From: Vulcanimicrobiales bacterium
GTDB lineage: Bacteria; Vulcanimicrobiota; Vulcanimicrobiia; Vulcanimicrobiales; Vulcanimicrobiaceae
Reading direction: 5' to 3'
Assembly (NCBI GenBank): GCA_038231455.1
Contig: JBBRLI010000013.1
Location: 27,147-91,146, forward strand
Length of the DNA: 64,000 bases
The notes beneath the pieces were generated by a model. The model made no database searches. It had not been told where the DNA came from and saw nothing but the letters and a program-made list of their open reading frames with translations. This document shows positions 1-64,000 of the stretch, piece by piece. Within the stretch, counting starts at the first letter, position 1, and the number at the start of each line of letters is the position of its first letter. Both the position numbers and the translations under genes were made by a program.

Positions 1-1
1 G

Positions 2-454
2 AACAACCAGATCGTCGCGCGGACGAATCGGGCGGGATACGCGGTCGTCCCGGGGCTTGGGTCGTACCTTCCCAGTATCGTCGGCATTTCCGATGTGAAT
101 CTGCCTTTTGATGAGTTGGTCGGCGGCGATCAACGTATCGCGCCCGGTTTCAAGGGCGCGGGCATCGTTCGCTACGCCTCGCATCGCGAACACGGAATCG
201 TTGGATCGGCGCAGGTCCGTCGAACGGGCCGCGGCGAGCCGGCCGCGTACGGACAGATCGAATTGCGTTTGGGTAAGGTCATCCAGACCTCACCGACCGA
301 TGCCGACGGACGATTTTATTTCGAACATCTGGCAACCGGTGTGTACGAAGCAACGATCTCGGACACATACGGCGTGCGCTGCACCGCACAGGTGCGCATC
401 CCAGAGTTTTCGGGCGCGCAATTCTCACTGGGGACAGTCACATGCGTCGAGTAG
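2..454 (+). CDS. Chaperone-usher (Csu/archaic type) outer-membrane usher, C-terminal part; 5' end outside window
   Basis: Frame is open from the window edge (NNQIVARTNRAGYAVVPGLGSYLPSIVGISDVNLP...), with a second 'SPTDADGRFYFEHL' repeat and a terminal Cys pair typical of usher C-terminal domains; overlaps the pilin gene. Confidence 0.7.
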   Translation, partial: NNQIVARTNRAGYAVVPGLGSYLPSIVGISDVNLPFDELVGGDQRIAPGFKGAGIVRYASHREHGIVGSAQVRRTGRGEPAAYGQIELRLGKVIQTSPTDADGRFYFEHLATGVYEATISDTYGVRCTAQVRIPEFSGAQFSLGTVTCVE

Positions 455-909
455 CGCTCGCTCTCGCACTCATCTGCGTCTTGTGCCGGCCCGCGATCGC
501 CGGGCCGCTTAGCTGTTCTGAGACCGCTACAAGCGGCCTGATCTTTACGAACGCATATAACGTGTACGCTCTCACCACGTACAGTGTCACGGCGACGGTC
601 GGCGTGACTTGCAACAAAAATAACGTCCCTTATACGATATCGGCCAACGCCGGGATGCATAGTGTGGCGCTTCCGAATCGAGACTTGAAGTACGTCAGCG
701 GGGCGGACGTACTTCCCTACTTCCTCTACACCACTGCCGCGCACACGACGGTTTTTGGTGACGGAACCAACGGCACGGCAATCATCAACGCAAATAACCC
801 AAGTTCTGGTACGCAGTATACAACCAGCATCTACGGAACGCTGGCGGCGGGTGCCGACGTGACGGCCGGTAGTTATACGGATACGGTCACGCTGACCGTC
901 ACGTATTAA
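442..909 (+). CDS. Spore coat U (SCPU)/Csu-type fimbrial pilin subunit
   Basis: Signal peptide, two Cys, 'LPYFLYTTAAHTTVFGDGT' and C-terminal 'AGSYTDTVTLTVTY' typical of Csu pilins. Confidence 0.85.
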   Translation: MRRVALALALICVLCRPAIAGPLSCSETATSGLIFTNAYNVYALTTYSVTATVGVTCNKNNVPYTISANAGMHSVALPNRDLKYVSGADVLPYFLYTTAAHTTVFGDGTNGTAIINANNPSSGTQYTTSIYGTLAAGADVTAGSYTDTVTLTVTY

Positions 910-915
910 TATCGA

Positions 916-1182
916 CTAACGCTTTTTCGTGACTTCGACGGTTGCGTGGAGTTCGCTCTCGTGACCGTCGGCATCGATCACGACGTTCCAATGACCGTCG
1001 CCGGGTGCTGCAAGAACGACCGGACTCGTGCGCGCATGACCGCCGATGAACTGATATTGGGCTTTTGATTTGAACAGCTTGAAGTTTGCGTCATCCATCA
1101 AACGCACGTTGGCTTGATGATCGAGCGTCACCCGGATTGCATCGCCTTCGCGCAATTTAAAGTGATAGTGAAGAATCTGCAT
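916..1182 (-). CDS. DUF1883-family small protein
   Basis: 'VTLDHQANVRLMDDANF...GGHARTSPV...GHWNVVID' resembles DUF1883. Confidence 0.7.
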   Translation of the reverse strand: MQILHYHFKLREGDAIRVTLDHQANVRLMDDANFKLFKSKAQYQFIGGHARTSPVVLAAPGDGHWNVVIDADGHESELHATVEVTKKR

Positions 1183-1287
1183 TCGAACCTCAAGCCGATA
1201 TTAAATTTAGATTACCCCGAAACACGCTCGCTCACGCATCGGTATCTTGGGCGACAACCTCTCACCGGTTCAAGAAAGTAGCGCAAG

Positions 1288-1602
1288 ATGATCAATCTCA
1301 CGCGTGCGACGCTCGTCGCCTGCGGTGTCTTTACCATTGCCGTCTCGTCGGCGCTCCCGGCGGTCGCCTCGGATTCGGGAATCGTTTCGTTTCGCTGCGC
1401 CTCCGCTGATGCCGGGTGCAACGTCGAAATACGATTGGGCACCCTGGATAGCCCCGATCAGGCGGCCCCGTACGGCTCAAAACACATCGACAAAGACTCC
1501 ACCTGGGACGTCGATTCCGGCGGCCTCTACGTGTTTTACAAAGGCAAAGACGGCTCGTGGCAGCGCGTTGCCGGAAATCGCGATTCGAAAATCGACCTCT
1601 GA
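1288..1602 (+). CDS. Hypothetical secreted protein
   Basis: N-terminal signal-peptide-like hydrophobic stretch ending AVA; 104 aa. Confidence 0.55.
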   Translation: MINLTRATLVACGVFTIAVSSALPAVASDSGIVSFRCASADAGCNVEIRLGTLDSPDQAAPYGSKHIDKDSTWDVDSGGLYVFYKGKDGSWQRVAGNRDSKIDL

Positions 1603-1628
1603 TTTGTCGTGAAATGTGCGGGTCGCTC

Positions 1629-1658
1629 TTGACAGCGGCCTGCACATCCCGGTAGGCT
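1629..1658 (+). promoter_or_regulatory. Sigma70-type promoter for the aro leader (TTGACA-N18-TAGGCT)
   Basis: TTGACA 1629-1634 and TAGGCT 1653-1658, 7 nt before the leader ATG. Confidence 0.6.
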
Positions 1659-1665
1659 CAGCGTA

Positions 1666-1728
1666 ATGAACGCGAAGTGGTTTAGCTACTGGTATTTTAC
1701 GTCGCTCCAACGGATCGGCGCCGGTTAG
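1666..1728 (+). CDS. Aromatic amino acid leader peptide MNAKWFSYWYFTSLQRIGAG (20 aa)
   Basis: Six aromatic codons within seven consecutive positions (W F S Y W Y F), upstream of a terminator and DAHP synthase. Confidence 0.85.
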   Translation: MNAKWFSYWYFTSLQRIGAG

Positions 1729-1763
1729 CGTTTTCTCACTTCTTCGATAGCGATTTTGAGAAC

Positions 1764-1795
1764 AAAGCTGCCCGCCGATGCGGGCGGCTTTTTTT
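1764..1795 (+). terminator. Intrinsic attenuator terminator upstream of aroF
   Basis: aaagctgcccgc-cgat-gcgggcggc followed by T7. Confidence 0.85.
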
Positions 1796-1820
1796 ATTCC
1801 CCACAGAGGAGCCTCGACCG

Positions 1821-2660
1821 ATGATCGCCCCGTGCACGCCCTGGACCCCATCGCTCTTGCCGGCAAGCGCCGAGCAGTGGCCGCTCGTCGCGCGGCGCGG
1901 TAACGAATCGACGCTCGTGCACGTCGGTGATGCCGTCTTTGGGGCGGAGGATTTCGTCGTGATCGGCGGGCCGTGTTCGGTCGAATCGCCTGCGCAGATC
2001 GACGCTGCCGCGGCGGCCGTCGCGCGCTCCGGCGGCAAGCTGCTCCGTGGCGGCGCGTTCAAGCCGCGCACCAATCCGTACGCGTTCCAGGGGCTGGGTT
2101 GGGATGGGGTCGATCTGCTCGCGGCCGCCGGACGCCGTTACGGGCTACCGGTGGTGAGTGAAGTGATGTCGATCGACCAAGTCGATCGCATGGCAGAATC
2201 CATCGACGTGCTGCAAGTTGGGGCGCGCAATATGCAAAACTTCGATCTCTTACGTGCCGTCGGCCGTTCGCATCGACCGGTCTTACTCAAACGCGGCATG
2301 AGTGCGACGCTCGACGAACTGCTCTGCGCTGCAGAATACATCGTCAACGAAGGCAACAAGAATGTGATCTTGTGCGAGCGTGGGATTCGCACGTTCGAAA
2401 CCTCGACGCGCAATACGCTCGATCTCGGCGCAATCGTCGTGCTCCGCGAACGCACGCACTTGCCGATCATCGTCGATCCCTCGCACGCGGTAGGTGTACG
2501 GCGTTGGATTCCACCGCTCTGTCGCGCGGCGCAAGCCGTCGGCGCGCATGGCTTGATGATTGAAGTGCATCCCGAACCGTGCGAGGCGCTCTGCGACCGC
2601 GACCAAGCCCTCGACCTTGAGGACTTCGCCGCGGTCATGGCATCGCTTAAGCGGGGCTGA
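1821..2660 (+). CDS. aroF: 3-deoxy-7-phosphoheptulonate (DAHP) synthase, type I-beta, catalytic domain only
   Basis: [41 protein letters not shown] and EVHP motifs. Confidence 0.92.
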
Positions 2661-3963
2661 GCTCGCGGCGAAAGGATTCCGTCGCTGCGAAGGCTTGCGC
2701 GAGATCGGCGATGAGATCGTCCGCATCTTCGATGCCAACCGAGAGTCGTACGAGATCGGGCGTGACGCCGGCCTCGATTTGTTCGACGACCGTAAGCTGT
2801 TGGTGCGTCGTCGTCGATGGGTGGATCGCAAGCGACTTTGCATCGCCGACGTTCGCGAGCAGAGAGAACAGCTTGAGTGCATCGATGAACGCCTTGGCCG
2901 CGGCAGCGCCGCCTTTCACGCCGAACGTAAGGATCGCGCCCTGCCCTTTGGGCAAGTACTTCTTGGCAAGCGGATGAGCGCGATCACCTTCGAGTCCCGG
3001 ATACTGCACCCACACGACCTCGCCGCGGCCTTGTAAGAACGTTGCGACGCGCAGCGCGTTTGTCGAGTGGCGCTCGACGCGTAAGCCGAGCGTCTCGAGG
3101 CCCTGAAGAAGAAGCCAGCCGTTGAACGGTGAGAGCGAGGATCCCAAGTCTCGCAGCAACTGGACCCGTGCTTTGACGATGAATGCCATGTTCCCGAACG
3201 AGGCTACGTAGCGAACGCCATGATACGACGGATCGGGGTCGGTGAGTTCGGGGAATTTTCCCGATGCGGCCCAATCGAAGTTGCCGCCGTCGACGATGAC
3301 GCCGCCGATTGTCGTTCCGTGTCCGCCGATAAATTTCGTCGCCGAGTGGGTGACGACGTTTGCGCCGTGTTTGATCGGATTGCTCAGATACGGCGTCGCA
3401 AGCGTGTTATCGACGATGAGCGGGATCTTCGCTTCGTGGGCGATAGCGGCCACCGCTTCGATGTCGAGTACGTCGACTTTCGGATTGCCGATGGTCTCTG
3501 CAAAAATCGCCTTCGTATTGGGTTTGATCGCGTTTTTGAAATTCGCGAGCTTACCCGGGTCGACGAGCGTCACCTCGATGCCGAATTTTGGCAGCGTGTG
3601 GACGAAGGCGGAGTGCGTCCCGCCGTACAGCGATGCGGAGCTTACGATGTGATCGCCTGCGCGGGCGATGTTGAGAATCGCGAAGATGTTCGCCGCTTGT
3701 CCTGAGGCGACGGCAAGTGCACCAACGCCGCCTTCGAGGACGGCGAGCCGCTGTTCGAGCACGTCGTTTGTGGGGTTCATGATACGCGTGTAGATGTTGC
3801 CGAACTCTTGGAGTCCGAAGAGACGCTCCGCGTGCGCGGTATCATCGAAGGTGTAGGACGTCGTTTGATAGATTGGAACGGCCCGGGCCTTCGTCGTTGG
3901 GTCGCCGCTATGACCCGCGTGAATTGCTGCGGTATCGAACTTGTACGCGTGCTCGTCGGACAT
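2647..3963 (-). CDS. metY: O-acetylhomoserine aminocarboxypropyltransferase (sulfhydrylase)
   Basis: [32 protein letters not shown] (PLP lysine), [14 protein letters not shown]. Confidence 0.93.
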
Positions 3964-4001
3964 CGGTGTTCCTCGCTTGTGAGTGGCGAAAGATGGAGTG
4001 G

Positions 4002-4041
4002 AAAGAAGAAGCCCCGCAGCCGGTGTCCGGTGCGGGGCTTC
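4002..4041 (-). terminator. Intrinsic attenuator terminator upstream of metY
   Basis: Minus strand gaagccccgca...tgcggggcttc stem followed by ttcttt. Confidence 0.75.
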
Positions 4042-4066
4042 GTTTATTCGGTTGCTGCGGTTGCTG

Positions 4067-4144
4067 CTAGCCGACGAAAACCCGACACCGGTCCATAATG
4101 GTGGTGCTCGTGCAGGTCATCGTCGTCATCCAGGCGGCGTTCAT
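4067..4144 (-). CDS. Met/Thr/Cys-rich leader peptide [25 protein letters not shown] (25 aa)
   Basis: 4 Met, 6 Thr, 2 Cys, 1 Ile; its 3' part (4074-4091) is complementary to the terminator arm (4027-4043). Confidence 0.8.
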
Positions 4145-4150
4145 GTGAGC

Positions 4151-5242
4151 CTAGGAGTAACACGGGACGAGTCGCCCTGTCAAGGCATCGGTGAACGCGC
4201 GTGAGGAAAGCGAGGGTTCACCGGGGCCGACTAAATCCGCCGTACGGGCGCCGGCCGCGTAGGTGGCTCGAACGGCTTCCTCGATCGCGCGCGCGTTTGC
4301 CTCATCGCCGAGGCTGAAGCGCAAGAGCAGGGCGGCGGAGAGGATCGCTGCGGTGGGATTGGCGATCCCGAGGCCCGCGATATCGGGTGCCGTGCCGGCG
4401 ATCGGCTCGTAGAGGCCGAATTTGCCACCGGACGCGGCACGCGTGCCGACGCTCGCGCTCGGCGCCGTTCCGATCGATCCGCCAAGTGCTGCGGCCTCAT
4501 CGGAGAGAATGTCGCCGAACATATTTTCCATCACGAGCACATCGAAGCGGCCGGGGTCGCGCACCAACTGCATCGCGGCGTTATCGACGAGCAGATGATC
4601 GAAGGCCACATCCGGATAGTCGGCCGCAACGCGAATGGCCGTCTTACGCCACAGTTGCGAGTTGACCAAGACGTTCACTTTGTCGACGGAGGTCAACCGT
4701 TTGGAACGCGTTCGTGCAAGCTCGAATGCGAAGCGCACAACACGCTCGATATCGGGCGCACGGTAACTCATCGTCTCGCACGCACACTCGACTCCATCGA
4801 TCGTCTCGATCGTTTTCTCACCGAAGTACAGTCCGCCGGTCAGTTCGCGGACGATGATGAGGTCGAGCTGACTTGCCAGATCCGCGCGCAGCGGCGAGCG
4901 CGATTCGAGCCCGGCGAACATCGTCGCCGGGCGCACGTTTGCGTAGAGGTCGAAGTGTTTGCGTAAAGTGAGCAGCGCGTACTCGGGTCGCTGCTGCGGC
5001 GATGCGCCGTCGAACTGTGTGCCACCGACAGCACCGAAGAGAATTGCATCTGCCCGCTCGCAGCCCGCAAGCGTCGCATCCGGCAGTGAGGTTCCGTGCG
5101 CGGCAACCGCCGCGGCACCGACAGCAAATTCTTCAAAGGCGAGATCCGGCCGCACCAGCGCGAGCACGCGCTGCGCGCAGGCCGTGACTTCGGGACCGAT
5201 CCCATCTCCTGGGAGAACGGCGATCATCGCGCGTGCTGCCAC
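4151..5242 (-). CDS. leuB: 3-isopropylmalate dehydrogenase
   Basis: [43 protein letters not shown]; alternative ATG at 5227 overlaps the leuD stop. Confidence 0.93.
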
Positions 5243-5748
5243 GCGCGCACGGTATCGATTTTACTGGCAAGATACGGTAAGAATCCGCCGCCCAAGATGA
5301 ACTGCTTGCGCAGTTCGTCGAGTTCAAATGCGACCGGTGCTTCGTCATCCGCTTGTACGGTTTGCTTCGCGACGTCGATCGTGATCGAGCGCGCGCGGGC
5401 GAAACCCTCGATCATCGCATCCGGTACGACCACCGGCACGATTGCGTTCGTATACGCATTCTCAAGAAAAATGCGCGCAAAGCTCGACGCGATGACCGCG
5501 CGGAAGCCGCGAGCCGTGAGCGCCCACGCCGCATGCTCGCGCGAACTGCCGCAGCCGAAGTTTTCGCCGGCCACAACGATGTTCGCCCCGGGCGACTCCG
5601 CCAGGAGCTCGGCGCCGCCGGCCATGCCGGTGAAGAGATGTTCGCCCAAGCCCTCGGTATCGATGCCGGTGAGGTATCGTGCGGGGATGATTTGGTCGGT
5701 ATCGACGTTTGCCCGACGGAGCGGAAGCGGTTTGCCGGTCACGATCAT
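5224..5748 (-). CDS. leuD: 3-isopropylmalate dehydratase small subunit
   Basis: NVDTDQIIPARYL, NFGCGSSREHA; ATG at 5748 overlaps the leuC stop. Confidence 0.92.
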   Translation of the reverse strand: MIVTGKPLPLRRANVDTDQIIPARYLTGIDTEGLGEHLFTGMAGGAELLAESPGANIVVAGENFGCGSSREHAAWALTARGFRAVIASSFARIFLENAYTNAIVPVVVPDAMIEGFARARSITIDVAKQTVQADDEAPVAFELDELRKQFILGGGFLPYLASKIDTVRAWQHAR

Positions 5749-7082
5749 ACGAGTGCCTCTTCGCGAATGGGCGCGCCGATGTCGGCTGGCGATGCGATAC
5801 GACCGAGTAGCGCGCTTGCTGCTACGATCGCGGGTGATGCGAGATGGACGCGTCCGCCATCGCCCATCCGGCCTTGGAAATTGCGGTTCGATGAAGAGAT
5901 GCAACGCATCCCCGGAGCGAGTACGCCCATCGACATCCCCAAACACGGACCGCACGACGAGTGCGTCCAAAGCGCCCCCGCATCTTGAAAAATTTCGTGC
6001 AGACCTTCGCGTTCCGCAGCACGTTTGACGGCCTGCGATCCCGGCGTGATGATCGTCGGAATAACGACGTTCTTTCCACGCAGAACGCGCGCCGCTTCGC
6101 GCAAATCGCCGATGCGCGAATTGGTACAAGAGCCGATGAACGCTTGGTCGAGCACGATCTCGCTCATCTTATCGCCAACCCGCAAGTCCATATAGTCGAG
6201 TGAAGCTGCGGCGGCACCGACCGGGACGACGCCATCGATCGGTGCGTTCTCGCCGGGATTCGTCCCCCAGGTTACCAGCGGACGAACCGCGTTTCCATCG
6301 ATCGTGACGCTCGCCGCGTAGCGTGCGTCGCGATCGGCGCGTAAGAAAAGCCAGTCACTAGGAGCTTCTTGCGTTTTCTCAAGATAGGCCGCGGTCACGC
6401 CGTCGGCCGCAATAATTCCAGTCGTCGCCCCCGCCTCGATTGCCATATTGCAAAGCGTCATACGCTGCTCCATGTCGAGCGAGTCGATCGCCGAGCCCGT
6501 GTACTCCAAAACGTACCCCGTGCCGCCACGAAAACCGATCTCGGCGATCACGGCGAGCGCCAAGTCTTTCGCGCTAGCGGACGGGTGCAGTTCTCCCTTT
6601 ACCTCGACGCGCATAACTTTGGGTCGCTGTAAGATCAGACATCCCGCAAGCATCGCGCCCGCTTGCGCGGTGGTCCCGATGCCCAGCGCAAAGGCACCAA
6701 AAGCGCCGAGCGTACACGTGTGGCTATCTCCACAGCAAACCGTCGATCCGGGCGTGACGTAGCCGCGCTCGGGGACGATAACATGGCAGATTCCGCCCTC
6801 GCCGATATCGTAGAGCCGGATGCCCTGACGTTTTGCCCACGTGCGCAAGACCTGCGCTTGAATCGCCGTGGCCGTGTCTTTCGCGGGCGACACGTGATCG
6901 TTAACCGCAACGATACGGTCGCGGTCGTAGAGGCAGTCGCCATACTCTTTCTCGATCGCGATCGCGCCCTGGGGTGTGGTAATCTCGTGCGCGACGACGC
7001 GGTCCATGAAGACCAGCGCGTTGCCGCCGGGAAGTTCTTCGACGACATGCGCGTCCCAAATTTTATCGAAGAGCGAACGCAT
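5745..7082 (-). CDS. leuC: 3-isopropylmalate dehydratase large subunit
   Basis: LFDKIWDAHVV, HEITTPQ, CGDSHTCT, GSCTNSRI, CGPCLGM, SNRNFQGRMG; GGAGG upstream of ATG 7082. Confidence 0.93.
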   Translation of the reverse strand: MRSLFDKIWDAHVVEELPGGNALVFMDRVVAHEITTPQGAIAIEKEYGDCLYDRDRIVAVNDHVSPAKDTATAIQAQVLRTWAKRQGIRLYDIGEGGICHVIVPERGYVTPGSTVCCGDSHTCTLGAFGAFALGIGTTAQAGAMLAGCLILQRPKVMRVEVKGELHPSASAKDLALAVIAEIGFRGGTGYVLEYTGSAIDSLDMEQRMTLCNMAIEAGATTGIIAADGVTAAYLEKTQEAPSDWLFLRADRDARYAASVTIDGNAVRPLVTWGTNPGENAPIDGVVPVGAAAASLDYMDLRVGDKMSEIVLDQAFIGSCTNSRIGDLREAARVLRGKNVVIPTIITPGSQAVKRAAEREGLHEIFQDAGALWTHSSCGPCLGMSMGVLAPGMRCISSSNRNFQGRMGDGGRVHLASPAIVAASALLGRIASPADIGAPIREEALV

Positions 7083-8238
7083 CGGAGGCCTCCGTGGTAA
7101 TCGCATGCGCGATCGCAAGCAAATCGTCGTCGGTGGCATTGCGCCGCGTCTCGACGAATTTACGGAATGCTTCTTCGAAGCGCGCCGACCCTTCGGCGCC
7201 GAAGATGATACCCAAATCCGAGATGCGCGTGAGCAAGGCGTTGCGGCCCGAGTTGCGTGAGAGCGGCAAACGCGTCGCCGCACCGACGCTACTTGGGTCG
7301 ACGATTTCGTAGGTTCGGCGATCTTTGATCATCCCGTCCTGATGGATGCCGGATTCGTGCGCGAAGGCATTCGCTCCGACGATCGCCTTGTTTTTCTGCA
7401 CTGGCATGTCGGTTGCACGTGAGACCTCAGCCGAGAGTTCGGCGATGCGGTCGCTGCGAAATCCGGTCGTACATTTGAAACGGTCGTGCCGGATCGTCAT
7501 TGCGACGGCAACTTCTTCGAGCGCGCAGTTGCCCGCCCGCTCGCCGATCCCGTTAATCGTGCACTCGACTTGGCGCGCACCCGCGCCGACCGCCGAAAGG
7601 GCGTTTGCCGTTGCAAGACCCAGATCGTCGTGCGTGTGGACGCTCACGATCACGTTCTCGATCCCCGGGACTTCGCGGACGATGCGTTCCACCAAGTCCG
7701 CCATCTCTGCGGGTGTCGTGTAACCGACGGTATCCGGGACGTTGATCGTGGTGGCACCGGCGCGAATCGCTGTTGCGTACACCGCAAACAATAACGCCGA
7801 ATCGCTGCGGGTAGCGTCTTCGGCAGAGAACTCGATGTTATCGCATTTGGACTTCGCATACGCAACGTTGGTCGCGACTCGCGCAATGACGTCTTCGCGC
7901 GTCGTGCGCAGTTTGCGCTCGATGTGAATATCGCTCGTCGCAATGAAGACGTGCAGGCGCGGTGATTGCGCTTCTTTGATCGACTCCCACGCGATGTCGA
8001 TATCGCCCGTGGTACAGCGCGCGAGGGCCGCGATCTGACTGCCGCGCACGTTTCGGGCAATCTCGGCCACGCTCTTCGCGACGATCGGCGAGGCTGCGGG
8101 AAAGCCGGCCTCGATGATGTCGACGCCGGCGTCGGCGAGCATATGCGCGATGCGCAGCCGGTCATCCGGGGACATCGTCGCGCCGGGCGACTGTTCGCCA
8201 TCACGCAGGGTCGTATCAAAGAGATAAACGCGGTCCAT
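7063..8238 (-). CDS. leuA: 2-isopropylmalate synthase, short form (391 aa)
   Basis: FDTTLRDGEQSPG, HTHDDLGLA, NGIGERAGN, AFAHESGIHQDG; ends before the usual C-terminal regulatory domain. Confidence 0.9.
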   Translation of the reverse strand: MDRVYLFDTTLRDGEQSPGATMSPDDRLRIAHMLADAGVDIIEAGFPAASPIVAKSVAEIARNVRGSQIAALARCTTGDIDIAWESIKEAQSPRLHVFIATSDIHIERKLRTTREDVIARVATNVAYAKSKCDNIEFSAEDATRSDSALLFAVYATAIRAGATTINVPDTVGYTTPAEMADLVERIVREVPGIENVIVSVHTHDDLGLATANALSAVGAGARQVECTINGIGERAGNCALEEVAVAMTIRHDRFKCTTGFRSDRIAELSAEVSRATDMPVQKNKAIVGANAFAHESGIHQDGMIKDRRTYEIVDPSSVGAATRLPLSRNSGRNALLTRISDLGIIFGAEGSARFEEAFRKFVETRRNATDDDLLAIAHAITTEASDAFALR

Positions 8239-8250
8239 GCTAGTTCTCCA

Positions 8251-8291
8251 AGAAAAAAAGAAGCGAGGTCTCCGACTCGGGAGCCTCGCTT
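8251..8291 (-). terminator. Intrinsic attenuator terminator upstream of leuA
   Basis: Minus strand aagcgagg...cctcgctt stem followed by ctttttttct. Confidence 0.8.
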
Positions 8292-8318
8292 GGTGTAATG
8301 CGGGCGTAACGAATCGGG

Positions 8319-8372
8319 CTATCGAGGCCGGTAGCGAAGTCGGAGTAGAAGCGGAAGTCGGCGCAGGATCAT
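8319..8372 (-). CDS. leuL: Leu-rich leader peptide MILRRLPLLLRLRYRPR (17 aa)
   Basis: Six Leu codons (CTG, CTT, CTT, CTA, CTC, CTT); ATG overlaps the TGA of the upstream ACT gene (ATGA). Confidence 0.82.
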   Translation of the reverse strand: MILRRLPLLLRLRYRPR

Positions 8373-8587
8373 GTTGGGGCGAAGGCCGCGTCTTGCGCCG
8401 CGATCTGCGAGATTTTTGCATCGAGGCGGCGCAGTGCATCGGCGTCGCCTTCGAGCTTGAACGTTGCAAGCGTCAAATCGTCGTTGGTGCGCGCGTCGAT
8501 ACGCGCAAGCGAACAGCCAAAGCGCGGAGCGAGGTTGATGATCCGTGCGAGCAGACGCTGGTCGCGGAGGACGACAGAGATGGTCAC
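8369..8587 (-). CDS. ilvN: Acetolactate synthase small subunit-like single ACT-domain protein (72 aa)
   Basis: Position directly after ilvB with ATGA overlap; 'LLARIINLAPRFGCSL' ACT-like pattern; divergent. Confidence 0.6.
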   Translation of the reverse strand: MTISVVLRDQRLLARIINLAPRFGCSLARIDARTNDDLTLATFKLEGDADALRRLDAKISQIAAQDAAFAPT

Positions 8588-10263
8588 GGTTTCGACTCGA
8601 TCCCCTCATCGATCGCGCCGCCGGCCGGGATCATCGGCCACACGTTTTCGCTCGGATAGCAGATGCAGTGCAAAAGCATCGGGCCATCGTGGGCGAGCAA
8701 CGCTTTGAGCGCTGCATCGACGTCCTCTTCGCGATCGACGCTATCGGCATGGATGTCGTAGGCCTTGGCGATTGCGACGAAGTCCGGATTGTCGGAGAGA
8801 TTGGTTGCCGAGTAGCGCTCGTTGTAGAAGAGTTCTTGCCACTGGCGCACCATGCCGAGATTGCGGTTGTCGATCAAGAGGATCTTGACCCGAACCTTGT
8901 ACCGGCGCAGCGTCGCAAGTTCCGTGAGCGACATTTGAAAACCGCCGTCGCCGACAACCGTCACGACCTCTTTGTCGGGCTGGCCAAACGCAGCGCCGAT
9001 TGCGGCGGGCAAGCCGAACCCCATCGCGCCGAGTCCGGCCGAGGTTGCAAAGTTCCGCGGATGATCGGGGCGCACGCGCTGCGCGGCCCACATCTGGTGC
9101 TGGCCGACGTCGGTCGTCACCACCGTGCTGCCCGGCGCAATTGCGAAAAGCCGATCCATGATCGTCGTCGCCGAGAGTCCATCAACTTTGTCGCTCGGCG
9201 GCGGCGCCCACATGTTGGCGACTTCATCGCCCCAGTCATCGAAGCGCGGAATGCGCGATCGTTCGAGTTCGTCGCAGAGCGCACGCAGCGTCGTTGCAAG
9301 GTCTCCCGCAAGGGACACGCTCGCCGGGATGATTTTCGAGAATTCGCTCGGGTCGATGTCGGCGTGAATGATCGCCGCTTCTTTCGCGAAGCGATCGGTG
9401 CGGCCGGTGACGCGATCGTCGAAGCGCATGCCGAGCGCCAGAATCACATCGGCGCGGTGCACCGAAAGATTGGCGGCTTTCGAGCCGTGCATGCCGAGCA
9501 TGCCGAGGTAATGCCGGTCGCCGGGTTCGCCTGCGCCGAGGCCGTTAATCGTCGCGGTGTGCGGCAAGCCGAGCATCGAGACGAGGCGGCGATACTGTTC
9601 GAGCGCGTCTTCGCCGCGCCGGACGCCGCCGCCGATGATCGCAAGCGGACGTTTCGCTCGCCGCAGCAAGTCGGCTGCGCGAGCGATGGCGTTTCGATCG
9701 AGGGTTGGAAGCGCGGGCATCGCAATCGTGAACGTCGGCGCGGACGCCTCGTCGATTGCGGCTTTGAGCACGTCACTTGGAATATCGACGAGCACCGGCC
9801 CGGGGCGTCCGCCGGATGCAATTGCGAATGCGCGGCGCATTTCTCGCGCGATCAACTGCGGATCGCGGATGAGAATGTTGGCTTTGGTGACCGGCTGGGT
9901 GATGGCACAGACGTCGGCTTCTTGGAAGCCATCGGTGCCCATCAGATTGCTGCGAACTTGCCCCGTGATCGCGACGAGCGGAATCGAGTCCATCGATGCA
10001 TCCAGGAGGCCGGTCACGAGGTTCGTTGCGCCCGGACCCGACGTCGCACAGCACACGCCGACGCGCCCCGTGGTGCGCGCGAAGCCGCTTGCGGCAAAGA
10101 CCGCAGCCTGCTCGTGACGCACGAGGATGTGTCGGATGCTGTGCCCGTAGAGCGCATCGTAGAGCGGCATGATCGCTCCGCCCGGATAGCCGAAGATCGT
10201 CTGCACGCCTTCGGCTTCAAGCGCTTCGAGCACCGCGTGCGCCCCGCCGCGAATCGCGATCAT
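8584..10263 (-). CDS. ilvB: Acetolactate synthase large subunit
   Basis: IFGYPGGAIMP, RHEQ, ATSGPGATN, GMRFDDRVTG, DVGQHQMW, GDGGFQM, GMVRQWQ. Confidence 0.95.
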   Translation of the reverse strand: MIAIRGGAHAVLEALEAEGVQTIFGYPGGAIMPLYDALYGHSIRHILVRHEQAAVFAASGFARTTGRVGVCCATSGPGATNLVTGLLDASMDSIPLVAITGQVRSNLMGTDGFQEADVCAITQPVTKANILIRDPQLIAREMRRAFAIASGGRPGPVLVDIPSDVLKAAIDEASAPTFTIAMPALPTLDRNAIARAADLLRRAKRPLAIIGGGVRRGEDALEQYRRLVSMLGLPHTATINGLGAGEPGDRHYLGMLGMHGSKAANLSVHRADVILALGMRFDDRVTGRTDRFAKEAAIIHADIDPSEFSKIIPASVSLAGDLATTLRALCDELERSRIPRFDDWGDEVANMWAPPPSDKVDGLSATTIMDRLFAIAPGSTVVTTDVGQHQMWAAQRVRPDHPRNFATSAGLGAMGFGLPAAIGAAFGQPDKEVVTVVGDGGFQMSLTELATLRRYKVRVKILLIDNRNLGMVRQWQELFYNERYSATNLSDNPDFVAIAKAYDIHADSVDREEDVDAALKALLAHDGPMLLHCICYPSENVWPMIPAGGAIDEGIESKP

Positions 10264-11319
10264 CTACATCACCCGGAACGGGATGGTGTCGCTCGAACCG
10301 CCGCCGCCGGCCGAGGCCATAGACTTTTTGTCGGCATCGAACCACGGCATCAGTTTGCGTAACTGCGCGCCGATCGCTTCAATCGGATGCGCCGCGGCCT
10401 TTTTCCGGTATTCGTTAAACGATGGTTTGCCCGCCGCGTGTTCGGCGACCCAGGTGCGCGCGAACGTGCCATCTTGAATGTCACTCAGAATTTTCTTCAT
10501 CGCGGCGCGCGTTTCGTCCGTGACGATTTTCGGACCGGCGGTATAGTCGCCGAACTTCGCCGTGTTGCTGATCGAGCCGCGCATACCCTCGATGCCTTTT
10601 TCATACATCAAGTCGATGATGAGTTTCATCTCGTGCAGGCACTCGAAGTACGCCATTTCCGGCGCATAGCCGGCCTCGGTGAGCGTTTCGAATCCGGCGG
10701 TGATGAGCGCGGAGACGCCGCCGCAGAGAACCGCCTGTTCGCCAAAGAGATCCGTTTCGGTCTCTTCTTTAAACGTTGTCTCGAGGATACCGGCGCGACC
10801 GCCGCCGATCGCCGAGGCATACGCCATCGCCGTTTTGCGCGCGGTGCCGCTCGGGTCTTGATGGATCGCGATCAAACACGGCACGCCGCGCCCGGCTTCA
10901 TATTCGGAGCGTACGAGACGCCCCGGACCTTTGGGTGCGATCATGAAGACATCGTTTGATTTCGGCGGCACGATGGTGCCAAAGTGAATCCCGAAACCGT
11001 GCGCGAACACCAGCGCCGCGCCGGGTTTGAGATGATCGAGGATGCTGCGCAGGTACGTTGCGGGCTGTTCCTCATCGGGGATCAGCATCATCACGATGTC
11101 GGCGCTTGCGGCGGCTTCCTCGACGGTCTTGACGGCGAGGTAGTCGCGGCGCGCTTCATCGCGTGATGCCGAACCTTCGCGCAGTCCGACAACCACGCTA
11201 TAACCGGAGTCGGTCAGGTTGAGCGCATGCGCTCGGCCTTGGCTGCCGTATCCGATGATCGCAATGGTCTTGCCGTCGAGTGCTCGCCGATCGATATCGG
11301 CGTCGTAATAGGCCTTCAT
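10264..11319 (-). CDS. ilvC: Ketol-acid reductoisomerase
   Basis: [53 protein letters not shown] before ATG 11319. Confidence 0.95.
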
Positions 11320-11348
11320 GCCATCCCCTACTGCTGTCATTGAGTGAT

Positions 11349-11384
11349 AAAAAAAGCCCCCGCCGATAACCGGCGGGGGCTTTT
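11349..11384 (-). terminator. Intrinsic attenuator terminator upstream of ilvC
   Basis: Minus strand aaaagcccccgccg-gttat-cggcgggggc followed by T7. Confidence 0.88.
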
Positions 11385-11407
11385 ACATTCGTGCTAGCTT
11401 CTAGCGC

Positions 11408-11488
11408 CTATGTGAAAGCAAACCGCCGGTCCGTAATAAGGACCGCAAGAAGGAGGCTAACGACAAGGAGGAGCGAGCGGCTGAACAT
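11408..11488 (-). CDS. Branched-chain amino acid leader peptide MFSRSLLLVVSLLLAVLITDRRFAFT (26 aa)
   Basis: 7 Leu, 3 Val, 1 Ile clustered; its accggcgg is complementary to ccgccggt in the terminator 5' arm. Confidence 0.85.
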   Translation of the reverse strand: MFSRSLLLVVSLLLAVLITDRRFAFT

Positions 11489-11496
11489 CTTTGCGG

Positions 11497-11526
11497 TTTG
11501 TAGCACGCAACGCTGCAGAGTGTCAA
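11497..11526 (-). promoter_or_regulatory. Candidate promoter for the ilv leader (TTGACA-N18-TACAAA, extended TG)
   Basis: tgtcaa on + at 11521-11526; the -10-like element lies 8 nt before the leader ATG. Confidence 0.5.
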
Positions 11527-11541
11527 CGGTTTCTGCGCGTC

Positions 11542-12462
11542 GTGTCGGAAAAAAAATCGGCGGGACGCGGCATTGCGGCGCTCCTGGCGCTGAGTTTGCT
11601 CTGGGGTTCGAATTGGGCCGTGATGAAAATTGCGCTGCGTGACGTCGGTCCGATCGCATTTGCCGCGATGCGTAACGGACTTGGTGCCGTGGCCTTATTC
11701 GCCGTTCTACTGGCGTTGCATCGAGCCACCCGTCCAGTCGGTTGGCGCGGATTGATCGTGCTCGGTCTGCTGCAGACGACCGGACAAGTGGGACTTGCGA
11801 CGTGGGCGCTTACGGCGGGCGGTGCGGGCAAAGTTGCGGTGCTTGTCTACACGATGCCGTTTTGGGTGGTACTGCTGGCGTGGCCGCTACTCGGCGAGCG
11901 CATCGTGCGGCTGCAGTGGGTTGCACTTACGTTCGGCCTCGTGGGCATCGTCGCAATTGTCGATCCGCGTACGCTCGGCGGCGCGTCGCTCGGATCCGAT
12001 CTGCTCGCGATCGGCAGCGGCGTGTGCTGGGCGCTCGGCTCGATCGTTGCCAAACGCCTGCGACTCCAAGGCGACGTCCTCAACATCACCGCCTGGCAAA
12101 TGCTCTTCGGGTCGATTCCGCTCGTCGTGCTCGCCGTGTTGATCCCGGAGCGTGCGATCTTCTGGTCGGCAAACTTCACTTGGGCGCTGGCGTACAACGT
12201 CGTCCCGGCGACCGCCCTTGCCTGGGTTCTCTGGATGTTCGCGCTGCGCAATCTCAAAGCGAGCGTCGCCGCGATGGGTTCGCTCTTGAACCCCATCGTC
12301 GGTGTCGGGGTCGCCTGGCTCGTCCTCGGCGACCGCCCCGGGGGGCTTGAATTTGCCGGGATCGCGACGATCGCTATCGCCCTGCTCGTCGTTTCGTTCG
12401 GTCCGGGCCGCGGTGCCACGGATGCGCGCGCGAAACCCGACGTGCAATCTGCTCGTGTATGA
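11542..12462 (+). CDS. EamA/DMT family transporter
   Basis: Duplicated EamA pattern (LLWGSNW; YTMPFWVVLLAWPLLGERI; LLNPIVGVGVAWLVLGD); GTG 11542 preferred over TTG 11491. Confidence 0.85.
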   Translation: MSEKKSAGRGIAALLALSLLWGSNWAVMKIALRDVGPIAFAAMRNGLGAVALFAVLLALHRATRPVGWRGLIVLGLLQTTGQVGLATWALTAGGAGKVAVLVYTMPFWVVLLAWPLLGERIVRLQWVALTFGLVGIVAIVDPRTLGGASLGSDLLAIGSGVCWALGSIVAKRLRLQGDVLNITAWQMLFGSIPLVVLAVLIPERAIFWSANFTWALAYNVVPATALAWVLWMFALRNLKASVAAMGSLLNPIVGVGVAWLVLGDRPGGLEFAGIATIAIALLVVSFGPGRGATDARAKPDVQSARV

Positions 12463-12779
12463 TAGACGGACCTCGTTTTAAGGAGAATCTTCTGTTTGCG
12501 CTCGCACTCGTAACGCTGGCCCTTGCCACATCGACTCAAACGGCCGCGACGACGTCCGGCCAGGTGATCATCTCGACGAAAATGAGTTCCGTCTCCGGCA
12601 TCGTTCGTGTCGTCGGTGAGAAGATCTATCTTGTCGGGACGAAGCGCGTGTTACTCACCGTCATCGATCAAGCGATGCGCGACTCGCTGGTCGCATCGAA
12701 CGGGAAAAAACGGACGGTGCTCGGGACGCCCGATCGAGTCAGCGGCACCGGCGCGTTTCTCGTAACGGGATTGCCTTAG
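12459..12779 (+). CDS. Hypothetical exported protein
   Basis: ATGA overlap with EamA gene; hydrophobic N-terminus. Confidence 0.5.
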   Translation: MIDGPRFKENLLFALALVTLALATSTQTAATTSGQVIISTKMSSVSGIVRVVGEKIYLVGTKRVLLTVIDQAMRDSLVASNGKKRTVLGTPDRVSGTGAFLVTGLP

Positions 12780-13852
12780 CGCTCGCTCCGCGCGAGAAGG
12801 TCGGCAAGATAGCGGCCCCAGACCGCGGGCAACGTATGCGTGCCATGGCCGCGTGTTTCGTTTGAAATCGGCAACACGACCGCTCTTCCGTTTTTTACCT
12901 TCGCGATGTCACGCTCGAGGATGTGAAGTTCCGGCGGATTGATTTGATCGTCGGCGCTGTTGACCGCCTGAAGCGGAGCTACGATCGTGCCGAGCGCCGT
13001 TTCGGGATCGTAGTCTCGCGAGGATTCGAACTGGTAGATCGTATCGTTTGCATCGGACTGCCCGAAGCGCGGTTTGATCGTCGACCCGTAATACGTATCC
13101 GCGGCATCGCGCGTCGGGTACTGGCTTTGATTGAAGAGCGGCGCGGAACCGAACACGTAGAGCAGGTCGACGGCGGTGCGCATGCCGTAGGGCTGCGATG
13201 TATATTCCCCGCCGTGATATCCCGGATCGTTTTTGATGTCATCGACGATCATGTCGCGCCACACGCGATTGCGTCCGCCGATTTGCACCGGCAAACTCGC
13301 AAGCGGCATCAGCGCGTCCATCATCATCGGATACATCTCGCCCCACAACCACGTTTGCATCCCGCCCATCGACGTTCCCATCACCAGGCGCAGGTGATCG
13401 ACGTGCAGTCCCTCGACGAGCAGCGTATGCACGGCATCGACCATATCGCGATAGCCATACTTGGGAAAGCGCGCGTGCATCCCGTCGCTGGGTTTGCTCG
13501 AACCGCCGTGACCGATGCCATCGGGGATGATGATGAAATACTTGCTTGCATCGAGCAGTTGATCCGAATTGAAAAGCACCCCCGCGAACCGCTCGCTCAA
13601 AAACTGATGCGTGTCGCCGCCGGTGCCGTGCAAGATGATGACCGCGTTACGCACATGCCCGCCGGCATCGCGCCGCGGGGTGCCGAGCGTTGCGTAGTGC
13701 ATGCGTAAGTTTGCAAGCGTCTCACCGTCGTGAAAGTGGAACGTATCGATCGTAAACGTTCCTTCTGTGACCGTCGGTATCGCGGCGCTCGCGGCGTGCG
13801 GCAGTGCGATAAGAGCGGCGACCAGAAGCGGCACCATGCGTTTGAACATCAT
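12776..13852 (-). CDS. Alpha/beta hydrolase, homoserine O-acetyltransferase (MetX)-like family, with signal peptide
   Basis: HYATLG, ILHGTGG, PDGIGHGGSSKPSDG, GTSMGG nucleophile elbow, GHGTH; N-terminal signal ending ASA. Confidence 0.8.
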   Translation of the reverse strand: MMFKRMVPLLVAALIALPHAASAAIPTVTEGTFTIDTFHFHDGETLANLRMHYATLGTPRRDAGGHVRNAVIILHGTGGDTHQFLSERFAGVLFNSDQLLDASKYFIIIPDGIGHGGSSKPSDGMHARFPKYGYRDMVDAVHTLLVEGLHVDHLRLVMGTSMGGMQTWLWGEMYPMMMDALMPLASLPVQIGGRNRVWRDMIVDDIKNDPGYHGGEYTSQPYGMRTAVDLLYVFGSAPLFNQSQYPTRDAADTYYGSTIKPRFGQSDANDTIYQFESSRDYDPETALGTIVAPLQAVNSADDQINPPELHILERDIAKVKNGRAVVLPISNETRGHGTHTLPAVWGRYLADLLARSER

Positions 13853-13862
13853 GCCGCCTTCG

Positions 13863-14366
13863 CTACGCGGTTTTTGGGCTCCGGTTTGGTTCGAAGCGGA
13901 GCGCGACGCCATTCATGCAGTAGCGCAGCCCCGTCGGCGGCGGACCGTCGTCGAAGACGTGTCCGAGGTGACCAAGACAGCGCGCGCAATGGACTTCCGT
14001 GCGCGGCACGCCCAAAGCAAGGTCGGATTTCGTTTTGATGCGGCCCGGCAGCGGCGCGTAAAAACTCGGCCAACCGGTCCCCGAATCGTACTTCGTTTTC
14101 GAGGCGTAGACGGCAAGATCGCAGCCCGCGCAGGCATAGGTGCCGGTTTTGGTCAGGTGATCGAGCGGACTGGAAAACGGCGGCTCGGTGCCCTCGTGGC
14201 GGAGGACGTCGTAAGCCTCGGACGAGAGCTTTTTGCGCCACTGTTCGTCGGTCAGGGTGTAGCCGGGCGCATCGGCGGCCCGACTTGCTCCCCGGCGAAG
14301 CGAAAAGAAGAGGGCGCCCGCTCCGGCGATGAGGGCAAGCGAACCACGCCGTGTCAACGTTTTCAT
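13863..14366 (-). CDS. msrB: Peptide-methionine (R)-S-oxide reductase with Tat signal
   Basis: TRRGSL twin-arginine; GTEPPF, CAGC, SGTGWPSF, HLGHVFDDGP, RYCMNG. Confidence 0.92.
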   Translation of the reverse strand: MKTLTRRGSLALIAGAGALFFSLRRGASRAADAPGYTLTDEQWRKKLSSEAYDVLRHEGTEPPFSSPLDHLTKTGTYACAGCDLAVYASKTKYDSGTGWPSFYAPLPGRIKTKSDLALGVPRTEVHCARCLGHLGHVFDDGPPPTGLRYCMNGVALRFEPNRSPKTA

Positions 14367-14415
14367 GTCGTTACTATAACGGAGTCGGGCGAGAAAAAGA
14401 CGTAAGGCCGCCGAC

Positions 14416-15294
14416 ATGCGTTTCGAGCTACCACTGGTCGGCGGCGGCGGAGAACCGGTCTCTTTCGCGCGGACGATTCACTCCCACGGCTTGGTGCTCT
14501 TGCCCCCCAACCGGCTCGAGGGCAACGTGCTGACGATGCCGCTGCGCTTGGCGGATGGCACGTTGACCCTTGCGATCCTGCGCGCGGGTCCGCCCGGCGT
14601 AGCCGCTATCGACGTTGTCGATCGGCGGCGATCGACGTCGTTCCGGAATGCGGTCGAGGCAAAGCTGCGTTCGATGTTGCGGCTCGATGAAGATCTCTCG
14701 GCGTTTTACGCGCGCGCCGCGCGCTCGACCGATCTTGCATGGGTGAGGATTGGAGCGGGACGGTTTCTCCGTGGTGGCTCCGTGTTCGAAGATCTGGTGA
14801 AGACGATCGCGACGACGAATTGCACGTGGTCGGCGACCGTGCGGATGGTGGGCGCGCTCGTCGGCGAACTCGGCGAGCCGGTCGGCGGGATGCGCGCGTT
14901 TCCGACCCCCCAGGCGATGGCTGCGGCGCCCGAGTCCCTCTACCGCGAGAAGATGAAGGCCGGCTATCGCGGCCCGTATCTGCGTACGATCGCTGCGGAT
15001 GTGGTTGCGGGGAGGCTGCAGCTCGAAGCGTTTCCCGGCCTTGCCGATCGGGAACTCGAGGCCGCTCTGCTTGCCCTTCCGGGCGTCGGACCGTACGCCG
15101 CTGCGCACATGCGGTTGCTGCTCGGACATACCGAGCAACTCATTTTAGACTCGTCGACGCGTCCAAAGTATGCTCGCTTGGTGGGCCGAAAATCGGCGAC
15201 TGACGCGACGATCGCGCGGCGATTTAAGCCGTATGGACGCTTTGCCGGACTCGCGTTTTGGCTCTTCATCACGCGTGACTGGATCGTCGACTAG
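14416..15294 (+). CDS. HhH-GPD DNA glycosylase (AlkA/Ogg1-like)
   Basis: VFEDLVKTIATTNCTW, AFPTPQ, GYRG, LLALPGVGPYAA helix-hairpin-helix. Confidence 0.8.
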   Translation: MRFELPLVGGGGEPVSFARTIHSHGLVLLPPNRLEGNVLTMPLRLADGTLTLAILRAGPPGVAAIDVVDRRRSTSFRNAVEAKLRSMLRLDEDLSAFYARAARSTDLAWVRIGAGRFLRGGSVFEDLVKTIATTNCTWSATVRMVGALVGELGEPVGGMRAFPTPQAMAAAPESLYREKMKAGYRGPYLRTIAADVVAGRLQLEAFPGLADRELEAALLALPGVGPYAAAHMRLLLGHTEQLILDSSTRPKYARLVGRKSATDATIARRFKPYGRFAGLAFWLFITRDWIVD

Positions 15295-15341
15295 CGTGCG
15301 TCGGCGAAGGTCGAACGTATTGACCGGATAAACGGCGCGGC

Positions 15342-15752
15342 ATGACCATGAAACTTCCCGCGTTCTGGACGTCGATGCCCTACGTTCTCGGTGTCGTATT
15401 TTGTGCGACCGGCATCTTACACTTCGTGCAGACGAGCGCGTTCACGCAAATCGTCCCGCCAGCCCTGCCGAATCCGGTTTTGCTCGTGCAGATCAGCGGC
15501 GTCGCTGAATTTTGCGGTGGCGTCGGTATGCTCGTCCCAGCCCTGCGGCGGGCGGCGGGAATCGGCCTAATCGCGCTCTTATTGGCGGTGTTTCCGGCGA
15601 ATATCTACATGGCCGTCGACGCCGCACACTTTGCGAGCGTCGGGCCGGCGTGGGTGTTCTGGTTGCGTCTGCCGATTCAGTTCTTGCTGATTTGGTTCGT
15701 CGTGCGTGCCGCGCTCATGCCGCATCGGCTCGAGGCGCGTCTCCCGAACTGA
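15342..15752 (+). CDS. DoxX-like membrane protein
   Basis: GILHF, SGVAEFCGG, AVFPANIYMA, RLPIQ. Confidence 0.8.
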   Translation: MTMKLPAFWTSMPYVLGVVFCATGILHFVQTSAFTQIVPPALPNPVLLVQISGVAEFCGGVGMLVPALRRAAGIGLIALLLAVFPANIYMAVDAAHFASVGPAWVFWLRLPIQFLLIWFVVRAALMPHRLEARLPN

Positions 15753-16101
15753 TTGCCGCGATGCCCGCCCGCGCGATGGCGGCGAGTCGATCGTCGCGCT
15801 CCTCATCGCTTGCAACACGCAAGATCGGTGCGCACCAAGGTTCGCCGATTGCGACGAGCGCTTCCAACAGCGCGCGCCGCCCGTCCGCATCGAGATCGGC
15901 GGCGTTGCTGTCGACAAGCTGCGGCCAAGCTAGTTGTAATGGACTGGGTGATGGATGCGTCGCGGCGCTGTTTTCGGCGATCGCCGCGACCGCAATGGCC
16001 GGTACGATCGGTAAGCTGCGCGTACGAGGTGTAAAGAGGGCAAGGGCGAGCAGCGCTGCGCCCAGCATCACGAGCAGTTGCGGAATCGTCAAGCTCATCA
16101 C
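15715..16101 (-). CDS. Hypothetical protein with N-terminal TM and helical C-terminal domain
   Basis: Overlaps the stop of the upstream large ORF (GTGA); hydrophobic N-terminus. Confidence 0.55.
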   Translation of the reverse strand: MMSLTIPQLLVMLGAALLALALFTPRTRSLPIVPAIAVAAIAENSAATHPSPSPLQLAWPQLVDSNAADLDADGRRALLEALVAIGEPWCAPILRVASDEERDDRLAAIARAGIAAISSGDAPRADAA

Positions 16102-19025
16102 GCGGCCTCCTCGCGCGTCGATTCGAGTGAAAAGACAATTGCGTCGAGCGCGCGATCGAGTTCCGGGTCAGCCGGTAAAGTCGTGACGTCTGCATCGACG
16201 CTGAGCGCGGCGATGAGTGCGTCGCGATAGGTCCGAAGTGCGCGCGTAAGTGGCGCGTCGCCTTGGACGTCGGTTCCGATGAGGTGAGCGAGCACCGTGA
16301 ACGACGCAGTCGATCCGAGCGGCGCTCCGACGAATGCGTCAAGTAGCGCGCGCAAGGCGTTCCGATCGACCGACGTATCCGCCACGATACCATCGGCATC
16401 GGTCGACGCCCCAGTCGCCTCGATGGTTTGGAGGACAAGCGCCCGCAGCGCTGTACGCGACGCGCGATCTTCGAGATCCGTCGACTCGACCGCGAATCCA
16501 GGGAGTCGCAGTTTGATCAACAGCCGATCGAGGACGGCCCGGCGCGCGGCGCGTTCGTGTGCAAGCGCATCCAAAAGTGCAAGCGACGCGCCGGGGATGG
16601 CGCCTGCGGTCAGGACGCGCAGTGCAAGGATGTGCCGGATAAAGCCGGGGACGGCGGCGGCGCGCAAATAGCGGACGATCGTTGCGCGTTCCGTTTGCTC
16701 GTACGATGTTGCGACACGAACCATATCAACCAGCGGAGGCTCGATCTCTGCGAAGATCGACTTCTCGGCAAGCGGGACGCCGGTCGCCTCCGCGAGACGG
16801 GAGAACACGACGATCGGATCCGCATAAGAGGTGAATGATTGGTCCGGCTGTGGGATTTCGCGCGTGCGGCCAACCGCGATTCCGTCCAGGGCGAAGCCGA
16901 GATCGTCCGGTGCGACCGGTATCGCGGCTTGTGCATGAACGGTCGTTGGTTGCGCCTGAAGCGCCGATACGACATCACCGAGCACGAGTTCGAGAATCGG
17001 GCTAAATTGGATTCCGTCGGCGAGCGTCGAGTCGAGTTGAATCAGAAATGCGATGTCGATTCGTGCAACGGCGATGTTGCGCAAAACGATCGCGCGATCG
17101 AGCGCTCCGGTTTCGCCGGGGCCATCGATCACGCGAAGGCCGTTGATCCTCGTCGAACCCGGCATATAGCGCGCACCGGTGAGTGCGTCGAGACGGAACG
17201 CAATGCGTTCGGCGGGCAACGCGCCCGCAAGGACGATCGAGGCCGTATACGCGATCGTTTCTCCGGCGATGGCATCGGTCGATTCGGCCGTGAGGCTCGC
17301 ACGCTCGATGCAAACGTTCGCCGAGCGGTCGAGTGCGTAGGGATCGAGTCGACGCACGATGCCGCCCTGCATGCGTACGATGCCGCTAATCGAAGCGCCG
17401 TCGCGCGTTCCCGGCGCGCGTCGATCGTCGATTGTGACGCTCGCCGTATAGTCTGCACCGGCGGCGAGATCGCCGATGTGCATGATGGACGGGCTTGCGA
17501 CGAGATGTTCACCGGCGACGATCGTGAGTTCGACGTCGCGAGCGGTGTCGGTGCCGATGTTGGAGAGTGTAACTAGATAGTGTCCATCGCCGCGTGGAGC
17601 GATCCACGCGACGGCATCAATTGCGGCGAACCCGTGCGCTGCAAAGGTAATTGGTTCGAGTGCGAGCGGCGCGACGTTATCGGCGTGGATCGTCGCGCCG
17701 AGCGGAATGCAGGCGCCATCGCCGAGCAGTGGTTCGTTGATCGCGATTGCAAGTGCGCGCGCCTCGCCCGCCCCGATATCGCCAAGGACGCGTTCGCACG
17801 GCCCGTTTGTGCCGTCGAACGCCGCGTGCCCCGCGAACACTAACCGGACGTTTCGCGCGCTCGTCGTCCCGTCGTTGAGAAGGTTTGCAACGACCGTGAG
17901 TTCGCCGCGCGCGGGGTCGCGTTCGAGCGTCAGGCGCGAACGCTCGCGTGTGAAGCGTGGATGGGACGCGATCGTCGACAAGTAGTCCGCACCAGTTGCG
18001 ATGCAGTCAGATGCGAGCAATTCGACGGAGATGCTGGCCGGCGTTCGATCCTCGCAACCGGCAAGACAATCGATCGGCACTCGCACGTCCAGCACGGCAC
18101 CCGGTGCAAGGGTCCCGATCGGAATACCGAGTTCGCGTTCGTCGCGACGTGGAGCTGCGGCGCGCGCGCGGCGCGTCGGGGAGGGGAGCGGTGCGCCGAA
18201 AACCAGGACGCCGCGCCGGTCGAGCGCGAGTGTTGGGGTGACGCGGACGCGCAGCGTGACGTCGCGCGCTTCGCGCGGTCCGGCGTTTGCCGCGTTGATC
18301 GTCGCGTGCGAGCGACGGCCCGAAATGAGCGGCTCGCACGTAATGCGGCAATCGGCAAGGACGATCGGCGTGTCGTTCGGACAGGACGCGGGTGCTAGCT
18401 CGAGCGGATCGAGCGCGCTACAAGCAACGCGCACACCGGATAAGACGATCGACTCGCCGTCGATGCGTTCGTCCGGCGCGATCTCGCATGTTCGTTCCGC
18501 GCATTCGCCGACTTCGAGCGTTTCGATGAAGATTCGATCGGGATTCGCCGTCGTCCCAAGCGGTGCCGGAATGGCAAGGGTGAGGTCGCGCGCGCACGCA
18601 TTACCATCGTTGATCAGGGAGATCGTCGCGCGGTAGCCGCCGTCGGCCGGTGCGATCGCGACGCGCGAGGCCGTCAACCGCGGGAGACTCACCACGCGAA
18701 CAACAACGACGTTCGAGCCGACGATCCGTCCAAGGGGTGTCGTTATCTCGGCGCAGATTGGCACGACCGTCCCCGATTCGATCGACGCAAGAAGCCGAGT
18801 CCGGATCCGGACGACCCGCTCTTCGCCGGGCGCGAGCGCATCGAGTTCGACGGACTCGCCGCCATCCTCGGCGCGTAGCTGCTCGGGCAAGAGAAAGCGA
18901 ACGGACATTCCCACGGCGGTGCTTCCTCCCAGATTCGGAACGGTCAGGGAGAGGTCGATGCGATCGCCCGGCGCGCGGTCGCCAGCGGGCTCGGCGATGA
19001 GGGAGAACAACTCTTCACGTCTCAT
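16098..19025 (-). CDS. Large protein with repeated DUF11/CARDB-like Ig-fold modules
   Basis: Repeats of 'NxGxxxAxxVxL...G(D/T)LxxG' (NLGGSTAVGM, NDGNACARDL, NAGPREARDV, NDGTTSARNV, NIGTDTARDV) and 'YMPGSTRING'; start may be 19043. Confidence 0.65.
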   Translation of the reverse strand: MRREELFSLIAEPAGDRAPGDRIDLSLTVPNLGGSTAVGMSVRFLLPEQLRAEDGGESVELDALAPGEERVVRIRTRLLASIESGTVVPICAEITTPLGRIVGSNVVVVRVVSLPRLTASRVAIAPADGGYRATISLINDGNACARDLTLAIPAPLGTTANPDRIFIETLEVGECAERTCEIAPDERIDGESIVLSGVRVACSALDPLELAPASCPNDTPIVLADCRITCEPLISGRRSHATINAANAGPREARDVTLRVRVTPTLALDRRGVLVFGAPLPSPTRRARAAAPRRDERELGIPIGTLAPGAVLDVRVPIDCLAGCEDRTPASISVELLASDCIATGADYLSTIASHPRFTRERSRLTLERDPARGELTVVANLLNDGTTSARNVRLVFAGHAAFDGTNGPCERVLGDIGAGEARALAIAINEPLLGDGACIPLGATIHADNVAPLALEPITFAAHGFAAIDAVAWIAPRGDGHYLVTLSNIGTDTARDVELTIVAGEHLVASPSIMHIGDLAAGADYTASVTIDDRRAPGTRDGASISGIVRMQGGIVRRLDPYALDRSANVCIERASLTAESTDAIAGETIAYTASIVLAGALPAERIAFRLDALTGARYMPGSTRINGLRVIDGPGETGALDRAIVLRNIAVARIDIAFLIQLDSTLADGIQFSPILELVLGDVVSALQAQPTTVHAQAAIPVAPDDLGFALDGIAVGRTREIPQPDQSFTSYADPIVVFSRLAEATGVPLAEKSIFAEIEPPLVDMVRVATSYEQTERATIVRYLRAAAVPGFIRHILALRVLTAGAIPGASLALLDALAHERAARRAVLDRLLIKLRLPGFAVESTDLEDRASRTALRALVLQTIEATGASTDADGIVADTSVDRNALRALLDAFVGAPLGSTASFTVLAHLIGTDVQGDAPLTRALRTYRDALIAALSVDADVTTLPADPELDRALDAIVFSLESTREEAA

Positions 19026-19107
19026 GGGTGAGCCAGTGGACATCTTTTGGCAATAGTAGTTACCGGAAAGGGCGCCCGCGCTTGTCTCTCCAATCGCTCG
19101 CCTGAAG

Positions 19108-19788
19108 ATGGTCGATGCAACCACACTCCGGCGAGTCCCGCTCTTCCGCGATTTCGAGGACACCGAACTCGATCAAATCGCGGGAACCGTTGCGAACCGT
19201 CGCTTCGGCAAGCACCAGTTTATCGTCCGCGAAGCAGAGCCCGGCGATACGTTTTACATTATCGTGTCGGGTTCGGTCTCGGTGAGCCGCATCGCGCCGG
19301 ACGGGCGCGAGACGATTCTCTCGATCCTCAAAGAAGGCGATTTCTTCGGCGAGATGTCGATGTTCGACTCATCGCTGCGCTCGGCGTCGATTAAAACGCT
19401 TACCGATGTCGAAGTCGGTCAAATCAATCAGGCCGACTTTCTGGGACTGCTCGACCGCAATCCCAAGATCGGCCGGTTGCTCGTGATCGAGCTCTCGGAA
19501 CGCTTGCGCGCGGCGAACGCCCTCATTGCAGCGACGACCTCGCAAGACATCCGCGCGCGTCTCGCATCGCTCTTGCTGAACCTTGCCGAGAATTTCGGTG
19601 AGACGGCGACCAACGGTGTGCGGATTAGTCTGCGCCTAACCAATCAAGAGATGGCCAACATGATCGGCACGACGCGCGAGACGGTCAACCGCACGCTCAA
19701 CCGGTTCTGGGACGATCAGCTCGTCGACATGCGAACCTCGCACGTCGTCGTTGTCAATCAAGAGAAACTCCGGGCCCTTATCCCCTAG
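19108..19788 (+). CDS. Crp/Fnr family transcriptional regulator
   Basis: GDFFGEMS, RSAS cNMP-binding pocket; LTNQEMANMIGTTRETVNR HTH. Confidence 0.92.
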   Translation: MVDATTLRRVPLFRDFEDTELDQIAGTVANRRFGKHQFIVREAEPGDTFYIIVSGSVSVSRIAPDGRETILSILKEGDFFGEMSMFDSSLRSASIKTLTDVEVGQINQADFLGLLDRNPKIGRLLVIELSERLRAANALIAATTSQDIRARLASLLLNLAENFGETATNGVRISLRLTNQEMANMIGTTRETVNRTLNRFWDDQLVDMRTSHVVVVNQEKLRALIP

Positions 19789-19807
19789 CGATGTACGTGG
19801 CACGAGC

Positions 19808-20989
19808 GTGCGGGTGAACGCGGCAGCCATCCTCGAACTCACGATCGTCCTCGGCGCGCTAGCCGCCGGTGTCGCCGGTGTTGTGTTTGGATTACGCGCT
19901 CGCGCACAAGCACTCGGCGACCGGCTTGCGCTGCGACTCGCACTCGGTCGCGAAGGCACGCTGCTCGAGTCGGCGCGTCGTCTTGCGGATGCCTCGCGAC
20001 TCTCGGTCGATGCGGTGCGCGGGGCGCTCGACGCCGCGATCGGCGAGAGTGCACCGGCGGTCGATTTCTTCTTGATCTTCGAAGAAGAAGACGGCGAAAT
20101 GCGGTGCGCGTATGCAAGTGGCGCACGCGCCGTTTATTTTCCGCGCGCGGCGCTTGCGCTCGATGATCCGCGACTGGCCTCCATCATCGCGCGCGACCAT
20201 CATTCCATCGTGAACGATCCGGCGCCCGGCGCGGCTCTGCATCCGGCCGATCGTTCTTTCGGTCTTTTCCCGCTCGCGATCGGTGCGGGGCGTCACGTCG
20301 TGGTTTACGCCGGCTCGGCTGCCGGACCGATCGACGGTTCCGCCGAGACGATCGCCGCGATCGTCGAACAGGCGCGGCCCGCGTACCGGCTTGCGCTCGA
20401 ACGCGAAGACGACAAGCGCCGCGCGGAATTCGACGGCTTGACGGGGCTCTTAACGCCGCGCGCGTTTCGCGTGCGGCTTGCCGCGCTCCTCGACCGTTCG
20501 CGTAGCGATCCGCGCGCTCGGATCGCACTCCTTTTCGTCGATACCGACCACTTCAAGTCGTGGAACGATACGTTCGGGCACGAGTCCGGCGATTTGATCC
20601 TGCGCCAAATTGCGGAATTGCTTGCGCGCAGCGTCCGCACCGGCGAAGATCTTGTCGCCCGGAATGGGGGCGACGAGTTTTGCGTCGTCCTCACCGACAC
20701 CGACAAAGCCGAAGCCGTCGAGCGCGCGCTCACCCTTGCTTTGGCAATCGCTCGCGCCGATCGCTCCGTGCTGCACGCGGGAGGCGTTTCGGGACAGGTG
20801 GCAATTACCGCATCGATCGGCGTTGCCGCGCTTCCGACGGATGCGACGACGGCGGCCCAATTGCTCGAGCGCGCGGACGCGGCGATGTACCACGCAAAAA
20901 AGAACGGCCGCGATGGTGTCTCGTACTACGACGCCCAAAACGAACTGCGGCGAGCTACAACGGCAAACATTTTCCAAAAGGAGGGTTAA
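19808..20989 (+). CDS. Membrane-anchored GAF-like/GGDEF diguanylate cyclase
   Basis: FDGLTGL, DTDHFKSWNDTFGHESGD, RNGGDEF, ADAAMYHAKKNGR; start approximate. Confidence 0.85.
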   Translation: MRVNAAAILELTIVLGALAAGVAGVVFGLRARAQALGDRLALRLALGREGTLLESARRLADASRLSVDAVRGALDAAIGESAPAVDFFLIFEEEDGEMRCAYASGARAVYFPRAALALDDPRLASIIARDHHSIVNDPAPGAALHPADRSFGLFPLAIGAGRHVVVYAGSAAGPIDGSAETIAAIVEQARPAYRLALEREDDKRRAEFDGLTGLLTPRAFRVRLAALLDRSRSDPRARIALLFVDTDHFKSWNDTFGHESGDLILRQIAELLARSVRTGEDLVARNGGDEFCVVLTDTDKAEAVERALTLALAIARADRSVLHAGGVSGQVAITASIGVAALPTDATTAAQLLERADAAMYHAKKNGRDGVSYYDAQNELRRATTANIFQKEG

Positions 20990-21039
20990 AGGCAGAATTT
21001 CCGGGTACGGCACGCTGGTCTATCGTCGGAGGGTCTGCC

Positions 21040-23325
21040 ACGGAGAGTTCCCACTGGTTCGTTGACGAGCTTCCGCATGTCGTCTGGACGCAAGACGATC
21101 GCGGAGTGATCGATTCAGCGAACCGCCACTGGTTTGCTTACACGGGACGCTCGAGCGGCGATTCACTGACGATTTCGGACTTCGCACCGTTGATGCCGGC
21201 TGCCGAATTCGAGCGCTTTTTTGCGGAATTCACCGAGGCAATCGCAAGCGGTACTCCTTACGAAGTCGAGTTACGTCTCAAGAAGATTGGCGGCGAGGAC
21301 TCGACGTATCGTTGGCATACGATCCGTACGGCGCCGCACCGAGGTGAGGGCGAACGCATCATCCGCTGGGTCGGGAGTGCAACCGATATTCACGACCGCA
21401 AGCGTGCCGAGGCAGAACTGCGTGCAAAGAAAGAACTCATCGGCCGGGTCTTTGAGAGCACGGATGATTGCATTAAAATCCTCGATCGCGACGGGCGATT
21501 GATTTCGATGAATCTTTCCGGCCAGCGGCATTTGGAAATTGATGATATCGAGCCGTTGATCGGTTCGCTCTGGATTGAATTTTGGCACGGCGCTGACCGT
21601 GTTGCCGCTCAGCAAGCACTCGCCTCCGCGCTTGCCGGCGAGACCGGACGTTTTCAGGGGTATTTCGTCAGTGGTAAGGGCCGACCGATGTGGTGGAGCG
21701 TCGTCGTCACGCCAATTCTCGGCCCCGAGGGGACGGTCGAAAAAGTCCTCGCATTTTCGCACGACGTGAGCGACCTGCGCGCGATGAGTAATGCGCTCTC
21801 GCAAAGCGAACGATCCCAGCAGATTCTTGCGGACTCACTGCCCGCAATCGTCTGGTCCGCACAGTCCGATGGCGGCTTCGATTACTTTAACGAACGGTGG
21901 GCCGAATATACCGGCGCGCGGGTGGAAGAAAGTCTCGGGGCCGGCTGGACGCGCTTCGTGCATCCGGACGATGTCGATGCGAGCGTGATCGCGTGGTCGG
22001 TTGCGCGGGCGACCGGTGAGACGTACGAACAAGAACTGCGCCTGCGGCGTGGACGCGATGCATCCTATCGCTGGCACATCATTCGCGCGGTTCCCGTTCG
22101 GAACGATGCGGGTGAGATCATCCGCTGGTTCGGAACGACGACCGACATCGAAGAGCGTAAATTCGCTTACGAGCGCGAACGCGAATGGTCGAATTCCTTC
22201 CAGCGGGCGTCGCTGCCGCCGTCGCTACCGATGCTCCCCGGACTCACGTTTGATGCGGTGTACGAGCCCGGGCTCAGCGACGCCCAAGTCGGCGGCGATT
22301 GGTACGACGCACTGCGACTTGCCGACGGTCGCGTCCTCGTCTCCATCGGCGACGTTGCGGGCAGCGGCGTGCATGCAGCCGTCGTCATGGGCGTCGTGCG
22401 CCAGATTTTGCGCGGCATCGCGCAGGTCCACGCCGATCCTTCGCTCATGCTCGATGCAGCGGACCGTGCGCTGCGGGCCGAACATCCCGACGTGTTCGTC
22501 ACCGCGTGGGTTGGGGTGCTCGACCTCGTCACGCGCACGCTCACGTACGCGTCGGCCGGACATCCGTATCCGATTCTGATCGCGCCGAATATGGGCGTGC
22601 GCGAACTCGAACATTCGGCGCTGCCGCTTGGGTTACGCAAAGGACACGACGGCGTTGCGAACATGGTCGAGATCCCCGATCATGCGACGCTCGTGCTCTA
22701 CACGGACGGCTTGACCGAGTCAACGCACGACATTGCCGCGGGGAACGAGCGCCTACTCGAAGCGGCTCGCTCACGCACCGATGCGAGCGCGTCGTTTCCC
22801 GCGCACGCGATCGCTCGAGCCGTCATTCCCCACGGCTCGCATGACGATGTCGCGATTCTCGTCGCGCAAACCGATTACGCGCTGATCGAATCGCAGATCG
22901 AGCGCTGGACATTCGATGCCGGTGACATGTCGACGGCGACGCGGGCACGGCGCGCGTTTTGCGCCTCGCTCCAGTCGCGCGGCATTCCGTCGGATATGCT
23001 GCCGAATGCCGAGTTGATTTTCGGCGAACTCATCGGCAATGCGATCCGGCATGCGCCCGGCATGGTCGACGTGGTTGTAGATTACAGCACCGATCAGCCT
23101 GTGCTCCACGTCCTCGACCGCGGCGCGGGCTTTCGGCACATCAGCCGACTGCCGGCCGACCCGCTCAGCGAATCCGGGCGCGGTCTCTTTATCATCTCGT
23201 CGGTCGCCGAGGACTTCACCGTGACGCTACGGCCCGACGGCGGCAGCCACGCTCGCGTCATCATTGCGACCGCGTATGTGGGCGACGTCCGCGACCGCGC
23301 CGAGGCACAATCGTCCTTCGCGTAA
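21040..23325 (+). CDS. Three PAS domains + SpoIIE/PP2C phosphatase + RsbW-like HATPase fusion
   Basis: PAS/PAC motifs (W+GSATDIHDRK, WFGTTTDIEERK), VGGDWYD, GDVAGSG, LYTDGL, DDVAIL, ELIGNAIRHA, ESGRGLF; start uncertain (see findings). Confidence 0.85.
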   Translation, partial: TESSHWFVDELPHVVWTQDDRGVIDSANRHWFAYTGRSSGDSLTISDFAPLMPAAEFERFFAEFTEAIASGTPYEVELRLKKIGGEDSTYRWHTIRTAPHRGEGERIIRWVGSATDIHDRKRAEAELRAKKELIGRVFESTDDCIKILDRDGRLISMNLSGQRHLEIDDIEPLIGSLWIEFWHGADRVAAQQALASALAGETGRFQGYFVSGKGRPMWWSVVVTPILGPEGTVEKVLAFSHDVSDLRAMSNALSQSERSQQILADSLPAIVWSAQSDGGFDYFNERWAEYTGARVEESLGAGWTRFVHPDDVDASVIAWSVARATGETYEQELRLRRGRDASYRWHIIRAVPVRNDAGEIIRWFGTTTDIEERKFAYEREREWSNSFQRASLPPSLPMLPGLTFDAVYEPGLSDAQVGGDWYDALRLADGRVLVSIGDVAGSGVHAAVVMGVVRQILRGIAQVHADPSLMLDAADRALRAEHPDVFVTAWVGVLDLVTRTLTYASAGHPYPILIAPNMGVRELEHSALPLGLRKGHDGVANMVEIPDHATLVLYTDGLTESTHDIAAGNERLLEAARSRTDASASFPAHAIARAVIPHGSHDDVAILVAQTDYALIESQIERWTFDAGDMSTATRARRAFCASLQSRGIPSDMLPNAELIFGELIGNAIRHAPGMVDVVVDYSTDQPVLHVLDRGAGFRHISRLPADPLSESGRGLFIISSVAEDFTVTLRPDGGSHARVIIATAYVGDVRDRAEAQSSFA

Positions 23326-23370
23326 CCGCCCTTGGGGAATCTCGTGCCGGGTGCACGAATCAAAGGGGTG

Positions 23371-24528
23371 ATGTTTCGCTATTTGACGGCCGGTGAATCC
23401 CACGGGCCTGCCCTCGTTGGTATCCTCGATGGAATTCCGGCCCACCTGAAGCTCGACGTCGAGCGGATCGATGCGGCCCTGCGCGCGCGCCAAGGCGGCT
23501 ACGGCCGCGGCAATCGCATGAAGATCGAGACCGACCAGGTCGAATTTCTCGCGGGCTTGCGCGGTTCGGTGACGCTGGGTTCGCCGCTGGCGATCGTGGT
23601 GCGGAATAAGGATCACGCGAACGTGCGCGACTTGATGGACCCGCTCACGGGCACCGGCAAACCGCTGACGAACCCGCGACCGGGGCACGCCGACTACGCC
23701 GGCGCGATGAAATACCGCGAACGCGATCTGCGCAACATTCTCGAGCGCGCGAGTGCGCGCGAAACGGCGATGCGCGTAGCGATTGGGGCGATCTGCGCGC
23801 AGTTTCTCGAGCAACTCGGCATTCACACAACCTCGCATACCTCGCGCATCGGCTCGGTCGCGGCGCCGCCGCTCGATCGTATCGACCCGGCTATCGTCAA
23901 CGAGAGCGACGTGCGGTGTCCGGACCCGGCGACGGCGCAAGCGATGATCGATGCGATCGACGTCGCAAAGAAAGCGGGCGACACGCTTGGCGGCCAGTTC
24001 ACGATCACGATTACCGGCGTTCCGGCAGGCATCGGCAGCAACCGGCAACCCGATACGCGCCTCGATGGCGTCATCGCCGGTGCGCTCATGGCGATGCAAA
24101 CCGTGAAAGCCGTAGAAGTAGGCATCGGCTCGGAGGTCGGCGCGCTGCCGGGTTCCGAGGCGCACGACACGTTTGCCTACGCCGGAAGCGAACTCGTACG
24201 CGGCTCCAATCGCGCCGGCGGCATCGAAGGCGGAATGTCCAACGGTCAAACGATCAGCGTACGCGTGAGCGTCAAAGCGATTCCTACGTTGATGAAAGCG
24301 CTGCCGTCCGTCAATCTGCATGAAGGCGTGGACGCACCGGCATCGATTGTGCGCAGCGACGTCTGCGTGGTGCCGGCGGCGGGGCTCGTCGGCGAGGCCA
24401 TGGTGCTCATCGCGCTCATGGGTCCGATTCTGGAAAAGTTTGGCGGCGATTCGATGGAGGAGACGCGCGACAATTTCGAACGCTCCGTGTCGGCTGCAAA
24501 CGACCTCTTCAACGCGGCGCACCGGTGA
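23371..24528 (+). CDS. aroC: Chorismate synthase
   Basis: RYLTAGESHG, PRPGHAD, ERASARETA, NRAGGIEGGMSNG, RSDVC. Confidence 0.95.
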   Translation: MFRYLTAGESHGPALVGILDGIPAHLKLDVERIDAALRARQGGYGRGNRMKIETDQVEFLAGLRGSVTLGSPLAIVVRNKDHANVRDLMDPLTGTGKPLTNPRPGHADYAGAMKYRERDLRNILERASARETAMRVAIGAICAQFLEQLGIHTTSHTSRIGSVAAPPLDRIDPAIVNESDVRCPDPATAQAMIDAIDVAKKAGDTLGGQFTITITGVPAGIGSNRQPDTRLDGVIAGALMAMQTVKAVEVGIGSEVGALPGSEAHDTFAYAGSELVRGSNRAGGIEGGMSNGQTISVRVSVKAIPTLMKALPSVNLHEGVDAPASIVRSDVCVVPAAGLVGEAMVLIALMGPILEKFGGDSMEETRDNFERSVSAANDLFNAAHR

Positions 24529-25025
24529 GTCGGCCGATCGCACTCATCGGCTTCATGGCGGCAGGCAAAACGACGATCGGTCGACGCCTTGCAAAACTGC
24601 TCGCGCGCGAATTCGTCGATACGGATGCCGTCATCAGCGCCAAATACGGTCCGATCCCGGAGATTTTTGCAACGCAAGGCGAGGCGGCGTTCCGGCGCTA
24701 TGAATGTGACGTCGTGGCCGACGTCTTAGTCGGCGAGCGCGTGGTCGCACTTGGCGGAGGCGCGGTCACCTACGCGCCGACGCGGGCGCTCATCGCCGAG
24801 CGCGCGTACCGGATCTTCATCGAAACGACGCCGGCATTCACGCTCGAACGATTGAAGAACGCACGCGTTACGCGACCCCTCGCCGGCGCGGCGCCAACGG
24901 TGGAATCGCTCGCGGCGATCTTCGCCGAACGGTTGCCGTTCTACCGTGATGCGGACCTGACGATCAGTGGCGATGGCCGCACCAGTACCGACGTCGCTCG
25001 CGAGCTTGCGGAACGTTTAGCATGA
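24525..25025 (+). CDS. aroK: Shikimate kinase
   Basis: GFMAAGKTT P-loop, DTD, GEAAFRRYE, LGGG. Confidence 0.92.
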   Translation: MSRPIALIGFMAAGKTTIGRRLAKLLAREFVDTDAVISAKYGPIPEIFATQGEAAFRRYECDVVADVLVGERVVALGGGAVTYAPTRALIAERAYRIFIETTPAFTLERLKNARVTRPLAGAAPTVESLAAIFAERLPFYRDADLTISGDGRTSTDVARELAERLA

Positions 25026-26095
25026 CGCGCCTCGAAGAACTCGGATATCCCGTCATCGTCGGCGGCAACGTCGCAAAAGAAGTCGCGGCGATCGTCGCCG
25101 AGCGCGGATTCACGCGCGTTGCGATCGTGTGCGATAAGAACGTCGAGGCAATTGCGCGGCGCATCGGTCGCGCCATCAAAGGCCACTTAGGCGTCGTGCC
25201 GTTCGCCCTGGGCGAGCGCCGTAAGACGCTCGCGACCGTTAGCAAAGTGCTCGACGCACTCGCGGAGCTTGGCGCCGACCGACGTACGCTCGTCATCGGT
25301 GTCGGCGGCGGCGTCGGCGGCGATCTCTTTGGGTTTGCCGCCTCGATCTACATGCGCGGCGTGCCGTATCTCAACGTCGCAACGTCGCTCGTCGCGATGG
25401 TCGATGCGTCGGTCGGCGGAAAAACGGGCGTCGATTTGGCAGCCGGAAAGAATCTTGCCGGGACGTTCAAAGATCCGGTCGCCGTCGTTGCGGATATCGA
25501 TGCGCTTGCAACGCTCCCGGAGCGATTCTTGCGCGAAGGTCTTGCCGAACTCGTCAAGCACGGGATCATCGAAGGCAACGATGCCTTCGACTCGCTCGAG
25601 ACCCTCGCGCCGCATCCGCTGCGCAAGTGGCCGTGGGAGACCGTCGTATCGGAATCGATTCGCATCAAGGCGATGTACGTCAACGACGACCGCTTCGAGG
25701 CGGGCGCCCGCGAAGTGCTCAACCTCGGTCACACGGTCGGCCACGCGATCGAACGCGCGAGCGACTTCCGCATCACGCACGGCAACGCCGTCTCGATCGG
25801 ACTGCGGGCGGCGGGCCTGCTCGCGATGCGCACCAAGCGCTTCTCAACGCGCGATCACTTGCGCGTGCTCTCGCTACTCGCCCTCTTGCGATTGCCGCTC
25901 CACGTCGAGAACGTCAATGTTGGCGAGATCGTCGATGCGATGGGTGCCGATAAAAAGAAGCGCGACGGCATGTTGCGATTCGTGTTGCCGCGCAGTATCG
26001 GCGATGTCGAATTCGGCGTCAGCGTCCCCGCCGCGACGATCCGCTCGGTCATCACCCGCTGCACGCATCTTCCCGGAGATCGCGAATTCCGCTAG
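25022..26095 (+). CDS. aroB: 3-dehydroquinate synthase
   Basis: GGGVGGDLFGF, DASVGGKTG, GKNLAG, LNLGHTVGHAIE, HGNAV, DKK. Confidence 0.93.
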   Translation: MTRLEELGYPVIVGGNVAKEVAAIVAERGFTRVAIVCDKNVEAIARRIGRAIKGHLGVVPFALGERRKTLATVSKVLDALAELGADRRTLVIGVGGGVGGDLFGFAASIYMRGVPYLNVATSLVAMVDASVGGKTGVDLAAGKNLAGTFKDPVAVVADIDALATLPERFLREGLAELVKHGIIEGNDAFDSLETLAPHPLRKWPWETVVSESIRIKAMYVNDDRFEAGAREVLNLGHTVGHAIERASDFRITHGNAVSIGLRAAGLLAMRTKRFSTRDHLRVLSLLALLRLPLHVENVNVGEIVDAMGADKKKRDGMLRFVLPRSIGDVEFGVSVPAATIRSVITRCTHLPGDREFR

Positions 26096-28470
26096 TCGTC
26101 GACGTCCTCGTTCAACTCAAAACCGCGCGCTTCGATCGTCCGCTCACCTATCTTGTCCCACCGGAGATGGTGCTTGAGGTCGGCGATGTCGTGCGCGTTC
26201 CGTTCGGCCCGCGCGAAGCGTATGCATACGCGGTCACGGGCGTTCGCGAGCATGCCGATCCGCCCGCAAATCTGCGCCCGATTGCATCGAAGGCCACGAC
26301 TCCGCGCGCCTTCGATGCAATGGGGCTCTCCCTCGCGCAGTGGGTCGCGGGATACTATCTTTGTTCGCTTGGCGAGGCACTCTCGGCGGTCGTTCTCGGC
26401 GGAGCCATCCCGCGTGCCGTGGATCGATTCGTGCCGGTACGCGAGACACCACCGATCGCCTCGAGCGTTCCGGAGCGACTTCTGCGCCTCATCTGGAACG
26501 ATCTGCGCGAAGGGTTTAGCCTCGAGGGATTCTTGCGCCATGCGGAGGCACGGCGCGCGGGCGATCGGCGCACGCTACTCGGCTATCTCCAGACCCTGAC
26601 GCGTAGCGGCGATTTGGTGCGACGACGTGTTTTCGGCGGGGCGCGGACGAAAACGACGCTCGTCCGCACGCTCGTTCCCGGTAGGGGCGAAATCGGCGGG
26701 AAGAAAGCGGCCGCACTCGTCGCATTCGTGTGCGAGGCCGGGAGCGTTCGCCGACCCGATGCGCTGCTCGCCGGATTTTCGAATGCCGTCATCGCGCGCG
26801 CGATCAAGACCGGTGCCGTGCGCGAAGAGCAGCGGCCGGTGGGCATCGAGCGCGATGCGCTGATCCGGTTGCCAACGTTCGTCGCAACGGACGAACAACG
26901 AGAATCGATCGATGCGATTGCCGCGGCACTCGATGCCGGTGCCTACGCGCAGTTCTTGCTGCACGGCATTACGGGCAGCGGCAAGACCTTCGTGTACATC
27001 AGCGCGATTGCGAAGGTCCTGGCCGCCGGTGGGCGAGCGATCGTCCTTGTGCCGGAGATTTCGCTCACGCCGCAGACCGCACGGCGCTTCGAGGATGCCT
27101 TCGGTAATCGCGTCGCGGTGTTGCACTCCGCGCTCTCGGATCGCGAGCGCTTCGATGCGTGGCAAGCAGCGGCACGCGGCGAGATCGCCGTCGTCGTCGG
27201 GGCGCGCAGTGCCATCTTCGCGCCGCTTGCCGACGTCCGCCTCGTTGTGGTTGACGAAGCGCACGAGACGTCATACAAACAGGACACCTCACCGCGCTAT
27301 CATGCGGTGAGCGTTGCCCGCGAACGGATGCGCGTTGTTGGCGGTGTCGTCGTCCTTGGGAGCGCGACGCCGTCGGTCGACGACTACGCGCGCGCGCGCG
27401 CCGGACGATTCCCGCTCTTGCGGCTGCGTAAGCGTGCGACGGCAATGCCGCTGCCGCAGACCCAAATCGTCGATATGGCAGCAGAACTCGAAGCGGGGAA
27501 TCGCCGGATTTTTTCAAGTGCCCTCGTCGAGGCGATGACCGCGCGCATCGAACGCGGCGAGAAGACGGTGCTCTTCGTGAATCGGCGCGGGAGCGGTGGT
27601 TTCATCTTGTGTCGTTCGTGCGGATACGTGCCGAATTGCCTGCGTTGTTCGACTTCGCTTGCCGCGCACCGCAGTGAGGGGCTGCTGCGCTGTCACTACT
27701 GCGATGCGCAATCGATGATTCCCGAGCTCTGTCCGCAATGCGGCGGCGGTCCGATTCGCGAATTCGGCGTCGGCACCGAACGCGTCGTGACCGATGTCCA
27801 ACGCCTTTTTCCAAACGCGCGCGTCCTGCGCATGGATAGCGATACGACGACGCGCGTCGGGGATCACGCGCGCATCCTCGATGCCTTTGAGGCTGAAGGC
27901 GATGTCCTCGTCGGGACGCAGATGGTCGCGAAGGGATTGGATTTTGCGGGCGTCACGCTCGTGGGTGTTATCGCGGCCGACATCGGACTCCACATGGCCG
28001 ATTATCGCGCGTCGGAGCGGACGTTCGGGCTCATCACGCAAGTGAGCGGTCGCAGCGGTCGCGCGGTCCTCGGTGAGGCGATCGTGCAGACGTACTCACC
28101 GACGCATCCGGCGATCGTTTTCGCAGCGAATCACGACTACGACGGTTTCGCGGAAGTGGAACTACGCGATCGCAAGATCACGGGCTATCCGCCGTATTCG
28201 CACCTCGTCTACCTCGGCGTCATCGGTCGCGACCAAGCGCAAACGGAAACGGCAGTTGAGGCGTACGCATCGCGCTTGCGGACGGAATCCGGGTGGGCGA
28301 CGCTTGGTCCCGCGCCCTATCCGATTGCAAAGCTCAATAACGAGTGGCGGTATCGAATCGCGCTGCGTGGCAAAGACCTTGCGGCGGTGCGTGCCTTCAT
28401 CCGCGAAGTCATCGTACCATTGTCCCGGGCGGACTCGACGACCCGGCTCCTCATCAATGTAGACCCGTAA
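26086..28470 (+). CDS. priA: Primosomal protein N' (PriA helicase)
   Basis: GITGSGKT, DEAH, two zinc-binding Cys clusters, GTQMVAKGLDF; N-terminal 'FDRPLTY' motif lies upstream of the first ATG (26167), so the start is placed at ATT 26086. Confidence 0.9.
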   Translation: MPLVVDVLVQLKTARFDRPLTYLVPPEMVLEVGDVVRVPFGPREAYAYAVTGVREHADPPANLRPIASKATTPRAFDAMGLSLAQWVAGYYLCSLGEALSAVVLGGAIPRAVDRFVPVRETPPIASSVPERLLRLIWNDLREGFSLEGFLRHAEARRAGDRRTLLGYLQTLTRSGDLVRRRVFGGARTKTTLVRTLVPGRGEIGGKKAAALVAFVCEAGSVRRPDALLAGFSNAVIARAIKTGAVREEQRPVGIERDALIRLPTFVATDEQRESIDAIAAALDAGAYAQFLLHGITGSGKTFVYISAIAKVLAAGGRAIVLVPEISLTPQTARRFEDAFGNRVAVLHSALSDRERFDAWQAAARGEIAVVVGARSAIFAPLADVRLVVVDEAHETSYKQDTSPRYHAVSVARERMRVVGGVVVLGSATPSVDDYARARAGRFPLLRLRKRATAMPLPQTQIVDMAAELEAGNRRIFSSALVEAMTARIERGEKTVLFVNRRGSGGFILCRSCGYVPNCLRCSTSLAAHRSEGLLRCHYCDAQSMIPELCPQCGGGPIREFGVGTERVVTDVQRLFPNARVLRMDSDTTTRVGDHARILDAFEAEGDVLVGTQMVAKGLDFAGVTLVGVIAADIGLHMADYRASERTFGLITQVSGRSGRAVLGEAIVQTYSPTHPAIVFAANHDYDGFAEVELRDRKITGYPPYSHLVYLGVIGRDQAQTETAVEAYASRLRTESGWATLGPAPYPIAKLNNEWRYRIALRGKDLAAVRAFIREVIVPLSRADSTTRLLINVDP

Positions 28471-28521
28471 GCGGCGGTGTCGCCGCCAAGGGGCACGTGC
28501 CTTCAAATCGAACCGCATGCC

Positions 28522-28974
28522 ATGGTAAAACTCTCCATCAACGGCAAATCCCATCAACTGGACGTTCCCGCCGAGATGCCCCTGCTCTGGGCGATCCGCG
28601 ATGTCGTCGGTTTGACCGGAACGAAGTTCGGCTGCGGCATTGCCGCGTGCGGAGCCTGTACCGTCCACGTGGATGGTGTCGCCGTGCGCTCGTGCACGTT
28701 GCCCGTCGCCGCTGCTGTTGGGAAACGCGTGACGACGATCGAGGGACTCGCGCCGATCGATAAACCGCATCCGGTGCAAGTCGCCTGGGTGGCCGAAAAC
28801 GTGCCGCAATGCGGCTATTGTCAGTCGGGGCAAATCATGACGGCGGCCGCCCTGCTCGCGCAGAAGCCAAAGCCGACCGATGCCGACATCGATGTGACGA
28901 TGACGAATATCTGTCGCTGCGGGTGTTATCCGCGCATCAAATCGGCGATCAAGAAAGCCGCGGGGATCGCATGA
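28522..28974 (+). CDS. (2Fe-2S)-binding subunit of a xanthine/aldehyde oxidoreductase-family enzyme (IorA-like)
   Basis: [31 protein letters not shown]. Confidence 0.92.
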
Positions 28975-31088
28975 TGACGATCGGACGTTCGAACTTTCTG
29001 CGCGTCGTCGGTGCCGCCGGTGCGGCGCTCGCGCTCGGTATCGAGAGCGCACCGCCCGAAGCGCTCGCCGGTCAAACGTTTTCGCCGGTCGCGTGGGTGC
29101 GCATGAGCCCCGATGGTCTGACGACGGTGATGATGAGCCAAAGCGAGATGGGGCAAGCGATCACGACCGGTCTTGCGATGCTCGTCGCCGAGGAACTCGA
29201 CGTCCCGTTTTCGACCGTGCGGTTCGAGATGGCACCGGTCGATCCCAAGTTCTACAACCCGGTTTCGCACGAGATGTCGACTGGCGGCAGCAAGAGCACG
29301 CCCACGTTGACTCCCGTGATGCGACTTGCAGGCGCGACAGCGCGGGCGATGATCGTTGCCGCTGGGGCGCAAACGTGGAACGTCGATCCCAAAACGTGCA
29401 CGACCTCGGATGGTATCGTGACCGGTCCCGCCGGTCAAACAGCAAAATTTACCGCGCTTCTGGACCTCGCTGCAACGCTTCCCATCCCCGATGCAAAGAC
29501 GATCGTCCTCAAAACGCCGGATCGTTTCAAGCTCATCGGCACGCGTCAGCGGCGACTCGACCTCGTTCCGAAAACGAACGGGACCGCGGTGTACGGAATC
29601 GACGTCAAGGTCCCCGGTATGAAGTATGCCTCGATCGAAAAACCGCTGCAAATCGGCGGCACGATCGCGACGTTCGACGCCGCGGCCGCGCTGAAGATGC
29701 CAGGCGTCCGAAGCGTTTTTCGCGTTCCCTCCGGTATCGCTGTGGTAGCGGATAACACGTGGGCCGCGTTTCAAGGACGCAAGGCGCTCAAAGTGACCTA
29801 CACTGCGGGTCCAAACGCCGGCGTTTCCACCGCATCGATCTATGGCAAGGCACGCGAACTCGTCAAGACCGACGGCGCGGTGATCAAGTCGGTCGGCGAT
29901 GCGAAAGCGGCGATCGCCGCTGGCAAACCCATCGTCGCAAATTACGAGACGCCGTATCTCGCGCACGCGCCGATGGAGCCGATGAATACGACTGCCGACG
30001 TACGCGCGGATCGCGTAACGCTCTGGTCGCCCACGCAAGCGCCGACGCGCGCGCAAGCGGCCGCTGCAAAAATCACCGGTCTTCCGCTCGAAGCGGTGTT
30101 CGTCAATACGACGTTTCTGGGCGGCGGTTTCGGCCGCCGCAGCGAGACGGATTTCGTCGCCGATGCGGTCCACGTTTCCAAAGCGGCGGGCGTTCCGATC
30201 AAACTGGTTTGGACGCGCGAGGACGATATTCGCAACGATCCGTATCGCGCCGGAACCATTCACGCACTGAGCGCGACGCTCGCGGCCGACGGGCGCATCG
30301 ATGCGTATCGACACACGGTTGCCAATTCATCGATTGCCGCGCGCACGCGGCCGGCATCGATCAAGAACGGCGTCGACATGGCCGTCAATCGCGGTACGGG
30401 CGATTTCGCCTATGCGATCGGGAAGCAGCTCGTCGACTATCACCTGCTCGACGTCGCGATTCCGGTCGGCTATTGGCGCGCACCGCTCACCAACGCAAAC
30501 ACGTTCGCGACCGAGTCGTTCATCGATGAAGTCGCGCATGCAGCGGGCAAAGATCCGGTCGCCTATCGCCTCTCGATGATCGAACCCGGCTCGCGTGCGG
30601 CAGCCGTCCTGCAGCGCGCAGCAAAGCTCGCGGCGTGGGGCTCGCCCTTGCCCAAAGGCCACGCACACGGCGTCGCGATGGCACGCTGGGATGAAGGCTG
30701 GGTTGCAACGATCGCCGAGGTCTCGATGAAAGCCGGGAAGCTCAAAGTACACAAGCTCACCGCCTCGGTCGACGTCGGGATGCCGATCAACATCGAGGGC
30801 ATCGAGCAGCAGGTTCCCAGCGCCATGATCTATGGGCTGTCCGCAGCGCTAACCGGCAAAATCACGTTTGCCGACGGCGTCCCGCAGCAGAAAAACTTTA
30901 CCGACTACCCGGTCCTCCATATGGCGGACTCTCCGAAATTCGTCGTCGATATCGTGCGAAATCTCGAGAGCCCGATGGGCGCAGGTGAGATCGGGACGCC
31001 GTGCGTCGCACCGGCGCTCGCGAACGCGATCTTCGCGCTAAACGGGAAACGCATCCGGACGCTGCCGCTGAACGACGCACTCGCCTAG
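28971..31088 (+). CDS. Molybdopterin-binding subunit (isoquinoline 1-oxidoreductase beta-like)
   Basis: [43 protein letters not shown]; degenerate Tat-like N-terminus. Confidence 0.9.
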
Positions 31089-31089
31089 C

Positions 31090-31344
31090 ATGGCATGGAT
31101 TAAAATGCTCGGTCAGATGGCGATCGGTCTTGCGGCAACGGAGCTGAAGAAGCCCGAGAATCAAGAGCGATTGCGGAAGGCCGCAAACGAGATCGCCGGC
31201 GCCATGAAAGACCCCGCAACGCAAAAACAACTGGCGGAGTCGGCAAAGTCCGTCTCAAGTGAGGTCGCGCGGACGCTCGGCAAACGCGTCGGCTCGATCA
31301 AAGAGGCCATCAACATTCTACGGGAGCCGAAGAAGCCGGAGTAA
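31090..31344 (+). CDS. Hypothetical small Ala/Lys-rich helical protein upstream of phaC
   Basis: 84 aa ORF tightly packed between neighbours. Confidence 0.6.
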   Translation: MAWIKMLGQMAIGLAATELKKPENQERLRKAANEIAGAMKDPATQKQLAESAKSVSSEVARTLGKRVGSIKEAINILREPKKPE

Positions 31345-31349
31345 ACGCG

Positions 31350-33017
31350 ATGAACATGTTCGACCCCTTCAACGTCACCAAAGTCTCGCTCGATATCTGG
31401 AAAGCAATGCTGGCGCAGCCCGCCTCGCTGTTCGATGGGCAAGCCGGATTCATGCGACGCTGGATGGAGCTTGTCGATCAATCGTTTTCGCGCGCGTCGG
31501 GTCAAGATGTACCGGATCTCGTCGCTCCGCCCAAAGGCGATAAGCGCTTTGCCGATCCGGCCTGGACGGAGAATCCCGCGCTCGATACGATGAAACAAGC
31601 CTATTTGATCGCGACCGAGACCACGATGGGCATGCTCTCCGGCGTCTCCGGCGTTGATCCGGCGACCGTGCGCCGCGCACAATTTTTTGCAAAGCAGTTC
31701 ACCGATGCGATCAGTCCCTCGAATTTTGCCTGGGTGAATCCGGTCGTCGTCCAAGAAACGATCCGCACCGGCGGCCAAAATTTGGTCAAAGGCATGCAGA
31801 ATCTACTGCAAGACATCAACGAAAACGAAGGTCGCGTCGCGCTCGTCGATACGAGCGCTTTCGAAGTCGGCAAGAACATCGCGACGAGTGAGGGCACCGT
31901 CGTCTTCCGGAACGAGCTGATCGAACTCATTCAGTACGCGCCGCGCACCGAGAGCGTGCATGAGACGCCGCTCGTGATCGTCCCGCCGTGGATCAATAAG
32001 TTCTACATCCTGGACTTGCAGCCCGAGAACAGCCTGATCAAATACGCGACCGAACAGGGAATCACCACGTTCGTCGTGTCATGGCGCAATCCCGATGCCT
32101 CGCTTGCGGATTTTGGGATGGACGACTATCTCGAACTGGGCGCGCATACGGCGTGTCGCGTAGCCAAAGCCATCGCCGGCTCGGAACGAGTCAACGTGAT
32201 CGGTTATTGCATCGGCGGCACGCTCGTTTCGATGCTGCTCTCGTACCTTGCAAAAACGGACGAGCCGCTCGTGAATGCAGCGACGCTTTTTGCCTCGCTC
32301 ACGGATTTCTCGGATCCCGGCGAGATCATTAATTTTCTCGGTGACGGCGCAATCGAGTTGATCGAGCAGAAGATGCAAGAGAAAGGTTATCTCACCGGCC
32401 GCGAGATGGGCGATACGTTCAACATGCTGCGCGCAAACGACCTAATATGGTCGGTTGCCGTCAATCGCTATCTGCTCGGGAAAGACGCGCCCGCCTTCGA
32501 CCTGCTCTACTGGAATCAAGACGCGACGCGTATGCCGCTCAAGATGCACTCGTTCTATCTGCGCGAGATGTATATCGCAAACAAGCTCGTCGAACCGGGT
32601 GCAATCGTCATGAACGACGTGCCGATCGATCTTGGCGATATTCACAGCGACCTCTACATCGTTGCTGCCCAAGAAGATCATATCGCGCCGTGGCGTTCGG
32701 TCTACCGGCTCACGCAAAACGTGCGCGGACAGACGCGTTTTCGCTTGGGGCATTCCGGGCACATCGCCGGCATCGTGAACGCACCGTCAAAAAACAAAGG
32801 CTTCTGGTACGGTCGTGAGGGCGATGCGGCCACGAACAACCCGCCCGATCCGGATGTGTGGATCGAGTCGGCACCAAAGCACGAGGGTTCGTGGTGGACG
32901 GACTGGTCGGCCTGGATCAAAGACCGATCGGGATCGCTCGTCTCCGCGCGCAGGACGGGATCGCACGCGACGTATCCGGCTCTTGCGGCCGCCCCCGGTA
33001 CGTACGTTCGCGAATAA
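31350..33017 (+). CDS. phaC: Class I poly(R)-hydroxyalkanoate synthase
   Basis: DKRF, SPSNF, PPWINKFYILDL, GYCIGG lipase box, DHIAPW, GHIAGIVN, GSWW. Confidence 0.93.
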   Translation: MNMFDPFNVTKVSLDIWKAMLAQPASLFDGQAGFMRRWMELVDQSFSRASGQDVPDLVAPPKGDKRFADPAWTENPALDTMKQAYLIATETTMGMLSGVSGVDPATVRRAQFFAKQFTDAISPSNFAWVNPVVVQETIRTGGQNLVKGMQNLLQDINENEGRVALVDTSAFEVGKNIATSEGTVVFRNELIELIQYAPRTESVHETPLVIVPPWINKFYILDLQPENSLIKYATEQGITTFVVSWRNPDASLADFGMDDYLELGAHTACRVAKAIAGSERVNVIGYCIGGTLVSMLLSYLAKTDEPLVNAATLFASLTDFSDPGEIINFLGDGAIELIEQKMQEKGYLTGREMGDTFNMLRANDLIWSVAVNRYLLGKDAPAFDLLYWNQDATRMPLKMHSFYLREMYIANKLVEPGAIVMNDVPIDLGDIHSDLYIVAAQEDHIAPWRSVYRLTQNVRGQTRFRLGHSGHIAGIVNAPSKNKGFWYGREGDAATNNPPDPDVWIESAPKHEGSWWTDWSAWIKDRSGSLVSARRTGSHATYPALAAAPGTYVRE

Positions 33018-33063
33018 AATTCGCGACACGCGGTTGTATACGGTGGTCGCTCCGTAAATCGTC

Positions 33064-34083
33064 TTACGAGGGCAAACGCAAGAGTTCGCGTGCGTTGCGG
33101 TTGTACAGTTTTTCGCGCACATCGTCTGGGAGTTCGAGTGAGTCGAGCGCGCGGATCGTCTCGCGGATGAAGAGCGGTCCGCCCTCCGGATCGAACGGGC
33201 AATCGGTACCGAAGAGCGAGTGATCGTGGCCGAAGAAATCTAGACCGCAGCGAATCGCTGGAGCCGAACCGTTGACCGACGTATCGGCGTAAAATTTCCG
33301 GAAGTAATCGACGGGACGTTTCCCCTTCGCGTTCATCGCTTTTACGATGCCCGTGTAGTCGACGTCGGCCGTGCGCGTGCCCATCTGATCCATGCCAAGA
33401 CCAACGCGCGCCTCGAGATACGGGACCATCGCGCCCATGTGGTGCGTGATGATCTTGAGGTTGGGCCAACGATCGAAGAAGCCGGAGAAGACCATGCGGG
33501 CCATCGCAGCGCTGGTTTCGTACGGCCATCCAAAGAGCCACCAGATTTCGTACTTCGACGATTTTTCGCTCGCGTAGTCGGTCATCGATGGACCGCGTGT
33601 CGGATGCAACCAAATCGGCAGATCGTAGTCATGCATTTTTTGGAAGATCGGCGCGAACTCGTCTTCATCGAGCGGACGTCCGTTCACGTTCGTAAAAATT
33701 TGAATGCCCTTCGCGCCGAGGTGTTCGATCGCGCGCGTCATTTCCTCAAGCGCGGCGGGTACGTTGTTCATCGGGAGGGACGCAACCCAAGCGGGAAAAC
33801 GATCCGGATGCTTGCGAGCGATCTCGGACATCCCGTCGTTTGCAAGGCGCGCCAGTTCCGGCGAGCTGTCCGGCGGTGCGATCGCCTCGATCGTCGGCAG
33901 TGAGAGCGTGAGGACTTGCTGATACTCGCCGAACTCTTCCATCATCTTGAGTCGCGCGTCCAAATCCCAGAGCACGGGGATATGGAGCCAGCGTTTGATC
34001 GCGCCTTTGTCCGGCGCGACTTCGAGCATTCGATCGAAGAACGCCTTGGGGAAGATGTGCGGAAAGATATCGATCTTCATCAT
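33064..34083 (-). CDS. Amidohydrolase_2 family protein (ACMSD/LigY/decarboxylase-like)
   Basis: IDIFPH, IWLHP, GWPYET, THHMG, FGTDCPF; GGGAG RBS. Confidence 0.85.
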   Translation of the reverse strand: MMKIDIFPHIFPKAFFDRMLEVAPDKGAIKRWLHIPVLWDLDARLKMMEEFGEYQQVLTLSLPTIEAIAPPDSSPELARLANDGMSEIARKHPDRFPAWVASLPMNNVPAALEEMTRAIEHLGAKGIQIFTNVNGRPLDEDEFAPIFQKMHDYDLPIWLHPTRGPSMTDYASEKSSKYEIWWLFGWPYETSAAMARMVFSGFFDRWPNLKIITHHMGAMVPYLEARVGLGMDQMGTRTADVDYTGIVKAMNAKGKRPVDYFRKFYADTSVNGSAPAIRCGLDFFGHDHSLFGTDCPFDPEGGPLFIRETIRALDSLELPDDVREKLYNRNARELLRLPS

Positions 34084-34121
34084 GTGCTCCCGGCGATGTT
34101 TTTTGCGATGATGACGATTCA

Positions 34122-34200
34122 TCAGCGTACTGTCAATTCTCCCGCCGACGGAACGGGAAGTATGGAGGCAATTGACAGTATGCTGACGATAGGCTACGGT
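34122..34200. promoter_or_regulatory. Divergent promoter region with two inverted MarR-type operators overlapping TTGACA elements
   Basis: tcagcgtactgtcaat (34122-34137) matches the reverse complement of attgacagtatgctga (34171-34186) at 15/16; plus-strand TTGACA-N17-TACGGT. Confidence 0.65.
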
Positions 34201-34225
34201 ACCGAAAATTTGAGGAGGCCGACCA

Positions 34226-34777
34226 GTGGGCACGAATCGCTCCCGGCAACACGGCATCGATCGTTGGGTACGCGACGAACGACTGGGCGCGATCTATCGC
34301 CGTCCCGGCTTTATGATCCGGCGCGCCCACCAAGTCGCGATCGGCATTTTTGCTGAGGAATGCGCCGACCTCGATCTCACGCCGCAGCAACACGGCGTTC
34401 TGAGCGCCCTCGCTCGGTTTCCCGGTATCGATCAGATCTCGCTCGGTCGTTTGCTTGGCCTCGATCGTTCGACCGTTGCCGGTGTCGTCGGACGCCTAAG
34501 CGATCGCGGCCTAGTGCGGCGCTCGGTGAGTCGCGTCGACCGGCGTCGTCTCTTACTCGCACTTCGGGCTGCCGGGACGCGGGCACTCGAGGCTTCACAC
34601 GGCGCTGCCGAGCGAGCGCAGGAGCGTTTGCTCGCGCCGCTCTCGGCGAGCGAACGAACGCAGTTTCTCACCCTCCTCGAACGCGTTCTCGACGAACACA
34701 ATCCGAGCACGCGCGTCCCGGTCTCGCACGGTTCGTACGCGGACCCGCGAATGACCGCAAACGCGCTGCGTGAGTGA
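34226..34777 (+). CDS. MarR family regulator (PcaV-like)
   Basis: PGFMIRRAHQ, LTPQQ, GIDQISLG, GLDRST, DRRR; GGAGG RBS. Confidence 0.88.
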   Translation: MGTNRSRQHGIDRWVRDERLGAIYRRPGFMIRRAHQVAIGIFAEECADLDLTPQQHGVLSALARFPGIDQISLGRLLGLDRSTVAGVVGRLSDRGLVRRSVSRVDRRRLLLALRAAGTRALEASHGAAERAQERLLAPLSASERTQFLTLLERVLDEHNPSTRVPVSHGSYADPRMTANALRE

Positions 34778-34790
34778 AAGAGGCCAGTAC

Positions 34791-35720
34791 ATGAACCGTT
34801 CGCATGTCATCGTTTCCAGTGTCGCGTCCTTGCTCGCACTTTCCACGCGGGCACGTGCCGAGACGCCGCCGATCAAGATTAGCGTTGCGACGACACCGAT
34901 CGACATCGGCGCCCAGGTGCTCTTCGCGAAGGACGCGGGTTTCTTCAAGAAAGCCGGGCTCGATGTCGACGTCCGCTTGATCAACAATGGAGCGGCGATC
35001 GCCGCTGCCGTCGCGGGCGGCGCCGTCGATATCGGCCAAGCAAATCTTGTCTCACTTGCCACGGCCCACGAACGCGGTTTGCCGTTCGTGTTGATCGCGC
35101 CGGGCGGCTACTATTCGAGCGCCGAGCCAACGACGGCGATGCTCGTCGAGAAATCCTCGTCCATCAAATCGGCAAAAGATCTTAGCGGCAAAACGATCGC
35201 GGTGAGCGGGATCAAGAACATCACGCAAGTCGGTGCGTCGGCGTGGATCGATCAAAACGGCGGTGATGTGAACGCGATCAAGTGGATCGAACTGCCGTTT
35301 CCGCAAATGGCGCCGGCGCTCGCCGCGGGACGCGTCGACGCCGCCGTTATTGCCGAGCCCGAACTCTCGCAGGCGCTCAGCGCGTCGGCTCGCACGCTTG
35401 CAAACGTTTACACCTCGGTTGGAAACGGGTTCATGATCGGCGCGTGGTTTGCCAAAGGTGACTATGCAAAGGAGCATCCCGATGTGGTGAAGCGCTTTAA
35501 CGAGGCGATTGTCGAGACATCGAAATGGGCGAATAGCCACCACGCCGAGTCGGCAAAAATTCTCGAAGCATATACCAAACAAACGATCGAACCGCAGATC
35601 AAGCGCGTGCGATTCGTCGAAAAGCTCACCGCCGCCGACGCGCAACCGCTGATCGACGCAGCAGCGAAATACAAAGTTCTCAAAGCGAGTTTTCCGGCAG
35701 CGGAGTTCATCGCCCAGTGA
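34791..35720 (+). CDS. ABC substrate-binding protein, NitT/TauT (NMT1-like)
   Basis: Signal peptide, GFFKKAGLDV, AVAGGAVDIG, DLSGKTIAV, GRVDAAVIAEP. Confidence 0.85.
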   Translation: MNRSHVIVSSVASLLALSTRARAETPPIKISVATTPIDIGAQVLFAKDAGFFKKAGLDVDVRLINNGAAIAAAVAGGAVDIGQANLVSLATAHERGLPFVLIAPGGYYSSAEPTTAMLVEKSSSIKSAKDLSGKTIAVSGIKNITQVGASAWIDQNGGDVNAIKWIELPFPQMAPALAAGRVDAAVIAEPELSQALSASARTLANVYTSVGNGFMIGAWFAKGDYAKEHPDVVKRFNEAIVETSKWANSHHAESAKILEAYTKQTIEPQIKRVRFVEKLTAADAQPLIDAAAKYKVLKASFPAAEFIAQ

Positions 35721-36424
35721 TGCCGACACCGCTCGACCCGGCCGTGGTGCGCGGACTGCGCGAGACGATTGCGCTCGGCAGCCGGATCCTTGCCAAATTG
35801 GAACTGGTTGACTACCTCGGCCATATCAGTGCGCGCGTCCCCGGAAGTGAGTACGTCCTCATTCGCGCGCGCGGCGCCGAACAAGGCAGCCAGCTTCACC
35901 TTACTCCCGAACAAGTAACCCTCGTCGATCTGGAAGGCGAGCACGTCGAGGGCACCTTCCGACAGCCGGATGAAACCAAACTGCACACCGAACTCTACAA
36001 AGCGCGACCCGACGTTACCGCAATCGTGCACACACACCAGCCAATCGCAACGATCTTCGGCGATCTCGAAAAACCGATCTTGCCGATGCAAGGCGTCATG
36101 GCATCCGTCGTTCGTATGGAAATCCCGATCTATCACTCCGCTCGCAAAGTCACCACAACCAAACAAGGCGAGGACGTCGCACGGGCCCTTGGCGACAAGA
36201 TGATCGTCCATTTGCAAAACCACGGCATCACGATCGTCGGCCAGAGCGTCCAAGAAGTCGTGATTAATGCAATTTGGCTCGAACATCAGGCCAAGCTCAC
36301 CATGCTCGCCTCGACGATCGGAAACCCGCGCGGAATGAGTCGTGAGGATTTGGACATGCAAGCAAAGGACGCGTTTGGACTCGAAGGCCGCTGGCGCTAC
36401 TACGTGGGTCTACTCGATGACTGA
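35717..36424 (+). CDS. Class II aldolase/adducin family protein
   Basis: GHISAR, ETKLH, YKARPDV, VHTH, NHG. Confidence 0.85.
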   Translation: MMPTPLDPAVVRGLRETIALGSRILAKLELVDYLGHISARVPGSEYVLIRARGAEQGSQLHLTPEQVTLVDLEGEHVEGTFRQPDETKLHTELYKARPDVTAIVHTHQPIATIFGDLEKPILPMQGVMASVVRMEIPIYHSARKVTTTKQGEDVARALGDKMIVHLQNHGITIVGQSVQEVVINAIWLEHQAKLTMLASTIGNPRGMSREDLDMQAKDAFGLEGRWRYYVGLLDD

Positions 36425-38003
36425 GACGCAAGTGCTGATCGTCGGCGCCGGGCCGGTCGGACTGACACTCGCACTCGATCTTGGGAAGCGCGGCGTTCGC
36501 TGCCTGATCGTCGACCGGAATACGAAGGCGAGCAAACTCCCGAAGATGGAGCGCTGTAACGCGCGCACGATGGAGATCTACCGTCGACTCGGCGTCGCCG
36601 ACCGCGTGCGCGCGGCCGGATTGCCGAGCGACGTGCCGATGGACGTGTTCCTCGCACCGTCGATGGCGGATTCCGCGACCGTGCATCTGCCCTATCCCTC
36701 GGTCGACGATGCAAAAGCGCAAATCGCCGCGCGGAACGATGGTTTCCCGCTCGAACCGTATCAATTGATATCGCAATACACGATCGAGCCATTGCTGCGT
36801 TCGCTCATCGCTGAAGAGCCGACCGTTACGATTCGTTTCGGCTACGATTTCGAACGATTCGATCAGAACGCGACGGGCATCACGGCCACGATCGTCCATC
36901 CAGCCGGCGTCCGGGAGACCATCGCTGCCGACTACATCGTCGGCTGCGACGGCGGTTCGAGTACCGTGCGTAAAGCGCTTGGCATTCCGCTCTCGGGCGA
37001 TGGCAACATCCGCAAACTTCGCCAAGCGCTCTTCTACGCGCCCGAGCTCTTCGAGAACGTTCCGATGGGAGGCGGTCGTCACTACCATCTGATGCAACCG
37101 CTCTTTCCGTTTGTCATCATTCAGGACAGCACCAAGCACTGGACCCTGCATGCACAAGCGGAGAGCGATGCCGAGATGCTGGAGATCTTCAAGCGTGCGG
37201 TGGGATTCGCAACGCCGATCGAGATGCTCTCGGTCAACGAGTGGACGCAGCATTTACTCTGCGCCGACCGCTATCGCGACCGTCGCGCGTTCATCGCCGG
37301 CGATGCCGCGCATCTCGTCATTCCAACCGGCGGCCTTGGGATGAATACCGGAGTCGGAGATGCGATCGATCTGGGATGGAAACTCGCTGCCGTGCTCGCG
37401 GGCTTCGGCGGCGAGGCACTGCTCGATTCGTACCAGAGCGAACGGCGACAAATCGGGCTGCGCAACGTGCGCGCCTCGGGAGCCGCGATGAAAGGTCGCT
37501 TCGAAGGCTGGCGTACCGCTCCCGATACGGCCGAGATGGCGCGACGGTTCGATGTCGAGCAGCGCAAAGTCACCGAGATTCTCGGGATCGAGGCGGGCTA
37601 TCGCTACGTCGACTCACCGGTCATTTGGAGCGAACCGGGCGAGGGTCCCGATCCCGACAATCGCGATTACGTGCCAACGACTTGGCCCGGTGCGCGGTTG
37701 CCGCACGTCTGGCTCGAAGACGGCAGTGCCCTTGCCGATCGAATTGGCAAAGGCTACACGATCTTGCGGTTAGGAACAACGCCACCGCACGTCGATGCGC
37801 TTGCAGACGCGCTTCGTATGCACGGAGCACCGGTCGAGGTGTTGAGGCTTCCGGACGCTGCGGCGCGGCGCATTCTCGAGCGCGATCTGATTCTTGTTCG
37901 ACCGGACTTGCACGTTGTCTGGCGCGGCGATACCTTGCCTGCCGATGCGGAGCGCATTGCGGCCGTAGCAACGGGTTTTGTGTTCGCCGATGCTCTCGGC
38001 TGA
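36417..38003 (+). CDS. FAD-dependent monooxygenase (aromatic hydroxylase family)
   Basis: VGAGPVG, GCDGGSSTVR, GDAAH...GGLGMNTG, PGARLPH, LVRPD. Confidence 0.9.
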   Translation: MTETQVLIVGAGPVGLTLALDLGKRGVRCLIVDRNTKASKLPKMERCNARTMEIYRRLGVADRVRAAGLPSDVPMDVFLAPSMADSATVHLPYPSVDDAKAQIAARNDGFPLEPYQLISQYTIEPLLRSLIAEEPTVTIRFGYDFERFDQNATGITATIVHPAGVRETIAADYIVGCDGGSSTVRKALGIPLSGDGNIRKLRQALFYAPELFENVPMGGGRHYHLMQPLFPFVIIQDSTKHWTLHAQAESDAEMLEIFKRAVGFATPIEMLSVNEWTQHLLCADRYRDRRAFIAGDAAHLVIPTGGLGMNTGVGDAIDLGWKLAAVLAGFGGEALLDSYQSERRQIGLRNVRASGAAMKGRFEGWRTAPDTAEMARRFDVEQRKVTEILGIEAGYRYVDSPVIWSEPGEGPDPDNRDYVPTTWPGARLPHVWLEDGSALADRIGKGYTILRLGTTPPHVDALADALRMHGAPVEVLRLPDAAARRILERDLILVRPDLHVVWRGDTLPADAERIAAVATGFVFADALG

Positions 38004-39276
38004 AGACAATGCGCGGCTGACGCGCGTCGGTGCGGGAACCCCCTGCGGATCGCTCCTGCGCCGCTATTGGCTGCCGTTCGCGCTTTCGTCAGAATTGCCG
38101 CAGGCGGATGGACCGCCGATCCGCGTGCGGCTCCTCGGTGAAGACCTCGTCGCGTATCGTACGCGCGAGCATGGCGTGGGTTTGGTCGATGCGTTTTGTC
38201 CGCACCGGCGCGCGCCGATGTTCTTCGGGCGAAACGAAGACGGCGGTTTGCGCTGCGTGTATCACGGGTGGAAATTCGAGGCCAGCGGCGCGTGCGTGGA
38301 CATGCCCTCCGAACCACCCGATTCGCTCTTCCGCACCAAAGTGCAGATCGCTGCGTATCCGACCTGGGAAGGCGGCGGGATGCTGTGGGCATATCTCGGT
38401 CCTGCATCGGAGCAGCCGCCGCCGCCGGACTACGAATTCGTGCGCGCACCGGCGACGCATCGCTTTACATCGAAACACGTCCAAGATTGCAATTGGCTCC
38501 AAGCGCTCGAAGGCGGACTCGATTCCTCGCACGCGACGATCATGCACAACATGCAGATCGGCGACCTTGCGTGGCTTGCTAACTACGAGCGGACTGTCCC
38601 GAAGATCGATGTTGAAAAAACCGCGTACGGCTATGCTTACACCGGGATCCGGCGTGTCGCCGGAAACCAGTGGGTGCGGCTCTATCAGTACATCATGCCC
38701 TCGATCCAAATGCGCGGGCGCATCAAAGGCCTGCTCGGCGGACACAGCGAGTACGTGAACGACGGCGACGTGCCGACGATCAACGGACACGTGTGGGTGC
38801 CGATGGACGACGGAACGGTGGCGGTGTACAACTTTTTGTATTCCTCCGACCCGGCGTTGCCGGTGACGCCGGAGTTCGCGCAGGCATCGGAAATACGCGA
38901 TGGGCGCGATCCCGCCCGCATCCGAGCGGACTTCCGCGGTACGCTCAACTTCGACAACGACTATGGCATCGATCGTGCGCTGCAGAAGACGTCGTCGTTC
39001 ACCGGGATCGACGGAATCAATCTTCAAGATGTGGCGCTGCAAGAAGGCATGGGCCGCTGTGTCGATCGCACGCGCGAACATCTCGGCACGACCGACCGCG
39101 CGATTATCGTCATGCGCCAACTGCTGCTCGCTGCCGTGCGTGACGTCGAGGAAAACCGCGCGCCGCGCGGCCTCGATCCCGCGACGTATCGCGATGTGCG
39201 TGCACTCGATCATCTCGTTCCGGCCGACGCCGACTGGCGCGTCGCGCTTGCAGCGGAAATGCTTGCCAAATTTTAA
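37990..39276 (+). CDS. Rieske non-heme iron oxygenase (phthalate 4,5-dioxygenase/LigXa-like)
   Basis: CPHR...CVYHGWKF Rieske motif, NWLQALEGGLDSSHATIMH, QD, EHLGTTD. Confidence 0.9.
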   Translation: MLSAEDNARLTRVGAGTPCGSLLRRYWLPFALSSELPQADGPPIRVRLLGEDLVAYRTREHGVGLVDAFCPHRRAPMFFGRNEDGGLRCVYHGWKFEASGACVDMPSEPPDSLFRTKVQIAAYPTWEGGGMLWAYLGPASEQPPPPDYEFVRAPATHRFTSKHVQDCNWLQALEGGLDSSHATIMHNMQIGDLAWLANYERTVPKIDVEKTAYGYAYTGIRRVAGNQWVRLYQYIMPSIQMRGRIKGLLGGHSEYVNDGDVPTINGHVWVPMDDGTVAVYNFLYSSDPALPVTPEFAQASEIRDGRDPARIRADFRGTLNFDNDYGIDRALQKTSSFTGIDGINLQDVALQEGMGRCVDRTREHLGTTDRAIIVMRQLLLAAVRDVEENRAPRGLDPATYRDVRALDHLVPADADWRVALAAEMLAKF

Positions 39277-39295
39277 CGCCACTAGGAGATCGATC

Positions 39296-40237
39296 ATGCG
39301 CATTCTCGCCTTCGCCCTCGCCGCATCGCTAGCCGTCCTCGCATCGCCCGCGGTTGGTGCGGATGCGCCGCTCACCCACGTGCGGATCGGCACGCCCGGC
39401 GGCGATGCGAACGCCGAAGCGTGGTACGCACAGGATGAAGGCTTCTTCCGGAAAGCGGGGATCGACGCCGAGACGCAAGCGATGCGTGGCAGCGGCGCGG
39501 GAACGACGGCGGCGGTCGTCGGCGGTGCGATCGACATCGGCGAGGCGGATCTTGTCGCGATTGCGGCGGCACGACAACACGGTGTTGCGCTCGTGATCCT
39601 CGCGCCCTCGGGCATGTATAGCGCGAGCGCTCCGACGACGGCACTGATCGGCGCAAAAAACGGAGCGATCCGCTCGGCAAAAGATCTGGACGGCAAGACC
39701 ATCGCCGTTCTGTCGCTCGAAGGTCCCTCGCGTGTGGGCACGTCGGCGTGGATCGAGAAAAACGGCGGACATCTCGAGACGGTCAAGTTTATCGAACTAG
39801 GAGCACCGCAGATGGGCGAGGCCGTCGCGCGCGGCACGGTCGATGCCGCGACCGTTCCCGAACCGTATCTCACCCTTGCAAAAGAAAAAGACCAAGTACT
39901 CGGCGACATCTATACGGCGATCGCATCGCGATTCGAAATCTCTGCGTGGTTCGCTACCGCCGATTGGGTCAAGAACAATCCGGCGACGGCGCGTGCCTTC
40001 GTCTCCGCAATGCGTGCGACCGCCCAGTGGGCGAACGTTCCGTCGAACCGACCGCGTTCGGGCGAGATTCTTGCAAAATATCGCAAGATCGAACCCGCGC
40101 TGCTCGAGCGGATGACGCGAGCGACCTACGGTGAAATCTACGATGCGCAGTTCGCGCAGCCGCTCCTCGATGCGGCGTTCAAATACCACTCGATCCCGCG
40201 GCCCCAAAGCGCACGCGAACTTTTCGCTGCGCCCTAG
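39296..40237 (+). CDS. ABC substrate-binding protein, NitT/TauT (paralog of 34791-35720)
   Basis: Signal peptide, GFFRKAGID, GGAIDIG, DLDGKTIAV; AGGAG RBS. Confidence 0.85.
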   Translation: MRILAFALAASLAVLASPAVGADAPLTHVRIGTPGGDANAEAWYAQDEGFFRKAGIDAETQAMRGSGAGTTAAVVGGAIDIGEADLVAIAAARQHGVALVILAPSGMYSASAPTTALIGAKNGAIRSAKDLDGKTIAVLSLEGPSRVGTSAWIEKNGGHLETVKFIELGAPQMGEAVARGTVDAATVPEPYLTLAKEKDQVLGDIYTAIASRFEISAWFATADWVKNNPATARAFVSAMRATAQWANVPSNRPRSGEILAKYRKIEPALLERMTRATYGEIYDAQFAQPLLDAAFKYHSIPRPQSARELFAAP

Positions 40238-40405
40238 CAAATCCGCGTTCGAGCGCAATCCGAGCGAGTGGTACGCACTACCGCCGTGCTCCTAAAGAAC
40301 GTACAGCGCGATCGGACCGGAAGCAGTCCACTTGAGAGGATCGTTCGGCTGGCGTAGTGTCTGAAATACTAGTTAGATAGAATTTTGTGATGTAGGAGTG
40401 CCTGG

Positions 40406-40789
40406 ATGCCGCGTAAGCGTTCCGAAACGTTGACCGATCACGAATTGCGACTGATGAATGTCCTTTGGAAACGCGCCTCCGCGACGGTGGCCGACATCGT
40501 CGAGTCGCTCGAACCGCCGCCGCTGGCGTACACGACCGTCATGACGACGCTAGGGACGCTTGAGGCCAAAGGCTACGTTTCGCATTCGAAATCGGGACGG
40601 GCGTTCGTCTACCGGCCCATCGTCGAGCGTGCGCAGGCGGCGACGTCGCTGCTCGATACGTTGCTCGAACGATTCTTCGGAAGTTCGCCCGGCGTTCTTG
40701 CGTTGAGTTTGATCGAAGACGAGCGACTCTCCGATGACGACGTCGCGAAACTCAAGCGCGTTATCGCGCAGAAGAAGCGCAAGGCATGA
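40406..40789 (+). CDS. BlaI/MecI/CopY family repressor
   Basis: LTDHELRLMNVLW, LAYTTVMT, GRAFVYRP, FFGSS. Confidence 0.9.
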   Translation: MPRKRSETLTDHELRLMNVLWKRASATVADIVESLEPPPLAYTTVMTTLGTLEAKGYVSHSKSGRAFVYRPIVERAQAATSLLDTLLERFFGSSPGVLALSLIEDERLSDDDVAKLKRVIAQKKRKA

Positions 40790-41982
40790 ACACGATCGCG
40801 CGTGACGTTCTCGACATTCTTATCGCGGGCGTATGGCAAGATGCCGGAATCGCGCTCATCGGACTTACGATCCTCGCTGTTGGAGGGGTCCGGCTGAGCG
40901 CTCGAACGCGCACGCTTGCGATGCAGTTTTTGCTCGCGACGATGGTCCTTGTTCCGCTACTGACGACGGTTCCCAAACTGACTTCGTCGACGATCCGCGA
41001 AGTCGCAATCGCGCGGGCTGCGAGCCCGCCGAACATTGCTCCCCAGAAACCAGAGCTCCGCGTTGTCTCCCCCGACGGGGCCGTTCTTGTGTGCGCCGGG
41101 CTTTGGCTCCTCGGTGTCACACTCTACAGTTTACGATTGCTGAAAAGCACCGTCAGTCTTGCGCGGTTCGTCCGGCGCTGTGCGCCGATTAGGCTGCGCG
41201 GAAGCGTGCTGTTGCTAAGTTCACCCGACATTACGGTTCCGTTCGCATTCGGATTTTTGCATCCGCGTATCATGCTGCCACAGGACCTTGTCGAGCGAGG
41301 GGGCGAGGAGTTCGACTGCATCGTGCTTCACGAACTCGCACACGTGCGCCACGGCGATGCGTGGCTCAACGCGTTCGAGCGAATCGTCCAGACGTTGCTT
41401 TACTTTAATCCGGCGATCGCCATTGTTCTGCGATCGATCGCGATCGAACGCGAAGCTGCGTGCGATGACTGGGCAATCGATGAACGATGCGATCTCGATG
41501 CATACGTTCGAAGCTTAGCGTCCTTCGCGCTCCGCTGCACGCAACCACAAAAGCTTCCGGCCCTTGGTGTGTCGAGCTTTGTGCATGGAACGTTGAAACG
41601 ACTGCAGCGCCTCGAGGATACGCGTTACAATCGCGCTGTCACACACTTGACTTGGGCTTTGGGAGGTTTTTCCGTTATGCTTCTGTTCATCGCGCTTAGT
41701 TTTCAGTTGTTCGCCCCGTCGATCGCGCTTGCGAGCGAATCCGCGCAGATCATCGTTTCGATTGACGCGCACGATCGCGTGCAGATCGAGTCCAAGTTCA
41801 TCTCACCCGTGAACTTGCCCGAGACGTTTAAAACACTCAAAGCGAATGCGGGCGGCCGACGGAAATCGATCGTCATCAAAGCGGATCCGAAAGCGACGTA
41901 CGGCGCGATTCTCCGCGTCATGGATGCGGCAAAGTCGGTTGACCTGATCGACTACCAGCGCCGGTTGAGATCCTCGGCGTAA
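40786..41982 (+). CDS. M56 (BlaR1-like) metallopeptidase with C-terminal ExbD/TolR-like domain
   Basis: PFAFGFLHPRIMLP, HELAH, FNP, REAACDD; C-terminal IVIKADPKATYGAILRVMDAAK. Confidence 0.82.
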   Translation: MNTIARDVLDILIAGVWQDAGIALIGLTILAVGGVRLSARTRTLAMQFLLATMVLVPLLTTVPKLTSSTIREVAIARAASPPNIAPQKPELRVVSPDGAVLVCAGLWLLGVTLYSLRLLKSTVSLARFVRRCAPIRLRGSVLLLSSPDITVPFAFGFLHPRIMLPQDLVERGGEEFDCIVLHELAHVRHGDAWLNAFERIVQTLLYFNPAIAIVLRSIAIEREAACDDWAIDERCDLDAYVRSLASFALRCTQPQKLPALGVSSFVHGTLKRLQRLEDTRYNRAVTHLTWALGGFSVMLLFIALSFQLFAPSIALASESAQIIVSIDAHDRVQIESKFISPVNLPETFKTLKANAGGRRKSIVIKADPKATYGAILRVMDAAKSVDLIDYQRRLRSSA

Positions 41983-42437
41983 AGTTCGATCGCGCGATGG
42001 TACATCGTGATTGACGGGTCGGTGCTGCTGCGAGCAAGTTCGCGCAGCAGCGTTGCAATCGCCGCGTGATGCTCGCCGCGATTGTAGTCGTTCATCGCGC
42101 GGAAGACACGAAAAGCGGCGTTTGAGGGATAGAGAAGAACGCCACCGCCGAGCACGCGTTCCGCATCATCCAGACGTCCGAGCGCACGAAGTGAACTCCC
42201 GAGTCCCAGCATCGCGTTCTCGCGTTCGGGCTCGCCGAGTCCGGCGGCCAACGCGAATTCGTAGTGGCCCACGGCCTCGGCTTCGCGGCCGAGCACGTCG
42301 AGCGTCCAGGCAAGCTGATACTGCGCCATCGCATCGGATGGATCGCGGACGACGATGGTTTGCGCGAACAGAAGCGCCTTCTCGGTGTTCCCGGCCTCGC
42401 GCAAGGCCATGATCTCGATGAGTTTTTTTGGATTCAC
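41952..42437 (-). CDS. Tetratricopeptide repeat protein
   Basis: YQLAWTLDVLGREAEAVGHY, LGLGSSLRALG. Confidence 0.8.
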   Translation of the reverse strand: MNPKKLIEIMALREAGNTEKALLFAQTIVVRDPSDAMAQYQLAWTLDVLGREAEAVGHYEFALAAGLGEPERENAMLGLGSSLRALGRLDDAERVLGGGVLLYPSNAAFRVFRAMNDYNRGEHHAAIATLLRELARSSTDPSITMYHRAIELYAEDLNRRW

Positions 42438-42445
42438 GCAGCCTC

Positions 42446-42478
42446 AAAAGAAAAAGCCGCCGGCAATCGCCGACGGCT
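42446..42478 (-). terminator. Intrinsic terminator after rpsT
   Basis: Minus strand agccgtcggc-gatt-gccggcggct followed by T-rich tail. Confidence 0.7.
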
Positions 42479-42502
42479 CACTCGTTCATCGCGGAGCGGG
42501 AA

Positions 42503-42817
42503 TTACTTGGCTTTTGCCTTGCTCTTCGCGCCGACTTTTTTGGTGCGCTTTTCAGCGGCAACCGGCGCCGGAGTTGCCTTGAAGAGGGCAACGGCTTTGG
42601 CCAGGCGCGACTTCTTGCGGGCAGCTTTGTTGGGGTGGATAATCCCTTTTTGGGCCGCTTTGTCAAACTGACTCTCAACCGCGCGCACGACCATGTCGTC
42701 GCTCGAGGTCTTGGCCTTCTTGAAAACGGTCTTCAGACGCGTCTTCACATCGAGATTGCGCTTGGTGCGCTTCTCGGTCTGGCGAGTCCATTTAATGGCG
42801 GCTTTGATATTCGGCAA
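42503..42817 (-). CDS. rpsT: 30S ribosomal protein S20
   Basis: PNIKAAIK...RN...DKAAQKGIIHPNKAARKKSRL; TTG start with GGAG RBS. Confidence 0.93.
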   Translation of the reverse strand: MPNIKAAIKWTRQTEKRTKRNLDVKTRLKTVFKKAKTSSDDMVVRAVESQFDKAAQKGIIHPNKAARKKSRLAKAVALFKATPAPVAAEKRTKKVGAKSKAKAK

Positions 42818-42906
42818 GGTCGGCTCCGTGCGTGCAAAGATCGCCCCGGTCCTCCGACCGCGGGCACAAAGGCTAGGCTACCACAGAATGTGCCACGCGA
42901 CAAGCG

Positions 42907-43794
42907 CTATCGGCCTGGGCCGCTGACCATTTCCCGATAGCTGCCGTATCGGCTCTTGGCGATGGCCCCCGAATCCACGGCTTCAAGAACGGCGCAGTTG
43001 GGCTCGGCGATATGACGGCAATCGCCGAAACGGCACCGGGCAACGAACGGGGCGAATTCGACAAAGAGCTGCGCCAGCTCCCCGTGCGGCATCGGATCGA
43101 GCTCGAATTCGCCGATCCCGGGGCTATCGATGAGAAAGCCGCCGCCCAGTTCGTAGAGCCGGGCCGAGGTCGTGGTCTGCTTGCCGTGTCCGAACTTCGA
43201 GAGGTCGCCGACGACGCCAATGCCGCCGAGCGCTTTGAAGATCGAACTTTTGCCGACGCCCGAGTTGCCCACGAGCAAGGCTTTCAGGCCTTTGATCGCC
43301 TCGCGCAAGTCTTCGATGCCCTCGCCGGACTTCGGCTGGAGCATCAGTGTCTGCGTTCCAATCGAGTCGTAAAGCGCCCGGGTGGCATCAGCTGCTCCCG
43401 GCGGCGCAAGATCGGCCTTCGTAAGAAGAAGCATCGATCGAACCCCGTGTTGCGTCGCGAATGCAACCAGGCGGTCGATCATGGCGAGATGCAGCGCCGG
43501 TTCGACGATCGCTGCAACGATCGCCACGGTGTCGATATTCGCCGCCATCGTTTTCGTCCGGCCGCCCGGTGTATGGCGAACCAGTGCGAAACTGCGCGGC
43601 TCGGTCGAATCGATGACGGTGCGGTCGTCGTCCATCGCGGATGCTCGCACGCGGTCGCCCGGCACGATCATCTCCGCGTGCCGGTCGCCTTTCCGTAGGC
43701 TTGCGAGACGCGGCTCGGATTCGCCATCGAAGACGACCCAGGCCGCATTGCGGCCGACGGCAATCACGCGGCCGGTAAATGAACGCTCGGGCAC
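42907..43794 (-). CDS. rsgA: Ribosome small subunit-dependent GTPase A
   Basis: TKAD, GNSGVGKSS, GKQTTT, DSPG, CRFGDCRHIAEPNC. Confidence 0.92.
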   Translation of the reverse strand: MPERSFTGRVIAVGRNAAWVVFDGESEPRLASLRKGDRHAEMIVPGDRVRASAMDDDRTVIDSTEPRSFALVRHTPGGRTKTMAANIDTVAIVAAIVEPALHLAMIDRLVAFATQHGVRSMLLLTKADLAPPGAADATRALYDSIGTQTLMLQPKSGEGIEDLREAIKGLKALLVGNSGVGKSSIFKALGGIGVVGDLSKFGHGKQTTTSARLYELGGGFLIDSPGIGEFELDPMPHGELAQLFVEFAPFVARCRFGDCRHIAEPNCAVLEAVDSGAIAKSRYGSYREMVSGPGR

Positions 43795-43800
43795 GGCGCT

Positions 43801-43807
43801 TAATCTA
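43801..43807. promoter_or_regulatory. Symmetric bidirectional -10 element (TAATCT on +, TAGATT on -)
   Basis: Lies 6 and 7 nt from the two divergent GTG starts at 43813 and 43794. Confidence 0.55.
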
Positions 43808-43812
43808 CCACG

Positions 43813-44154
43813 GTGAACGTTTTGCTGCGCGTCGCCCTGCGCATCGATGATGCGGACGCGCGCGACGCCGTGCGCGACGCCGTCTTTGGCGCGGGTCGGC
43901 CCGCGGGCGTGGTCGCGTGCGAGATGCAAGAAAACGAACTGATCATCGACGTGAACGATGCTACCACACCGATCGAACTTGTCCTCACGATTGCCGACCT
44001 CGAACTGCAGCGGTTCCGGTTGCCGCGTCGCGTCCGGCTGATCGGCGATCTGCCGGATGCAACGGCGGTGCGCATTGCGGCTGCGGGCCTGGGCGAGCCG
44101 GACCTCACCGTCGCGCGGCTCTTGGAAACGTATCTTCCGGAGGACACCGCGTGA
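43813..44154 (+). CDS. Hypothetical protein, first gene of the cdaA operon
   Basis: GTGA overlap with cdaA, GGAGG at its 3' end. Confidence 0.6.
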   Translation: MNVLLRVALRIDDADARDAVRDAVFGAGRPAGVVACEMQENELIIDVNDATTPIELVLTIADLELQRFRLPRRVRLIGDLPDATAVRIAAAGLGEPDLTVARLLETYLPEDTA

Positions 44155-45008
44155 CGCTGCCGGGCTCGTTTTCCTTCACGCTGCCCGACGCGATCGACAT
44201 CATCGCGACGAGCATCCTTGCGTATTATTTGCTACTGCTCATCCGCGGGACGCGCGCGGTGCAGATCATGCTCGGGCTCTTCGTGCTCGTGATCGTGCTC
44301 GCGCTCTCGAATCTCTTACATCTGCTCGTGCTCGCAACGGTCATGCAGTATCTCTTGCTCGGTACGGCGGTTACATTGCCAATCGTCTTTCAGCCCGAAC
44401 TCCGGCGCGCACTCGAACAGATCGGCCGCGGCGGGTTTCTTGCGCGACCGCAAACGACCGAAGAGAATCTCGCGGTGACCGAAGCCGTCGCGATCATTTC
44501 TCAGGCGGCGTTCGGACTCTCCCGCGAGCGCATCGGCGCGCTTATCGTGATCGAACAAGCAACCGGCTTACGCGAATTCCTGGAGAGCGGAACGCAGCTC
44601 GACGCCCGGATCTCGATCCCGCTGCTGGCCTCACTCTTCAACCCGCGCTCTCCGCTCCACGACGGGGCAGCGATTGTGCGCGGCGCGACCATCGAGAGCG
44701 CCGGTTGCTATCTGCCGCTCTCCGATGCGATCGTGACGGACCGCCATTTTGGCACCCGCCATCGCGCGGCGCTCGGGCTCTCCGAACAAACGGATGCCGT
44801 GATCGTGGTCGTCTCCGAAGAGACGGGCTTCGTCTCGGTTGCACGCGACGGTCGGCTCTCGGTTGAGATCGACAATGAAGAGCGCCTGCGCAAGGTGCTC
44901 TATGCATGCGTACGCGAGACCCGCTCGCCTCGCCAGGCCGCCGGCGGCATTCTCGCTAAAATCCGACTCCCACGTGCTAACACTCGTACGGAAAAACTTC
45001 GGACTTAA
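44151..45008 (+). CDS. cdaA: Membrane diadenylate cyclase CdaA (DacA)
   Basis: Three N-terminal TM segments, FQPELRRALE, PLHDGA, GTRHRAA, VSEETG. Confidence 0.93.
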   Translation: MTLPGSFSFTLPDAIDIIATSILAYYLLLLIRGTRAVQIMLGLFVLVIVLALSNLLHLLVLATVMQYLLLGTAVTLPIVFQPELRRALEQIGRGGFLARPQTTEENLAVTEAVAIISQAAFGLSRERIGALIVIEQATGLREFLESGTQLDARISIPLLASLFNPRSPLHDGAAIVRGATIESAGCYLPLSDAIVTDRHFGTRHRAALGLSEQTDAVIVVVSEETGFVSVARDGRLSVEIDNEERLRKVLYACVRETRSPRQAAGGILAKIRLPRANTRTEKLRT

Positions 45009-45651
45009 GATTTTGGCTCTCGCTCTAGCCGTCTCGGCCTGGGCCTATTTCCATTACTCGGCGAGTCCTCAAATTACGGCGCACTTCGATCAACAACTGA
45101 GCGTGCCGATTACCCTGACCGGTCTACGAGCCGGCAGCGTCGCGCGATTCAACGAACGAGAAGCCCTCGTCACGATCGTCGCGCCGCGCAACGGTCCTGC
45201 GATCAAACCCGATCAGGTTAAAGCCGTTCTCAACCTCGATGAGAAGGCCGCCGGCGTCTACAATATTCCGATTCAGATTATCGCTCCGCCGCTGGACATC
45301 CGGTCGTTCTCGCCGGCCTCGGTGACGCTCGAAATCGCGCGCCTCGAGGAGCGTAGCGTCCCGATCGCCATCGACTATACCGGCGATCGAAAAGGCAGCA
45401 TCGTGGTCGACAGCGTGGCGGTGTCGCCGCGCACGACGACCTTGCACGGCACCGCAAACGATCTTGCGCGCGTGAACGCCGTACGGATTGCGATTCCGTT
45501 CTTGCACGATGCGACGACCTACGATGCGATGACGAAGCCCATCGCAACCGATCTGCGCGGCAATGAAGTTTCCGGCGTTCAAGTCTTTCCCAGTGCCGTT
45601 CGCGTTCGCGTCCGGTTCGTTAAACCCGATACGGAGAAAAAAGCCCCGTGA
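44974..45651 (+). CDS. cdaR: CdaR/YbbR-domain regulator of CdaA
   Basis: N-terminal 'NFGLKILALALAV' TM, YbbR-like beta repeats, position between cdaA and glmM. Confidence 0.8.
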   Translation: MLTLVRKNFGLKILALALAVSAWAYFHYSASPQITAHFDQQLSVPITLTGLRAGSVARFNEREALVTIVAPRNGPAIKPDQVKAVLNLDEKAAGVYNIPIQIIAPPLDIRSFSPASVTLEIARLEERSVPIAIDYTGDRKGSIVVDSVAVSPRTTTLHGTANDLARVNAVRIAIPFLHDATTYDAMTKPIATDLRGNEVSGVQVFPSAVRVRVRFVKPDTEKKAP

Positions 45652-47003
45652 GTCGTCTCTTTGGTACCGATGGCGTGCGCGGCGTAGCCAACGCCGATCT
45701 GCAGCCCGAACTCGCATTCGCCTTAGGGCGCGCGGCCGCAGCGGCGTTTAACCGCACCGTCGCACCCGAACATCCCGTCGTCGTCGGTCGCGATACGCGA
45801 CTCTCGGGCTCGATGCTCGAAGCGGCGATCGTCGCGGGCATCACCTCGACCGGACGCAACGTCGTGCAAGTGGGCGTCGTACCGACGCCGGCGGTTGCGG
45901 CAATTACGCGTTTGATCGAAGCCGCTGCCGGCGTCATGATTAGCGCTTCGCATAATCCGATCGAAGATAACGGGATCAAGTTCTTCGGCGGCGACGGCTT
46001 CAAACTCAGCGATGCGGCAGAAGATGCCATCGAAGCGCTCGTGCACGATCCGGCAATCGCACGCCCGACGCATCACGACGTTGGAGTGGCAACGCACGCG
46101 CGCGGTTTGATCGACCGCTATTTCGCACAGCTGCTCACGGCTGGTGCCGATCTGAGCGGAATGACGATCGTCGTCGATGCCGCATATGGCGCGGCCTGGG
46201 ACGTCGGTCCGCGCATCCTGCGGAAGCTCGGTGCAGACGTTATCGCGATCAATGCCGCTGATGACGGCGCGCGTATCAACGTGAATTGCGGCGCGACGAA
46301 TCTTGCTATGCTGCAGCAAACGGTAAAACAAACAACAGCAGAACGCGGCGGACCGGTCGTCGGGGTGGCCTTCGACGGCGACGCCGATCGCGCACTTTTT
46401 GTCGATGAAACGGGCGCGATTCTCAGCGGCGATCACATCATGCTCATCGTCGGTCGCGAATTGAAACGCCGGGGCGCGCTCGCAGGCAACGTTGTTGTCG
46501 GTACCGTCATGAGTAACGTCGGCCTCGAACGCGCTTTCGCGCACGAAGGCATCCGCCTTTTGCGCGCCGCCGTCGGTGACCGGTACGTCATTGAAATGAT
46601 GCGCGAAGGCGGCTATGTCTTCGGCGGCGAGCAGTCGGGACATATCATCGATCTTGCGCTCAATACCACGGGCGATGGGCCGATGAGTGCCGTCGCGCTC
46701 TTTTCGATTGTTGCGCGTTCGGGCAAGTCACTCCACGAACTCGGCGCCGCACTCACCGTCTATCCGCAAATTTTGCTTAACGTGCGCGTTACAAATCGGG
46801 CCGTACTCAGCACCGATCCGCAGATAAGCGCGGCGATCGCAGCTGCTGAAGCCGAACTCGGCAGCGAAGGCCGCATCCTCGTTCGTCCATCGGGGACCGA
46901 GCCATTGATCCGCGTGATGATCGAGGGAAGCGATTCCCAATCGATCCAACGCCTTGCCGAACAGGTCGCCGGAACGATTCGCGACGCCGACGGGTGGCCG
47001 TAA
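45648..47003 (+). CDS. glmM: Phosphoglucosamine mutase
   Basis: LFGTDGVRG, ISASHNP, DGDADR, GGEQSGH, RPSGTEP. Confidence 0.95.
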   Translation: MSRLFGTDGVRGVANADLQPELAFALGRAAAAAFNRTVAPEHPVVVGRDTRLSGSMLEAAIVAGITSTGRNVVQVGVVPTPAVAAITRLIEAAAGVMISASHNPIEDNGIKFFGGDGFKLSDAAEDAIEALVHDPAIARPTHHDVGVATHARGLIDRYFAQLLTAGADLSGMTIVVDAAYGAAWDVGPRILRKLGADVIAINAADDGARINVNCGATNLAMLQQTVKQTTAERGGPVVGVAFDGDADRALFVDETGAILSGDHIMLIVGRELKRRGALAGNVVVGTVMSNVGLERAFAHEGIRLLRAAVGDRYVIEMMREGGYVFGGEQSGHIIDLALNTTGDGPMSAVALFSIVARSGKSLHELGAALTVYPQILLNVRVTNRAVLSTDPQISAAIAAAEAELGSEGRILVRPSGTEPLIRVMIEGSDSQSIQRLAEQVAGTIRDADGWP

Positions 47004-47107
47004 CTGGGACCTAAGACCCAGTTTCAGATCGAGATAGAGGGTCCGGTTACTTTCTGGTCGCAAACCACTCGCAAGGGACGCGGTGACCACGCGTACCCAT
47101 AACTGCC

Positions 47108-47240
47108 GTGATCACTGAGTCCGAGGATCGCATCTCGGAACGGGGGACTCTCAGGTGGGGTGAATGTGCCGGTCGGCACTAGGGCGATTCTTTCCGTCCG
47201 AACCCGTCAACTAACCCCGTAAGTGTTGGAAAGAAGGAGC
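47108..47240 (+). ncRNA. c-di-AMP (ydaO/yuaA) riboswitch
   Basis: Conserved blocks ctgagtcc, ggaacggggga, ggggtgaat, tagggc, ccgaacccgtcaactaaccccgtaag; pseudoknot pair ttctttcc/ggaaagaa. Confidence 0.88.
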
Positions 47241-47245
47241 AGCTT

Positions 47246-48037
47246 TTGCCTCGTTTATCCCACACTGGGATTTTTGCGTTCGCTTTGACGATCGCCACCT
47301 TCGGCATATGCGAAGCGAAAACGCACGTTGTAACCCCCGGCGAGACGCTGAACTCGATCGCCCAGACCGGGCGCCTCTCACCCGAAACGATCTCAGCTCT
47401 CAACCAGCTCGAGAGCGCCGCGGACCTCCGTCCGGGCCAAGTAATCGCCCTCGATCGCGAATCGACCGAAAACCTACCCGTTCCGAAGGCCGCGATCGAA
47501 GCCGCAAAAGCGCGACTCGCCGCTGCCGATGTCGCGGCCCAGCCCCGCGCCGGTGCAGATCTCGCGATGTGGGACGGACAAGCGGAGCCCGCGAAACCCG
47601 CCGCCGTTAAGACGGCTGCCTCGAGCCCGCTCCACCGCTTCGCGGCGCACATCGCCGCCCGCACGACGGCGATTGCCTCGAGCCTCACGCGCAACGCTCT
47701 GCGCTTCATCGGCGTCCCGTACGTTTTCGGCGGTACGTCGGCGAACGGATTCGACTGCTCGGGATACGTCCAGCACGTTTTCGCGATGCTCGGGCACCAT
47801 CTCCCGCGAACGGCCGACGCGCAATATGCCGCAGGCCGACCGATCGATGGTACGATGATTGCCGGCGATCTGGTGTTCTTCCAAACGTACGAACGCGGAC
47901 CGTCGCACGTGGGAATCTATCTCGGCGATGGAAAGTTCGTACATGCAAGTTCCAGCCACGGCGTTACGGTCTCCGCGTTAAGTGAGGGATACTGGCGCTC
48001 TCGCTACCTCGGCGCGAAACGAGTCGCAGCCCAGTAA
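47246..48037 (+). CDS. LysM + NlpC/P60 peptidoglycan endopeptidase
   Basis: Signal peptide, HVVTPGETLNSIA LysM, GVPYVFGG, GFDCSG, SHVGIY, HASSS. Confidence 0.9.
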   Translation: MPRLSHTGIFAFALTIATFGICEAKTHVVTPGETLNSIAQTGRLSPETISALNQLESAADLRPGQVIALDRESTENLPVPKAAIEAAKARLAAADVAAQPRAGADLAMWDGQAEPAKPAAVKTAASSPLHRFAAHIAARTTAIASSLTRNALRFIGVPYVFGGTSANGFDCSGYVQHVFAMLGHHLPRTADAQYAAGRPIDGTMIAGDLVFFQTYERGPSHVGIYLGDGKFVHASSSHGVTVSALSEGYWRSRYLGAKRVAAQ

Positions 48038-48410
48038 CGACGATCACGGTCGCGCGGCGCTCGGCTACCTTGTGTGGCCGATCGCGCTCCTCGATCTGCT
48101 CCGCAGCGACGGCGAGTCGTTTTGGTCCCGCTTGCATGCCCGACAAGCCGCAATTCTCGGTGTTTTCGGAACGCTCGTGTTTCTCGCTGCACTCGCGCTG
48201 CCGCTGATTCTCATCGTCGCGTGGACCGGCATCGGTACCCGCGCGACGATCCTGCTCTACAGCATCGGGATCGCGGTGGACTTGGTCGTCGGGGTGAGTC
48301 TCGTGATCGTTTCCATCGTGTATGCGGCGCGCGCAAGCAAAGGGGAACTCTTCGCAATTCCCGTCGTCACACGACTGTGCGACCGGTTTTTTCCGATCGT
48401 GCGAACGTAA
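47982..48410 (+). CDS. DUF4870-like small membrane protein
   Basis: AALGYL, RLHARQA, three TM segments, GELFAIP; start uncertain. Confidence 0.6.
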   Translation: MRDTGALATSARNESQPSNDDHGRAALGYLVWPIALLDLLRSDGESFWSRLHARQAAILGVFGTLVFLAALALPLILIVAWTGIGTRATILLYSIGIAVDLVVGVSLVIVSIVYAARASKGELFAIPVVTRLCDRFFPIVRT

Positions 48411-48463
48411 CGGTGTAGGAACGCGGTTCTTCGGCGCGAAGCCGAAGTGTCGCGCCGTCGCGA

Positions 48464-48536
48464 TGGGGTATCGCCAAGTTGGTAAGGCACCAGGTTTTGA
48501 TCCTGGCATGCGTTGGTTCGAGTCCAGCTACCCCAG
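48464..48536 (+). tRNA. tRNA-Gln (TTG)
   Basis: tggggta/tacccca acceptor stem, ccagg-ttTTGat-cctgg anticodon arm, GGTTCGAGTCC T-arm; CCA not encoded. Confidence 0.95.
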
Positions 48537-48538
48537 AT

Positions 48539-48652
48539 GTATTCCCCGCAGCGATCGGGGTGAGGCGCGATAACCGGTGGCGGGGAATACGTTTTCCCAC
48601 CACCGTGGAGGTTGGGCACGGCGGTCCTGTGTGGGCAATACATGTATTCCCC
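48539..48652. repeat. Tandem ~52-53 nt hairpin units (two full, one truncated) in the tRNA trailer
   Basis: Units start at 48539, 48591 and 48644 with GT(A/T)TTCCC; the full units end in GGG(G/C)AATAC. Confidence 0.6.
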
Positions 48653-48658
48653 AAAGGT

Positions 48659-48692
48659 AAAGAGACCGGCCGTTAAGGCCGGTCTCTTTTTT
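48659..48692 (+). terminator. Intrinsic terminator, probably bidirectional
   Basis: aaagagaccggcc-gttaa-ggccggtctc followed by T6. Confidence 0.85.
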
Positions 48693-48709
48693 GTTTGAGT
48701 CGATTGCGG

Positions 48710-48868
48710 CTAGATTTTTGCGCCGCGGCCGGTTAACAAGTTGAAGACTAACAGGATGACGGCGACTACGAGTAAGAGGTGGATGAGTCCCCCGCCGATG
48801 TGGATTGCGAATCCCAGCAGCCACAGGACGAAGAGCACGACGATGATTCCCCAAATAAGTCCGGCCAT
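48710..48868 (-). CDS. Lmo0937-family (DUF5670) small membrane protein, 52 aa, absent from the ORF track
   Basis: MAGLIWGIIVVLFVLWLLGFAIHIGGGLIHLLLVVAVILLVFNLLTGRGAKI; GGAGG RBS. Confidence 0.85.
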   Translation of the reverse strand: MAGLIWGIIVVLFVLWLLGFAIHIGGGLIHLLLVVAVILLVFNLLTGRGAKI

Positions 48869-48920
48869 GATAGTCCTCCATAACTCCGTCCGCAGTGGCG
48901 GAAGCGGTAACGACGCTCCC

Positions 48921-48947
48921 TTGCCCAGCGAGCCAGGAACGCAAACC
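48921..48947 (-). promoter_or_regulatory. SigB/SigF-like promoter GGTTT-N16-GGGCAA
   Basis: Upstream of the lmo0937-family gene. Confidence 0.5.
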
Positions 48948-49017
48948 CGTGAGTTTTAGATTTCCATGAAGTATGATTCTCATAGCATGATTTTGGGTAA
49001 GCGGTTGGTTCCTTTGA

Positions 49018-51924
49018 ATCGGCGAGGCACGCGTTAAGAATCCACTCGTTCCAGCGCGCGATCTCGCGGCGCATGCCCCGAGCCTGCTTTTTACCGCTCG
49101 TCCCGACGGTCAAGTCGACTTCGTCAACGAACGCTGGGCAGCGCTTGTCGGTGTTCCGGCCGATGCGTTGCTGGAGCGCGGATGGGCCGACTTCGTGCAT
49201 CCGGACGACGCCGAGCTGGTCTCCGAAACGTGGGCGGATCGTCTGCGGACGGGCGAGCCGATGCTGCTGCAGTGGCGCCTGCGTCGACACGACGGTTCGT
49301 ACCGATGGATCGAAATGCGTACCGAGTGCGAGCGCGACGGCGATGGCGCGATCGTGCGCTGGTACGGTGCGGGGATCGACGTCGATGCACAGCGCCGAGC
49401 GATGGACGGCTTAGCGTTTCTGGCGCAGAGCGGTCCGGCATTAACCTCCGACGATGATGTCGATGTTATGCTGACGCGCCTCGCTCAAGCAGCGCTCCTC
49501 GGCCTTTCGGATATTACGTTTTTCGATCTACGCGAAGATGGCGTCTACCGTCGGCTTATCGTGGCATCGCCCGATATTCTGCCAGAAGCCTTTGCAGCGC
49601 TGAGCGCATTTAACACCTCGGGAATGGGCGACCGTCATCCCATTGCCGAGGCCATGGCGCGCACCACGTCGGCGCTCGTGCCGCTCGTCGACGAGCAGTA
49701 TATTCGAACGAATATTGAAGACGCGGACCGCGCGGCGGCCTGGCGAGTCGTCGGCGTTCGGTCGATCGTCGCCGCGCCGCTGAAAGCACCGATGGGTGTG
49801 GTCGGCGCGCTAACGATGTTACGCACGACCAACAACACGCCGTTCGATCGTGCCGACGTGCAAGTCATCGAGGAGATCGCACTACGCGCCGCGCTTGCGA
49901 TTGAAAATGCGCGACTCAACGCATCGGCGCTGATCGAAGCGGCCCGGCGCGAACAGCAGTTCCATCTGATTGCCGACTCGATCCCGCAGTTGATGTGGAC
50001 CGCCTCAGACACGGGCGCGTGCGATTGGTTTAACGGCAAATGGTTTACGTATACGGGTCAAGCACTCAGCGATCCACTCGGAGATGGCTGGCGCCAAGTC
50101 CATCACGACGATGATATCGGTCCGTATCTTGCGGCTTGGCACGCGAGCGTCCGTTCCGGTTCGGACTTTGAAATTGAATCGCGAATACGCGGTGCCGACA
50201 ACGCTTTTCGTTGGTTTCTCACGCGGGCCGTCCCACTGCGCGACGCCGACGGCACCGTGGTGAAATGGTACGGGACGAGCACCGACATCGACGATTCGCG
50301 CCGGGCCGCACGCGATACGCGCGTTTTTGCCGACATCGGCAATGCGATCTCGGGTTCACTTATTGTCGAGGACGTGCTCGACAAAGTTTTGGCATCGGTC
50401 TGTCCCGCGTATGCCGATTGGGCGATCGTCACGATTGCGGACGAACAGAAGGTGCTCCGCATCGCTGCTGTGTTCCACCGTGACCCCCTCGCTGCCGAAC
50501 GGCTGCGCTCGCTTATCGGTTCGATTTACGCCGATGGGTCGCAGAATGTCGGCTCGCCCGCCGCCGTGCGCATCGGCGAACCGTTGCTTTACGAACGTGC
50601 GACCTACGACGACGCCGCTCGAGTCGTTCACCCCGATGTTTTCCCGATCGTGTGGGACATCGGCTTCCAATCGGTGCTCGTGATTCCGTTTGGAGATGAT
50701 GCAACGGCTCGCGGAACGCTGGGTCTGTGCATGTCGCCGGGCGGCCGACATTTCGACCCCCTCGATCTCCCGTTCTTTCGCGAATTCGGCCGGCGCGTCG
50801 CGCCGTCGATCGCCAGTGCCTATCTCTACGAGCGCGAACGGCGGGTTGCCGAAAGCTTCCAGCGCGGTGCGCTCCCGGCACGCCTACCGGAGGTCCTTGG
50901 TTTCGAATTCAGTGCGATCTACGAAGCGGGCCGCGCAGAAGCGCTGGTCGGCGGCGATTGGTACGATGCGTTCCAACTCATCGACGGTCGCATCGTCGTT
51001 TCCATCGGCGACGTTGCCGGATCGGGACTCGCCGCAGCGATTACGATGGCGAACGTCCGTCAAACAATTCGCGGTGTCGCGCACGTGCACGCCGACCCCG
51101 CGCTTATGCTCGAGGCGGCGGATCGTGCGCTGCGTTCGGAGACGCCCGACCGCTTTGTGACGGCATTTGTCGGCGTCATCGAACCGCTGGGCGGCACGAT
51201 GACGTACCGTTCGGCCGGCCACCCGCCGCCGATTGTGCGACGGGCGGACGGTTCGATCGAGCTCTTAGAACAGCGCGGCATGCCGCTTGGATTGTACGAG
51301 CGAGAAGAACGCGATTCGCCGGTCGTCGACCTCGACGCTGGCTCGACGCTCGTGCTCTACACCGACGGTTTGATCGAATCGACGCACGAGATCATTGAGG
51401 GGCAACGCCGCCTCGATCTCGCGGTGCAAAACGGCGCGATCATGTCGGCTGCCGACCCCGCAACTGAACTCCACGACTCGGTGCTCGTTGAAGGCTCGCG
51501 TGACGATGTCGCGATTCTTGTCGTGCGCGTCGGCCGCCGGCCGAGCGCCCTAACGTGGTCGGTCGAGGGGATCGATGCACCACTTGCCGACAAGACGCGC
51601 CGGGCGCTGGTCAGCGCGCTGCTCTCGCGCGGTTATCCCATAACGCAACTCCACGCAGCCGAGTTGATCTTCGCCGAACTTGTGGGGAATCTCGTGCGTT
51701 ACGCTCCGGGACCGGCCGAGATCACCCTCGAGTGGGTTGGTGCCCGGCCGGTGCTTCACGTCCGCGATCGCGGACCGGGCTTTGCCTTTGCGCCACGTCT
51801 GCCGCCCGACATCTACAGCGAGTCCGGCCGCGGGCTTTTCCTGATCGGGGCGATGGCCGAAGATTTCAGCGTCAGCTTGCGCCCAGGTGGAGGCAGTCAT
51901 GCGCGCGTGGTCTTGCGAACATGA
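49018..51924 (+). CDS. PAS-GAF-PAS-GAF + SpoIIE phosphatase + HATPase fusion (paralog of 21040-23325)
   Basis: PAS/PAC and GAF motifs, VGGDWYD, LYTDGL, ESGRGLF; frame is open from 49018 but the first canonical start (TTG 49168) is mid-PAS. Confidence 0.85.
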   Translation: MGEARVKNPLVPARDLAAHAPSLLFTARPDGQVDFVNERWAALVGVPADALLERGWADFVHPDDAELVSETWADRLRTGEPMLLQWRLRRHDGSYRWIEMRTECERDGDGAIVRWYGAGIDVDAQRRAMDGLAFLAQSGPALTSDDDVDVMLTRLAQAALLGLSDITFFDLREDGVYRRLIVASPDILPEAFAALSAFNTSGMGDRHPIAEAMARTTSALVPLVDEQYIRTNIEDADRAAAWRVVGVRSIVAAPLKAPMGVVGALTMLRTTNNTPFDRADVQVIEEIALRAALAIENARLNASALIEAARREQQFHLIADSIPQLMWTASDTGACDWFNGKWFTYTGQALSDPLGDGWRQVHHDDDIGPYLAAWHASVRSGSDFEIESRIRGADNAFRWFLTRAVPLRDADGTVVKWYGTSTDIDDSRRAARDTRVFADIGNAISGSLIVEDVLDKVLASVCPAYADWAIVTIADEQKVLRIAAVFHRDPLAAERLRSLIGSIYADGSQNVGSPAAVRIGEPLLYERATYDDAARVVHPDVFPIVWDIGFQSVLVIPFGDDATARGTLGLCMSPGGRHFDPLDLPFFREFGRRVAPSIASAYLYERERRVAESFQRGALPARLPEVLGFEFSAIYEAGRAEALVGGDWYDAFQLIDGRIVVSIGDVAGSGLAAAITMANVRQTIRGVAHVHADPALMLEAADRALRSETPDRFVTAFVGVIEPLGGTMTYRSAGHPPPIVRRADGSIELLEQRGMPLGLYEREERDSPVVDLDAGSTLVLYTDGLIESTHEIIEGQRRLDLAVQNGAIMSAADPATELHDSVLVEGSRDDVAILVVRVGRRPSALTWSVEGIDAPLADKTRRALVSALLSRGYPITQLHAAELIFAELVGNLVRYAPGPAEITLEWVGARPVLHVRDRGPGFAFAPRLPPDIYSESGRGLFLIGAMAEDFSVSLRPGGGSHARVVLRT

Positions 51925-52277
51925 TCCAGGTGAACGGTTTGCAGGCGAATCTCGACGCGCTCGTCGAGGCCTGGCGGCGCGGCGATGCGCTCCACGCGGG
52001 AGCCCATTTTGCGAGCGATGCGACGTACCGCGAGGCCGGGCGGGAGCCGGTCGTCGGCCGCGAAGCCATCCTGGAACACTTCACCCGATTCTTCCGTGAT
52101 GGACCTCAGTGGGAATTTATGGTAGACGAGTGCTTGATTGTGGGTAGGAGGGGTGCGGTCGTCTACCGCTTCCGCCTCAAGGGGCGCACTGGTGACTGGC
52201 TCGAACGTGCGGGATGCGCCATCGTGACGTTCGATGAAGACGGCTCTATAACACAGTGGCGCGAATACGAAGGGTAA
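51921..52277 (+). CDS. SnoaL/NTF2-like protein
   Basis: FASDATY, VVGREAI, FDEDGSITQWREY; ATGA overlap. Confidence 0.8.
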   Translation: MIQVNGLQANLDALVEAWRRGDALHAGAHFASDATYREAGREPVVGREAILEHFTRFFRDGPQWEFMVDECLIVGRRGAVVYRFRLKGRTGDWLERAGCAIVTFDEDGSITQWREYEG

Positions 52278-52282
52278 CGCTT

Positions 52283-52651
52283 ATGATGTCGCATGAAGAT
52301 CTCTCGATCCACGTCCGTTCCGAAGAGGGAATGAACGTTTTCGAGCTTACGGGTAGCCTCGATATCGCGACGTCGCCGACGGTGCGTGCGGCGCTCGTCG
52401 AAGCAAGCGAACGTGGAAACCACAAACTCGTCGTGGACCTCGCCAAAGTCGAGTTCATCGATTCGACGGGCCTTGGTGCGCTCATCGGGGCACAGCGCCG
52501 CGCCAAAGAGTTCGATGGCGACGTGCGACTGGTCGTCAAAGAAGGCCAGATCTTGCGCCTGCTGCGCATCACGGGCTTGCTGAAAGTGTTCGGCGTTTAC
52601 GCCGACGTGGCATCAGCCATCGCCGATAAAGGCCGCGTCACCGACCTGTAG
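52283..52651 (+). CDS. STAS-domain anti-sigma factor antagonist (RsbV/BldG-like)
   Basis: GSLDIATSP, VEFIDSTGLG phosphoserine motif, RITGL. Confidence 0.9.
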   Translation: MMSHEDLSIHVRSEEGMNVFELTGSLDIATSPTVRAALVEASERGNHKLVVDLAKVEFIDSTGLGALIGAQRRAKEFDGDVRLVVKEGQILRLLRITGLLKVFGVYADVASAIADKGRVTDL

Positions 52652-53946
52652 TTCGCGTACGAGCGATCGAGGAGCGTCACGATGTGCGCGACCTCGATCG
52701 CTTGACCTGCATCGCGCAGACCGTTTGTGATCTGCAGTGCGCAACCGGGATTCGCCGTTGCGACAATCTGCGGTTTGACATCGGCGATGCATTCGATTTT
52801 GCGCTTTTGCAGTCGTAAGGACATCTCGGGTTCGGTGACGTTGTAGACGCCGGCGCTGCCACAGCAGAGCGAACTCTCGGGCATCTCGCGCAGCACGAGC
52901 CCCGGAATTTGCGCGAGCAGTCGGCGCGGTGCTGCGGTTATGCGTTGGGCGTGCGCGAGATGACATGGCTCTTGGTAGGTAACGACCGCGTCGATACGAC
53001 CGAGCTCCGGCGAAATCCCGATTTCGTCGAGAAACTCCGTTACATCTCGCACGCGTTCGCTAAAGGCGCCGGCGCGCTCGGCCCACGTCGGATCTCCGGC
53101 GAAGAGGTGGCCGTACTCTTTGAGTGAGGAGCCGCAACCAGCGGCATTGATGATGTAATACTCCGCGGCGCTCTCTTCGAAGGCAGCGATGTTCACTTTG
53201 GCGAGCTCGCGACCGCGGTCCATTTCGCCCGCATGGATCGTGATCGCCCCGCAGCAGCCCTGCGCGGCAGGCGCGACGACGTCGCAGCCGGCTTTTTGCA
53301 ACACGCGCACCGTTGCCTCATCGACTTCACCAAATGCGATCTGCATCACGCAACCGGCGTGCATGAACACCGTTGCTTTGCGCGGTCCTTCGGCTTTCCA
53401 GCGCTGGCCTTTGGGGACGAAAAAACGGTCGCTCATGGTCGGCGCCATCGCTTCGAGTTTATCGAGTTTGAGCGCCCGCAAAAGTCCGCTCGAACGCGCG
53501 AACGACTGCAGTCCCGATTTTTGATAGAAGCGGATGAAGAAGCCGACGATGCGCATCAGCCAGAGGTGCGAGAAGAGCCAGCCCACCACGACCGCACGCA
53601 CGAGCTTCTGACCGATCGGGCGCGATTCGGCCGTCGCGCGGACGATTTGGGTGCGCGCCGGTTCGAGCAATTGACCGTACGCAACGCCCGAGGGGCACAC
53701 GGCCTCGCACGCTCGACAATCCAAGCATTCCGACATTTGGTGAACGAAGCCCGGACTCAACAAATCGAGATGCCCTTCGGCGACCGATTTGATCAGCGCG
53801 ATCCGGCCTCGCGGGCTCGAGGTCTCGACCAGCGTTTCGACATAGGTCGGACAGGTCGGAAGACACAGCCCGCAGCGCACGCATTGATTGAAAACGTCAT
53901 CCGGAGGAACGTCGGAGCCCGTGAAGCCGCGCGGCGAATCGATCAT
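52597..53946 (-). CDS. glcF: Glycolate oxidase iron-sulfur subunit (GlcF-like, 4Fe-4S plus CCG domains)
   Basis: CVRCGLCLPTCP, SPRGRI, CLDCRACEAVCP, CCG, PCHLAH, ANPGC. Confidence 0.85.
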   Translation of the reverse strand: MIDSPRGFTGSDVPPDDVFNQCVRCGLCLPTCPTYVETLVETSSPRGRIALIKSVAEGHLDLLSPGFVHQMSECLDCRACEAVCPSGVAYGQLLEPARTQIVRATAESRPIGQKLVRAVVVGWLFSHLWLMRIVGFFIRFYQKSGLQSFARSSGLLRALKLDKLEAMAPTMSDRFFVPKGQRWKAEGPRKATVFMHAGCVMQIAFGEVDEATVRVLQKAGCDVVAPAAQGCCGAITIHAGEMDRGRELAKVNIAAFEESAAEYYIINAAGCGSSLKEYGHLFAGDPTWAERAGAFSERVRDVTEFLDEIGISPELGRIDAVVTYQEPCHLAHAQRITAAPRRLLAQIPGLVLREMPESSLCCGSAGVYNVTEPEMSLRLQKRKIECIADVKPQIVATANPGCALQITNGLRDAGQAIEVAHIVTLLDRSYANYRSVTRPLSAMADATSA

Positions 53947-53983
53947 ACCCGCTTAGACTTCGCTTGGCGCTGGTCTTTCCCGG

Positions 53984-55252
53984 TTAATCGTGATTGGAGG
54001 CGGCGACCATCGCGACCGGCGGGATATTGCCGTCGCGATCGAACGCGAACGCATCGATGCGATCTTCGACCGAGTAGCGCTCGATGTTTTCGAGATCGGC
54101 AATCGCGCGCTCCGATGCAACGAGCGTGTCCATATGCAAGGTGTTCGCAATCCGCACGATGCGCGCTTCACGCGGATCGTCGATGCCGGCGGCGACGAGG
54201 GCATATTCGATCGCTTCACGATCGCTTGCGCACACGACCGGGAGCCGCGCGCAGGCGGGCTGTGCTGCAGTCAGGACGTTCAAATATGTCGTCGGCCAAT
54301 CGATCGAATCGGCAAGCGTTTTGGTGCAGAAGTCCGCAAGGCCGATGCCGTTGGCATTGCCATCGGAGTGCAGGCTGAGTTTGCGAACGAAGAGCTGATC
54401 GATCAGCGGGCTTGGAGATTTTTGACTTCGCCCGTCGACGGCGCGGCCGGTCACGTTGGTGTCCATGCCGGTGCCCGAGTAATTTTTGCCCATCTCATCG
54501 ACGACGAGCAGATCGAGATTTGCAAACGGTAAACGCGAGAGCAGTTCGCGCGCGTGCGCGAGTAAGCGCTCTTCCTCGCGCACGAGGGCACCTGGCGGGA
54601 TACCTTCGAGGGTATTGGTATTTCCGCGATGATCTTCGACAATCGCAAGGCCGGCAACGATCGGGAGTTTGTCGAGCTTCAGGGCGGAGACTTCACGGAT
54701 GATCGACTCATAGTCGTATTTAGCAAACGCGGCGTGATAGCGTTTCGCACCCACGGCTTTCCCAAGACCGATCGCGAGCATTTTGAGCAGCCCGCTCTCG
54801 ATCGTGCCGCTAAAATCTGTGTGCGGCTTCACGCGTCCGACAACGACGATCGCATCGGCAGCGGCCGCAGCCCGATCGGTGCATACGGCGACGCCGTGCG
54901 CCGTCGTGCCGAGTTCGATCACGTCCATCTCGGTTGAGATCGGCGCACCGACGCTCGTTTCCGTGATCCCCAGATGACCGAGAATCTCGCGTTGGCCGTC
55001 TGCTGTGCCGCCGCCGTGCGAGCCCATCGCCGCAACGATGAATGGATCGCCGCCCGCCGCGCGTACGGCGATTACGGCTCCCGCGAGAATCTCGCTGATA
55101 TTGGAGATCCCGCGGCTGCCCGCAGTGATCGCGACACGTTTTCCACGGAGTCCGCGAAGGACCGGCGCGAGCGCGGCGGTTGCCGCATGGCGTGGGTTGC
55201 TGATCGCTTCGATCCAGCGCGTGTCTCGTACGATGCGAAAATCCGAAAACAT
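53984..55252 (-). CDS. LarA-like/DUF2088 lactate-racemase-domain protein
   Basis: [46 protein letters not shown]. Confidence 0.75.
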
Positions 55253-55333
55253 GCAAGGAGAACTTGCATTCCGCGCCCACAATCCCTCGGCGCATTGCCA
55301 AGGGCTGAGCCTTTCGCGCGCGAACAGGCGCGC

Positions 55334-57025
55334 ATGAGCTACGATCCCAAGGCCCGCAGTGCCGTTATCACGGAGGGCCGCGATCGCGCGGCGGCGCGTG
55401 CGATGTACAAAGCCATCGGTTTCACCGATGATGACTTGCGTAAGCCGATCATTGGGATTGCGAACACGTGGATTGGTACCATGCCGTGCGGATACAATCT
55501 GCGCGGCCTCGCCGAGTTCGTTAAGCAAGGGATTCGCGAAGCCGGCGGCACGCCGATGGAATTCAACACCATCGCCATTAGCGATGGCATCACGATGGGC
55601 ACGGAGGGCATGAAAGCCTCGCTCGTCAGTCGTGAAGTCATTGCGGATTCGATCGAACTTGCCGGTCGCGGGTACATGTTCGATGCGATCGTAGCCCTTG
55701 TTGCCTGCGATAAAACCGGTCCGGGAGCGGCGATGGCGCTCTTGCGCTTGGATGTCCCCTCGCTGATTCTGTACGGCGGCACGATTCTGCCCGGGAAAAA
55801 TCCCGAGGGGATCGACATCACCGTTGGCGATGTTTTCGAGGCGATCGGCGCACATGCGGCCGGGAAGATCGACGATGCGCGCTTGAAGTATATCGAAGAT
55901 CATGCGTGCCCCGGCGCCGGTGCCTGCGGCGGCCAATTCACCGCCAACACGATGGCGACGGTGCTGGAGTTCATCGGCCTCTCGCCGATCGGCAGCGCCT
56001 CACCCGCAGCCACCGATCCGCGCAAAGAAGAACAGGGCGTTCGCGCCGGGCATCTCGTGATGGATCTCTTGCGAGGCGGAATCACCCCGCGTCAACTCTG
56101 CACCCGCGACGCGTTCGAAAACGCGATTGCGGCGGCGGCGGGCACCGGCGGCTCGACCAACAGCGTCTTGCATTTGCTCGCGATGGCGCGCGAAGCGGAC
56201 GTGCCGCTCACGATCGATGACTTCGATACCATCTCATCGCGCACGCCGATTATCGCCGACCTGCGTCCGGGCGGGAAGTACACCGCCGTCGACGTCGATC
56301 GCGCGGGCGGCATTCAACTCATTGCGAAGCGCATGGCGGAAGCCGGACTCATTCATACCGGAGCCCTCTCCTCATCGGGACGCACGATCGGCGAAGAGGT
56401 TGCTAGCGCCGTTGAGACGCCCGGACAAGTCGTCGTCTCGACCGCCGACAAACCGTTCAAAGCGACCGGCGGGCTCGTTATTCTGCGCGGCGACGTCGCT
56501 CCCGATGGTGCGGTCGTGAAAGTCGCGGGCCACGAGCGCTCGCATCACCGAGGCCCGGCGCGCGTATTCGATCGCGAAGAAGATGCGATGACGGCAATCG
56601 ACGCGCGTAAGATCGTCGCGGGCGATGTGGTGGTGATTCGCTACGAAGGACCCCGCGGCGGTCCGGGGATGCGCGAGATGCTCGGCGTGACCGGCGCGAT
56701 TGTCGGTCAAGGCCTTGGTGAATCCGTTGCGCTCATTACCGACGGGCGCTTCAGCGGCGCGACGCGCGGACTCATGATCGGGCATATCGCACCGGAAGCG
56801 GCGCTCGGCGGCCCGATCGGTTCGCTACGCGACGGCGACATCATCACGATCGACATCGATAATCGACGCATCGATGTCGACGTGCCTGCCGCAGAACTCG
56901 CAAAGCGGCGCGCCGCGTGGACGGCGCCGCCGCCCAACTATCGCACCGGTGTTTTTGCAAAATACGCCGCGCTCGTCTCATCGGCATCCGAGGGCGCGAT
57001 CACTCGCGCGATCGGCATCGAGTAA
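55334..57025 (+). CDS. ilvD: Dihydroxy-acid dehydratase
   Basis: [47 protein letters not shown]. Confidence 0.94.
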
Positions 57026-57031
57026 CCGCCC

Positions 57032-58297
57032 GTGGAACTCCGCTGCAGTGACTGCGGGCGCGCTGCCGAACTTTCTCAGATTGCATGTGCGGTCTGCGGC
57101 GGTCTGCTCGCCTTCCAACTCGGTGCTATCGACGAGGATGCGACGACGATCCGCGCACGCTTGCGCGAGCGTCGCGCCTCAAACGCGCACATCGATCAAA
57201 GCGGCGTCTGGCGCTATCGCGAACTCCTACCGGAAATTCCGCAGAGCGCGATCGTCACGTTGCGCGAAAATATGGCCCCGCTCTACGACGGACCGGCGGG
57301 CGCAGCGTACGCGCAGATCCGAGCGATCACCTATCTGCACTTAGGGATGAATCCGACCGGCTCGTTCAAAGACGCGGGCATGACGCTCGCGGTGTCTCGC
57401 GCCAAAGCGACGGGAGCGCGCGCATGCATCTGTGCGAGTACCGGAAATACGGCAGCCGCGATGGCAGCGTACGGCAAGCGCGCCGGTATCGTGCCGGTCG
57501 TGCTGGTGCCGGCCAAAGGCATCAGCGAATCCAAAGTCGCGCAGACGCTCGATTACGGCGCGACGGTGATCGCGATCGATGGTGACTTCGATGCGGCGCT
57601 CGAAACGGTTCGTCGCCTCGATCCGACGCGTATCGCGATCGTCAATAGCATCAACCCCTACCGCATCGAGGGGCAGAAGACGGCGGCGTTCCAATTACTC
57701 GAAGCCCGCGATTGGCGCGTGCCGGATTGGGTGGTGTTGCCGGGCGGCAACATGGGCAATACGAGTGCCTTCGGCAAGGGCTTCCGTGAAGCGCTCGCGC
57801 TTGGTTTGATCGATCGTCTGCCGCGCCTTGCGGTCGTGCAGGCGAGAGGTGCAGCGCCATTTGCGCGCGTCGTGAACGAAGGCGGCGTGATGATCCCCGT
57901 TGTCGCGAAGACGACTGCAACGGCAATCAAGATCGGCGCTCCGGCCTCGTGGAAGAAGGCGCTCGCGGAGATTCACACCACGCGCGGCACGGCGCTTGCG
58001 GTGAGCGATGAGGAGATCGCGGATGCGAAGGCCATCGTCGGACGCGACGGCATCGGTTGCGAACCGGCATCGGCAGCATCGCTTGCGGGCCTGCGCGTGC
58101 TCCGCGAACACGGCACGATTAACGATGGCGATGACGTCGTGCTCGTGCTCACCGGCCACGTCCTCAAAGATCCGACGTACAGTGCGGAGTATCATGGGTC
58201 GGCCGCGACCTTCGCCAATCGCATCGTACGCGCGCGCGATGAAGCCGATCTGCTCGAACGCATCGATGCCGCAACCGTTGCCGCCGCACACGCGTAA
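57032..58297 (+). CDS. thrC: Threonine synthase
   Basis: N-terminal zinc ribbon, NPTGSFKD, CASTGNT, NSINPYRIEGQKT, PGGNMGN, EPAS. Confidence 0.9.
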   Translation: MELRCSDCGRAAELSQIACAVCGGLLAFQLGAIDEDATTIRARLRERRASNAHIDQSGVWRYRELLPEIPQSAIVTLRENMAPLYDGPAGAAYAQIRAITYLHLGMNPTGSFKDAGMTLAVSRAKATGARACICASTGNTAAAMAAYGKRAGIVPVVLVPAKGISESKVAQTLDYGATVIAIDGDFDAALETVRRLDPTRIAIVNSINPYRIEGQKTAAFQLLEARDWRVPDWVVLPGGNMGNTSAFGKGFREALALGLIDRLPRLAVVQARGAAPFARVVNEGGVMIPVVAKTTATAIKIGAPASWKKALAEIHTTRGTALAVSDEEIADAKAIVGRDGIGCEPASAASLAGLRVLREHGTINDGDDVVLVLTGHVLKDPTYSAEYHGSAATFANRIVRARDEADLLERIDAATVAAAHA

Positions 58298-59189
58298 GCC
58301 GTTTCGCATCTCGGTCCCTGCGTCGAGCGCAAATCTCGGGCCGGGATTCGATACCGCGGGACTCGCTCTCGAACTGCGAATCGTCGCCGATGTTACTCCG
58401 GCAACGGAGACGTCGTGGGAATTCAGTGGCACGTACGCGCCGACGCACGACGGACTGCGCGATGAAATCGCGCGTGGTATCGCGCGCGTTCTTGGAGCAT
58501 CGAACGTGCCGCCCTTGCAGTTGCGGATCGCAAACGAGATTCCGCTCGGCAAAGGGCTGGGTGGAAGTGCCGCGGGCGCGGTGCTCGGCGTTGCGATCGG
58601 CGCTCATCTCGCTGCGGAGCGACCGAGCGACGATCAACTCGCGCAAATCATCACCGAGATCGAAGGCCACCCCGATAACGGATTGCCGGCGTTCTTTGGC
58701 GGAATCGTCGTCGCGGCGCAAACGATCGGCGCGCCGCCATCCTACGTTCGGATCGCACCGCCGGCAAAGATGCGCGCGATCGTGGTAACGCCGCAGATCG
58801 AGATGCCGACCGTCAAAGCCCGAGCGATTTTGCCGACGTCCTATGCCAAGAGCGATACGGTGTTCAACATCCAGCGGGCTGGGCTGCTCGGCGCAGCGCT
58901 CGCAGCGGGTCGGACGGACCTCTTACGGGTCGCGATGGACGATCGTATCCACCAGCCGTACCGGGCCTCGTTCGTACCGGGTCTCGACGCGATGCTCGTG
59001 CACCAGGATCCGGCGCTGCTCGGCGTTGCGCTCTCCGGAGCCGGGCCATCGGTCATCGCGCTCGTCGAAGGCGATGGTCGCGCGATCGGCGAGGCATTCG
59101 TCGCGATTTTCAAAAAGCACGGGGTGGGAAGTCGCGCGTTCGACCTTGCAATTGCAACCGATGGCGTGCGCATTTCGGAGTTGACGTAA
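58266..59189 (+). CDS. thrB: Homoserine kinase
   Basis: VPASSANLGPGFD, IPLGKGLGGSAA, EGHPDN, HQPYR, SGAGPS. Confidence 0.93.
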   Translation: MPQPLPPHTRKPFRISVPASSANLGPGFDTAGLALELRIVADVTPATETSWEFSGTYAPTHDGLRDEIARGIARVLGASNVPPLQLRIANEIPLGKGLGGSAAGAVLGVAIGAHLAAERPSDDQLAQIITEIEGHPDNGLPAFFGGIVVAAQTIGAPPSYVRIAPPAKMRAIVVTPQIEMPTVKARAILPTSYAKSDTVFNIQRAGLLGAALAAGRTDLLRVAMDDRIHQPYRASFVPGLDAMLVHQDPALLGVALSGAGPSVIALVEGDGRAIGEAFVAIFKKHGVGSRAFDLAIATDGVRISELT

Positions 59190-59771
59190 ATGGACGACCG
59201 TCACGGCGCAAAACAGCCTCACCGCTTCGATCCGGCGCGAGCGGCCGCGCTCGATGATGACGCGCGCGAAGTGTGGCTACCGGCGACCGATCTCTTCGCG
59301 CTGCTCGACGCGCCCGAACACGCTCGCGTCCTCGACTTCGGTGCGGGCACGGGACACCTCACCTTCAAGCTCGCCGAACTGCGCAAAGACTTGCACATCT
59401 TCGCTTATGACGAACAAGAGCCGATGCTCGAACGTCTGCGCGAGCGCAAGTCGCTCGTCAATGCGGCCAACGTGGACGTGGTCGATCCGGCGGGATTTGC
59501 CGATTTGCAAGATGTCGACGCGATTCTCGCCGTCAACGTTTTGCACGAACTCGGTGATGAGGCGCTCGAGTCGCTGGTCGAATCACTCGATGCGCGCGGA
59601 ACCGTTCTCATCGCCGATTGGAACGCGATCGAACGTCCCGTGGGACCACCGCGCGATCACGTCTACTCGGTCGATGAGGCGAAGAAGCGCTTAGCGAAAG
59701 CGGGCTTGATCGTGCGTCTCGAGCGCCTTTTTCCGTACCACTACGTGCTGCTTACGAGCCTGTACCGCTAG
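59190..59771 (+). CDS. Class I SAM-dependent methyltransferase
   Basis: VLDFGAGTG, VLHE, GPP. Confidence 0.82.
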   Translation: MDDRHGAKQPHRFDPARAAALDDDAREVWLPATDLFALLDAPEHARVLDFGAGTGHLTFKLAELRKDLHIFAYDEQEPMLERLRERKSLVNAANVDVVDPAGFADLQDVDAILAVNVLHELGDEALESLVESLDARGTVLIADWNAIERPVGPPRDHVYSVDEAKKRLAKAGLIVRLERLFPYHYVLLTSLYR

Positions 59772-60613
59772 AACGGACGGTTCATCGAACGTCCGAGAAG
59801 CTTCATTACTCCGTCCATCGCTCGGTCGGGCAAGACGCGGCGCGCGAAGAGAATCGGCGCAGCAAACGCACCTGCGACGTAGCGCGTCTTGGGGCGACGT
59901 GCGCGGACGGCACGCACGATGGCATTTGCGATTACCGATGGGTCGGACCCGGTCAAGTCACCGCGCACAAGGACGCGTGACCATGCCGTTGCACGCTCGC
60001 CGTATGCCGTCGATCCCGATCGCTCAATGAGGCTGTCGATCGCGATCGTACCCCACTCCGTTTTGATACCACCCGGCTCGATGATTACCACATCAATCCC
60101 GAGCGGTGCAAGTTCAAGTCGAAGGCAGTCGCTGAGGCCTTCGAGTGCAAATTTTGTTGCGTGATACCAACTTCCGAAGGGCTCGTACATCTTGCCGCCC
60201 ATCGAGCTTATGTTGATGATCGTGCCTCGCTTCTGCGCGCGCATAAGTGGTAAGGCGAGCTGCGTGAGGCGCGCCGCACCGAAGAGATTGACTTCGAATT
60301 GTCGACGCGCTTCATCGAGCGGGACGTCTTCGAGCGCACCGTACGAACCGTAACCGGCGTTGTTGATGAGCACGCCAAGACGCCCGCACTCCGTACGGAC
60401 CCGCTCGATTGCAGCCACCATTGCCGCATCGTCCGTCACGTCGCAGGCAATCGTGCGCGCTCCGAGTTCTGCGAGCCCATCCATGCGTTCGACCCGGCGG
60501 GCGGCGGCATATACCGTCGCGCCCGTCGCAAGGAGCGCACGCGTCGTCGCGGCGCCGATACCGGCTGACGCGCCGGTGATGAAGACAACCTTGGGGGAAG
60601 CGTTTTGATGCAT
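59768..60613 (-). CDS. Short-chain dehydrogenase/reductase
   Basis: TGASAGIG, NNAG, SS, YHATK. Confidence 0.9.
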   Translation of the reverse strand: MHQNASPKVVFITGASAGIGAATTRALLATGATVYAAARRVERMDGLAELGARTIACDVTDDAAMVAAIERVRTECGRLGVLINNAGYGSYGALEDVPLDEARRQFEVNLFGAARLTQLALPLMRAQKRGTIINISSMGGKMYEPFGSWYHATKFALEGLSDCLRLELAPLGIDVVIIEPGGIKTEWGTIAIDSLIERSGSTAYGERATAWSRVLVRGDLTGSDPSVIANAIVRAVRARRPKTRYVAGAFAAPILFARRVLPDRAMDGVMKLLGRSMNRPF

Positions 60614-60622
60614 ATCCCGCCA

Positions 60623-60654
60623 ATCGTAGACCATGGACTATCGGCCACAGTCAA
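60623..60654 (-). promoter_or_regulatory. MerR-type long-spacer promoter (TTGACT-N20-TACGAT) with imperfect dyad
   Basis: 20-nt spacer; dyad GACCATGGAC-TATC-GGCCACAGTC; divergent from a MerR gene. Confidence 0.65.
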
Positions 60655-60665
60655 GCGGTCCGCGG

Positions 60666-61055
60666 ATGTTCATCGCTGCCTTCGCCGAGGCAACGGGACT
60701 TACACGCGATACGATCCGATTCTACGTCCGTAAGGGACTCCTGCGACCGACGGTTGGATCCGGCGCGGGCAATCGCTACCGAATCTTCGATGCCGCCGAC
60801 GTCGAGCGTGCGCTCATGATTCGCAGTGGCCAGGCGCTCGGATTTACCTTACGCGAGATCGTCGCGCTTGAAAGGGAAGCGACGACCGAGGGGATGACAT
60901 TTGTGCGTCAGGCCGAGCTGATGCGTGAACGTATTGTTGCAATCGACGAGCAAATCGATTCGCTTGCTAGCGTGCGAGCATATCTTGTAGAAAAAGTCGC
61001 TTGGCTCGATACCGGAGCAATTGGCCCACAGCCGACGCTGCGACGAACCAAGTGA
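60666..61055 (+). CDS. MerR family transcriptional regulator
   Basis: TIRFYVRKGLL, NRYRIF, GFTLREI; alternative start 60633. Confidence 0.88.
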   Translation: MFIAAFAEATGLTRDTIRFYVRKGLLRPTVGSGAGNRYRIFDAADVERALMIRSGQALGFTLREIVALEREATTEGMTFVRQAELMRERIVAIDEQIDSLASVRAYLVEKVAWLDTGAIGPQPTLRRTK

Positions 61056-61095
61056 GCAAGAGGGGCACTGGCTAGGCGCGCGAACGGTGCCGAAT

Positions 61096-61515
61096 ATGGT
61101 GAATGTGAGCGTCGGGTCAGCGGCCGGCATCTGCACCGTGGCGAATTCCGCGTTTTATCGCTACGTGTTGCGTCTAGGCGAAGCCGATCTGACACTCAGC
61201 GCGATCGACCGGGCGCAGCTCGATGTCCTCGCGGCGGTTCCGCACGCCTACACCGATGAAGATTCGACCTCGGGAGACGGCTGGCGGATTGTTCCCGCAG
61301 CATCGTTAGAAGATTGGCCCGTCCTTGAAGCGTCGCCGCAGCGGTTACGCGCGGCTTTTCAAACGGCGCGACGTGTCCTTTGGGCCAACGCCGCACCGGT
61401 CGGAATCACGGCGGTCGAGATTCAGACGGTCGATGCCGATATCGACAAAGTCCTGGGCGTTCTTGGCCGCGCCGAAGCGCTCGGCTATTCCGTCAACGTC
61501 AGCTACGTAAGTTAG
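61096..61515 (+). CDS. Hypothetical protein
   Basis: Only plausible long ORF in the interval; start uncertain. Confidence 0.55.
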   Translation: MVNVSVGSAAGICTVANSAFYRYVLRLGEADLTLSAIDRAQLDVLAAVPHAYTDEDSTSGDGWRIVPAASLEDWPVLEASPQRLRAAFQTARRVLWANAAPVGITAVEIQTVDADIDKVLGVLGRAEALGYSVNVSYVS

Positions 61516-61517
61516 CG

Positions 61518-61991
61518 CTACGCCGCGCGGCGGCGAAAATAACCCGCGAGCGCGAATCCGACGATCGGGATGATTCCGACGGCGGCCCATTCGACGTGCT
61601 GCGGGACCGAGCCGGCTGCCGCCACGACATTGAGCGAAATCGCTCCCGAATCGATCGAAGCGCCCCCGAGCTGCGTGCTCAAGGCAACGGTATATGCACC
61701 CGGTTCGCTGAGGGTCAGCGTGCCGGTGAAGCGGCCGTTGCCGAGCGCGGCGAGTGGAACGCGCACTTTCGCGCCCGATGGCGCCAAGAGAATGGCAGCG
61801 ACGGATTTGATGCGCAATGCGGCGTCCGATTTCACATCGACCGCTACAGGGGCGTTTGCTGAGTAGCGCTCTTGCGTCTGCGCCTGGACCCCGGCCGATG
61901 TCACGGTCAAATTCAAGCTCGCCGGCGTTGATGCCGAGGCGGCGAGCGGGGTGAAGCCAAGAAAGAGCAGGAGTCCGAGCAAGGTTTTCAC
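61518..61991 (-). CDS. Exported Ig-like (FixH/YtkA-like) protein with C-terminal membrane anchor
   Basis: Signal peptide, GRFTGTLTLSEPGAYTV, C-terminal TM followed by RRR. Confidence 0.65.
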   Translation of the reverse strand: MKTLLGLLLFLGFTPLAASASTPASLNLTVTSAGVQAQTQERYSANAPVAVDVKSDAALRIKSVAAILLAPSGAKVRVPLAALGNGRFTGTLTLSEPGAYTVALSTQLGGASIDSGAISLNVVAAAGSVPQHVEWAAVGIIPIVGFALAGYFRRRAA

Positions 61992-62000
61992 CTTCGAACC

Positions 62001-62027
62001 TTACCCGGTGCAATCGCGCAGTAAAAC
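62001..62027 (-). promoter_or_regulatory. SigB/SigF-like promoter GTTT-N17-GGGTAA
   Basis: -10 element ends 9 nt before GTG 61991. Confidence 0.55.
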
Positions 62028-62062
62028 GGATCTCACCCCGATTTCATCCGGGTGTGAGGCGG

Positions 62063-62953
62063 CTACTGACGATTTCCGAAGAGCGAACCGATCACGCCGC
62101 CGATGTTGCTTTGGCCGCCCGCCTGTTGGGCGCCCTCGGCTGCGGGTTCGTGATAGGTCATCGACTGGAGGCCCACCCGGCCCGGGCCGGTGAAGCGATT
62201 CATCATGATCGAGGCGCCGCCGACGAACGCGCCCAGCGCGCCCATCAGCCCGCCGCCGCCGCCGGATTGCAGAACGGAAACCGTGTCCATGCGGACGTTG
62301 GCATCTTTCCAAAGCCAGGCGCCCGGCTCGACGTCGAGCATTTCTCCCGGCGCGAGCGTCTTCTCGAAGACGTTGCCGTAGCCGTGAAGCAGTAAGACGC
62401 CTTCCTCGCGCGCGGTAAAGCGATCGATGAAAAGGCCGGCGCGAGAGAAGAGTACGTTCGCTAGGCCTTGCTGCCAATAAAAATCGTAATCCACGGCGCT
62501 CGACGCGAGTAAAAACTGATGCTCGCGCACGTCGATCGCCTCACCCGGTCGCAAGCGCATCGCAACGACTTGTCCGGGTGCCTCGCGCGAAAACGCGATA
62601 TTGCCCGGGCCCTGCGCCGTTGAAATGAAGATCTGTAGACCGGAGAAGAAGCGCTTCGCCGCGTTTTGCAAACCGAGAAAACCAAGTGTGACGTTCGGCT
62701 GTTTCCACAGCAAAATATGGTGTTCGAAATACACGGTTTGACGCGAACCAAGCTCGACATCGACGACCGGAACGAGCTCGCCTTTAACGACAATGGTCAT
62801 GTCGCCGATCGTGATCGGGGCTTTCGGATTGTCGGATTCCGGAACCGGTTCGGTATAGGAGCCAACGGAGGTTGCCTGGGGTGCGGGTGCTCCGCAACTC
62901 GCGCAAAATTTTGCGCCGGGCAAAAGCGGCGTCTGGCACGACGGACAGTTCAC
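62063..62953 (-). CDS. Zinc-ribbon + AIM24 (DUF124) protein
   Basis: CPSC...FCASCG, GPGNIAF, GYGNVFE, FTGPGRVGLQS. Confidence 0.8.
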   Translation of the reverse strand: MNCPSCQTPLLPGAKFCASCGAPAPQATSVGSYTEPVPESDNPKAPITIGDMTIVVKGELVPVVDVELGSRQTVYFEHHILLWKQPNVTLGFLGLQNAAKRFFSGLQIFISTAQGPGNIAFSREAPGQVVAMRLRPGEAIDVREHQFLLASSAVDYDFYWQQGLANVLFSRAGLFIDRFTAREEGVLLLHGYGNVFEKTLAPGEMLDVEPGAWLWKDANVRMDTVSVLQSGGGGGLMGALGAFVGGASIMMNRFTGPGRVGLQSMTYHEPAAEGAQQAGGQSNIGGVIGSLFGNRQ

Positions 62954-63013
62954 GGTAATCTCCTAATCGCGGCGTCGACGGGGCCGGGTTTTTCAGACGA
63001 CATTCGCAAGCCC

Positions 63014-63430
63014 CTATGCGGTGCCTTGCACGATGCCGGGGCGCCGCCGTTTACGCGCGTCGTACCGACGCTGCGAGCAAATAAAATCGTGGATATTTGC
63101 CTCGATCCACCCGATGAGCGCGTTCACACGCGCAGCGCATTCGATCCCAAGGGGTGTGAGCGCGTAGACCACATGCGGGGGCACGACCGGGTAACTCGTG
63201 CGCAAGAGAAATCCGTCGCGCTCGAGTTCGCGGAGCGTCTGCGCGAGCATCTTCTCGGAAATGCCGCCGATTGCGGCGCGAAGTTCGGAATAGCGCCGCT
63301 CGCCGCCGGTGAGTTGGCGCAGGATCAAACCGGACCAGCGACTCCCAAGATGGTCGATGACCGCTCGTGAAACGCAGGTCGGCAAATCGGCATTGCCGAC
63401 AGAGAGCGGGGGATCGGGGAGAGAAATCAT
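63014..63430 (-). CDS. HxlR-family winged helix regulator
   Basis: RWS, RYSEL, ISEKMLAQTLRELERDG, VPPHVVYALT. Confidence 0.9.
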   Translation of the reverse strand: MISLPDPPLSVGNADLPTCVSRAVIDHLGSRWSGLILRQLTGGERRYSELRAAIGGISEKMLAQTLRELERDGFLLRTSYPVVPPHVVYALTPLGIECAARVNALIGWIEANIHDFICSQRRYDARKRRRPGIVQGTA

Positions 63431-63488
63431 GCTAACTAACTCCTAGGTGCGTACTTCCCAACAGTTAGTATACACGGTAGAGTGCGGT

Positions 63489-63944
63489 ATGCGCTATAAC
63501 AAACTCGGTTCGACCGGCCTTTTTGTCTCAGAGCTCTGCTTTGGCACGATGACCTTTGGTGGCGAAGGTGCCTTTCAGGCGATTGGCCAGGTGCAGCAAA
63601 GCGAGGCGGACGCGCTGATCGCCCGAGCGGTTACCGCTGGCGTGAACTTTATCGATACCGCCGACACGTATTCGGCTGGTCTCTCCGAACGTATCACCGG
63701 CCAAAGTCTGAAGAATCTTGGAATCAAACGCGATGAAATCGTCATCGCGACCAAAGTGTTCGGTGACATGGTCACGGGGCCAAATGCGCGTGGCTCGTCA
63801 CGCAGTCATCTTCTCGATGCTGCAAAAGCGAGTCTTGGCCGACTGCAGCTCGATCATATCGACGGAGCTGAAGACAATCGGCAAAGTGTCTGTTGTGTCG
63901 CGTACGTACTCCATTCGCTGCGATGCCGAAGTCACGCCAATTGA
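63489..63944 (+). pseudogene. Aldo/keto reductase truncated after ~125 aa
   Basis: LCFGTMTFG, FIDTADTY, IATKV, SLGRLQLDHID, then an unrelated tail and stop instead of the expected LYQIH; full-length AKRs are much longer. Confidence 0.75.
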
Positions 63945-64000
63945 AGGCGCGGTGCATCTCTTTATCGAGCCACTCCGAGATCCAAAAAACAATCGGTTAC

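Follow-up and report, generated by a model that had tools for sequence, protein, structure and literature searches.

Background

The leader-peptide attenuators of the enterobacteria include trpL, leuL, ilvL/ivbL, thrL, pheL and hisL (Rfam RF00512, RF00513, RF00506, RF01859, RF00514), and to our knowledge none of those described in this group lies inside an operon. The pyr operon of Bacillus subtilis contains three PyrR attenuators, while the trp attenuator inside its aro supraoperon is TRAP-controlled. Among the closest described systems are those of Corynebacterium glutamicum, for which two papers describe leaders of ilvBNC and leuA, trpL, and aroR before aroF (PMC4046766, PMC11802643; Neshat 2014 and Morbach 2000 as cited there). 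In the same papers the cognate codons of aroR are given as Phe-Tyr-Phe, and the ilvB leader is reportedly made without a ribosome-binding site. Leaderless leaders have been described elsewhere, including 14 predicted leaderless leader peptides in Deinococcus deserti (PMC4007540), poly-Cys leaderless short ORFs (sORFs) in mycobacteria (10.1101/834739) and an ilvB1 uORF reading LVVI in Mycobacterium tuberculosis (PMC13236596).

The DNA analysed here is a stretch of 64,000 nucleotides (the window) from a metagenome assembly (93.7% complete) of an uncultured soil-type bacterium of the little-studied phylum Vulcanimicrobiota (Eremiobacterota). All of the sequence-level hallmarks of ribosome-stalling attenuators are present in four elements near its start. 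With a probability of roughly 0.7, these represent four classical ribosome-mediated transcription attenuators, of the aroF, metY, leuA (internal) and ilvC units. A classic bacterial mechanism may thus be met in a little-studied phylum, with one of the four elements in an unusual, mid-operon position.

Leader ORFs, terminators and alternative pairings

Four sORFs of 17 to 26 codons, each followed by a hairpin and T-run, are found where the initial annotation had placed them (Table 1). The GC-rich hairpin begins 25-35 nt past each sORF and leads into a T-rich tail, and the resulting terminator directly precedes a biosynthetic gene on the same strand. The leaders are short (~130-150 nt) and a conserved aptamer-like core is absent. 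Their proposed match to the downstream pathway, with W/F/Y-rich (aroF), L/V/I-rich (ilvC), L-rich (leuA) and M/T/C-rich (metY) peptides, was borne out, and such compositions are very rare in the host genome: among its 19,814 ATG-started sORFs of 8-45 codons, at least six W/F/Y in ten residues occur in two, one of which is the aroF leader, and at least nine M/T/C in ten residues in the metY leader alone. Profile matches agree with the identities given to aroF, metY, ilvC, ilvB and leuACDB. Of the four hairpins, a simple consensus terminator scan picked out that of aroF alone, its criteria for stem, loop and tail being narrow.

Table 1. Features of the four predicted attenuator units, in window positions
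Feature	Position	Strand	Details
aroF leader promoter-like site	1629..1658	+	-35 TTGACA 1629-1634, 18-nt spacer, -10 TAGGCT 1653-1658; from sequence and promoter scan
aroF leader sORF	1666-1728	+	20 codons
aroF region 1	1684-1710	+	contains aromatic codons
aroF region 2	1713-1730	+	sORF 3' end; can pair with terminator 5' arm
aroF intrinsic terminator	1764..1798	+	hairpin 1764-1791, 12-bp stem, -22.7 kcal/mol, then T-run
DAHP synthase gene (aroF type, class I-beta core)	1821..2660	+	NF006421, 395.9 bits
metY (O-acetylhomoserine sulfhydrylase, homocysteine synthase)	2647..3963	-	profile match
metY attenuator terminator	4000..4039	-	hairpin 4039-4010, -25.1 kcal/mol, T-rich tail to 4000
metY region 2	4092-4079	-	pairs with terminator 5' arm; 2:3 -20.4 kcal/mol, z -2.4
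metY region 1	4120-4097	-	within leader sORF
metY leader sORF	4144-4067	-	25 codons: 6 Thr, 3 internal Met, 2 Cys
metY leader promoter-like site	4154..4183	-	-35 TTGACA 4183-4178, 18-nt spacer, weak -10 TACTCC 4159-4154
leuB	4151..5227	-	ATGA overlap with leuD
leuD	5224..5748	-	ATGA overlaps at both ends
leuC	5745..7082	-	GGAGG before ATG; 20-nt overlap with leuA
leuA	7063..8238	-	391 aa; profile positions 3-394 of 516
Internal leu terminator	8250..8291	-	hairpin 8291-8261, -19.5 kcal/mol, T-run to 8250
Candidate antiterminator strand, leuA leader 3' end	8328-8323	-	can pair with terminator 5' arm
leuA leader sORF	8372-8319	-	17 codons, 6 Leu (codons 3, 6, 8, 9, 10, 12)
Acetolactate synthase small subunit (IlvM/IlvN-like), ACT fold	8369..8587	-	72 aa; GTG overlaps ilvB stop
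Acetolactate synthase large subunit (ilvB/ilvG type)	8584..10263	-	TIGR00118, 642 bits
ilvC (ketol-acid reductoisomerase)	10264..11319	-	start 11319 with AGGGGA Shine-Dalgarno-like site
ilvC attenuator terminator	11349..11382	-	hairpin 11382-11354, -26.7 kcal/mol, then T-run
ilvC region 2	11432-11423	-	pairs with terminator 5' arm and loop
ilvC region 1 core	11446-11440	-	in ILV leader
ilvC (ILV) leader sORF	11488-11408	-	26 codons; codons 6-18 include 7 Leu, 3 Val, 1 Ile
ilvC leader promoter-like site	11497..11526	-	TTGACA 11526-11521, 18-nt spacer, TACAAA 11502-11497

In the proposed mechanism, RNA polymerase would transcribe a small ORF enriched in codons that specify the end product of the pathway. 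With the charged tRNA plentiful, the ribosome would reach the stop codon and either cover region 2 or let it re-pair with region 1, whereupon the GC hairpin and U-run would form and transcription would end before the biosynthetic gene. A ribosome stalled on the regulatory codons would instead mask region 1, leaving region 2 free to bind the 5' arm and loop of the terminator, and the polymerase would read on. Sites of transcription initiation, sORF translation, ribosome stalling and the starvation response are predictions, whereas the sORFs, hairpins, alternative pairings, conservation and covariation were observed in the sequences. The three promoter-proximal leaders (aroF, metY and ilvC) are probably read from leaderless or nearly leaderless mRNAs, as suggested by the spacing between promoter and ATG.

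The energies of the four 2:3 duplexes lie 0.2 to -3.3 sd from those of mononucleotide shuffles and are unexceptional, since GC-rich RNA pairs easily. Equilibrium folding with a masking ribosome gave a clean terminator/antiterminator switch for aroF alone; the very stable terminator wins nearly every state in metY and ilvC, and the leuA pattern is patchy. When the terminator 3' arm was omitted, antiterminator pairing fell near the stop codon, as expected, in aroF, metY and ilvC; this fall was not seen in leuA.

Conservation of the aromatic and ilv leaders

In the aroF leader, codons 5-11 read WFSYWYF, so that all three aromatic amino acids are represented. Its ATG lies only 7 nt past the -10, and the sORF is therefore predicted to be leaderless or nearly so. 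The 1:2 and 2:3 duplexes have energies of -19.5 and -17.9 kcal/mol, and with a ribosome mask at codons 4-9 the antiterminator replaces the terminator in the MFE fold, other mask positions giving the terminator. The leader would control a monocistronic DAHP synthase gene, whose 279-aa product spans profile positions 72-327 of 338, the first ~70 being missing.

The initial annotation had proposed a comparison of orthologous upstream regions, and three of the four leader types were found again in several relatives. An ILV-rich sORF followed by a strong terminator is present in all 15 relatives whose sequence upstream of ilvB is complete, as well as in L001 and the window (n = 17; alignment A1). 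The other leaders also recur, but at a minority of loci: aromatic leaders with terminators at seven of 30 DAHP-synthase loci (the window's own included), promoter-proximal Leu- or ILV-rich leaders with terminators at 11 of 35 leuA loci and Met-type leaders at three of 30 metY loci. The aromatic leaders contain W/F/Y runs, or WWW in G021, and on a by-eye reading their pairing between region 2 and the terminator loop is kept through G-C, G-U and A-U changes.

Region 2 of the ilv leaders is located at about codons 17-29 in 17/17, starting at codon 17-19 in each, and forms its duplex with the 5' arm and loop of the terminator in every case (-17 to -30 kcal/mol). In 14 leaders, region 1 and the ILV codons overlap; in the remaining three, L105, L112 and L001, the best 1:2 partner is nearer the 5' end. 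Within the alignment, 92.1% of the cells of the antiterminator helix are paired, versus 24-57% when the helix is slid, and 17 cells are changed on both sides versus 4.5 in shuffles, a number reached by none of 500 shuffles. Four pair types occur at one pair. This covariation applies to the antiterminator helix; the terminator helix is not demonstrable on this alignment because its arms are out of register. All 17 leaders have TTGAC(A/T/G) and, after 16-18 nt, a -10-like hexamer, which is TA-initial in 16 (for L105 the scan chose TGTTAT). The ATG follows 7-13 nt past the -10 (8 nt in the window) and a Shine-Dalgarno-like site is absent from all, the window's leader included.

The L/V/I leader would control ilvC, for which an alternative ATG exists at 11340, ilvB and the small-subunit gene. 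The genes of the minus-strand run adjoin or overlap, in line with the near-gapless arrangement initially described; ilvC and ilvB adjoin, and the overlap between ilvB and the small-subunit gene reads GTGA. The 72-aa product of the latter, annotated as ilvN, has no Pfam or NCBIfam match. The gene is kept after ilvB in 14 relatives, the unpublished G009 among them, and an ACT domain is the predicted fold (pLDDT 85.5), closest in the PDB to the regulatory subunit of E. coli AHAS III (TM 0.73, with a weak E of 5.9e-3).

The internal leuA leader

The ATG of the leuA leader (8372-8370) overlaps the TGA (8371-8369) of the acetolactate synthase small-subunit gene in an ATGA, and no promoter-like site was found by the promoter scan in the preceding 45 nt. 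Because of this overlap, the leader is probably translated by termination-reinitiation. The terminator, and nothing else, separates the leader from leuA, ending 12 nt before the leuA ATG, and expression of leuA to leuB would therefore depend on readthrough. The 1:2 pairing is not clear (-9.5 kcal/mol). LeuA lacks the C-terminal LeuA_dimer regulatory domain, its Pfam matches being limited to HMGL-like and HCS_D2.

The Leu leader inside the ilv operon would decide whether the transcript continues into leuA, leuC, leuD and leuB. Control would be nested, with any branched-chain shortage opening the first gate and only a shortage of Leu the second. By eye, its Leu-codon core resembles that of the promoter-proximal leuA leaders of family f2. 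The internal, start/stop-coupled form occurs at one of the 35 leuA loci, in a metagenome assembly. G265 has no leader at this place, its small-subunit gene being coupled straight to leuA. As an internal element reached by translational coupling, the putative Leu attenuator constitutes a new variant, of which this genome provides the single example.

The metY unit

The metY leader is preceded by a promoter-like site within the 3' end of leuB, with its ATG ~9-10 nt past the -10, a hexamer that lacks the final T; the automatic promoter scan picked a variant with a 16-nt spacer rather than the 18-nt one. The leuB stop is located 6 nt before the leader ATG, and the metY attenuator hairpin is the sole terminator downstream of leuB. 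At its other end, metY overlaps aroF by 14 nt. The regulatory logic for metY is not obvious in the six Thr codons of the leader.

In G001, a sister species of the same genus, ~7.5 kb extending from the ilvC leader through most of leuB is deleted, and metY is retained with its promoter, leader and terminator at ~95% identity. A 24-nt stretch around the -35 differs by one mismatch between the two genomes, whereas the flanking leuB remnant is ~80% identical; the leader itself is also more similar than the flanking DNA and shows one compensatory change between region 2 and the terminator. A Met/Cys-rich leader and terminator also precede metY in G014. On the basis of its own promoter-like site and its retention in the absence of ilvC-leuB, metY most likely forms a separate unit, in which the M/T/C leader would control metY and its terminator would also end leu transcripts.

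Alternative explanations

The initial annotation had envisaged three serial checkpoints on one long transcript, and with respect to the ilvC leader heading the run and the internal leuA leader the data agree; the metY leader, with its own -35/-10 and its survival in G001, departs from the proposal. A transcript running from the ilvC leader promoter through the ILV, Leu and Met/Thr/Cys attenuators, with metY dependent on the upstream gates and devoid of a promoter, would be consistent with the weak putative metY -10, with the lack of a terminator between leuB and the metY leader and with a leuB stop close enough for reinitiation by the terminating ribosome. We nevertheless regard it as unlikely, given the perfect TTGACA at 18-nt spacing, conserved better than its surroundings, and the intact metY unit of G001; coupling Met synthesis to branched-chain starvation would, moreover, make little metabolic sense. 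The leuA element could alternatively be a relic leader that no longer senses Leu and merely fixes the ilv:leu transcript ratio through constitutive, partial termination within the operon. Its rarity among leuA loci, the leaderless coupling in G265, the unclear 1:2 pairing and the folding behaviour without a clean ribosome-dependent switch fit such a relic, but the sORF is intact and Leu-rich, its ATGA start overlap is exact, as in other coupled genes of the cluster, its 3' end is placed like the antiterminator strand of promoter-proximal leuA leaders and, on inspection, both candidate antiterminator strands fall within the footprint expected of a ribosome at the stop codon. Loss of Leu sensing is thus quite improbable.

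Reading of the switches by an RNA-binding protein, uncharged tRNA or metabolite, with incidental sORFs, appears very improbable. Translation of the sORFs is a prediction from sequence, and ambiguous mutational results are mentioned for actinobacterial ilvB and leuA leaders in PMC1262725. From relative to relative, however, the nucleotides diverge but the sORFs retain their frame, their length and an excess of cognate codons, and the leaders are short and free of a conserved aptamer-like core. Searches of the entire host genome (93.7% complete) yielded neither a T-box (RF00230) nor a SAM-I (RF00162) match, in keeping with the leader-peptide mechanism originally preferred over these elements. 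No Rfam family reached its gathering score in positions 1-14000, and in the whole window only a c-di-AMP riboswitch and a tRNA did, both far from the region; the Rfam leader models scored below threshold in the region (best Phe_leader, 26.6 bits vs 55, and Thr_leader, 20.7 vs 55), these matches being driven by the terminators. That chance sORFs merely adjoin ordinary terminators of upstream genes is scarcely credible: spurious sORFs are abundant in high-GC genomes, and two further attenuator look-alikes in the host genome were rejected, but the rarity of the compositions, the conservation of the leaders in relatives, the ilv antiterminator covariation and the position of each terminator before a biosynthetic gene on its strand all argue against this reading.

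Comparison with known systems

Attenuators of this kind have been described before, in Corynebacterium on the same set of genes, and the initial view that the arrangement was wholly undescribed is not supported, attenuators on ilvB, leuA, trp and aroF being reported for C. glutamicum (PMC4046766, PMC11802643). As there, an ilvB operon, leuA and a DAHP synthase would be controlled by cognate-codon leaders and intrinsic terminators. The likeness to this different phylum is one of gene set and design, and the aromatic leader here has all three aromatics, ilvC is first in its operon, the leuA leader lies internally with its start codon coupled to a stop codon and a metY leader is added. Within the literature searched, as far as its available text extends, no description of an internal, translationally coupled leader peptide or of a Met-type leader on metY was found. 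In the near-coincidence of sORF start and predicted transcription start, a few nt apart at most, and in the missing Shine-Dalgarno sites, the promoter-proximal leaders recall those of Deinococcus and the mycobacteria, for which transcription starts have been mapped, whereas here they are deduced from promoter spacing. Like the Cys-, BCAA- and Trp-type leaderless leaders described in those sources, the host genome also contains a Cys-rich leader, a putative fifth attenuator with the same promoter style, before an ssuACB-like sulfonate transporter.

The enterobacterial attenuators share the alternative 1:2, 2:3 and 3:4 pairings, regulatory codons in or before region 1 and the possibility of multivalent (ILV) control. 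They differ in having Shine-Dalgarno sites and longer 5' UTRs, and the leaders of this region fall below the gathering score of every Rfam leader model. With the B. subtilis pyr and trp systems the region has in common more than one conditional terminator per transcription unit and an attenuator reached by transcripts from an upstream operon promoter. In contrast to the RNA-binding proteins of B. subtilis, however, the internal gate would here be read by a ribosome arriving via the overlapping stop and start codons, and the two gates would have nested specificities, ILV and then Leu.

Genes and leader elements of the window

The source genome (G000) is a metagenome-assembled genome (MAG) of 3.7 Mb, 93.7% complete. 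Judged by IlvC, its nearest named relative is a MAG of the Vulcanimicrobiaceae (72% identity). The Vulcanimicrobiaceae are placed by NCBI in the phylum Vulcanimicrobiota, which we take to be the Eremiobacterota/WPS-2 and which is known almost solely from metagenomes. On the minus strand, NCBIfam assignments give the gene order ilvC, acetolactate synthase large subunit (ilvB), leuA, leuC, leuD, leuB and metY. The 72-aa ORF between ilvB and leuA, labelled ilvN in the initial annotation, has no Pfam or NCBIfam matches. It is, however, kept behind ilvB in 14 relatives across the order (including the unpublished genome G009), and its predicted fold is beta-alpha-beta-beta-alpha (pLDDT 85.5, 13-row alignment). 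The top PDB match of this model is the E. coli acetohydroxyacid synthase (AHAS) III regulatory subunit (TM 0.73, rmsd 1.6 Å, weak E-value of 5.9e-3). Since the ORF is both conserved behind ilvB and matched in fold to this subunit, the label is reasonable in function, and the ORF is a predicted single-ACT-domain acetolactate synthase small subunit. The genes from ilvC to leuB form a tightly coupled run, with ilvC and ilvB adjacent, a GTGA overlap between ilvB and the small-subunit gene, an ATGA overlap between the latter and the leuA leader, a 20-nt overlap of leuA and leuC, and ATGA overlaps at leuC/leuD and leuD/leuB. The aroF and metY genes are convergent with overlapping 3' ends, and a terminator between them is absent.

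Coordinates of the leaders, genes and RNA elements in the window, on other contigs of the source genome (G000) and in the same-genus relative G001
Feature	Position	Strand	Description
aroF leader sORF	1666-1728	+	20 codons; WFSYWYF at codons 5-11
DAHP synthase (aroF)	1821-2660	+	279 aa; NCBIfam
aroF/metY 3' overlap	2647-2660		14 nt
metY leader sORF	4144-4067	-	25 codons; 6 Thr, 3 internal Met, 2 Cys
leuA	7063-8238	-	
leuA leader sORF	8372-8319	-	17 codons; 6 Leu
Small-subunit ORF	8587-8369	-	72 aa
ilvC leader sORF	11488-11408	-	26 codons; codons 6-18 with 7 Leu, 3 Val, 1 Ile
c-di-AMP riboswitch	47103-47240	+	85.2 bits
tRNA	48464-48536	+	
Second DAHP synthase	G000 C3:76029-77099		
Cys-rich leader sORF	G000 C1, ~450818-450759	-	19 codons; locus L198
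trpE	G000 C22, 29796		
leuB fragments	G001 C8, 17582-18664		Locus of the ~7.5-kb gap, with two leuB fragments; loci L192-L195

The four leader sORFs, with the hairpins and T-rich tails described in the initial annotation, are present ahead of aroF, metY, leuA and ilvC. Each hairpin has a folding energy of -19.5 to -26.7 kcal/mol, and 12-60 nt separate the element from the gene start. The whole genome contains 19,814 sORFs that start with ATG and span 8-45 codons. At least six W/F/Y per ten residues occur in only two of them, one being the aroF leader, while at least nine M/T/C per ten residues occur in the metY leader alone, so that both compositions are very rare genome-wide. A consensus promoter and terminator scan missed three of the four terminators and all leader promoters, and was replaced by our own scans.

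Upstream of all four genes, as at part of the relatives' loci, lies a sORF rich in codons for the end product, and an intrinsic terminator separates it from the structural gene. A mutually exclusive antiterminator with its 5' strand at the sORF end is found in the ilv, aroF and metY leaders; the leuA leader has such a pairing, though without a clean switch. The four elements appear to work as ribosome-mediated attenuators do and to show their defining features as far as these can be tested, and their mechanism is very probably classical ribosome-mediated attenuation. The sORFs may be translated: their reading frames are conserved, the promoter spacing would suit a leaderless AUG, and the leuA leader has the ATGA overlap.

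Folding of the aroF leader with a ribosome mask at codons 4-9 gave the antiterminator as the minimum free energy structure, and every other mask position gave the terminator. Equilibrium folding with ribosome masks was clear for aroF alone. The terminators of ilvC and metY are so stable that their equilibrium folds always contain them. In snapshot folds, in which the RNA is folded prior to synthesis of the terminator 3' arm, the 5' arm in the aroF, metY and ilvC leaders is paired upstream when the ribosome is on the early and regulatory codons. As the ribosome nears the stop codon, the paired nucleotides of the 5' arm fall from 9 to 6-7 (aroF), 12 to 6-10 (metY) and 10 to 4-6 (ilvC). The metY antiterminator has a pairing energy of -20.4 kcal/mol and is additionally marked by one compensatory change. 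The leuA leader has two candidate antiterminator strands, directly before and after the stop codon, both of which would by inspection be covered by a ribosome at the stop, and its snapshot folds were uninformative.

Conservation of the ilv leader and its putative promoter

Forty relatives were searched per gene and up to 30 loci per gene were inspected. Most relatives show the order leader-ilvB-small subunit-ilvC. After the window (where ilvB is internal) and one truncated locus were set aside from the 17 ilvB loci inspected, 15 remained. The conservation by which the initial annotation proposed to judge the elements was borne out for ilv, in that an ILV-rich sORF and a strong terminator lie upstream of ilvB at all 15 loci and the antiterminator pairing covaries. 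A further locus (L001) has the window-like order leader-ilvC with a clearly homologous leader; the leuA search matched nothing in its genome (G041).

The 15 relatives' leaders, that of L001 and that of the window were each analysed singly, and their architecture is largely uniform. Region 2, the strand at the 3' end of the sORF, begins at codon 17-19 in 17/17 and reaches codon 22-29, spanning the sORF end, and its pairing with the terminator 5' arm and loop amounts to -17 to -30 kcal/mol. Region 1, the regulatory-codon strand, overlaps the ILV codons in 14/17, with a 1:2 pairing of -14 to -25 kcal/mol, while in the remaining three the best partner of region 2 is closer to the 5' end. When these leaders are aligned with MAFFT (A1), 92.1% of the cells of the nine-pair antiterminator are paired, versus 24-57% when the pairing is slid. 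Double-sided changes occur in 17 cells against a shuffle mean of 4.5, a value of 17 being reached in none of 500 shuffles; alignment pair 59-126, for example, is U-A (6), A-U (5), G-C (4) or G-U (2). Kinship inflates such counts, but the slid controls retain kinship and yet drop sharply. Covariation of the terminator helix was uninformative on A1, because MAFFT leaves its arms out of register; the strong hairpin folds in each sequence singly. Attenuation is, judging from these comparisons, a conserved control of branched-chain synthesis at every usable ilvB locus examined. In one family (f2; genomes G025-G029, loci L114-L119 and L127-L130), the leuA and ilvB leaders are divergent, with back-to-back promoters ~50 nt apart.

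All 17 ilv leaders are preceded by TTGAC(A/T/G), a 16-18 nt spacer and a -10-like hexamer, with the ATG 7-13 nt further on. The hexamer is TA-initial in 16/17, the scan having picked TGTTAT at the remaining locus (L105), and a Shine-Dalgarno-like motif was found in none of the 17. In the window, the ATG lies 7 nt (aroF leader) and 8 nt (ilvC leader) from the -10. This promoter spacing fits leaderless or near-leaderless translation of the leaders. Leaderless translation has been mapped in Deinococcus deserti, with 14 predicted leader peptides (PMC4007540), and in mycobacteria (10.1101/834739). It is also implied for Corynebacterium glutamicum by the title of an ilvBNC paper as cited in PMC4046766.

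Aromatic leaders and DAHP synthase isoenzymes

An aromatic leader and terminator are found at 7/30 DAHP-synthase loci (the window and genomes G001, G003, G005, G012, G015 and G021). The leader of G021 (locus L175), which precedes a DAHP-synthase paralogue, contains three consecutive Trp codons (WWW) rather than mixed aromatics, which suggests isoenzyme-specific attenuators. The other loci code for longer proteins, either fusions of ~610-630 aa or N-terminally extended forms, and among the 30 loci examined the leader was not found at those of the longer enzymes. An exception among the longer forms is G031, with a W/Y-rich sORF for which the scan found no terminator. The attenuated DAHP synthase of the window is a bare core without the N-terminal ~70 profile positions, while the second DAHP synthase of the genome is N-terminally extended, lies behind a chorismate-mutase-like ORF and has no leader. 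The LeuA of the window is without the C-terminal, leucine-binding LeuA_dimer domain. In this lineage, attenuation may take the place of allosteric feedback on DAHP synthase and LeuA.

Internal leucine leader and a putative metY unit

The ATG of the leuA leader overlaps the TGA of the small-subunit gene, a promoter-like site was not found in the 45 nt upstream of the leader, and the terminator alone lies between leader and leuA. As the leader is internal, with no promoter-like site in those 45 nt and a terminator before leuA, leuA-leuB would be transcribed only via readthrough from upstream, which would make the leader an internal gate. Tentatively, with a probability of about 0.4, the Leu leader is a working attenuator whose ribosome is supplied by termination-reinitiation at the ATGA, within a nested two-gate operon. 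At the Leu leader, sensing would fall to the ribosome that has followed RNA polymerase through ilvC-ilvB-small subunit; ILV shortage would open ilvC-ilvB-small subunit, and Leu shortage would additionally open leuA-leuB. If true, this would be a ribosome-read attenuator without a promoter or initiation site of its own.

This internal coupled gate appears to be new and is supported by one genome. The leuA gene was found in 37/301 genomes of the order (MAG incompleteness uncorrected), and the window arrangement is seen at one of the 35 loci examined. Directly upstream of leuA are an ilvE-like gene at 15 loci, ilvC at three and a directly coupled small-subunit gene at one (G265), while a promoter-proximal Leu- or ILV-rich leader with terminator is found at 11, a terminator without a Leu run at two and a truncated locus at two. 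At L214 and L215 (genus g36), a short sORF devoid of a Leu run lies upstream of leuA, with a promoter ahead of it and a strong terminator behind. Region-2-like sequence is still there, and the element may be a leader that has degenerated or taken on another role.

The initial annotation placed three checkpoints in series on one long transcript. Two serial gates, ILV and then Leu, remain in our reading, but the metY gate appears to be separately promoted. A promoter-like site with a perfect TTGACA, 18 nt from a weak -10, lies in the leuB end. The same-genus relative G001 is without a ~7.5-kb stretch that starts with the EamA transporter gene, adjoining the ilvC leader, and takes in most of leuB, such that the transporter, the ilvC leader, ilvC, ilvB, the small subunit, the leu leader, leuA, leuC, leuD and part of leuB are missing and two leuB fragments are left. 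This gap suggests that branched-chain synthesis was lost recently. G001 retains metY, its terminator, its leader core and the -35 region, the last with 1 mismatch in 24 nt, and all of these have higher similarity than the decaying leuB remnant. Between the two genomes, a synonymous C to U change in region 2 of the metY leader is paired with a G to A change in the terminator 5' arm. Given the TTGACA and the retention in G001 despite the ilv-leu loss, we read metY as a putative unit of its own, whose attenuator would double as the leu terminator. Alternatively, ribosomes that terminate on leuB, whose stop codon is 6 nt from the leader ATG, may reinitiate on the metY leader. The reading of metY as its own unit is kept here.

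A Met-type leader was found at 3/30 metY loci (G000, G001 and G014), with a weak candidate in G034. At most other metY loci with upstream sequence read, another gene precedes and no leader was found; the unpublished genomes G009, G020 and G022 entered this tally solely as loci with no leader, and G009 is also among the ilvC loci read. Branched-chain prototrophy seems patchy in this order, with ilvC in 20/41 close relatives (~18 strong ilvC-level matches; MAG incompleteness uncorrected) and the sister species freshly without the ilv-leu cluster.

Other RNA elements and leaders in the genome

In many Gram-positive lineages, met genes are usually controlled by SAM-I riboswitches. As the initial annotation held, neither these nor T-boxes are seen here: both SAM-I (RF00162) and T-box (RF00230) gave 0 matches in the 93.7% complete assembly, the T-box control search matching 5 known genomes. 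Other SAM riboswitch classes were covered by cmscan of the window and of 20 metY loci in relatives, and no Rfam families were found in the latter. The sole gathering-level Rfam matches in the 64-kb window are the c-di-AMP riboswitch and the tRNA. The families Leu_leader (RF00512), Thr_leader (RF00506), Phe_leader (RF01859) and His_leader (RF00514) remained below gathering scores (best scores, in descending order, 26.6 for Phe_leader, 26.2, 23.3, and 20.7 bits for Thr_leader, versus 49-55), the sub-threshold matches in gathering and E-value modes being terminator-driven. None of the four elements belongs to an enterobacterial leader family of Rfam.

A first genome-wide scan for sORFs with terminators was swamped by spurious Arg-, Ala- and Ser-rich sORFs and gave way to scans anchored on promoters or based on residue runs. 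A fifth attenuator candidate, similar in style to the four, is the Cys-rich sORF of locus L198. Its ATG follows TTGACG-18-TAGGCT after 7 nt, and a strong terminator separates it from an ssuA-ssuC-ATPase-like sulfonate ABC transporter operon. About 150 nt upstream of trpE, between rplQ and trpE, two Trp codons occur in an 8-codon sORF that has a hairpin after it but lacks a T-run; this may be a different type of Trp sensor or a chance occurrence. The region ahead of hisG-hisD showed no leader. Further scan candidates are a W/M sORF on contig C6 and a Lys-rich sORF on C11. Two others were rejected: a Thr-run sORF on C12, with its hairpin between convergent genes and neighbouring ORFs without family match, and a WWW sORF on C38, inside apparent coding sequence and with no nearby downstream gene.

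Comparison with known systems

These elements would extend classical ribosome-mediated attenuation to the Vulcanimicrobiota (Eremiobacterota), and the comparison of relatives shows a patchy distribution of amino-acid prototrophy. Gene callers miss such sORFs, and operon regulation in such genomes consequently goes unannotated. If the internal Leu gate works, an overlapping stop/start would chain a leader peptide to the upstream gene, giving hierarchical control within an operon, which is relevant to attenuation theory, where it matters how the first ribosome is coupled to polymerase, and to synthetic operon design.

Serial or internal attenuators read by proteins occur in the Bacillus subtilis pyr operon and at trp within the aro supraoperon, and are precedents for the general layout. 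A literature search, with most subscription journals outside its scope, found among the papers listed neither a Met-type leader on metY nor an intra-operon leader peptide coupled by overlapping stop/start. The initial annotation knew of no description of the arrangement, a view that may stand for the internal coupled leader but does not for the kind of attenuator. Attenuators are described on ilvBNC, leuA, trp and aroF of C. glutamicum (PMC4046766, PMC11802643), and a branched-chain amino acid uORF attenuator is analysed at M. tuberculosis ilvB1 (PMC13236596). The closest described set is that of C. glutamicum, in which the aroF leader carries Phe-Tyr-Phe (PMC4046766, PMC11802643); the kind of attenuator is known, and the lineage is new.

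Follow-up and report, generated by a model that had tools for sequence, protein, structure and literature searches.

An aromatic-codon leader and probable transcription attenuator upstream of a core-only type I-beta DAHP synthase gene in a Vulcanimicrobiales bacterium

The window, which is the whole 64,000-nucleotide stretch of Vulcanimicrobiales DNA that was analysed, carries near its start a DAHP synthase gene preceded on the same strand by a predicted promoter, a short open reading frame (ORF) and an intrinsic terminator. The features of this locus are as follows:

1629–1634, plus strand: perfect -35 hexamer TTGACA, read from the sequence
1653–1658, plus strand: candidate -10 hexamer TAGGCT, picked by eye, with an 18-nt spacer and its end 7 nt 5' of the leader ATG
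1666–1728, plus strand: leader ORF of 20 codons plus a stop codon (ATG at 1666, TAG at 1726–1728)
1678–1698, plus strand: aromatic codon block (codons 5–11; 2 × Trp, 2 × Phe, 2 × Tyr, 1 × Ser), where the ribosome is proposed to stall
1685–1704, plus strand: region 1 (1685–1692 and 1700–1704), which pairs with region 2 in the predicted minimum-energy fold of the untranslated RNA
1714–1729, plus strand: region 2, the predicted 5' strand of the antiterminator (1714–1720, 1723–1725 and 1727–1729, from nascent folds), spanning the last leader codons and the stop codon
1733–1762, plus strand: small internal hairpin enclosed by the antiterminator, from the fold
1764–1779, plus strand: region 3, the terminator 5' arm (1764–1775) and loop (1776–1779)
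1780–1795, plus strand: region 4, the terminator 3' arm (1780–1791) and T-run (1789–1795)
1806–1811, plus strand: Shine-Dalgarno-like GAGGAG, picked by eye, 9 nt 5' of the DAHP synthase ATG
1821–2660, plus strand: type I-beta DAHP synthase, catalytic core only, 279 amino acids (NCBIfam NF006421)

The ORF and its seven-codon block with two Trp, two Phe and two Tyr codons had been pointed out in a first-pass annotation of the DNA, and both the peptide and the coordinates were confirmed. A census of ATG-started short ORFs (8 to 45 codons) in the six frames of the 3.71 Mb genome yielded 36,131 frames. Six aromatic residues within seven positions occur in just one of them, the ORF at 1666–1728, and ten ORFs reach five in seven. 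By way of baseline, aromatic codons account for 7.1 % of the long open frames of the genome. With six of seven codons aromatic and a DAHP synthase gene 3' of them, the block forms a cluster of codons for the end products of the pathway. The 20-residue leader peptide has no family match in Pfam and NCBIfam, and no Shine-Dalgarno sequence is found upstream of the ORF. Both Phe codons in the block are TTT, and across the twenty-two leaders analysed below this codon is used for 32/37 Phe residues, against 33 % TTT in the long open frames of the genome, whereas the Tyr codons of these leaders show no such bias (24 TAT, 35 TAC). The TTT preference may be for sensitivity or for RNA pairing.

The DAHP synthase matches NF006421 with 395.9 bits (cut-off 335), with residues 23–277 aligned to profile positions 72–327 of 338. 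Since the match begins only at position 72, the profile's N-terminal regulatory section has no counterpart in the enzyme, and Pfam analysis of the enzyme returned DAHP_synth_1 only. The allostery of type I-beta DAHP synthases is attributed, in the available part of PMC8408635, to modules added to the core barrel. As the enzyme in the window is core-only and the allosteric modules are absent, feedback inhibition is likely to be missing. A second DAHP synthase paralogue (contig C3, 76029–77159) has an N-terminal extension of ~90 residues which, on reading of the translation, resembles a regulatory domain, and its gene overlaps the stop codon of an AroH-type chorismate mutase gene, also named from its translation. 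Neither this paralogue nor the separate prephenate dehydratase gene of the genome is preceded by a leader. The paralogue suggests that the genome divides the task between one isozyme under allosteric control and another under attenuation. In many relatives the gene downstream of the leader encodes instead a fusion of ~590 residues that joins a prephenate dehydratase, an ACT domain and a DAHP synthase (PF00800, PF01842 and PF00793; L003–L010, L146, L152, L154, L159 and L163, with Pfam run on L005:589–2352). The literature search yielded no paper on this fusion. The window enzyme is closest to the C-terminal, DAHP synthase part of the fusions (65–68 %, versus ~55 % to other paralogues), so it seems that its genus has either shed the N-terminal half or never acquired it, yet kept the leader.

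The promoter of the leader lies in a narrow and recurrent geometry. The distance from TTGAC to the leader ATG is 36–39 nt in all fourteen related leaders that were aligned and at most 45 nt in 8/8 further leaders, and in the fourteen aligned relatives a TGn-TAnnnT-like element, identified by eye, ends 6–9 nt 5' of the ATG. A -10-like element at this distance would leave a 5' untranslated region of ~0–3 nt, so that the leader would be translated from near the 5' end of the transcript. On promoter geometry, the leader ATG in the window would lie at or near the mRNA 5' end. An automated promoter rule called no site at the leader promoter, because the -10 element is weak. An 11-bp inverted repeat (1616–1626 and 1635–1645) flanks the -35 hexamer and is retained in a same-genus relative through a compensating double change, as judged by eye; it could be a repressor operator or the end of the transcript of the upstream gene.

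Forty-one genomes of the same class were sampled, four of which are unpublished (G009, G020, G022 and G036) and enter only into genome-level tallies, their loci being unread. Among the first 30 related DAHP synthase loci, fourteen have an aromatic short ORF that starts with ATG and has a strong hairpin with a T-rich tail 3' of it; a further locus, L009, is cut by a contig end. An aromatic short ORF also occurs in 8/32 further regions upstream of DAHP synthase genes. A single rule (at least four aromatic residues in eight) finds such ORFs on the sense strand of 22/61 regions and on the antisense strand of 0/61; the sampled relatives are kin, so that these counts overstate independence. By published genome the leader is present in 22/37, made up of 15/22 in the family of the window, 5/5 in a second family and 2/10 in a third. 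No aromatic leader was found in the other 15/37 published genomes of this first sample, nor at the nearest named homologue, which lies in a Vulcanimicrobiota MAG and encodes the same fusion (L031). A phylum-level search was made with a sequence-only model (R1), and the thirty best loci were fetched. These include twenty ATG-started and one GTG-started aromatic leader before DAHP synthase, four aromatic leaders without a DAHP synthase gene in the fetched locus, and five leaders rich in other amino acids. The model also matches branched-chain and Cys-type leaders and bare terminators, so that the 58/151 genomes it tallies cannot be taken as the number with an aromatic leader. The phylum sample contributes thirteen genomes, bringing those with a leader before DAHP synthase to 35, all of which probably belong to the Vulcanimicrobiota/Eremiobacterota. 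The expectation of similar short ORFs upstream of homologous genes, raised in the first-pass annotation, was thus borne out in 35 genomes, but not in 15/37 of the first sample.

In one genus of the same family (L157 and L167, and probably L168 and L169), an aromatic leader and terminator precede genes other than DAHP synthase, which in L157 and L167 are read from their translations as genes for an AroH-type chorismate mutase and, after it, a prephenate-dehydrogenase-like protein. At L134 the leader stands before a chorismate mutase and DAHP synthase pair.

Detailed analysis of twenty-two leaders indicates which of their properties are kept. A strong hairpin with a T-run lies 3' of every leader (22/22). 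The end of the ORF and the terminator are about 35–45 nt apart. The peptides diverge outside the aromatic core, and the number and order of the aromatic residues vary, with Trp, Phe and Tyr all present in 17/22 leaders and counts of 0–3 Trp, 0–4 Phe and 0–5 Tyr. The presence of exactly two codons for each amino acid, pointed out in the first-pass annotation, is a feature of 2/22 leaders and no conserved design; even the same-genus relative, whose DAHP synthase is 96 % identical, lacks one Tyr and one Phe codon, two of the six aromatics.

The recurrence bears on the simplest alternative, in which the ORF is a chance occurrence and the hairpin is the plain terminator of the upstream gene (1288–1602). 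The latter gene is on the same strand and the terminator lies 160 nt 3' of it, as this explanation would have it, but a perfect -35 hexamer is situated between that gene and the ORF, and the layout recurs in relatives with different upstream genes and different forms of the downstream gene. This explanation, to which hardly any probability can be given, was ruled out by the uniqueness of the ORF among the 36,131 short ORFs, its recurrence in relatives and the empty antisense control (0/61).

A different role could be assigned to the peptide itself, as a functional small hydrophobic peptide or as a nascent chain which senses free aromatic amino acids rather than tRNA charging, after the manner of TnaC, whose nascent chain arrests the ribosome. 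A Tyr-Trp-Tyr-type core does recur in many of the leaders. However, the residues outside the aromatic core are not conserved, the aromatic residues vary in number and order, and induction at high amino-acid level would be of the wrong sign for a biosynthetic gene, so that we regard a functional or arresting peptide as extremely unlikely.

The intrinsic terminator (1764–1791) is situated between the leader ORF and the structural gene, and consists of twelve pairs, eight of them G-C, with a loop of four and a run of seven T, for a predicted energy of -21.6 kcal/mol. The fold of positions 1660–1800 has -51.2 kcal/mol (z = -3.0), with 1/200 shuffles equally stable. When the locus is folded without translation, region 1, which lies in and just 3' of the aromatic codons, pairs in the minimum-energy structure with 1716–1729, and the terminator is also formed. 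Positions 1714–1720, at the start of region 2, are the exact reverse complement of 1773–1779, of which 1773–1775 form the 3' end of the terminator 5' arm and 1776–1779 make up the loop, and this is the longest complementary stretch. The first-pass annotation had proposed these two segments as a candidate antiterminator; the complementarity is exact and pairing of this kind recurs at related loci (see below), but at the window locus it does not rise above chance. Pairing with the terminator 5' half at least as good as these 7 bp was obtained with 100/500 dinucleotide shuffles of the last 30 nt of the ORF and with 65/682 other 30-nt segments of the locus. The DNA is G+C-rich (61 %) and matches are common, and the 7-bp match alone therefore proves nothing.

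The folds were also constrained by the position of the ribosome. Region 2 begins 15 nt past the last aromatic codon, just beyond the footprint of a ribosome stalled there, and 6 nt 5' of the stop codon, within the footprint of a terminating ribosome. With a stalled-ribosome mask and the terminator 3' arm not yet made, region 2 is predicted to pair with 1773–1779, 1770–1772 and 1767–1769 (-24.3 kcal/mol), while with the ribosome masking the stop codon no pairing competes with the terminator (-21.6 kcal/mol), which can then fold. Partition functions were computed on the nascent RNA of the twenty-two leaders with such ribosome masks, and the readout was how probable it is, on average, for the terminator 5' arm to be engaged in pairs already. 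This probability averages 0.83 for a stall on the last aromatic codon and 0.80 for one on the first, as compared to 0.36 for a ribosome at the stop codon, 0.57 without a ribosome and 0.68 with region 2 shuffled. In these models the fold outcome is the same for stalls at the first and the last aromatic codon, and each of the six could therefore act as a trigger of the switch. The probability is higher with the ribosome stalled than with it at the stop in 22/22 loci and lies above the shuffle mean in 21/22, and in 9/22 loci no more than 5/100 region 2 shuffles reach the observed value. The contrast between the two ribosome positions, for which the first-pass annotation had suggested folds with the ribosome-covered region constrained, is present throughout, and is smallest at the window locus (0.79 stalled versus 0.60 at the stop), where 17/100 region 2 shuffles sequester the terminator arm equally well. 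The antiterminator of the window locus also forms in silico without a ribosome (0.79), which would make read-through the untranslated default, unlike in the trp attenuator.

In 19/22 loci the last 30 nt of the ORF (plus 6) can pair with the terminator apex over an uninterrupted stretch of at least 7 nt, which always takes in the terminator loop. It is made up of at least four unrelated sequence pairs, including AUCGGCG/CGCCGAU in the window and CCGGUGAGG/CCUCACCGG and GGAGCGG/CCGCUCC elsewhere, and these differing pairs point to helix-level compensation between subfamilies. A single region 2 change in the same-genus relative (A to G) converts an A-U pair to G-U. The duplex energy of region 2 with the terminator 5' half has a negative z in 13/14 loci (mean z = -1.2), the individual values being weak. 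Alignment with MAFFT and RNAalifold recovered the terminator only from nine sequences, and no pairs from twenty-two.

The structural data can also be read as an attenuator that binds a ligand or a protein, of the riboswitch, T-box-like or TRAP-like type, with the short ORF incidental, given that the region is more structured than its shuffles and that a GCGC box directly 3' of the stop codon is conserved. An Rfam scan of window positions 1–6000 with E values up to 10, however, placed no leader family (Trp_leader, Phe_leader, Thr_leader and others) at the locus, and the hits at the leader site were sub-threshold sRNA matches only. What relatives keep is the reading frame, the distance from the ATG to the promoter and the aromatic enrichment, while nucleotides and other residues vary, and the antisense strand again gave no such frame in 61 regions; a ligand- or protein-binding attenuator thus appears very unlikely. 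A leader that is translated and senses aromatic supply, but acts through Rho, mRNA stability or access to the DAHP synthase ribosome-binding site, would accommodate the statistical weakness of the antiterminator at the window locus and its appearance in silico without a ribosome. Against this stand the strong hairpin and T-run after every one of the twenty-two leaders, the complementarity of ORF end and terminator apex despite differing sequences, and the location of the DAHP synthase Shine-Dalgarno sequence (1806–1811) outside all predicted helices, and such a mode of action is considered unlikely.

The feature itself is real, and with good probability the core-only type I-beta DAHP synthase gene is controlled at this locus by a transcription attenuator of the ribosome-mediated (leader-peptide) kind. 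This reading is preferred because the ORF is unique genome-wide, the layout is conserved in 35 genomes and the ribosome-masked folds fit, the same three lines that uphold the translated leader with terminator/antiterminator switch put forward in the first-pass annotation. It is further favoured by two more units of the same build in the window and by a published mixed aromatic leader before DAHP synthase, the aroR of Corynebacterium glutamicum. In the proposed mechanism, transcription from the TTGACA promoter would start at or a few bases from the leader ATG and lead to leaderless translation. With ample charged tRNA-Trp, tRNA-Phe and tRNA-Tyr, the ribosome would reach the TAG codon and cover region 2 (1714–1729), allowing the terminator (1764–1795) to form and transcription to end. 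A stall on any of the six aromatic codons (1678–1698) would instead cover region 1 and expose region 2, 15 nt downstream, which could then pair with the terminator loop and the upper part of the 5' arm as they emerge. The terminator would thereby be blocked and RNA polymerase would continue into the DAHP synthase gene. What the analysis shows directly are the sequence features, their conservation and their agreement with this folding scheme; where transcription starts, that the leader is translated and how the switch responds to Trp, Phe and Tyr individually are inferred.

Two further leader units occur on the minus strand of the window. The first comprises a 25-codon ORF rich in Met, Thr and Cys (4144–4067) with TTGACA at 4185–4180, a strong terminator (~4040–4001) and the O-acetylhomoserine sulfhydrylase gene metY (3963–2647); its fold has z = -3.7, and Rfam Thr_leader matches it weakly, with 20.7 bits against a gathering score of 55. 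The other, which surfaced as an R1 match with 30.6 bits, has a 26-codon ORF rich in Leu, Val and Ile (11488–11408), TTGACA at 11526–11521 and a terminator (11384–11347), followed by ilvC (11340–10264) and the acetolactate synthase large subunit gene ilvB (10263–8584). Elsewhere in the genome, a Cys/Met-rich ORF of 19 codons on the minus strand of contig C1 of G000 (start 450818) has the same promoter spacing and a terminator of -23.6 kcal/mol, and precedes a gene whose product begins like a secreted solute-binding protein. Similar Cys-rich leaders are the best model matches in a further four of the phylum's genomes (L165, L166, L170 and L171). A strict genome scan for promoter, ATG, short ORF and terminator retrieved two units only, the aromatic leader and the Cys-rich unit; as it missed the metY and ilvC leaders, it undercounts.

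Aromatic leaders also occur beyond the phylum. Using a rule of at least five aromatic residues in eight, followed by a terminator-like hairpin, 26/78 usable type I-beta DAHP synthase loci from other phyla contain such an arrangement, as compared to 1/78 in antisense. By record title the carriers include Clostridia, Acidobacteriota, Geobacter and other delta-type lineages, and Anaerolineales. At gathering score, Rfam found no leader family at twenty of these aromatic-leader loci. The literature search, which covered sources other than subscription papers and supplements, so that a prior description is possible, retrieved no description of a leader with Trp, Phe and Tyr codons before DAHP synthase, nor, within the same limits, of an aromatic leader or attenuation in the Eremiobacterota/Vulcanimicrobiota.

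A wider proposal can be advanced tentatively, with somewhat less than an even chance for the combination as a whole. According to this, the leader would be a true three-input sensor, opened by starvation for any one of Trp, Phe and Tyr, and part of a large, multi-phylum family of type I-beta DAHP synthase leaders which is undescribed in the literature searched or in Rfam. It would also be one arm of a general system of leaderless leaders serving aromatic, branched-chain, Met/Thr and Cys genes, and would provide the sole feedback on an isozyme that is without any allosteric domain.

The leader in the window is one instance of a widespread and poorly catalogued family, and an ordinary but well-conserved type of switch, and the general understanding of attenuation is unchanged by it. 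Its significance lies in the indication that attenuation from apparently leaderless mRNAs serves several amino-acid pathways in this lineage, and in the flagging of unannotated short ORFs which gene callers and Rfam overlook. Together with the count of 26/78 in other phyla, it points to aromatic leaders as a common feature ahead of type I-beta DAHP synthase genes, and one that merits a curated RNA family.

Among known systems, the aroR-aroF locus of C. glutamicum, whose enzyme belongs to a different DAHP synthase subclass, likewise has a mixed aromatic short leader directly upstream of the DAHP synthase gene. As described by Neshat et al. (2014), in the account given by the review PMC11802643 and the available part of PMC4046766, the aroR leader ORF has a Phe-Tyr-Phe control block and ribosome stalling raises transcription. 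According to the same review, transcription was raised by Phe limitation, while Tyr availability was without effect. A mixed leader therefore need not read all of its codon classes, and the OR-gate logic for Trp, Phe and Tyr at the window leader remains at the level of a proposal drawn from its codons. The two leaders, compared here by description, differ in that aroR is actinobacterial and contains Phe-Tyr-Phe and no Trp. A promoter, short ORF and intrinsic terminator before a DAHP synthase gene are also combined in the uORFC-13-1 motif upstream of Acholeplasma aroF, for which sensing of ribosome speed has been proposed (Brewer et al. 2021; available part of PMC8632094). In that motif, as set out there, a ribosome-binding site is present and the U run encodes nothing but Phe; its occurrence is confined to one Mollicutes genus and environmental sequences. 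Sensor ORFs that start at the mRNA 5' end, as the promoter geometry would suggest for the window leader, are represented by the leaderless polycysteine short ORFs of mycobacteria (bioRxiv 10.1101/834739) and by the C. glutamicum ilvB leader, which is made without a ribosome-binding site (in PMC4046766); these, however, read Cys or Val and are actinobacterial. For genes of Phe or Tyr, the available part of an actinobacterial survey lists no RNA element (PMC1262725).

The classical enterobacterial trpL and pheL leaders share the four-region logic: region 1 holds the control codons, region 2 lies close to the stop codon, and the terminator is made of regions 3 and 4. They respond to one amino acid, start from a Shine-Dalgarno sequence and control terminal-branch operons, whereas the window leader stands before the entry step of the pathway. 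The first-pass annotation contrasted the locus with such single-amino-acid leaders alone, and thereby overlooked the leaders of the thr and ilv operons, in which control codons for more than one amino acid are combined in one leader, as they are here. The thr and ilv leaders serve other pathways, whereas the codons in the window leader correspond to the three end products of one branched pathway, and its target is the first common enzyme.

Follow-up and report, generated by a model that had tools for sequence, protein, structure and literature searches.

A candidate leader-peptide attenuator upstream of metY in Vulcanimicrobiaceae, homologous to the poly-threonine leaders of thrC

Introduction

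Leader-peptide attenuation is textbook knowledge for Trp, His, Phe, Leu, Thr and Ile/Val. The E. coli thrL leader contains 8 Thr codons, and it is well established that the footprint of a ribosome at the leader stop codon covers region 2 of the transcript. Methionine genes, by comparison, are usually described as being under the control of SAM riboswitches, T-boxes or repressors, and T-boxes are known to switch specificity through the specifier codon.

The closest described leaders that carry sulphur amino acid codons come from Actinobacteria. In Streptomyces lividans TK24, a leaderless short ORF encoding the 'metL' leader peptide, MSTTSDRTPATEATTTPGARCMCRRMCAF, lies 5' of metNIQ; this untested prediction came from RNA-seq, and the authors note several methionines and threonines in the peptide and state that a typical Rho-independent terminator is missing (Droste et al. 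2021, PMC8079986). Actinobacterial cys operon leaders are reported to contain runs of consecutive Cys codons and no conserved terminator hairpin (Seliverstov et al. 2005, PMC1262725), and polycysteine leaderless small ORFs are presented as attenuators in mycobacteria in a preprint (bioRxiv 10.1101/834739). Our literature search turned up no attenuator of the Met leader-peptide type ahead of any gene for Met biosynthesis; supplementary files may contain such predictions. Here we analyze a 64,000-nucleotide stretch of the genome of a Vulcanimicrobiales bacterium (the window), in which a first-pass annotation placed a Met/Thr/Cys-rich leader peptide upstream of metY and called such control rare for a met gene. 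That remark holds for the papers searched, among which the metL report (PMC8079986) supplies one predicted leader.

Results

A short ORF and three exclusive helices separate leuB from metY

The metY gene, encoding O-acetylhomoserine sulfhydrylase/homocysteine synthase (2647..3963, minus strand; TIGR01326, 675.4 bits, cut-off 495.1), is monocistronic in the window and convergent with a DAHP synthase gene. Upstream of it, on the same strand, lies leuB, encoding 3-isopropylmalate dehydrogenase (4151..5242), which matched TIGR00169 over residues 7-346 of 363 (418.8 bits, cut-off 353.2) and ends with a TAG at 4153-4151. A leader ORF of 25 codons plus stop lies between the two genes (4067..4144, minus strand), 103 nt upstream of metY. 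The A of its ATG (4144-4142) is the seventh base past the leuB stop, in agreement with the 7-nt distance given in the first-pass annotation, and its stop codon is the TAG at 4069-4067. Besides the initiator, the ORF contains Met codons at 4129-4127 (Met6), 4120-4118 (Met9) and 4096-4094 (codon 17), a Cys codon at 4114-4112 (Cys11) and Thr codons at positions 7, 8, 10, 12, 14 and 15. Two further metY-linked copies were available, one from a genome of the same genus (G001) and one from a metagenome contig (L158), and all three, the genome of the window (G000) included, retain the ORF and the position of its stop. No leader or motif was seen between hom and metX of G000.

The RNA downstream of leuB can form three mutually exclusive helices followed by a U-rich tail, all on the minus strand. 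Region 1 (4103..4125, codons 7-14) is the 5' strand of the 1:2 helix, which folds at -25.4 kcal/mol. Codons 6-15, with Met6, Met9, Cys11 and six Thr, all lie within region 1 or just 5' of it. Region 2 (4072..4091), delimited by the consensus structure of 16 leaders, pairs with either region 1 or region 3 and ends at 4072, 3 nt short of the leader stop codon. Region 3 (4027..4043), recognized from inverted repeats, folds and pairing in the aligned leaders, serves both as region 2 partner in the antiterminator (2:3 fold, -30.9 kcal/mol) and as 5' arm of the terminator. Region 4 (4008..4023), the terminator 3' arm with one bulged C, completes the 3:4 fold (-30.0 kcal/mol). The terminator comprises a 15-bp G+C-rich stem followed by UUCUUCUUU, and the tail UUCUUU (4002..4007) is located 40 nt upstream of metY. 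Inverted repeats match each helix: 4072-4082/4115-4125 for 1:2 (11 nt, 82%), 4020-4031/4080-4091 (12 nt, 92%) and 4027-4040/4078-4091 (14 nt, 79%) for 2:3, and 4008-4018/4031-4041 for the terminator (11 nt, 100%). The pairing between the distal part of the leader and the terminator arm had been called near-perfect; the pairing is present, and it deserves that description only when G-U pairs are allowed. Folding of a 211-nt stretch yielded -77.1 kcal/mol, as compared with -59.2 +/- 4.6 kcal/mol in 200 shuffles (z -3.93), none of which was as stable. A simple consensus scan of the leader region called neither a terminator nor a promoter; a single base bulges from the stem, and C breaks up the U tract.

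The element shows several features of a classical attenuator: a short ORF, exclusive helices, a terminator with a U tract and a stop codon placed so that a terminating ribosome would cover region 2. No known regulatory RNA was recognized in its place. Eight weak Rfam matches were obtained at 3600-4600 (E up to 10), none of them a SAM riboswitch or T-box, as the first-pass annotation had anticipated for this region. The best was Thr_leader (RF00506) with 20.7 bits and E 0.34, below the gathering score of 55. SAM-I (RF00162) and SAM-IV (RF00634) had no match anywhere in G000, and the best Thr_leader match in that genome (35 bits) proved to be a false positive, a plain terminator after a Ku-like gene. 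A gathering-score Rfam scan of 20 metY loci, one of them from an unpublished genome (L003), gave 0 matches, and E-value scans of loci from 10 relatives and of the L004 5'UTR returned nothing relevant. The exclusive helices and the retained ORF, together with the lack of a riboswitch or T-box match, bear out the earlier proposal of a leader-peptide transcription attenuator of metY.

The metY element is homologous to poly-Thr leaders before thrC

When the 187-nt leader was compared by BLAST with 348 genomes of the family, positions 21-145 of the query aligned at ~69-70% identity (best E 5e-7), with long matches in G047, G052, G042, G058 and G276. A region-2 pattern occurred at 25 places in 24 of the 348 genomes, as compared with 8 for a reversed-pattern control, and 13 of these 25 places proved to be leaders of the form M..T(7-11)..* directly 5' of thrC. 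Places matching with one mismatch (L136-L140, L147, L148, L152-L154) proved to be noise or to fall within coding frames and do not enter the alignment. A 19-nt region-2 string was found in 13 metagenome stretches, of which L158 is a true leader and 12 are unrelated. The resulting alignment, A1, contains 16 sequences with a mean column identity of 75% and 37 invariant columns. In A1, Met6 and Met9 of G000 align with ACG Thr codons and Ile16 with ACT. A covariance model (R1) scored the window at 69.3 bits, as expected by construction from its presence in the training set; the BLAST homology is independent of this model.

Region 2, the antiterminator, the terminator and the stop-codon position are common to the metY leader and the thrC-linked Thr leaders, and the same three alternative helices are found in all 16 aligned sequences. 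The metY element is therefore homologous to the poly-Thr leader attenuator of the family. In relatives, the Thr leader heads thrC-thrB-hom-metY-metX, all on one strand. No Thr leader precedes thrC in the window or in the nearest genera, where thrC directly follows ilvD; likewise, the nearest genera by metY identity (G005, G011, G015, G023) have neither a Thr leader before thrC nor a pattern match. We found no description of the poly-Thr leader before thrC in Vulcanimicrobiaceae in the literature. A regular thrC leader has an uninterrupted run of at least five Thr codons and thrC downstream. In the metY element no more than 2 Thr codons follow one another in G000 and G001, and no more than 4 in L158; because the run is interrupted and metY lies downstream, we regard the element as a derived variant and not as a regular member of the Thr-leader family.

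The promoter region of the Thr leaders is also recognizable. The hexamer TTGACA (4178..4183, minus strand), reported in the first-pass annotation inside the leuB 3' end, was located within the last ~10 leuB codons and is present in G001 and L158; TTGAC[CAG] stands at equal distance in 13/13 thrC-linked leaders. An extended -10-like element, TGT plus TACTCC (4154..4162, minus strand), identified by comparison with the Thr leaders and of putative function, follows 18 nt past the -35 and 9 nt ahead of the ATG. The hexamer would fit a candidate promoter with the geometry common to both kinds of leader: -35, 17-18 nt, TGn and -10, 9-10 nt, ATG. The -10 reads TGn-TAnnnT in the Thr leaders and TACTCC, TATCCC or TATTCG in the metY-linked copies, all three of which have lost the final T. 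Given this loss and the overlap with leuB coding sequence, the element's own promoter may be dead.

Thr codons of the leader run are partly replaced by Met and Cys codons

Before region 2, the 13 thrC-linked leaders contain 7-11 Thr, no Cys and 0-1 Met, which always stands outside the run, at residue 2 or 4. The three metY-linked leaders contain 6-8 Thr, 2-3 internal Met and 1-2 Cys. Inside their runs, 10 of the 12 non-Thr residues are Met or Cys; with p = 0.07 for each of 7 separate changes, a rough binomial estimate of the chance that 5 or more would yield Met or Cys is 3e-5. The second internal Met is Thr in L158, which has 2 internal Met and 8 Thr, four of them consecutive. Read against the alignment, the Thr codons appear as the inherited core of a threonine attenuator and the Met and Cys codons as its derived part. 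Every metY-linked copy nevertheless has more Thr codons than Met plus Cys, and Thr could thus still be the chief signal. The three copies form one clade, and the Thr-to-Met/Cys shift is essentially the history of one lineage.

Leaders with Met and Cys codons precede metY elsewhere in the family. In genus g14, the leader MSAHARMMTMAMCCFPRGSA with a strong terminator stands before the orthologous metY in G014 and in 4 of the 5 further genomes searched, and in genus g65, MFRLTMRMFGFMCCSQKRAARAVFA does so in 3/3 genomes. Both leaders look unrelated to the window element; they share with it the gene, the device type and the Met plus Cys codon signature, but are far richer in Met (4-6), whereas the window leader keeps a Thr majority. 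Across the matches of model R1, the codon runs track the downstream gene: Leu runs precede leuA, Leu/Val/Ile runs ilvB or ilvC, Ile runs threonine dehydratase, Cys runs a sulfate ABC ATPase and Thr runs thrC. Among 78 diverse loci, Met-rich small ORFs were found upstream of metY in 9, as compared with 2/78 for the reverse complement, 0.5 for shuffled sequence and 0/78 inside metY.

These data allow an explanation in which the element is a plain threonine attenuator: the Met and Cys codons would have arisen as the Thr run decayed neutrally, and only Thr-tRNA charging would govern metY, through an accident of rearrangement. The 6-8 Thr codons that are left are about as many as in E. coli thrL, and L158 retains TTTT. 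The run itself (columns 1-45 of the alignment) changes at a near-neutral rate, with 7/39, 20/42 and 20/42 positions differing among the metY-linked copies, and metY, which lies downstream of the Thr leader on the same strand in relatives, may already have been Thr-controlled. Neutral decay, however, does not readily account for the bias towards Met and Cys. Single-step changes of ACG or ACC lead mostly to Ala, Pro, Ser, Ile, Asn, Lys or Arg, and Cys needs two steps, yet is found at 1-2 run positions per copy. Met or Cys occurs inside the run in 0/13 thrC-linked leaders, and Met/Cys leaders stand before the same gene in two other genera. We consider a plain threonine attenuator unlikely.

The RNA downstream of the codon run is under purifying selection

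Downstream of the run, in columns 46-157, only 7/104, 4/105 and 7/105 positions differ among the metY-linked copies (4-7%), as compared with 41%, 51% and 47% of fourfold sites in metY and 60% in leuB. This RNA is under purifying selection. The RNAalifold consensus of the aligned leaders is the antiterminator, in which 98.8% of 240 cells are paired and 2 pairs show compensatory change; the pair of columns 60/131 is C-G in G000, U-G in L158 and U-A in G001. The lower stem of the terminator is likewise 98.8% paired, with compensatory double changes in 3 pairs and 9 cells, a level reached in 0/500 shuffles. In the comparison of metY leaders suggested in the first-pass annotation, the ORF and helices are conserved in 3/3 copies, the second Met is Thr in L158 and the codon run is close to neutral.

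The same comparison bears on whether the hairpin is merely the terminator of a leuCDB operon, with the small ORF and the pairings as relics or chance. The hairpin lies 110 nt past the leuB stop with no other terminator between, the -10 looks degraded, and other small ORFs reach a comparable composition: of 30,693 ATG-started ORFs of 12-45 codons in the genome, 250 have at least 3 internal Met and Met plus Cys of at least 5. A hairpin of -25 kcal/mol or lower and a T-rich tail follow just two distinct ORFs among these 250, one of them the metY leader. A plain terminator has no need of the antiterminator helix, in which the C-G/U-G/U-A series is found, nor does it account for regions 2-4 and the spacer differing so little beside the fourfold sites, or for the ORF ending at the same position in every copy. 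Moreover, leuB and the element lie apart in L158, with a 630-nt insert between them, and the element still adjoins metY. A mere leuCDB terminator is thus very improbable.

Still less probable, in our judgement, is an RNA that binds a metabolite or protein, such as an undescribed SAM-type riboswitch, with the ORF incidental. Two observations speak for it: metY orthologues of other genera have short motifs in the 5'UTR that are conserved and match nothing in Rfam, and a direct reading of the three copies reveals an invariant 24-nt block, CTTTCGCCACTCACAAGCGAGGAA, containing the metY Shine-Dalgarno sequence (3969..3992, minus strand), preceded by variable bases. It is possible that this block forms a short hairpin sequestering the Shine-Dalgarno sequence. 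The block is, however, 3' of the terminator and would constitute a second, separate control, while the helices under conservation correspond exactly to the 1:2, 2:3 and 3:4 set of a leader-peptide attenuator, common to the poly-Thr leaders, and no riboswitch model matched. That the ORF instead encodes a functional small peptide ending in DRCRVFVG is hardly credible: the last eight residues do not vary among the three metY-linked copies, and the Thr leaders of g34 and g81, which read region 2 in the same frame, end similarly in VRCRVDVG, but the Thr leaders of g4 and g71 (G234, G249, G250, G254) read the conserved region-2 nucleotides in another frame (..GVGLT*), so the constraint is on the RNA and not on the peptide.

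Discussion

We conclude, with a probability of roughly 0.7, that the element is a ribosome-mediated transcription attenuator of the trp/thr type that gates metY, was derived from a Thr leader and now likely responds to sulphur amino acids and threonine. On the most likely reading, it signals sulphur amino acid supply and has kept a response to threonine; it is probably a hybrid Thr/Met/Cys sensor. The earlier proposal of a Met-sensing attenuator that also reads Thr and Cys is only partly upheld. Since codons 6-15 lie in or just before region 1, reading of Met, Thr and Cys codons is structurally compatible with the switch, but Thr does not appear to be an addition to a Met sensor. Induction of metY by Thr starvation has no obvious logic, which counts against a hybrid sensor.

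In the proposed mechanism, transcripts would enter from the leu operon and possibly also from the weakened promoter in the leuB tail, the latter yielding a nearly leaderless leader mRNA. During smooth translation, the ribosome would reach the TAG 3 nt past region 2 and mask region 2, leaving regions 3 and 4 to form the terminator and stop transcription before metY. A ribosome stalled on codons 6-15 by a limiting aminoacyl-tRNA would cover region 1 and leave region 2 free to pair with region 3, and RNA polymerase could then proceed through the antiterminated site into metY. If the leader were not translated, helices 1:2 and 3:4 would both form, again favoring termination.

As to its origin, the element probably descends, by retention or by transfer, from the poly-Thr leader attenuator of thrC, as found in other genera of the family, and stands directly before metY in the genus of the window. 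The lack of a Thr leader before thrC in the nearest genera counts against this account. Its Thr run would have been replaced in part by Met codons, two of which align with ACG and need a single C-to-T change, and by Cys codons. A more far-reaching reading, which we offer tentatively and rate at somewhat below even odds, is that the element is a natural intermediate: a Thr attenuator captured by a methionine gene and recoded stepwise, ACG to AUG and ACC to UGC via AGC, towards a sulphur amino acid sensor while the RNA switch stayed frozen, so that Thr, Met and Cys would be integrated at the homoserine branch point. On the same tentative footing, one leaderless scaffold may have diversified across the family into sensors of Thr, Leu, Ile/Val, Cys and Met.

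Predicted ribosome-read switches precede metY in three genera of a poorly studied, mostly uncultured lineage, and homology points to the source of the probable sensor in the window, a Thr attenuator built on the same RNA scaffold. The locus thereby offers a way to follow a change of attenuator specificity through successive point mutations of a few codons; such recoding would be to leader peptides what specifier-codon switching is to T-boxes. A single 25-codon ORF might read three amino acids of the aspartate and sulphur network, a compact and testable design.

The metY element shares its logic with the E. coli thrL (RF00506), trpL, hisL, pheL, leuL and ilv leaders: a short ORF, whose regulatory codons are putative in the metY element, is followed by three helices that exclude one another and by an intrinsic terminator, and its stop codon is so placed that the ribosome would mask region 2. 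Unlike these classical leaders, it probably starts leaderless or by coupling and not from a Shine-Dalgarno sequence, and it would regulate a methionine gene with codons that mix Thr, Met and Cys. The thrC-linked poly-Thr leader of other genera of the family is ~70% identical over 125 nt; by comparison, the metY element precedes metY, abuts leuB, lacks the final T of the -10 and has a terminator stem ~4 bp longer, with a bulge. The metL leader has a similar mix of Met, Cys and Thr, but precedes a transporter operon and has no sequence similarity. The actinobacterial Cys leaders are described as leaderless small ORFs whose ribosome-read sulphur amino acid codons control sulphur genes, as we propose for metY; in the metY element, Cys is single and dispersed among Thr and Met, and the switch has a full terminator and antiterminator.

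Anatomy of the metY leader

A leader ORF of 25 codons (4144-4067, minus strand) begins 6 bases beyond the stop codon of leuB (5242-4151, minus). Behind it on the same strand, 25 nt of spacer lead to a G+C-rich hairpin (4041-4008) whose U-rich tail ends at 4002, and then comes metY (3963-2647; TIGR01326, 675.4 bits against a cut-off of 495.1). The first-pass annotation had proposed that this Met/Thr/Cys-rich peptide belongs to an attenuator of the O-acetylhomoserine sulfhydrylase gene, and both the inverted repeats and the TTGACA (4183-4178) on which it drew were found in place. The region folds with -77.1 kcal/mol, compared with -59.2 +/- 4.6 kcal/mol in shuffles, and none of 200 shuffles was equally stable. 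Separate folding of segments yielded three mutually exclusive minus-strand helices of comparable strength. Region 2 (4091-4072) can pair either with region 1 (4125-4103, codons 7-14) at -25.4 kcal/mol or with region 3 (4043-4027) at -30.9 kcal/mol, and region 3 has region 4 (4023-4008) as its alternative partner, at -30.0 kcal/mol. The stop codon of the leader lies 3 nt past region 2. As modelled, this anatomy is that of a trp/thr-type attenuator. At the leader, a simple consensus scan yielded no promoter call and no terminator call.

At an E-value limit of 10, an Rfam scan returned eight weak matches, with neither a SAM riboswitch nor a T-box among them, in keeping with the first-pass annotation. 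The top match over the leader region was Thr_leader, at 20.7 bits, far under its gathering score of 55. Since this model gives 35 bits to a plain bidirectional terminator 3' of a Ku-like gene elsewhere in the genome (G000:C6:24266-24336; L178:1501-1571), more than to the true Thr-derived leader of the window, its sub-threshold matches are driven by the terminator. At gathering score, Rfam had no match in any of 20 metY loci.

The same genome, G000, whose contig C13 carries the window, encodes a second metY paralogue, 54% identical (G000:C29:23342-24619, minus). It also contains a Met-rich sORF, MARGAHMSGQKMSGGAMGDDSMMAKKHHKKKDAMSSPAPAAT (G000:C1:371715-371844, plus), whose strong terminator hairpin folds at -25.7 kcal/mol, the only such combination besides the metY leader.

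Homology to the threonine leaders of the family

A BLAST search of 348 family genomes with the 187-nt leader as query produced long matches of 69-70% identity over query positions 21-145 in five of them (G047, G052, G042, G058 and G276). The region-2 pattern, with at most one mismatch, occurs at 25 places in 24 of the 348 genomes, and the reversed-pattern control at 8. Thirteen of these places are classical poly-Thr leaders, such as MISAFVSTTTTTTTTTTTVVRCRVDVG and MTSIRFATTTTTTTTTQIASGVGLT, each directly 5' of the threonine synthase gene, thrC; the other matches, noise or inside coding frames, were left out.

The closest named relative by metY is a Vulcanimicrobiota MAG (78% identity). Among 19 other loci with metY at least 67% identical (L002-L020), a Met-rich sORF adjoins metY in two: L002, from the genus of the window (genome G001), with a 25-residue Met-rich leader, and L008, from genus g14, where the leader MSAHARMMTMAMCCFPRGSA precedes a strong terminator. 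Metagenomes were scanned with a 19-nt string of region 2, a choice that avoids selecting on the codons in question. Of the 13 stretches recovered, one (L158) holds a third copy of the leader, also before metY. In L158 a GntR-like fragment of ~630 nt separates leuB from the promoter and leader, and the element is still attached to metY. The fragment (L158:1161-1750) has an in-frame TAG and is flanked on both sides by TTCACCGAT; judged from its sequence, it seems to have been inserted into the tail of leuB.

Aligned together, the three metY-linked and 13 thrC-linked leaders have a mean column identity of 75% and 37 invariant columns. We consider it highly probable that the metY leader is homologous to the Thr attenuator of the family.

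Conservation and selection

The RNAalifold consensus over the 16 leaders is the antiterminator, with 98.8% of 240 cells paired and compensatory change in two pairs; the column 60/131 pair is C-G in the window, U-G in L158 and U-A in G001. The lower stem of the terminator is also 98.8% paired, with both-side changes in three pairs (nine cells), which none of 500 shuffles reached; because such controls leave relatedness in, the pairing evidence is support rather than proof. The low substitution rate is a stronger argument for selection than these statistics. Over columns 46-157 (end of the run, region 2, spacer, terminator and tail), the metY-linked copies differ pairwise at 7/104, 4/105 and 7/105 positions, compared with 41%, 51% and 47% of fourfold-degenerate sites in metY and 60% in leuB. 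Columns 1-45, comprising the N-terminus and codon run, differ at 7/39, 20/42 and 20/42 positions, about the neutral rate. The Thr leaders of genera g4 and g71 translate region 2 in a different frame, so the constraint is on the RNA and not the peptide.

A 24-nt block at the metY Shine-Dalgarno sequence, CTTTCGCCACTCACAAGCGAGGAA (3969-3992, minus), is identical in the three copies, in contrast to the variable bases immediately upstream of it, and may represent a second, translational control.

Threonine, methionine and cysteine codons

Before region 2, the 13 thrC-linked leaders contain 7-11 Thr, no Cys and at most one internal Met, which is confined to residue 2 or 4; the three metY-linked leaders have 1-2 Cys and 2-3 internal Met beside 6-8 Thr. 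In the alignment, Met6 and Met9 of the window leader face ACG codons, one C-to-T transition away, and Ile16 (ATT) faces ACT. The metY-linked runs contain 12 non-Thr residues, 10 of them Met or Cys. A single step from ACG or ACC would seldom lead to Met and never to Cys; for five or more of seven separate changes ending in Met or Cys (p = 0.07), a rough, simplified binomial calculation gives 3e-5. The number of Met plus Cys holds steady at ~4 and the positions shift between copies, a pattern that fits selection on composition, not position. Three points speak against a complete change to Met: Thr codons are still the majority, L158 retains four consecutive Thr, and it has Thr at the second internal Met.

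Judging by its footprint, a ribosome stalled at any of codons 6-15 would cover region 1 and free region 2. As all these codons are in the covering position, shortage of Thr, Met or Cys could each cause read-through. We place the probability that this is a real, conserved ribosome-mediated attenuator of metY at roughly 85%. We favour only modestly the reading in which its Met and Cys codons are an adaptation that lets the leader sense sulphur amino acids in addition to Thr.

Source of the leader transcript

Promoters of the Thr leaders follow the layout TTGAC[CAG], 17-18 nt, TGn-TAnnnT, 9-10 nt, ATG, which the window has in common with them (TTGACA, 18 nt, TGT-TACTCC, 9 nt, ATG); such spacing would give a nearly leaderless leader mRNA. 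The final T of the -10 element is missing in all three metY-linked copies, and in the window and G001 the promoter runs into the non-conserved leuB tail, so the element's own promoter may be weak or dead. The leu operon might then be an alternative source of leader transcripts, and with the leader starting so close to the leuB stop, reinitiation would be possible.

Gene order and other leaders in the family

In G042, G276 and G250, a Thr leader, thrC, thrB, hom, a short conserved 5'UTR motif, metY and metX lie on one strand, with the leader ~3.5 kb upstream of metY. In the window's genome this cluster is dispersed: metY stands alone behind leuB with its leader, and hom and metX are adjacent on a different contig. 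Within the window, ilvD (54974-57025, plus), thrC (57032-58297, plus; 6 nt after ilvD) and thrB (to 59189, plus) run head to tail with no Thr leader before thrC, where other genera of the family have the poly-Thr attenuator. Of the genera closest in metY identity, G005 and G011 have ilvD-thrC without a leader, and G015 and G023 likewise have none before thrC.

In two other genera, a different Met/Cys leader and its terminator precede the orthologous metY. The g14 leader, near-leaderless and independent of the window's, is present in G014 and four of five further genomes searched, with one copy diverged (L008:1280-1500; L174-L177). The g65 leader, MFRLTMRMFGFMCCSQKRAARAVFA, occurs with its terminator in all three genomes (L210:1400-1720 in G228; L214, L215); a second conserved 5'UTR hairpin motif follows before metY, an arrangement that looks like tandem control.

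Other genera have four types of short conserved hairpin motif ~60 nt before metY, overlapping or abutting the Shine-Dalgarno sequence (L013, L011, L015, L010 and L210; L004, L005 and L006; L014 and L017-L019; L009, L012, L016 and L020). No Rfam model matched them, even at E up to 1-10, and they are candidate undescribed riboregulators, possibly SAM-related.

A covariance model spanning region 2 through the terminator matched 35 of 151 sampled family genomes. With the G245 match left out, the codon run agrees with the downstream gene: leuA is preceded by Leu runs, ilvB or ilvC by Leu/Val/Ile, threonine dehydratase by Ile, a sulfate-transporter ABC ATPase by Cys, thrC by Thr and metY by Met/Cys. 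None of the conclusions here depends on the unpublished genomes G009, G020, G022, G036 and G245, and loci L003, L025 and L028 entered only the survey of metY loci and its Rfam scan. Leaderless Leu, Leu/Val/Ile, Ile and Cys attenuators are among these matches (L200, L201, L202, L205, L208, L211, L212, L213). They may share the scaffold of the Thr/Met leaders or only terminator features; as weaker scores may partly reflect the latter, we do not claim common ancestry for all.

Comparison with known systems

Among 78 diverse metY loci from other phyla, a Met-rich sORF lies upstream in nine, with 2/78 in the reverse complement, 0.5 in shuffles and 0/78 inside the gene. In the main text of the papers searched, no account of a Met leader-peptide attenuator ahead of a Met biosynthesis gene came to light, and the accessible portion of Naville and Gautheret 2010 (PMC2965389) makes no mention of a Met leader. 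In Streptomyces lividans, metNIQ is preceded by 'metL', a leaderless peptide that contains Met, Cys and Thr (Droste et al. 2021, PMC8079986); according to the available excerpt, it differs in lacking a typical terminator and is predicted only. For Actinobacteria, the accessible text of Seliverstov et al. 2005 (PMC1262725) reports Cys leaders and no RNA structures for methionine operons, and polycysteine attenuators appear in excerpts on mycobacteria. The metY leader is a variant within a known attenuator type rather than a new one, and its main interest is the visible path of specificity change.
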